Below are positions 1 to 20,000 of a stretch of 20,000 bases of DNA, piece after piece. The number at the start of each line of letters is the position of its first letter. The first letter of the stretch is position 1. The stretch is from an uncultured virus (IMG/VR IMGVR_UViG_3300042397_001048) (Duplodnaviria; Heunggongvirae; Uroviricota; Caudoviricetes; Crassvirales). Position numbers and translations under genes: made by a program. The notes beneath the pieces are model-generated. The model had not been told where the DNA came from, did not search any database, and saw only the letters and a list, made by a program, of their open reading frames with translations. The stretch lies in the IMG/VR virus record IMGVR_UViG_3300042397_001048. The stretch is one strand, 5' to 3'.

Positions 1-150
1 CCAGTCATAGAAAAACTTCTTAGGCAACTGCTTAAAACTCCCGTTGCAAGAATCAACAAAGTTTCGATACATATGATACGCACGAATCTTTGAACCCAAA
101 GGAAGATAGGCATCCTCCTTCCAATCATTAAACTTCTTTGGAACTACCAT
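1..150 (-). CDS. 5' part of an ORF not in the ORF track (runs off the left edge); resembles the C-terminal, putative winged-helix domain of the primase-helicase
   Basis: Manual translation from the ATG at 150: MVVPKKFNDWKEDAYLPLGSKIRAYHMYRNFVDSCNGSFKQLPKKFFYDW, with no stop up to base 1. It is preceded by a TACATTTG -7 box. It aligns with the primase segment encoded at 12575-12715. Confidence 0.8.
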   Translation of the reverse strand, partial: MVVPKKFNDWKEDAYLPLGSKIRAYHMYRNFVDSCNGSFKQLPKKFFYDW

Positions 151-174
151 AACATCTGTTTTTTTAAATTCAAA

Positions 175-182
175 CAAATGTA
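175..182 (-). promoter_or_regulatory. Bacteroidota sigma-A -7 element (TACATTTG) for the leftward ORF
   Basis: CAAATGTA on + reads TACATTTG on -, matching the TAnnTTTG consensus, 24 nt upstream of the ATG at 150. Confidence 0.6.
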
Positions 183-189
183 TGCATTT

Positions 190-510
190 TTGTGTACAAG
201 TGTAAGAAATATCTACAGTTTTCAAATATGGTTTCCATAGGTTGCATGGATAACTAACTGATAATCAGTATCATTTTTTGTAACATAATGTATAAGTGTT
301 CAAGTGTACACTTTATACCTCACTTACTTCTATATATAAATTAATTCCTCTATATATTTTATTTTTTTTTAATTTTCCCTTTTATTTTATTCATTTGTAC
401 ACTTTATAAATAAATAATATATAAATAACTATATATCAATAAGTTATCCATGCAGAGTAAGGAAAGTAAGTTTACATACTTCAGCATTTGTACACACTTT
501 TGTACACTAA
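190..510. repeat. AT-rich ori-like element, copy A (TGTACA repeats, IHF-like site, TTATCCATG boxes)
   Basis: TGTACA at 193, 305, 396, 489 and 501. A 19/21 inverted repeat links 243-263 and 434-454. Collinear blocks are shared with 10220-10420. Confidence 0.75.
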
Positions 511-516
511 AGTAGA

Positions 517-645
517 TTATCTACCCTGACCACGATACTTTTTAGGCTTGCGCTCCTTAGGACCGTAGCTCTTTTTGTACTTGCCAGTACCACGCTTACC
601 AAATGAAATCTTTCTTGAAGACCCTGATGTGTTAGACTTTGCCAT
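517..645 (-). CDS. small, highly basic phage protein ending in KKYRGQGR (42 aa)
   Basis: MAKSNTSGSSRKISFGKRGTGKYKKSYGPKERKPKKYRGQGR. I moved the start to 645 because a TACCTTTG -7 box lies at 657-664. The C-terminal YRGQG[RK] motif is one I recall from aquatic phage hypothetical proteins. Confidence 0.75.
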   Translation of the reverse strand: MAKSNTSGSSRKISFGKRGTGKYKKSYGPKERKPKKYRGQGR

Positions 646-656
646 TGTTTTTTTTG

Positions 657-664
657 CAAAGGTA
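657..664 (-). promoter_or_regulatory. Bacteroidota -7 promoter element (TACCTTTG) for leftward transcription
   Basis: CAAAGGTA on + strand, 11 nt upstream of the ATG at 645. Confidence 0.65.
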
Positions 665-964
665 AAAATTTTGTTAGAAAAATAGGGGTGTTGGGTATCC
701 ACCACATTTTACGCCAAGCGGCCCGATCCGGAAACGGGTTGAATCGACCTAGGGGGGGTCGGATTTCAAACTTTTTCTGTAGGATTTTTGGCTTTTTCTT
801 ACTTAGCCATCTCGCTAATTAGTTAGTTAGATAATTATCTAATTGACTACAGACCGCACGGCACAATTAGACGTTTGCCTAATTATCTATTTAATTGGCC
901 TGCTAAATTGCTACTATTACCCGACCCAATTCGAACAATACAATTAGCAATGTAGCTAATTACC

Positions 965-1049
965 AATCGGTATTATATTGCCGGATCCGGTCGTGTGTGC
1001 CGAAATAAATCACAAACAAAATCGGTAATATATTGCAGGATCCGGTCGT
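965..1049 (+). repeat. 30-bp direct repeat, two copies (28/30), with a GGATCC-centred palindromic core
   Basis: 965-994 AATCGGTATTATATTGCCGGATCCGGTCGT versus 1020-1049 AATCGGTAATATATTGCAGGATCCGGTCGT, separated by 25 nt. Confidence 0.9.
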
Positions 1050-1338
1050 TTCGATTCTCTTTTTTGCCCAAAAATAAACCTATATTTTGCCCAAAATTGC
1101 GGGGCAATTGCCCGTACTTATCGGGTTGCCATAGTCCCAATTTCCGTACGTTTTTAAGTTTTACAAATTTATTTTGCATTACTCACACAAAGTTTTCAAC
1201 GGTTTTTTGTTGTATTATTCCAACAATTTTCAAACCAAAATAGCCCTGGCGTGCTTGAATCGCATTTTTTTATAGGACAAAACCTGGATCCGCCAGGCTA
1301 TGTGCTTATTTTTTTTCTACATTTATTTAACAAATTAT

Positions 1339-1369
1339 TTTGCAGTTATAAAAATCTTTTTTAGTATTG
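1339..1369 (+). promoter_or_regulatory. probable early promoter (-33 TTTG and near-consensus -7 TAGTATTG)
   Basis: TTTG at 1339-1342 and TAGTATTG at 1362-1369 (19-nt spacer), upstream of the ATG at 1393. Confidence 0.5.
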
Positions 1370-1392
1370 CATATCAATTTAAAAGCGCAAAT

Positions 1393-1575
1393 ATGAAAAC
1401 GACCTACATTTTTAACGTATACACGTATACAAATGAATTTGACTATATAGTCAAAACAAAAAAAACAATTAGCATAAAACGGGCTTCAGGCCGTACGGCT
1501 ACGGAATACCTACGTAAAAAATACCCTGACTTTTTGGGCTACTTTATCGAATTAAATAGTATTAAAAATTCATAA
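1393..1575 (+). CDS. hypothetical early protein (60 aa)
   Basis: ORF track 1300..1575. The likely start is MKTTYIF at 1393, after the promoter and an A-rich leader. Confidence 0.6.
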   Translation: MKTTYIFNVYTYTNEFDYIVKTKKTISIKRASGRTATEYLRKKYPDFLGYFIELNSIKNS

Positions 1576-1603
1576 TTCTCACACTCACAAAAAACCTTAC
1601 AAA

Positions 1604-2275
1604 ATGAAAAATCTTACATTCAAATTAAATGGCGTTATCGTTAATTTTCAATTGAAAACTACCAATTCGAAAACGGGCGCATTGATTCAAAACTATATTA
1701 TTCCTACTGAATGGATTAATACAGATGCAAAAATTTCTACTTTATCGGACAAAGCGGTTTGTTTTGACTGCAAGCATTCGAAGGATAAAGAAAAAACCTG
1801 TTACGTACGTAAAGGTCAAAGCGAAATGGGACTATCCTCAAAAGTACGTAGTTTACGTAAAATTGGCCTTGACAATATCCCTGAATTTAGCCCTGAAATT
1901 GAGGCCGATTTGCTTAATGCAATTGAGGGTAAAGGTATTCGATTTGGTTCGTATGGTGAGCCGATTTTGCTAGGTGAAATATTGGTAGGCAAAATTGCAA
2001 AGCGCGCTAAATTTTGGACGGGCTATACCCACCAATGGCATAAAAATAATTGGGCTAAAAATTTCTTTATGGCCTCTGTAGAAAGTCAAACTATTTCTAG
2101 CCTAGCGCAAAAATCAGGCTTCCGTACTTTCTTTGTAGGTCAGGCAAATGACCCTAAAAATTACGTGACCTGTCCCGCTAGTAAAGAGGCGGGCAATAGA
2201 ACTACATGCGATAATTGTAAGCTATGCATGGGCACACAATCCAATGCAAAATCTGTGACAATATTGCCACACTAA
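1604..2275 (+). CDS. Cys-rich conserved phage protein, possibly Fe-S or radical-SAM-like (GP88/DUF7227-like, tentative)
   Basis: Motifs CFDCKH..CYV, IRFGSYGEP, WTGYTHQW, FMASVE, GFRTF and CPASKEAGNRTTCDNCKLC. Confidence 0.6.
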   Translation: MKNLTFKLNGVIVNFQLKTTNSKTGALIQNYIIPTEWINTDAKISTLSDKAVCFDCKHSKDKEKTCYVRKGQSEMGLSSKVRSLRKIGLDNIPEFSPEIEADLLNAIEGKGIRFGSYGEPILLGEILVGKIAKRAKFWTGYTHQWHKNNWAKNFFMASVESQTISSLAQKSGFRTFFVGQANDPKNYVTCPASKEAGNRTTCDNCKLCMGTQSNAKSVTILPH

Positions 2276-2337
2276 AATAAATTTCACACTCACAAAAAGC
2301 CCGCGAGCCGAGGCAAAAATATCGGCTCAAATTTAAA

Positions 2338-2829
2338 ATGGAAAATTTACTAAAAGGTATCGCAAATTTCGAAGGTGATTCAACTACAAATATGCTTGCA
2401 TATTGTGACCCACGCGACACGTGGAATGGATGGGCACGGCCGTACATTCACCACAAATACGTTTATTATTTAATTCAAATGATAAGCGGAGGCGATAGTA
2501 CCTACACGAGACAGGATGGCAATATATTGGTAGTTTATGGGGATGACTATAGCGTTTTGATTAAGCCCATATTGATAGATGGTGAGGAATACTATTATTT
2601 TGGCAATGAGGGCATTTGCTTTGATTTTGAGCCGACAAAAAATGACGGCAAAGCAAGGGCTTTAATTACAGATATTGAGGGGCTTGTATACGATGAGGAC
2701 GTGGAGGAATTGAGCTACGGCGAAGTCGTGGAAGTTTTGACCATAAACAAGGAGAACGAATTTGTGTGGGTGTTAAGTGGTAGCGGTGTGGAGCATGGAA
2801 TTGATATCGAGAGAATAATTTTAATTTAA
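2338..2829 (+). CDS. hypothetical protein (WNGWxxP motif, acidic C-terminus)
   Basis: 163-aa ORF in the co-oriented early cluster. Confidence 0.75.
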   Translation: MENLLKGIANFEGDSTTNMLAYCDPRDTWNGWARPYIHHKYVYYLIQMISGGDSTYTRQDGNILVVYGDDYSVLIKPILIDGEEYYYFGNEGICFDFEPTKNDGKARALITDIEGLVYDEDVEELSYGEVVEVLTINKENEFVWVLSGSGVEHGIDIERIILI

Positions 2830-2849
2830 TAACCTTAACTAGAAAGCAA

Positions 2850-3230
2850 ATGAAAAAGTACATTGATTATTTAAGTGTTGATTTCGGAGTAAATCAAATA
2901 GGTGATTTTAAAATCCAAAGAGACAGCCAAACAGAGGCTATATATTGGACGAATGGGTCTATTAATATTTGGGCTTCGCCCGGGTTTGAGGGCGACGAGG
3001 AAATAGTGGATTTACAGCTCGAATATTACGACGAGAACGGGGATGTTCACACGTCGGACGGGGAAATGTTTTACCTAAAAAATGAGGGCGATTTGTTGGC
3101 GCAAAAGGTTAGGTATTTATCAATCATAGAGGCAATAATTAAAGAGGTTGATTGCATGCAATTTTATACTCATTATTATGAGGAAATGAATAGCGTTTTG
3201 GATAACAATTTTTGGAAAAAATTTAATTAA
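2850..3230 (+). CDS. hypothetical acidic protein
   Basis: 126-aa ORF with an A-rich leader. Confidence 0.75.
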   Translation: MKKYIDYLSVDFGVNQIGDFKIQRDSQTEAIYWTNGSINIWASPGFEGDEEIVDLQLEYYDENGDVHTSDGEMFYLKNEGDLLAQKVRYLSIIEAIIKEVDCMQFYTHYYEEMNSVLDNNFWKKFN

Positions 3231-3237
3231 TAAAAAC

Positions 3238-3486
3238 ATGTATACAATTAATAACCTAGCGAAAACCCTACGCAATAACGGGATAAATGTAGTGGCTGTG
3301 CATGAGTCGACTGACTGGCAAGTAGAGGACAATGAGATACAGCTGGATAATCAAATTTACCTACAGGTGGACGATGAATCCATTGGGGTATATCGAGCAA
3401 ATAGCGATTACAGGATGACCTGTTTAGGCTATTACGAGGAGGTGACATATAGCTTAATTCACAAACTTATCACACTCACGACATGA
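3238..3486 (+). CDS. hypothetical protein
   Basis: 82-aa ORF, tightly packed with its neighbours. Confidence 0.7.
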   Translation: MYTINNLAKTLRNNGINVVAVHESTDWQVEDNEIQLDNQIYLQVDDESIGVYRANSDYRMTCLGYYEEVTYSLIHKLITLTT

Positions 3487-3638
3487 AAAAGCTAATCGCA
3501 TGCATAATTGCCATCGTTTTAATGATGGCTGAAGCACCGGATCCGGGCGGGATCCTCACTTGGATAGGTGGAGGAATAATTTTTATAAGTGTTTTGGATT
3601 TTTTTAAAAAAGTATATAATGAGCAAGAAAATAATTAA
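3483..3638 (+). CDS. small membrane protein (51 aa, not in ORF track)
   Basis: MKKLIACIIAIVLMMAEAPDPGGILTWIGGGIIFISVLDFFKKVYNEQENN. It has an ATGA overlap with the upstream gene and two hydrophobic stretches. Confidence 0.65.
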   Translation: MKKLIACIIAIVLMMAEAPDPGGILTWIGGGIIFISVLDFFKKVYNEQENN

Positions 3639-3828
3639 TTCGGGAGAGTACACGTTGCACGTGGTGAATTCAATGGGTGGCGTGATTATTGTAAAAGTAT
3701 TTGAGAGGGTAAGCAAGGAGCTTGTCGAGTGCTCAATTTTTACAGAGGTCGATGAGACTTTGGAAGATTACGTGACAAAGTTCACAAATAAAACTCAATC
3801 AATTTTAAACTTTTTAAACGCAAATTAA
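3619..3828 (+). CDS. hypothetical protein
   Basis: ORF track 3589..3828. The likely start is MSKKIINSG at 3619. Confidence 0.65.
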   Translation: MSKKIINSGEYTLHVVNSMGGVIIVKVFERVSKELVECSIFTEVDETLEDYVTKFTNKTQSILNFLNAN

Positions 3829-3829
3829 T

Positions 3830-4027
3830 ATGAGAAATTTAAAATTAGATTATGTCATTTACGATTTTGCAAATGATAATACAATCAAATTCTCAAATGG
3901 AGAAATTGTATTGTATGCTGATAAGCAGGAGGCTTTAAATGACTGCCACGGAAATGAGATTGTAATTCCGTGTACTGATTTACCTACACATTGGCAGATG
4001 GAAATTTTAAACTTTTTAAATCAATAA
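3830..4027 (+). CDS. hypothetical protein
   Basis: 65-aa ORF starting 1 nt after the previous stop. Confidence 0.7.
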   Translation: MRNLKLDYVIYDFANDNTIKFSNGEIVLYADKQEALNDCHGNEIVIPCTDLPTHWQMEILNFLNQ

Positions 4028-4031
4028 AGAC

Positions 4032-4271
4032 ATGGCAAACAATTTAGTACTTGACCGAAAATTATTTTTAGACTGGTATTTTAATGGAATCAGTTTTAAT
4101 GATAATGTGTATGTGGCTTTGCTTAATGATGGCAAATTTGAATTGAACATCGAGGAATTACTTTATAGCGTTGTGGCCATGCCTGAATGGGTATTAGTTA
4201 GTGGGCAACATTATGAGCTTGATGCTAATGGCGATGTTGATATAGATAATGTTTCACTTAAATTTAATTAA
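4032..4271 (+). CDS. hypothetical protein
   Basis: 79-aa ORF, tightly packed. Confidence 0.7.
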   Translation: MANNLVLDRKLFLDWYFNGISFNDNVYVALLNDGKFELNIEELLYSVVAMPEWVLVSGQHYELDANGDVDIDNVSLKFN

Positions 4272-4272
4272 A

Positions 4273-4548
4273 ATGGGACTTACAAGACAAGAAGACATTT
4301 GGGCGTGCTATAACTGTAGCGATTTGCAAGGTCGACATGACCTATGGTTCACGGGTGATTTATGTGAAAGGTGTAATCATAAGAGGGTATCCTTATCTGA
4401 TTTGAAAGAAAAAATTGAGGCCATGTATTTGGATTGGCTGAATAATTTTCTGAGTGCTGAGGCACTAGCTGACTATTACGAGATAGATTTAATTAAGGCT
4501 TTGCGAGTTATATCAATTGGCCGTCACATAAACCAACGTAGGGCATGA
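4273..4548 (+). CDS. hypothetical protein with an N-terminal CxxC...CxxC Zn ribbon
   Basis: CYNC...CERC followed by YLDWLNNFLS. The likely start is 4273, just after the previous stop. Confidence 0.7.
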   Translation: MGLTRQEDIWACYNCSDLQGRHDLWFTGDLCERCNHKRVSLSDLKEKIEAMYLDWLNNFLSAEALADYYEIDLIKALRVISIGRHINQRRA

Positions 4549-5159
4549 AAGTATTAGAACTGTTTGCCGGATCCAGGTCGATCGGCAAGATGGCCGACCG
4601 CATGGGATGGGAATGTTATAGCTCTGACATCAATGATTTTGAGGGCATAGATTACGTGGTGAATGTATTGGAGTTTGATGTGAGCAAAGTACCATTTAAG
4701 CCCGACATCATTTGGGCATCGCCACCATGTACATCGTTTAGTGTGGCATCATTGGGTCACCATTGGACTGGTGGTGTGGGTGCATACATTCCAAAGACTG
4801 ACAGTGCAAGATTAGGTATTGCATTAGCTAAAAAAACTTTGGAAATAATTAATCATTTTGACCCAACTTTTTGGTATATTGAGAACCCAAGGGGTATGCT
4901 ACGCAAGATGCCATTTATGCCAAATCATTTACGCAAAGGGGTCACCTATTGCCAGTATGGCGATGACCGCATGAAGCCCACGGACATATGGACTAACAAT
5001 GGATTCTGGACACCGAGACCCATGTGTAAGAACGGTGAAGCTTGTCATGTGTCAGCCCCTCGTGGCTCACAGACAGGCACGCAAGGATTATCTAATCCTT
5101 ATGAGCGAAGTAAACTACCATCATTATTGTGTTACGAAATTTTAAAATCATGTTCATAG
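4545..5159 (+). CDS. short orphan C5-cytosine DNA methyltransferase
   Basis: Motif I VLELFAGS, motif IV WASPPC, motif VI YIENP. It is 204 aa, with no adjacent restriction enzyme. Confidence 0.9.
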   Translation: MKVLELFAGSRSIGKMADRMGWECYSSDINDFEGIDYVVNVLEFDVSKVPFKPDIIWASPPCTSFSVASLGHHWTGGVGAYIPKTDSARLGIALAKKTLEIINHFDPTFWYIENPRGMLRKMPFMPNHLRKGVTYCQYGDDRMKPTDIWTNNGFWTPRPMCKNGEACHVSAPRGSQTGTQGLSNPYERSKLPSLLCYEILKSCS

Positions 5160-5359
5160 ACGACAAACCCGCAAGCTTTAACATAGCTTACGCATCCAAA
5201 GAATGGATGGAGAATTTAGATTTTCAATTAGCATTATCAAGACAAAAATTAGATGAGACAAAACTTAAATCATTTTCGAGAATTAATCCTTATGGGCAAA
5301 AAGAAAGGAAGGCTTATACTGCCATTGAGCAATTGGAGTCAGTTGCAAGTGAGCTTTGA
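5150..5359 (+). CDS. hypothetical protein
   Basis: ORF track 5129..5359. The likely ATG is 5150, overlapping the MTase end. Confidence 0.6.
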   Translation: MFIDDKPASFNIAYASKEWMENLDFQLALSRQKLDETKLKSFSRINPYGQKERKAYTAIEQLESVASEL

Positions 5360-5498
5360 TAAAGACCCTATTACGGGCAGGTACATCCTGCAGGCATTTG
5401 AGAATGCGACATGGCTATTCACATTGCATGAGTATAGCTTAGATAGAGTGGCACAAGAGTTTGACAATTTAATAAACGAATACGTATGTTGGGATTAG
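5292..5498 (+). CDS. hypothetical protein (start uncertain)
   Basis: ORF track 5253..5498. It fills the gap before the gene at 5486. Confidence 0.5.
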   Translation: MGKKKGRLILPLSNWSQLQVSFDKDPITGRYILQAFENATWLFTLHEYSLDRVAQEFDNLINEYVCWD

Positions 5499-5638
5499 TA
5501 GTTATTCAGTATGTGTTGGCATTGGCAGTAGTAATCTGTGCGGTGCTAGGCTATAGTTGGCAGGCCATAATGTTGTCAATGTGTATTTATTCAGTGTATA
5601 TATTAATTAAAAATGGACGATCAAAAAACGATTTATAA
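5486..5638 (+). CDS. small membrane protein (50 aa)
   Basis: Manual translation MLGLVVIQYVLALAVVICAVLGYSWQAIMLSMCIYSVYILIKNGRSKNDL. Confidence 0.6.
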   Translation: MLGLVVIQYVLALAVVICAVLGYSWQAIMLSMCIYSVYILIKNGRSKNDL

Positions 5639-5708
5639 GGCCATAGTTATATGGATTATTTGTAGTGCAGTAATTTTTTATTTAGCACATTTTATTTATA
5701 AAGTGTAA
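5613..5708 (+). CDS. membrane micro-protein (31 aa)
   Basis: MDDQKTIYKAIVIWIICSAVIFYLAHFIYKV, with TAATG coupling to the next ORF. Confidence 0.55.
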   Translation: MDDQKTIYKAIVIWIICSAVIFYLAHFIYKV

Positions 5709-5788
5709 TGGACAAGAGACAAGCAGGGGTATTCACCCTATTCACATGGGCATTATTTGTTTTACTAGTAATAATTTTTTGCAGATGA
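5708..5788 (+). CDS. membrane micro-protein (26 aa)
   Basis: MDKRQAGVFTLFTWALFVLLVIIFCR, with a TAATG overlap upstream and an ATGA overlap downstream. Confidence 0.55.
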   Translation: MDKRQAGVFTLFTWALFVLLVIIFCR

Positions 5789-6147
5789 TAACAGATGTAG
5801 ATTTAATTGACGAGATAGCTAAGAAGATTATCTATCGTCACCGTATCAAGAAGTTAGATATGTTCAGAAACACTAAGGTGTTTCCGGTAGTAAACGCACG
5901 CCACCATTTTTATTACCTGTGCAAGGGTGCAGGTATCAAGGTGTGCGAGATTCAAAGGTATTGCGAGAGGTATGGGTATCCCATTGACCACGCATCGGTT
6001 TTGTATGGTATTAAAAAATTTAAATCAAATGAAAACAATATCGCTAATTATAATAGGCTTGGTGGGATTATTGATCGTGAGTGGCTTGAGGACCGCTCCG
6101 ACAAAAAGCGAACCAAGAATCGTGATTGTGAACCACAATTGGAGTGA
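5785..6147 (+). CDS. stand-alone DnaA domain IV-like (Bac_DnaA_C) helix-turn-helix protein
   Basis: VVNARHHFYYLCK...EI...IDHASVLYGIKK follows the DnaA-C pattern (ARQIAMYL...EIG...RDHTTVLHA.RK). The start at 5785 is inferred from ATGA coupling. Confidence 0.75.
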   Translation: MITDVDLIDEIAKKIIYRHRIKKLDMFRNTKVFPVVNARHHFYYLCKGAGIKVCEIQRYCERYGYPIDHASVLYGIKKFKSNENNIANYNRLGGIIDREWLEDRSDKKRTKNRDCEPQLE

Positions 6148-6247
6148 TAAATTTGACAGCTCTTACGTTGACCGATTAGGTACACGCATTTATTGCATGA
6201 AAAAAATTACTTACATTAAAGAACTAAAGAAATGGGGGTTGTATTAG
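6029..6247 (+). CDS. small protein with an N-terminal signal or TM segment (72 aa)
   Basis: MKTISLIIIGLVGLLIVSGLRT..., lying within ORF track 5927..6247. It overlaps the tail of the DnaA-like gene. Confidence 0.55.
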   Translation: MKTISLIIIGLVGLLIVSGLRTAPTKSEPRIVIVNHNWSDKFDSSYVDRLGTRIYCMKKITYIKELKKWGLY

Positions 6248-6411
6248 AAGTAGCCATTGGCTCAATTTTCTTGATGTCATTGATGGTATATGTTGAGAGA
6301 AAAAATACGGATAAGGTTTTTTTAAATATTATACAAGGGGCATTGACAATAGGTTTTGTTTTGTTTGCTTATATTATAGGTCATTTCATTTTAAACTTAT
6401 TCCTGTCATGA
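6232..6411 (+). CDS. small two-TM membrane protein (59 aa)
   Basis: MGVVLEVAIGSIFLMSLMVYVERKNTDKVFLNIIQGALTIGFVLFAYIIGHFILNLFLS. Confidence 0.6.
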   Translation: MGVVLEVAIGSIFLMSLMVYVERKNTDKVFLNIIQGALTIGFVLFAYIIGHFILNLFLS

Positions 6412-6554
6412 AGAAACTAGTATTTATTATTGTGGTCGCATTGGCCTATTCTTGCGTGCGTGATGCATGCAAGCCTGGCATCCCCAAGGGGAGAACAAAA
6501 ATGATTAACAAGTTGGGTAGAGAGTATAACTATAAACCATATACACCATGGTAA
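6408..6554 (+). CDS. small putative lipoprotein (48 aa)
   Basis: MKKLVFIIVVALAYSC-VRDACKPG..., with a basic N-terminus, a hydrophobic core and a lipobox-like Ser-Cys16. It shows ATGA and TAATG coupling. Confidence 0.65.
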   Translation: MKKLVFIIVVALAYSCVRDACKPGIPKGRTKMINKLGREYNYKPYTPW

Positions 6555-6649
6555 TGAAGATAATTAGTTTTCTATTTTTTGGTACGATTGGATTAGTATT
6601 CATATTGCCATTAGCAATTATTTTAAGATTTTTAACTAAGCCAAGATGA
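6554..6649 (+). CDS. membrane micro-protein (31 aa)
   Basis: MKIISFLFFGTIGLVFILPLAIILRFLTKPR, coupled to genes on both sides. Confidence 0.55.
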   Translation: MKIISFLFFGTIGLVFILPLAIILRFLTKPR

Positions 6650-7134
6650 TAAGAGTTGATGAACTTGGATGCCCACATTGTGAGTACGTGTTCACGAAGG
6701 AATACGTTGCTGAGAGATTTGATACGACATCAAGCTTACGCATTGTGTCAGGCTACTGCAAGGGATGCAGTAAGCGTGTGACGATCCGGATCAACACGAG
6801 TGGAGCAACTAAGATTTATCCATTGCATAATGGGTATTTGGATGTTGGAGATGACATGGACAGAGATAGGGGTGGGTATTTAAAGCACCGCCCTAATTGT
6901 CCACACTGCCAGCAGGCTAATGATGTGGCACTGATAGATAAGTTCTTTATCAAGTCAGGGAACAAGACAGCGATGAACTTGACATGTGAGCATTGCAGGC
7001 AGAAGGTGCTTGTCAATAGAAGTAAGTCTGGGTTTTATAATTTATATCCATACACAGACTACAAGAAACAACGTAAAATCAAATCGGGATGGGTACAAGT
7101 ACGCTTTCCTAAACAAAAAGAGAATGACACCTAA
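6646..7134 (+). CDS. protein with two tandem Zn-ribbon domains
   Basis: CPHC..CKGC..SG....IYP followed by CPHC..CEHC..SG....LYP. Confidence 0.8.
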   Translation: MIRVDELGCPHCEYVFTKEYVAERFDTTSSLRIVSGYCKGCSKRVTIRINTSGATKIYPLHNGYLDVGDDMDRDRGGYLKHRPNCPHCQQANDVALIDKFFIKSGNKTAMNLTCEHCRQKVLVNRSKSGFYNLYPYTDYKKQRKIKSGWVQVRFPKQKENDT

Positions 7135-7351
7135 AGAAAAGGCAGAAGAATTATTTAACAAGTTTACTCTTTATCTTGGTACTGATGCTGAGGGCATTGA
7201 ATACTATGTTAATGATTTAGAGGCAAAGCGTTGTGCAATAATTGCAGTAGATGAAATATTATGGCTATTGAATGAAATAGATTATGACACATACTCTTAT
7301 AATGCAATTGTATTTTATAATGAAGTTAAACAAGAAATAGAAAAGTTATGA
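7124..7351 (+). CDS. conserved phage hypothetical protein (MTPKEKAEEL...AIIAVDEIL...EVKQEIEKL type)
   Basis: ORF track 6986..7351. The likely start is 7124. Confidence 0.75.
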   Translation: MTPKEKAEELFNKFTLYLGTDAEGIEYYVNDLEAKRCAIIAVDEILWLLNEIDYDTYSYNAIVFYNEVKQEIEKL

Positions 7352-7668
7352 CACAAGAAGAATTCAATTATACCATTATTGGTTTATTTCAGGATGCTGA
7401 AGAAATTAGATTGACTAAGCAGCCAGAGTACACACTTGAAAATGTAGATGTGCTAAATAATTTTAAGCAATCAGCCAAGCGTGCAGGCGTATCGCCTATG
7501 CAAGTGTGGTCAATATTTTTTGATAAGCAACTGACTAGTATTCAGTCACATATCAAAAACCCTAACCTAGTTCAGGCCGAGCCTTTGGACAGCAGATGGG
7601 CTGATCTGTACAACTATTTATTGCTAGGTTTTGCACTTTATAAAGAAAGTGATGAACAAAATAAATAA
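7348..7668 (+). CDS. Nmad1/DUF1599-like all-alpha nucleotide-modification-associated protein
   Basis: KQPEYT...DVLNNFK...DKQL...EPLDSRWADLYNYLLL pattern. Confidence 0.7.
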   Translation: MTQEEFNYTIIGLFQDAEEIRLTKQPEYTLENVDVLNNFKQSAKRAGVSPMQVWSIFFDKQLTSIQSHIKNPNLVQAEPLDSRWADLYNYLLLGFALYKESDEQNK

Positions 7669-7671
7669 CTT

Positions 7672-7702
7672 TTTGTATATATTAAATTTAATTTTATCTT
7701 TG
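7672..7702 (+). promoter_or_regulatory. Bacteroidota sigma-A promoter for the replication operon
   Basis: TTTG at 7672-7675, a 19-nt spacer, then TATCTTTG at 7695-7702. The ATG is at 7728. Confidence 0.75.
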
Positions 7703-7727
7703 TCGCACACATTTAATCAAATCAAAT

Positions 7728-8327
7728 ATGTCAAACAAATCAGTATTCGAGCAACTCAGCTCGCTTAACCTTTCGTCTAAAACAGAGAAGAGAGGTAATC
7801 TAACTTACTTATCCTGGGCTCATGCCTGGGCTGAATGCAAGAAGTTATTCCCCGACATGACACGCACGGTGTATGAGAGTGAAACAGGCATGAACTATTT
7901 CACGGATGGTTCAACTGCGTGGGTTAAGGTTGGGGTGACCATCCAAGGTCAGGAGCACATTGACTACTTGCCTGTCATGGACATGCGTAATCAATCAGTG
8001 CCACTAGCTAACATCACATCGATGCAGGTGAACAAGACTATTCAGCGTTCGACCGTTAAGGCGTTGGCGTTACATGGCTTGGCGTTGAACATCTACGCTA
8101 AGGAAGACTTCCCTGCTGAATCAGACTCAAACATTCAGGCGGTGAAGGCACAGCCTAAGGCTACGGCAAAGGTGGCGTTGGTAGAGGGCGATGCTAATTG
8201 GGAGAAGGTGTCGACATTTGTCATTGACAACATGGGCACATCAACTGCTGACATCATTAAGAAGTTGTCAGTTAAGTATGAGATTTCAGATTCAGTTAAG
8301 AAAGCAATCGACAAACTACGCAAGTAA
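7728..8327 (+). CDS. Sak3/DUF1071 single-strand annealing protein
   Basis: LTYLSWAHAW, WVKVGVTI, YLPVMDMRN and NKTIQRSTVKALALHGLALNIYAKED. Confidence 0.9.
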   Translation: MSNKSVFEQLSSLNLSSKTEKRGNLTYLSWAHAWAECKKLFPDMTRTVYESETGMNYFTDGSTAWVKVGVTIQGQEHIDYLPVMDMRNQSVPLANITSMQVNKTIQRSTVKALALHGLALNIYAKEDFPAESDSNIQAVKAQPKATAKVALVEGDANWEKVSTFVIDNMGTSTADIIKKLSVKYEISDSVKKAIDKLRK

Positions 8328-8590
8328 TGGAGGCTAAAGAAACTTTTGATTATTCAGGCGAATTAGGATTCATGAACCCAAGATTTGACCTAGAAGAAAT
8401 TGAAATTGATAGAGACTCTACTGTATTATATAACACAAAAGCTTATTGGTATGTATTTTTTTGCACAAAAACCAAAAGAGGTATTAATCAATATGGAAGA
8501 GTTGTATTACAAGATGCTACTAAATATTTAATTAGCAGAGGATTGATGGACGAAAATTATAATCAAATTAAATACTTTGAAGAAGAATAA
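8327..8590 (+). CDS. hypothetical protein between Sak3 and the exonuclease
   Basis: 87-aa ORF with TAATG coupling. It looks more AT-rich than its flanks. Confidence 0.7.
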   Translation: MEAKETFDYSGELGFMNPRFDLEEIEIDRDSTVLYNTKAYWYVFFCTKTKRGINQYGRVVLQDATKYLISRGLMDENYNQIKYFEEE

Positions 8591-8591
8591 T

Positions 8592-9323
8592 ATGTCAAAT
8601 ATAATCGAAACACTACGCAATGACACCGAGTATTACTCGGGTATCGGCAAGAACTACTTATCTAACTCAGACATCAGTGCGTTGCTATACAACCCGATGC
8701 AGTTTGGTAAGGACAAAGATAAGACTCCTGCTATGCTTGCAGGGTCTTACTTCCACGCATCTATTCTTGAGCCTGAGAAGGTGGTGAACTTCCCAAAGGT
8801 GGAGGCATCGACACGTACGACCAACATCTACAAGGAGGCCATAGCATCACATGGTGTGGACATGTTATTACTTCAGAAGGAAGGGGATGACATTGACCGC
8901 ATGGTCAAGGCTTTGCTTGCCAACTTTACATTCTACGACATGATCCGTGACAAAGGTAACGAGTATGAGGTGCCAGCTGTCGGTGAGATTGGTGGTGTGC
9001 AATGGAAGGGCAAGTCGGATATAGTCGGTCAGGAAATCCTGATTGACCTGAAGACCACAGGAAACCTAGATGATTTCCGATTCTCTGCACGCAAATATAA
9101 TTACGATAGTCAAGCATATATATATAATCAATTGTTCGGTAAGCCTATGGTATTCATCGCTGTTGAAAAAGAAACCTGTCGGACAGGTCTATTTGAATGC
9201 AGTGATGAGTTCCTAGACAAGGGACGAGAGAAGGTATACAAGGCTATCGAGGTGTACCAAAAGTTCTTTGGAGCAAATGCGACCGATGACATTACTCAGT
9301 ATTTTTTAACCCAAACTTTATAA
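8592..9323 (+). CDS. PD-(D/E)XK exonuclease (RecE/ExoVIII-like, DUF3799-like)
   Basis: YLSNS, GSYFHASILEP, WKGKSD, IDLKTT, YDSQAYIY and FIAVEK. It lies beside Sak3 and SSB. Confidence 0.9.
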   Translation: MSNIIETLRNDTEYYSGIGKNYLSNSDISALLYNPMQFGKDKDKTPAMLAGSYFHASILEPEKVVNFPKVEASTRTTNIYKEAIASHGVDMLLLQKEGDDIDRMVKALLANFTFYDMIRDKGNEYEVPAVGEIGGVQWKGKSDIVGQEILIDLKTTGNLDDFRFSARKYNYDSQAYIYNQLFGKPMVFIAVEKETCRTGLFECSDEFLDKGREKVYKAIEVYQKFFGANATDDITQYFLTQTL

Positions 9324-9328
9324 TTATT

Positions 9329-9634
9329 ATGGCACAATTAATTTCAGCATCTATTGATGTATCAAAAATCTCCAAGGACAAGTTAATCAAAGGAGCAAAA
9401 GGTAACTACCTTAACATTACTATCTCTATCAATGATGAGGTGGACCAGTATGGCAACCAAGTAGGAATCTACGAGTCGCAGTCTAAGGACGAGCGTGATG
9501 CTAAGGACAAGAAGAATTACTTAGGTAACGGCAAGATTGCTTGGACATCTGATGGTGGCTCAACAGCCAAGCCTGCACCTGCTAAGACAGCACCTGCTCC
9601 TATTGTTGAGGAGGAAAGTGACTTGCCATTTTAA
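9329..9634 (+). CDS. single-stranded DNA-binding protein (Bacteroidota phage type)
   Basis: SIDVSKI...YLNITI...DQYGN...YLGNGK, a Pro/Ala linker and an acidic EEESDLPF tail. It follows the SSAP and exonuclease. Confidence 0.8.
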   Translation: MAQLISASIDVSKISKDKLIKGAKGNYLNITISINDEVDQYGNQVGIYESQSKDERDAKDKKNYLGNGKIAWTSDGGSTAKPAPAKTAPAPIVEEESDLPF

Positions 9635-9661
9635 AATGGAAGTTTTCTAAATTATTCTAGT

Positions 9662-9669
9662 TACCTTTG
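9662..9669 (+). promoter_or_regulatory. -7 element TACCTTTG upstream of the HNH-like gene
   Basis: TAnnTTTG match 20 nt before the ATG at 9690. Confidence 0.55.
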
Positions 9670-9689
9670 TAGAAACAAATGTAAATATT

Positions 9690-10217
9690 ATGATACAAAT
9701 AAAACAATGTTTTAAGTGTGGTGAATTAAAAGAGTTGACTGAATTTTACAAGCATAAACAAATGGTTGATGGGCATTTAAACAAATGCAAGTCATGCACC
9801 AAAAATGATGTTCACGAAAATTACAGCAAAAACTCAAAAGACCAATTGTTTGTAGAGCAAGAGAGAAAAAGGGGAAGAAATAAGTACCATAGATTATATC
9901 ATGGTACAGGGAAATCTAAACCAAAATCAATTTCTAGATATCGAATTTTATATCCTGAAAAAATAAATGCAAAGAACAATTGTAGTCACATTAAACCACC
10001 ACAACCTGGGCTTGAGAAACATCATTGGTCATACAATGAAGAACATTATAAAGACTTGATATTCCTAACTAAGAAGCATCACATGAAAGCACATCGCTTC
10101 ATTGTTTATGATCAAGAAAGAATGATGTATAGAATGTATGATACCAATGAGTTACTTGATACCAAAGAAAAACATGAATCATTTATTTTATTCTGTATAG
10201 AAAACAAAGAAGACTAA
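9690..10217 (+). CDS. Zn-binding HNH-like (homing) endonuclease
   Basis: N-terminal CFKC..EFY....DG..NKCKSC and C-terminal EKHHWSY...IFLTKKHHMKAH. It is AT-rich and has its own -7 box. Confidence 0.7.
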   Translation: MIQIKQCFKCGELKELTEFYKHKQMVDGHLNKCKSCTKNDVHENYSKNSKDQLFVEQERKRGRNKYHRLYHGTGKSKPKSISRYRILYPEKINAKNNCSHIKPPQPGLEKHHWSYNEEHYKDLIFLTKKHHMKAHRFIVYDQERMMYRMYDTNELLDTKEKHESFILFCIENKED

Positions 10218-10450
10218 GATGTACAAATGTATAAAATAGAGGGGGCTTACGACTATATATAAAAACTTACTTAGTGCTTTTTTATTTTTTTTTCGTTTTC
10301 CCCTTTTATTTTCTACATTTTGTACACTAAAGAATATAAATAACTAATAATCAATTAGTTATCCATGTAAACTTTAAAATATTTTGTACACTTTTTATAC
10401 ATAAAAATGTACAACTTTATAAATAATCCAATTAATCAAAGAAAAGTACA
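10218..10450. other. putative replication origin, copy B, immediately upstream of the primase-helicase
   Basis: Non-coding and very AT-rich. TGTACA occurs at 10220, 10321, 10385 and 10408. AATCAATTAGTTA (10349-10361) fits the IHF consensus WATCAANNNNTTR. TTATCCATG is at 10359-10367. Confidence 0.7.
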
Positions 10451-12823
10451 ATGGAAGTAACAATCTTTCGCAACATAAAAGAGACTGCTGTACCTTTCCA
10501 TAAAGATGTGCTGGATATACTAGTTCGCATCAAGGAAGGTAAGACTAAGGATCTTGTAAGAAAGATAAGGCTTGAGAAGAATAAGGAGGAACGCAACAAA
10601 CTTAAGCAGGATTTACCTGCGATATGTTTCTCCGGTAAGTTCTCTAAGCGTGATGATGCATCATTGCTTAAGCACAGTGGCCTTATCTGTTTAGACTTTG
10701 ACAACTTTGCTAGTCATGCCGAGATGCTGGCTAAGAAAGAAGAACTGTCGGCTGACAACTACACATTCTCTGTGTTTGTCTCGCCATCAGGTAACGGGTT
10801 AAAGGTATTGGTTAAGATACCAACTAACCCTGAGAAGCATAAGGCATACTTCAATGCTTTAGAAAAGTATTACAACTGCTCTGAGTTTGATGTGACATCT
10901 AAGAACATATCACGTGTGTGCTATGAGTCTTACGACCCGACTATCTATGTGAATATACATTCGCATGAGTGGAATCAAATAGACGAAGGCGAGATTGACC
11001 ACGTGACTAAGGACCAACGTCCTACTATACCTATCGATGACGAGGATGAGATTATCTCACGCCTAGCTAAATGGTGGGAAGGTAAGTATGGCTTTGTGAA
11101 TGGCTCAAGAAACAATAACCTATTCATCTTAGCTTCAGCTTTCAACCAGTACGGGGTGACTAAGTCTGAGGCTATGTACAGACTGATGGCGTTCGCATCA
11201 GAAGACTTTAACTCCAAGGAGATTCAGTCTGTCATCGAGTCGGCATACAAGCTAAAGGACCAGCATGCAACCAAATACTTTGAGGACACACACAAGGTCA
11301 ACGAGGTGAAGGTGCAGTTAAATCGTGGCGTGCCAAAAAAGGATGTCCGTTCTCAATTGAAAGCCTCCGGGGTGGAGGACGGAACTATTGATTCAGTCTT
11401 AACTAAGATTGAAGAGGAGGAAAGCAAGAATATATTTTGGACTAAGAGCGATAAGGGTGTGGTGACTTTGATACACTACGACCTTAAGCGTTTCTTGGAA
11501 GAGAATGGGTATCGTAAGTATGTGCCTGAGGGTAACAAAGGATTCATATTTGTACGTATCAATCAGAACCTGATAGAGATGTGCAGTGAGGATGACATCA
11601 AAGACTTTGTGCTCAACCATATACTAACTAATTTCCAAGACTTAAGCGTGTACAATTTCTTTGCAGACAAGACTCGATTCTTTAGGGAAGACTTTCTGTC
11701 GATGCTAGATTCCATCTCAATTTATTTTGTTGAGGATACAAAGGATGAGGCGTACCTATACTACCGCAATGGCGTGGTGAAGGTTACAAAGAATGAGGTG
11801 ATACTACTTAACTACGAGGATCTTGGCGGGTACATTTGGTCGGACCAGGTGATACAGCGAGACTTTATATTCTGTCCCTCAGATGAGTGTGACTACAAAA
11901 CATTTATACGCAACATTGGCGGGCATAATGACAAGCGTGTCTCATCCATCGAGTCGACCATTGGCTATGTCCTGCATGCGTTCAAGAACGGTGGGTATTG
12001 CCCTGCGGTGATTATTAATGACGAGGTGATATCTGAGAACCCTGAGGGTGGCACAGGCAAGGGCTTGTTCATGAACGGCATTAGTCGCATGAAGAAGTTG
12101 GTGACCATTGATGGTAAGTCATTCTCTTTCGACAAATCATTTTCTTATCAGTTGGTGACAACAGACACGCAGGTGCTAGTGTTCGATGACGTGAAGAAGA
12201 ACTTTGACTTCGAGCGATTATTCTCTGTCATCACTGAGGGTATAACTATTGAGCGCAAGAACAAGGATGCAATTAAGATTCCATTCCATAAGTCACCTAA
12301 GGTGGTGATAACAACTAACTACGCTATCCAAGGTAAGGGTAACTCATTTGAGAGGCGTAAGTGGGAGATGGAGTTCAAGCAGTTCTACAGCAAAGACTTC
12401 ACGCCACAGGACGAGTTCGGTAGATTGCTGTTTAATGATTGGAATGTAGACGATTGGTGTGCATTTGACAACTACATGGTCAAGGTGCTAAAAAGCTACT
12501 TGCACACTGGGCTAATCAAGTGCGAGTTTGTCAACCTTAAGGAGCGCAAGTTCAGGGCTGAGACTAACGCTGAGTTTGTTGAGTGGATAGCAGAGTTTGG
12601 TTCAACGGTCGTGCCGTTCAATGAGAAGTTCAGACCTGACAAGGCGTTTGATAAGTTCATCATTGACAACAATGGCATGTTCAGAATGCTGTCCAAGCAG
12701 AGATTTAATTCTTGGCTACGTACGTATGCATTGCATAAGACAGGTCGCAATCCTGAGGAGGGTCGTGATGCTGCTGGAAAGTGGATGACAATTGAGTATA
12801 AAGAACAATTAGAACTTTTATAA
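10451..12823 (+). CDS. primase-helicase (BT4734/VirE_N-like primase, PriCT-like domain, SF3/D5-like helicase, C-terminal putative wHTH)
   Basis: KLKQDLPAICFSGKF, SGLICLDFD, FVSPSGNGLK, GSRNNNLF, Walker A GGTGKG, Walker B VLVFDDV and motif C VITTN. Confidence 0.92.
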   Translation: MEVTIFRNIKETAVPFHKDVLDILVRIKEGKTKDLVRKIRLEKNKEERNKLKQDLPAICFSGKFSKRDDASLLKHSGLICLDFDNFASHAEMLAKKEELSADNYTFSVFVSPSGNGLKVLVKIPTNPEKHKAYFNALEKYYNCSEFDVTSKNISRVCYESYDPTIYVNIHSHEWNQIDEGEIDHVTKDQRPTIPIDDEDEIISRLAKWWEGKYGFVNGSRNNNLFILASAFNQYGVTKSEAMYRLMAFASEDFNSKEIQSVIESAYKLKDQHATKYFEDTHKVNEVKVQLNRGVPKKDVRSQLKASGVEDGTIDSVLTKIEEEESKNIFWTKSDKGVVTLIHYDLKRFLEENGYRKYVPEGNKGFIFVRINQNLIEMCSEDDIKDFVLNHILTNFQDLSVYNFFADKTRFFREDFLSMLDSISIYFVEDTKDEAYLYYRNGVVKVTKNEVILLNYEDLGGYIWSDQVIQRDFIFCPSDECDYKTFIRNIGGHNDKRVSSIESTIGYVLHAFKNGGYCPAVIINDEVISENPEGGTGKGLFMNGISRMKKLVTIDGKSFSFDKSFSYQLVTTDTQVLVFDDVKKNFDFERLFSVITEGITIERKNKDAIKIPFHKSPKVVITTNYAIQGKGNSFERRKWEMEFKQFYSKDFTPQDEFGRLLFNDWNVDDWCAFDNYMVKVLKSYLHTGLIKCEFVNLKERKFRAETNAEFVEWIAEFGSTVVPFNEKFRPDKAFDKFIIDNNGMFRMLSKQRFNSWLRTYALHKTGRNPEEGRDAAGKWMTIEYKEQLELL

Positions 12824-12824
12824 A

Positions 12825-13049
12825 ATGGAAACTAAACAAACGGCAATTGATTGGTTAATTGAAGAATTAGGAGAATATTTTCCACACGAAATTGGAGGTA
12901 TTCATTTAATGGTTGAAAAAGCCAAACAAATTGAGAAAGAGCAGATAGTTAAAGCGCACAATGATGGGTCTCTCATGGCTTACACTATACCATTTAACGC
13001 ACCATTTATAAAAGGCGAAGAATACTACGAAGAAAACTATGGCAAATAA
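12825..13049 (+). CDS. conserved phage hypothetical protein (KQTAIDWL...EKEQI...EEYYEE type)
   Basis: 74-aa ORF starting 1 nt after the primase stop. Confidence 0.75.
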   Translation: METKQTAIDWLIEELGEYFPHEIGGIHLMVEKAKQIEKEQIVKAHNDGSLMAYTIPFNAPFIKGEEYYEENYGK

Positions 13050-13311
13050 CACGACAAAAAGTTTAATCAATAAGACAAAGAAATATCTCAAGGAGAAGAA
13101 CTTGTCTTTCATTAATGTTAATGATTCGCACAACCTTATGGTGCTAAAGGCATCGGGTGAGTACCACTACTTAGTCATCCAGTTTTTTGAGATGCCTGAG
13201 AGATGGATGTACCAACGTAGACACTTTAATATTAAGACAGCCTACGCAATTGATTACCAACAACTAACTAACGCTATAAATAGATACCTAGATGCCGTAC
13301 CTAAATCATAA
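13039..13311 (+). CDS. hypothetical protein
   Basis: 90-aa ORF overlapping both neighbours. Confidence 0.7.
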   Translation: MANNTTKSLINKTKKYLKEKNLSFINVNDSHNLMVLKASGEYHYLVIQFFEMPERWMYQRRHFNIKTAYAIDYQQLTNAINRYLDAVPKS

Positions 13312-13927
13312 TATACCAACGCTTACGTGTTTTATTAGAAATGAATTCTTGTTTAACAACACCAAAGGTCACGGAGAACTTACTCTTTGTGATGTACACT
13401 CGGTAGCATCTATTGAAAAGAGAGTACCATTGTTTGAGGCGTTCCTTGAGAACGGAGTTAACTGGACAAGAAGACCTATCCATGCATTCTGTTGGAAGAA
13501 AGATGCTGAGGAGCTACCGCTAACTGAGTATATCTATTGGGACTGCTTTAGTTCATACGTTGACGTTCAGGTACGAGCTCGGATGTCGGGACTTAGAGCT
13601 GACCTCATTTCTATATCAGGGGTGAAAAGACAGGGCACATATCTATTTACATTAGACTGGGCATTTGAGAATAGAAGTATGTTAGATACTAATTTCTCTG
13701 AGACTCCTGAGCACAAGTGTGGTCACGTGTTTAAGATGGACAATGGTAACTACTTTATCTATCCAAACAATAGGATCATTTGGATGGACAATGCTTGGAC
13801 TTACAACAGGATAGATAAGAACCCGGGGTATCAGATAGACATGACAGTTTATTCGATAGAGAATAAGACTAGTTATGAAACAGACTACAACTACTTAACA
13901 GAGTTTAAACCAGAAGATAATGCCTGA
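13292..13927 (+). CDS. conserved phage hypothetical protein (YLNHNIP...EHKCGH...DNGNYFIYPNNR)
   Basis: 211-aa ORF with a motif set I recall from aquatic phages. Its function is unknown to me. Confidence 0.8.
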   Translation: MPYLNHNIPTLTCFIRNEFLFNNTKGHGELTLCDVHSVASIEKRVPLFEAFLENGVNWTRRPIHAFCWKKDAEELPLTEYIYWDCFSSYVDVQVRARMSGLRADLISISGVKRQGTYLFTLDWAFENRSMLDTNFSETPEHKCGHVFKMDNGNYFIYPNNRIIWMDNAWTYNRIDKNPGYQIDMTVYSIENKTSYETDYNYLTEFKPEDNA

Positions 13928-14117
13928 CATAACAAAATGCGATGGGGATGGTTGCCCAATGAAAGAAACCTGTTATAGGTTTACTTCAGAACCGAGCGAG
14001 TTCATGCAATCATATTTTATGAATGCTCCGATTAAAGAAGACAATACTTGTGAATATTATTGGCCAAACGAAGATGACAACAAAAGAAAAAACAAAAGAA
14101 GAACTTGGCATTATTAA
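13920..14117 (+). CDS. small Cys-rich conserved phage protein (MPDITKC..CP.KETCYRFT)
   Basis: 65-aa ORF with four Cys residues. Confidence 0.75.
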   Translation: MPDITKCDGDGCPMKETCYRFTSEPSEFMQSYFMNAPIKEDNTCEYYWPNEDDNKRKNKRRTWHY

Positions 14118-14634
14118 TGCACATACAAGAAAAATGTTAGACCATATGGATATGAGATATACGTATGTTCATGGTTATGATAGATTGTATAGACTATATG
14201 CTGATGGAGAAATATGGTCTGTTCGATTAGGTAAATTTATTTCCCAAGAATTAGCAAGAGGGTATAATAGAGTATCATTATCTATTAATGGTGAAGTAAA
14301 AAGATTTCAAGTTCACAGATTAGTGGCTATGCATTTTATACCTAATCCTAATAAAAAGCCTTGTGTTAATCATAAGAATGGAGACAAGACTGATAATGTA
14401 ATACTTAACCTTGAATGGTGTACCTATAGTGAAAATGAAAAACATTCTTATGATGAGTTAGGTAAGATTAATCCAATCCGAAAACTTACTATTAGCGATG
14501 TTGATGATATAAAACACAATGCAAAAAAAGGTGTTAATCAGTCTAATAAGGGCAATATAGATGAGTATGCATCTAAATACAATGTTAATAGAAGTACAAT
14601 ACTAAACGTTTTGAAAGGTAAATATTATGGTTAA
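14074..14634 (+). CDS. HNH homing endonuclease with a C-terminal HTH
   Basis: VHRLVAMHFIPNP...VNHKNGDKTDN...NLEWCTYSENEKH, then ASKYNVNRSTILNVLKGK. The start is uncertain. Confidence 0.9.
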   Translation: MTTKEKTKEELGIINAHTRKMLDHMDMRYTYVHGYDRLYRLYADGEIWSVRLGKFISQELARGYNRVSLSINGEVKRFQVHRLVAMHFIPNPNKKPCVNHKNGDKTDNVILNLEWCTYSENEKHSYDELGKINPIRKLTISDVDDIKHNAKKGVNQSNKGNIDEYASKYNVNRSTILNVLKGKYYG

Positions 14635-15862
14635 GCTCCGAGATTACCAAAAAAAAATAGCTGACGATGGCGTTGATATCATAAATAAATATGGATTACT
14701 TTATCTTGCTTTACAAGTACGTGTTGGCAAGACCATGACCTCATTAGCTATCTGCGATAAGTTAAAATGTGATGATGTTCTGTTTATCACGAAGCTTAAG
14801 GTTGTGCCAGGCATACAGAAAGACCACAAGGATTTGGGATGTAAGTTTAAACTTACATGTTTAAATTATGAGTCATTACATAAACTTGAAGGTTTAAATT
14901 TTGATGTGATTATTTGCGATGAAGCTCACACCTTAGGAGCATTCCCTAAGCCTAGCAAGCGTGCCAAGCAAGTCAAAGACTTAGTCAAGAAGTATAAGTC
15001 TAAAGTTATATTTTTGTCGGGCACACCAACACCTGAGTCGCATAGTCAGATGTACCATCAGTTGTACGTGCATCCTAACAACCCGTTCAAGGAGTATGTA
15101 AACTTTTACCGGTGGGCTAACGATCACGTGAGAGTGAAGATAAAATACATCGGAGCCATGAAGGTTAACGATTACTCGGAAGCCTTAAAAGATAAGATAA
15201 TGGAGAAGGTTAATCCGCTGATGATTACCTATACGCAGGAGGCTGCTGGGTTTGAATCTAAGATTAAAGAGATTGTCTATTATGTCCCAATGAAAGACTC
15301 GACGTATATTATGTGTGGTAGACTAAAGAAGGACTTAGTCATACAAGGTAAGGACGATGTAATCTTGGCCGACACAGGTGCAAAACTTATGAACAAGTTA
15401 CATCAGATGTACAGTGGAACCATCATACTCGAGTCAGGTAAAAGGCAAGTGCTTGATGACACGAAGGCTCAGTTTATTCTCAGGGCTTTTCATGGTAAGA
15501 AGATTGGTATCTTCTACAAGTTTAAGGCTGAGTGGGATTTGCTTAAGAGTGTTTACGGTGATGACTTGACTGATGACCTGGAGGAGTTTAATGCTACTGA
15601 TAAGAACATTGCTCTTCAGATTGTCTCAGGTCGTGAAGGTATTAGCCTTCGCAATGCGGATGTGCTCGTGTACTTTAACATTGACTTCTCTGCTGTTTCT
15701 TATTGGCAGTCACGTGATAGGATGACCACTATTGATCGCAAGTTCAATGAAGTCTACTGGATATTTGCTAGGGGTGGTATTGAGGATAAGATTTACAAGA
15801 CTGTATTAGAAAAAAAGGATTATACCTTATCTTATTTCAAGAAAGATTTTTTATCTTCGTGA
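14627..15862 (+). CDS. superfamily 2 helicase (SNF2/ResIII-like, DEAH)
   Basis: LRDYQ Q-motif, VRVGKT, ICDEAH, LSGTP, GREGISL and QSRDR. Confidence 0.92.
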   Translation: MVKLRDYQKKIADDGVDIINKYGLLYLALQVRVGKTMTSLAICDKLKCDDVLFITKLKVVPGIQKDHKDLGCKFKLTCLNYESLHKLEGLNFDVIICDEAHTLGAFPKPSKRAKQVKDLVKKYKSKVIFLSGTPTPESHSQMYHQLYVHPNNPFKEYVNFYRWANDHVRVKIKYIGAMKVNDYSEALKDKIMEKVNPLMITYTQEAAGFESKIKEIVYYVPMKDSTYIMCGRLKKDLVIQGKDDVILADTGAKLMNKLHQMYSGTIILESGKRQVLDDTKAQFILRAFHGKKIGIFYKFKAEWDLLKSVYGDDLTDDLEEFNATDKNIALQIVSGREGISLRNADVLVYFNIDFSAVSYWQSRDRMTTIDRKFNEVYWIFARGGIEDKIYKTVLEKKDYTLSYFKKDFLSS

Positions 15863-15865
15863 CGC

Positions 15866-16108
15866 ATGACTGAGCAACAAATACAATCTAAAAGAATCAA
15901 GCAACTTGAAGCAGAGGGATACTACGTCATCAAGATTATCAAGGCAAACAAGAATGGCCTTCCTGATATCTTGGCTTTACACCCTGACAAAGGAGTCTTG
16001 TTCTCTGAGGTCAAAACACCGGAAGGTAGATTATCAAAATTACAGGAGTATAGACTTAAAGAACTACAAGAATATGGATTCCGTTGTGAAGTATTTAGAG
16101 GGAGTTGA
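15866..16108 (+). CDS. VRR-NUC domain nuclease (putative Holliday junction resolvase)
   Basis: EQQIQ...GLPD...EVK...GRLSKLQ, located after the SF2 helicase. Confidence 0.9.
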   Translation: MTEQQIQSKRIKQLEAEGYYVIKIIKANKNGLPDILALHPDKGVLFSEVKTPEGRLSKLQEYRLKELQEYGFRCEVFRGS

Positions 16109-16448
16109 GTTGGTTATCATGCCATCTAGCGTTTTTAAATGGATTGAATCTTTTGATGATGACATATTCGACCAGTTTATGGATGCCATATCTCATTTTG
16201 ATAATCAGTTTGAAGAAGAGACAGAGATAGTATTCCCAATTAATGGCAAGACCGTTGAGTATTTTAAGCTAGAGGTTGGACATGGATTTATTGCTCTCGA
16301 TGAGGACAATAAAGATAGAGAAATGATTGTCGTTGATTCATTGGAAAGGATTGATGTAGATGAGTTTCTTGACTGCATAATAGAAGGTAAAGAGATAATT
16401 AAGAATAAAGAGTTAAAACGTATTTTAATAAACTATAGTTACTTATGA
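16074..16448 (+). CDS. hypothetical acidic protein
   Basis: ORF track 15906..16448. The likely start is MDSVVKY at 16074. Confidence 0.7.
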   Translation: MDSVVKYLEGVELVIMPSSVFKWIESFDDDIFDQFMDAISHFDNQFEEETEIVFPINGKTVEYFKLEVGHGFIALDEDNKDREMIVVDSLERIDVDEFLDCIIEGKEIIKNKELKRILINYSYL

Positions 16449-16681
16449 AAAAGCCAAACATTAACCGGTACAAATCAAAAGATGGAGCAGAAGTAGTTGA
16501 GATTAACTACGAAAGCTTGAACCACGACTACTACTCAGCCAAATGGCAGGGACGTAAACGCCAATTACTTGGAAGTTACATGGACAGACTTGAAGATCGT
16601 CTTCGTCGCCACGAGTGGAAAAGAATTACTAAGTCACAGTTTGAAAAAGCTTTAGAGAAATTCACCCATGACAACGACTGA
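16445..16681 (+). CDS. hypothetical protein
   Basis: 78-aa ORF with ATGA coupling. Confidence 0.7.
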   Translation: MKKPNINRYKSKDGAEVVEINYESLNHDYYSAKWQGRKRQLLGSYMDRLEDRLRRHEWKRITKSQFEKALEKFTHDND

Positions 16682-17021
16682 GAAAGAGAATGCACTTACG
16701 TTCTTGGCATTGATGCAAGCAACGTATGAGTTGGCAACGGACATAGACTTCGAAGCCAAACCATTCGACAGACCCATCATTAAAGAAAGAGTATGGGACC
16801 TGACTAGAACCATCAATAAACAAATCGACAGAGTGCTACCATTATCTGATTGCACGAAGGAAGATTGGGACCGAGCAGCCGAGCAACACGTGGAGGCTGC
16901 CGACAGGATGCTTGAGTTTTTTAAAGTTGGACTAAAGCTCCAGCAATTAGACGAGTTCAAAGCCCAAGGATTTGACACGCAATTAAATATATTACTTAAA
17001 ACTTATGGAGTTGATCTATAA
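16668..17021 (+). CDS. hypothetical protein
   Basis: 117-aa ORF. Confidence 0.75.
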   Translation: MTTTEKENALTFLALMQATYELATDIDFEAKPFDRPIIKERVWDLTRTINKQIDRVLPLSDCTKEDWDRAAEQHVEAADRMLEFFKVGLKLQQLDEFKAQGFDTQLNILLKTYGVDL

Positions 17022-17027
17022 CAAGCA

Positions 17028-17318
17028 ATGATAAATAAAAATCCAATACTTGAGCAAGACCTAATTGACTTAGACTTTAAGATGGTCTTTGTTAGCAAAG
17101 AAGAACATGGTGGAGATGAAGATTTCTATTACTATGTGCTTACTTTATTTGGTGAAGAGGATGACACATACGCTATGTGTCTTATCTCATGTGCAAACGA
17201 CGAGGCAGTGAATAAAGACTGGAAAGTTGAGTTGTTTGATTACGACAGGTTCTATTTTGATACTATTGAATCTTTAACTGAGTTCATACTCGCGGCTAAA
17301 AATGCAAAAGAAAAATAG
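17028..17318 (+). CDS. hypothetical acidic protein
   Basis: 96-aa ORF. Confidence 0.75.
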   Translation: MINKNPILEQDLIDLDFKMVFVSKEEHGGDEDFYYYVLTLFGEEDDTYAMCLISCANDEAVNKDWKVELFDYDRFYFDTIESLTEFILAAKNAKEK

Positions 17319-17436
17319 TATTTATTTTAATATGGTTCATGAGAATGGGTCTATTGCTGAGTTTGAGATTTATTCTGACGACGTAACAATAGATTCTATA
17401 ATTGAAGCATTAGTGTTATTGATCGAGTTGGTGTAA
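17302..17436 (+). CDS. small hypothetical protein (44 aa) whose 3' end overlaps the tRNA-like gene
   Basis: MQKKNSIYFNMVHENGSIAEFEIYSDDVTIDSIIEALVLLIELV. Confidence 0.45.
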   Translation: MQKKNSIYFNMVHENGSIAEFEIYSDDVTIDSIIEALVLLIELV

Positions 17437-17493
17437 TTGGCAACACGCCCTCCTAGGTTAAGGGTGATGCTCGTTCGACTCGGGCACTCGGTT
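17422..17493 (+). tRNA. atypical or pseudo tRNA, nominal anticodon AGG (Pro)
   Basis: Acceptor ATCGAGT/ACTCGGT, D arm GTGT-AATTGGCA-ACAC, anticodon arm CCCTC-CTAGGTT-AAGGG, T arm GCTCG-TTCGACT-CGGGC. No CCA is encoded. Confidence 0.65.
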
Positions 17494-17499
17494 AAATAT

Positions 17500-17607
17500 A
17501 GTCAGGTGGCGGAATGGTAGACGCATATGAGGGGTGCATAAAAGATAAATTTAAACCTCATGCAAAAGTTCAAAAGCACCGTGCAGGTTCGAATCCTGTC
17601 CTGACTA
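17500..17607 (+). ncRNA. tRNA-like RNA (Leu-type scaffold) with an expanded, non-canonical anticodon and variable region
   Basis: Acceptor AGTCAGG/CCTGACT, D arm GCGGAATGGTAGACGC and T arm GCAGG-TTCGAAT-CCTGT. The stem ATGAGG/CCTCAT closes a 23-nt loop. Confidence 0.75.
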
Positions 17608-17677
17608 CATTTTTTTTTAAAAAGTATACAACTTATTATTTAATTCATTAAATTTATCTCGGTTAAATGTGATTATT

Positions 17678-17720
17678 AGGGGGACTGTTTTGTTGGTTTG
17701 ACAGTTCCCCTGTTTTTTTT
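17678..17720 (+). terminator. intrinsic terminator
   Basis: AGGGGGACTGT-loop-ACAGTTCCCCT followed by G and a T8 tract. Confidence 0.75.
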
Positions 17721-17725
17721 AATGA

Positions 17726-17935
17726 ATGAAGGACAGGGAACATATTGATTTTACGAATGAAACGATGTTTTTCATCAATAAACTGACCGACGAAATCTAC
17801 GAATCACTTATCGACAAAGAGTACGAAGACCTATACGACTCTACATCCATCCTAATCGAATACCTAATTAAACTACAGAATGAAAGACTACATCAAGTAC
17901 GCTCTAGAGTTGTACCGAGAAGGGAACAAGACTAA
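17726..17935 (+). CDS. hypothetical protein
   Basis: 69-aa ORF overlapping the next gene. Confidence 0.6.
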   Translation: MKDREHIDFTNETMFFINKLTDEIYESLIDKEYEDLYDSTSILIEYLIKLQNERLHQVRSRVVPRREQD

Positions 17936-19076
17936 AGCACAAATTGCTCGAGAAGTAAAACATAAGTTTAATCTCGAGATGGATGTTGAAACATTACGAA
18001 AAAGGATTTCAGAAAAAACCATTGGATTAGAACACTCTGGCCTCAAAGATGAGTGTGACAGCGTGGGCGCACCAGTCACAAACGTGTCACATTACTGGGT
18101 CAAAACTAAAACCCACTCGGCCTTTGTTAAAGTCTCCGACAACGAGCAAGCAGAAGCGATGGTAGACGTCATTCGTGACATCGTCAGCAACTATAATCCT
18201 GATAAGCTCCGAACTATTGAGAAGACAAAAATCGACTCGCCTGTGGCAATTAAAGCGACCGTATCCGACATGCACGTTGGACTTGAGCCTAACCCAGGAA
18301 ACAACTCACTATTCGCCTACGATTACAATGAACAGATATTTAAGTCTAATCTTGATAAGGTATTTAACTCAATCTGCAAAGAGCACGCAGCAAACGGCAA
18401 GTTTGATGTTTTGGTTATCGATGACCTTGGTGATGGCTTGGATGGGTATAATGCTCATACTACGAGAGGCGGCCATCCCCTAGATCAGAATATGTCTAAT
18501 CAAGATATGTTCCGTGTCTTTGTTGAGGGCAAGCTTAATCTAATCGAGAATTGCATTCAAGCAGGGATAGCTAACGAGGTTATTGTTCGCAACGTATCAA
18601 ATGATAACCACGCAGGTAGCTTTGCTAGTATCGCCAACTTGACAATACAGATGCTACTTAATCGTACGTACTCACAAGAGTTTGTTAAGTTTCATATCTT
18701 AAATCGTTTCATGGAGCACTTTGAGTATGGGGACCATACATTTATTCTTACACATGGTAAGGATGCCAAGCATATGTTTAAGGGCTTGCCTTATAACTTG
18801 AATGACAAGGCCATTGGATTCATTAATGACTACATCGACCACTACGGTATCAATTCAAAGCATATCCACGTAGAGAAGGGCGACCTTCATCGTGTAGGCT
18901 ATGACCGAACCAAGAAGTTTGACTACCGTAACTACATGACGTTCGCACCACCATCTGCGTGGGTACAACATAATTTTGGGGATTGCTACAGTGGCTACTC
19001 AATTCAGACTGTGCCTAAGTTCAGTGGAGAAATATCTCACACAGATTATTATTTTGAATTACAAAAAAAATTATAA
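17880..19076 (+). CDS. calcineurin-like metallophosphoesterase (nuclease-like) with an N-terminal HTH-like segment
   Basis: SDMHVG, LGDGLDG, NDNH, THGK and GDLH motifs in the correct order. The N-terminus contains TKAQIAREV. Confidence 0.85.
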   Translation: MKDYIKYALELYREGNKTKAQIAREVKHKFNLEMDVETLRKRISEKTIGLEHSGLKDECDSVGAPVTNVSHYWVKTKTHSAFVKVSDNEQAEAMVDVIRDIVSNYNPDKLRTIEKTKIDSPVAIKATVSDMHVGLEPNPGNNSLFAYDYNEQIFKSNLDKVFNSICKEHAANGKFDVLVIDDLGDGLDGYNAHTTRGGHPLDQNMSNQDMFRVFVEGKLNLIENCIQAGIANEVIVRNVSNDNHAGSFASIANLTIQMLLNRTYSQEFVKFHILNRFMEHFEYGDHTFILTHGKDAKHMFKGLPYNLNDKAIGFINDYIDHYGINSKHIHVEKGDLHRVGYDRTKKFDYRNYMTFAPPSAWVQHNFGDCYSGYSIQTVPKFSGEISHTDYYFELQKKL

Positions 19077-19081
19077 CTTTG
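19074..19081 (+). promoter_or_regulatory. possible -7 element TAACTTTG
   Basis: TAnnTTTG match 4 nt before the ATG at 19086, with TTTG at 19053-19056. Confidence 0.4.
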
Positions 19082-19085
19082 CATT

Positions 19086-19301
19086 ATGGCAACACGACTA
19101 GGACATCTTAACACAGTTAAGAACAAAAACAAAAAGAGTAAGCTCGAGAAAGACGAGTATGTTTGTATTTGGATTAAGGACCAAACCGGCCCTAAGCCAT
19201 TGTTATTGAGCGAGATTGAGTTAAGCAATGCTATCTCTCGTGGCAAGAAGAATCCTGAGGATGTCGTTCCAAGAAGTTTTATTTCTAAATTAATAGATTA
19301 A
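19086..19301 (+). CDS. hypothetical basic protein
   Basis: 71-aa ORF, the last rightward gene in the window. Confidence 0.7.
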   Translation: MATRLGHLNTVKNKNKKSKLEKDEYVCIWIKDQTGPKPLLLSEIELSNAISRGKKNPEDVVPRSFISKLID

Positions 19302-19339
19302 GTTTTTTCATAATTCATTTTGCGTAAGGTTATTAAATT

Positions 19340-19367
19340 AAAAAGGGGACTCATGGTCCCCATTTTT
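19340..19367. terminator. bidirectional intrinsic terminator between convergent operons
   Basis: AAAAA-GGGGAC-TCATG-GTCCCC-ATTTTT. Confidence 0.75.
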
Positions 19368-19370
19368 ATT

Positions 19371-20000
19371 TTAGAATAATACCTTACCTGGTTTTGCTTT
19401 AGCCTTAGCTGCCTTGGAATCTTCTTTAGCTTTTGCTTTAACAGCCTTTTCGATGTTATTACCAATTGTCAAGAATTCTCTAGGTGCTATGTTCATGGCT
19501 ACCATTGCTTTTGGTATTAAAGATTGCTTCAGAATCTTCTTCTGTTCATCTGAATAAGTATACTCGTTGCCATATTTATCAGTATAACTTCCAGCAAAAG
19601 CTTCATTAGCAGAGTTAGCTAATGCAGCAATAGCCTCGTATCCTACACTAGGCACACCACCAATCATATCAGAGAATACTTGTCCATAAGGAAGTTCTTC
19701 TTTAGCAAAGAATCTAAATGGCTTATTTAGTTGTTCATCTGTTTTGGCCTTTTTCTTTTCTTCCTCTGTTTTCTTAGGACCACGTTTTTTCTTCAGTGGA
19801 TTACCAAATATATCTAATTCTGCTTCCTCTTCTTTACTTTTCTTTAATTGTTCTTTTGGATTCCCTCCTTGGATATAATCCATAGCCTGGTTCAATCCTA
19901 AAAGAGTTACATATTCTAATTGATTAGGAATAGGAGCAATAAATTCGAAAATACTTTTGCCTACAAATAACTCATCATTCCATTTTTCCCTAGTAGATGT
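19371..20000 (-). CDS. C-terminal end of a larger protein (possibly virion or ejected), truncated by the window
   Basis: The frame is open from 20000 to the stop at 19371 (TSTREKWNDELF...KPGKVLF), so the TTG start at 19895 in the track is internal. The function is inferred from position only. Confidence 0.75.
   Translation of the reverse strand, partial: TSTREKWNDELFVGKSIFEFIAPIPNQLEYVTLLGLNQAMDYIQGGNPKEQLKKSKEEEAELDIFGNPLKKKRGPKKTEEEKKKAKTDEQLNKPFRFFAKEELPYGQVFSDMIGGVPSVGYEAIAALANSANEAFAGSYTDKYGNEYTYSDEQKKILKQSLIPKAMVAMNIAPREFLTIGNNIEKAVKAKAKEDSKAAKAKAKPGKVLF

Follow-up and report, generated by a model that had tools for sequence, protein, structure and literature searches.

Genes and non-coding elements of the locus

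The window analyzed here, a stretch of 20,000 nucleotides from an uncultured Crassvirales virus (IMG/VR record IMGVR_UViG_3300042397_001048), opens on a minus-strand gene that runs off its left edge (hereafter the small gene). About 360 bp of AT-rich non-coding DNA, which contains element A (~170-510), separates this gene from a small ORF that converges on the element, and a second copy of the element (element B, ~230 bp) lies between an endonuclease-like ORF and the gene of a primase-helicase (Table 1). The source phage is of the Bacteroidota type; among named phages, those closest to it are of the Flavobacterium type, together with the uncultured podovirus MW202828, which has a primase 56.8% identical to that of the window. 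The rest of the window is a phage replication and recombination block containing genes for a Sak-type annealing protein, a PDDEXK exonuclease, a methyltransferase and a SNF2-type helicase, together with HNH genes. The primase-helicase is matched over its full length by phrog_28855 (E 6.7e-249) and comprises a BT4734-like N-terminal primase domain, PriCT_1, DUF5906 (SF3/D5-type P-loop) and a C-terminal winged helix; DUF5906 occupies residues 532-625, and the tail that follows is C-terminal to the SF3 (D5-like) core. Used as a query, the primase matched 31 IMG/VR loci.

Table 1. Coordinates of the features discussed in the text.
Feature	Position	Strand	Basis or context
First 50 codons of tandem winged-helix protein	1..150	-	Open frame, ATG 150-148 to window edge
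Element A, left arm and leader of tandem winged-helix gene	151..292	-	Inverted repeat, self-alignment
Element A, core	293..510	+	Block alignment, TGTACA positions
Small ORF converging on element A	520-645	-	ORF list
Endonuclease-like ORF	9690-10217		Directly before element B
Element B, between endonuclease-like ORF and primase start	10218..10450	+	Block alignment, TGTACA positions
Primase-helicase, 790 aa	10451..12823	+	Pfam and PHROG matches
Primase-helicase C-terminal winged-helix domain, residues ~702-790	12554..12820	+	AF2 model, VIA-align, hhalign

The minus-strand frame 150..<1 translates as MVVPKKFNDWKEDAYLPLGSKIRAYHMYRNFVDSCNGSFKQLPKKFFYDW, and these 50 residues cover most of an N-terminal winged helix, up to its recognition helix. 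A search for longer proteins with the window fragment as the query returned P0021, a full-length form that is 100% identical over the 50 residues and measures 168 aa from an MVVPKKF start. The first-pass annotation had only the truncated frame at its disposal; recovery of the full ORF revealed two tandem copies of the domain, which that annotation had not foreseen, and the small protein is made up of two tandem winged-helix domains. The other 118 residues of the window's protein were taken from P0021 as the cluster representative (at least 90% identity), and one metagenomic contig (L056) is almost identical to the left end of the window. When five records among the 31 IMG/VR loci of the primase were searched with the fragment, a single match was obtained, an ortholog in the genome G003 that is 62% identical to the 50-aa fragment (E 1.6e-19) and extends over 164-165 aa from an MV(V/I)P start. 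This ortholog matched eight proteins among 5.8 billion clustered proteins, and a further family member, P0011, is 52% identical (E 3e-20). An HMMER profile of the family run against 1.84 billion representatives collected 11 proteins of 74-184 aa at E <= 1e-3, with no primases among them; the family is a rare one.

Neither the small protein nor the primase tail belonged to a family in Pfam (searched to E <= 1), PHROGs or NCBIfam, and no nuclease or other effector domain was found on the small protein. Megablast of window positions 1-4000 against GenBank phages gave no match, tblastn of the fragment against the same phages gave chance matches only (E >= 4), and an exact 50-mer search of IMG/VR found nothing. 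Searches for related loci with the window fragment, and with the family members P0014 and P0019, were likewise negative. P0021 is basic (pI 9.4, with both halves at about 9.1), as are all 11 family members examined (pI 9.0-9.8); the primase tail is near neutral (pI 6.8).

Relationship of the small protein to the primase-helicase tail

The first-pass annotation had aligned the minus-strand frame with the end of the primase-helicase, and its count of 11 identities in an ungapped alignment of 34 residues was confirmed. Because this alignment covers primase residues 721-757, with the upstream FVEW at residues 709-712, the nucleotide range is 12575-12721 and not 12575-12715 as first reported. BLASTP of a 50-75-aa fragment against the primase gave a best E of 0.53 in which the 34-residue register was absent, a similarity not above chance. 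Significance was reached with full-length P0021 and with profiles. In BLASTP, the N-half of P0021 matched the window's primase at 31% over 61 aa (E 3e-6) and the C-half at 29% over 83 aa (E 8e-7), both aligning onto primase residues 700-781. A profile of the small-protein family (16 sequences, alignment A4) was then compared by hhalign with one of 11 primase tails (alignment A3). The N-half scored 71.8 against the tail (Prob 98.1, E 1e-13) and the C-half 104.5 (Prob 99.2, E 2e-19), well above the controls, which reached 20.9 with the reversed profile and at most 19.7 in 100 column shuffles. The whole-family profile gave Prob 98.9 (E 1.1e-17), the two halves matched each other profile against profile (Prob 94.5, E 8e-8), and the hhalign register was that of the 34-residue ungapped alignment. 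Two further searches agreed with these values: a distant member of the family, P0014, is 61% identical over 31 aa to primase residues 747-777 (E 3e-9), and in six-frame searches with the small protein as the query the primase tail was the best or only non-orthologous match in nine of ten related genomes (E 6e-4 to 0.013). Judged by sequence, both halves are homologs of the C-terminal ~85 residues of the primase-helicase in the window, and the winged helix at that end is the parent type of the two. The proposal that this phage encodes the primase C-terminal domain a second time, with no primase or helicase in front of it, is upheld by these comparisons.

In a maximum-likelihood tree of 42 domain copies, all 15 N-halves formed one clade (99/99) and all 16 C-halves another (98/94); the two clades branch in parallel inside, with the C-halves nearer the primases. 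Parallel clades of this kind indicate one old tandem duplication of a primase-tail-like domain. Together with the HMMER results, the tree places the small protein in an old, diverged family; it is not a recent copy of the phage's own primase tail. The halves have also diverged in their recognition helices. As read from the alignments, the helix starts with [ST][KR]Q.FN in P0021 and in 14 of 16 C-halves; the corresponding sequence is SKQRFN in all seven close-clade primases of alignment A3 and differs in its four distant primases. In the N-half the helix has drifted to [SP]K..FY, and the wing motif is kept despite the loss of the primase-like signature.

These features bear on the possibility that the target of the small protein is the primase-helicase itself, its winged helices pairing with the helicase tail and thereby disrupting or altering hexamer or origin complexes. 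Domains of the same family often pair, the small protein is homologous to the tail, and an N-half that retains its wing motif and has lost the primase-like recognition-helix signature would suit such a role. A precedent may exist in phage P4, whose Cnr protein reportedly acts on the origin-binding domain of alpha. Against this, the pI is basic for both halves and for each of the 11 members examined, the C-half keeps its recognition-helix signature, and no interface was seen in these analyses, so that we regard a purely protein-directed activity as quite unlikely.

Structure prediction supported the assignment of the primase tail and of both halves to the winged-helix class, as far as the models go. 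The AF2 model of the primase tail (pLDDT 85.7) has the topology H-H-(strand)-H-H-E-E, with helices at 17-30, 39-49 (after a short strand) and 59-74 and strands at 79-83 and 86-91. The model of the small protein was built on the G003 ortholog with seven sequences (pLDDT 71). Its N-half (pLDDT ~65-83) shows H5-13, E20-23, H24-34, H44-54, E59-63 and E66-71, and its C-half is less certain, the last 11 residues falling below a pLDDT of 50. In VIA-align searches of 48,161 chains, the N-half matched RFX5 (Z 8.0), RFX1 (Z 7.4) and the cullin WH-B domain (Z 6.3), followed at rank 5 by the P4 origin-binding domain 1ka8 (Z 6.2, rmsd 2.7, 68 residues aligned); the tail of the ASFV PrimPol (8wvz_A, residues 833-906) gave Z 5.6. 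The primase tail matched the RFX1 DNA-binding domain (Z 6.9), then kleisin and other winged helices, and 1ka8 was not among its best 50 of 48,161 chains. All these Z values are middling and lie within 1-2 units of many unrelated winged-helix domains, and in VIA-align a Z below 8 may mean a common fold only; the winged-helix class is therefore supported, and a specific kinship to the P4 domain is no more than possible.

Both models have winged-helix topology. In the Foldseek check set by the first-pass annotation, the PDB yielded nothing at E <= 1e-3 for either of them. Its weak matches were nearly all winged-helix DNA binders, among which winged-helix repressors dominated, and 1ka8 ranked 38 (E 1.6). 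A sequence-profile search of the PDB gave no relevant match, to 1ka8 or otherwise. Pox_D5 (PF03288) matched neither the tail nor the small protein at E <= 1 in Pfam, and the only lead to that family is that 12% of the members of the nearest ESM-Atlas cluster carry it. As for iteron-plasmid Rep proteins, the small protein shares with them a tandem winged-helix architecture (WH1-WH2), but no Rep family (Rep_3/RepE) was found in Pfam, PHROGs or NCBIfam, and no RepE-type chain occurred among the best 50 VIA-align matches.

Elements A and B and the slot of the small gene

Each of the two genes had been said to adjoin a copy of the same non-coding element, and this held: window positions 293-452 and 10215-10367 are 72% identical over 164 nt (E 1.3e-19). 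Six blocks are common to both elements, namely an inverted TGTACA word (1), CTATATATA (2), a T-run (3), TTTTCC..TTTTATTTT followed by TACATTTTGTACAC (4), an AT-rich palindrome box (5), and two or three further words of which the last is inverted (6). In the core of element A this order reads TGTACA (305), CTATATATA, T-run, TTTTCCC-TTTTATTTT, TTTGTACAC (393-401) and palindrome box (419-452), with TTTGTACAC occurring twice more at the right end (486-494 and 498-506); in element B, TGTACA is found at 10220, 10321, 10385 and 10408. Block order and orientation are identical in the A core and B, and the order is common to all 13 aligned copies. By alignment, A and B are paralogous DNA. The window contains 15 copies of TGTACA where 6.6 are expected, and nine of them fall inside A and B, elements that account for 2.9% of its length (binomial P 5.7e-11). 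The left arm of A contains a TAnnTTTG-type box on the minus strand (175-182), TGTACA (193-198) and, at 239-269, the palindrome box again in inverted form. Because of this further word and inverted box copy, A can be aligned with its reverse complement at 61.5% identity over 335 nt (E 3.6e-13). A DnaA-box reading of TTATCCATG in the palindrome box was dropped, as the 13 aligned copies do not preserve that end of the box. Rfam matched nothing in window positions 1-1500.

Element B was matched at exactly two places in five of five related complete genomes (E <= 1e-12, next-best E >= 0.002), and A and B are both kept in all six close relatives (G001-G004, G006 and G007), B being conserved at 97% in G002 and G004 and at 81-83% in G003 and G006. 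Their layout is of the iteron type: TGTACA words facing both ways are placed on either side of an AT-rich center with the T-run, and a conserved palindrome accompanies them. In two distant primase lineages (L031 and L032) the primase is likewise immediately preceded by a repeat array, with a different word in each, so that three words are distributed over three lineages (the window clade, L031 and L032); L032 retains a version of the palindrome. In the loci L025, L029 and L030, no repeat array was present within 260 nt of the primase. By their layout, A and B are putative origins.

An alternative is that A and B are the promoter/operator regions of two rightward units (1300-10217, and the primase onward) and that the small protein is a transcription factor derived from a helicase tail, acting as an autorepressor or timing switch. 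Both cores are oriented as the rightward genes are, which also fits such regions, and B lies directly before the primase, after the end of the upstream ORF. The TAnnTTTG-type box, which fits the Bacteroidota -7 motif, would place a putative promoter 24 nt before the ATG of the small gene, with TGTACA 193-198 another 11 nt up and overlapping that promoter; similar boxes precede the gene at the same place in G003, G001 and L055. The preponderance of winged-helix repressors in the weak Foldseek matches and the accessory nature of the small gene, in common with many phage regulators, would agree as well. However, what lies to the right of A is the converging ORF at 520-645, and ~650 nt without coding sequence separate A from the nearest ORF on the plus strand. 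The words fit the Bacteroidota -7 motif poorly, and a scan of window positions 1-1400 for sigma-70 promoters and terminators found no more sites than in shuffled sequence. Words in two orientations around an AT-rich center, differing with the primase lineage, are moreover the pattern of an iteron origin. A purely transcriptional role of this kind is therefore possible but doubtful.

The distribution of the small gene differs from that of the elements. It was found in one of ten relatives' records by six-frame searches and at one IMG/VR locus, against 31 for the primase; the IMG/VR scan relied on a pair of short peptide patterns and would overlook members that have diverged. Four metagenome loci carry it, two with G003-type copies, one of the window type (L056) and one of a third type (L055), whose protein shares only 39% identity with that of the G003 type. 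The three types agree in their order: a GC-rich non-coding region is followed by element A, the small gene and GroEL. In four relatives (G001, G002, G006 and G007) an unrelated gene of 91-104 aa occupies the same place, and in G004 there is no ORF of at least 50 aa. These results showed that the small gene sits in a variable slot between element A and the phage GroEL and is dispensable, relatives keeping A without it. The idea of a duplicated module of site plus reader is accordingly retained in part. The small gene does lie beside A as the primase lies beside B, and A and B co-occur in six of six relatives; the small gene, found in one of ten, does not travel with them, and it lies on the far side of A and on the opposite strand, whereas the primase is downstream of B and on the same strand.

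The neighborhood also bears on the suggestion that the small protein recognizes a packaging site in the manner of a small terminase, element A being the pac site. A small putative DNA-binding protein at the head of an operon directed toward morphogenesis and lysis genes would be compatible with this. In G003, however, the genes that directly follow are GroEL and GroES, then unknowns, a tail-fibre-like ORF and an endolysin within 6 kb, and no terminase family was detected among the 10 ORFs scanned in that interval. In L055 the small gene is likewise followed by GroEL/GroES and no terminase, the annotation of MW202828 shows none over the ~10 kb to the left of the junction, and most relatives are devoid of the small gene. 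A packaging function is hence extremely unlikely.

A further alternative is an origin decoy, a weapon for conflicts among related elements, which would occupy the iterons of co-infecting relatives or satellites that share the TGTACA word and block their replication. The gene is patchy, fast-evolving and placed in a variable slot (its members are 39-62% identical to each other, and the flanking GroEL is nearly identical), and the borrowing of initiator specificity has a precedent: according to PMC8263062, the origin-directed nuclease Odn of phage ICP1 has the origin specificity of PLE RepA joined to a nuclease, and its targets are the iterons of that parasite. The small protein resembles Odn in being a second protein with the DNA-binding domain type of an initiator and iterons as its proposed target. 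Unlike Odn, whose nuclease is directed at the origin of a parasite according to the same source, it carries no effector domain that we could find. A decoy would also hit the phage itself, because its own A and B carry the same word, and we consider this explanation very unlikely.

Proposed role of the small protein

The reading that we favor, with a probability of about 0.4, is that the small protein is an accessory modulator that would read the TGTACA words in A and B, affect loading of the primase-helicase and repress its own promoter. The primase tail is the predicted reader of these words, by analogy with P4 alpha and SaPI Rep. Through the signature of its C-half the small protein may bind the same words in A and B, and the combination of this signature, the basic pI and the TGTACA word near the putative promoter of the gene makes the words of the primase tail its most likely, though still predicted, target. 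It would then compete with the primase-helicase for binding at A and B, or bridge the two. An accessory, modulating action is proposed because the protein is without helicase and primase. It would probably repress its own leftward promoter, where TGTACA 193-198 overlaps, and because the small gene heads the operon on the GroEL/GroES/endolysin side, origin firing could be damped or redirected as that operon comes on. A bolder version, which we judge unlikely, makes of the small protein a free-standing headless initiator, each of whose two winged helices would hold one of the elements. A and B, separated by 10 kb, would thus be handcuffed, and the genome would leave origin-dependent initiation, and with it early rightward transcription, for the late program. 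In that version the gene would be one of several interchangeable cassettes of the slot, so that control of replication, or interference between phages, would vary among relatives.

Several replication systems offer parallels to an accessory modulator of this type. Phage P4 has two separated repeat-bearing sites, ori and crr, and a small extra protein, Cnr, said to be a modulator of the alpha initiator. The present locus resembles P4 in its two separated copies of a repeat-bearing element and its small extra protein, and it resembles P4 alpha in having an SF3 helicase with a C-terminal winged helix, the N-half model matching 1ka8 at the Z of 6.2 given above. It differs from P4 in that the primase domain is BT4734-like/PriCT and not DnaG-type, in that there is no sequence-level match to the origin-binding domain 1ka8, and in that the candidate modulator, unlike Cnr, is a demonstrable homolog of the tail and carries it twice. 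Shortened forms of initiators also regulate replication in f1 (gene X), R6K (short pi) and phiX (A*), where they arise from in-frame internal starts of the same gene. They share with the small protein the condition of an initiator piece without the catalytic part, here as a candidate regulator, but the small protein comes from a gene of its own that is old, carries a tandem duplication and occupies a variable slot.

Origin binding through a C-terminal winged helix is described for P4 alpha and other D5-family helicases (PMC4889955), and a similar case is reported for pRN1 ORF904 (PMC2777425). According to PMC10516667, the tail of ASFV C962R resembles the P4 origin-binding domain and RFX1. Like C962R and other D5-type tails, the primase of the window has a winged helix, possibly of the RFX1/P4 type, after its SF3 helicase; unlike it, C962R belongs to a eukaryotic virus, and in the passage cited no origin words are given and no separate gene repeats the tail. 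In SaPIs, as summarized in PMC9371898, the C-terminal winged helix of Rep recognizes iterons that lie on both sides of an AT-rich stretch, oppositely oriented, beside the initiator gene. The words of element B flank an AT-rich region in the same manner as at the iteron origins of SaPI/PICI Rep and PriRep, which are self-loading helicases (PMC9371898). By that account, however, the SaPI array is downstream of the gene and not upstream as here; in addition, the present phage has a second full copy 10 kb away, and a free-standing paralog of the tail, of which none is described for SaPIs in the passages cited.

Origin-reading tails of SF3 primase-helicases and small regulators of initiators are both known already. 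In full-text literature searches, none of the listed titles or abstracts described a gene of its own bearing the tail in two copies next to a duplicated origin-like element, and no Pfam, PHROG or NCBIfam family covers the small protein. If the small protein reads the TGTACA words of the primase, the two would form a compact pair, one DNA site with two readers. Such a pair would allow a bench test of whether the tails of this helicase family recognize origins at all and, if the reading is correct, would be useful for learning how Bacteroidota phages time or limit their replication, the small protein being one that may control where or when the phage starts to copy its DNA.

Signs of exchange at the gene slot beside element A

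Directly downstream of the tandem winged-helix gene lie phage-encoded GroEL and GroES genes. When the GroEL sequences of L055, a locus carrying a third type of the tandem winged-helix gene, and of the related locus L033 were compared, they were identical across most of their length, yet the adjoining small genes are only 39% identical, and the sequences thus point to a mosaic exchange at the small gene/GroEL junction. In other relatives, the slot between the non-coding element A and GroEL is occupied by a different cassette, which codes for a protein of 91-104 amino acids (start MKLYKK..IRVNI) that is unrelated to the tandem winged-helix protein and gave no family match. The genome of a further relative, G004, contains no ORF of at least 50 aa in this slot.

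Features located in the window and in related loci
Feature	Location	Strand	Remark
Alternative slot cassette	L042 1708-1983; L048 1184-1459; L050 1218-1511; L051 2669-2983
GroEL/GroES beside tandem winged-helix gene	L033 2047-3150; L055 1197-2303; L052 6547-8550
42-aa ORF	window 520-645	minus	between element A and GC-rich region
ORF-poor stretch, ~640 nt	window 660-1300		relatively GC-rich; where leftward and rightward genes diverge
TACGTAA cluster, four copies	window 1801-1854		inside coding region
Small protein, weak DnaA C-terminal HTH match	window 5746-6147	plus	Pfam E 5.9e-4, below cut-off
GTTTAAA cluster, four copies	window 14845-14892		inside coding region
tRNA-Pro, anticodon AGG	window 17421-17494	plus	within phage replication region
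..TCGTCA-type word array	L031 2814-2969		upstream of primase
TCAACAC-type word array	L032 9912-9985		upstream of primase

The small basic ORF and the divergence region

The product of the 42-aa ORF is very basic and rich in K, R and G (start MAKSNTSG..), and it matched no family. Its counterpart is kept in the relative G001 and in L056, a locus nearly identical to the left end of the window, and it is missing from the corresponding place in G003 and L055. The neighboring ORF-poor stretch is 88-89% conserved in G001. Four copies of CTAATTA cluster within it at 815-956, and the 30 nt at 965-994 recur as a direct repeat at 1020-1049 (93%), with CCGGATCCGG-like palindromes inside this repeat. The RNA fold of the stretch had a z-score of -3.6, and no match was found in Rfam. 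This stretch could be a structured RNA, a further protein-binding region, or the real origin.

Possible DnaA-related features and sequences preceding the primase

The counterpart, in the uncultured podovirus MW202828, of the small protein with the weak DnaA match is annotated as dnaA. The palindrome box in the window's element A and its paralog, element B, ends in the DnaA-box-like TTATCCATG; this end is not conserved among relatives. In two related loci (L018 and L024), the 260 nt preceding the primase start consist partly or wholly of other sequence, and element B lies further upstream (in G004, about 230 nt away). Small insertions therefore occur between element B and the primase gene. The distant primase relatives in L031 and L032 carry a different repeated word directly 5' of the gene, and these words provide material for a covariation test of word versus recognition helix.
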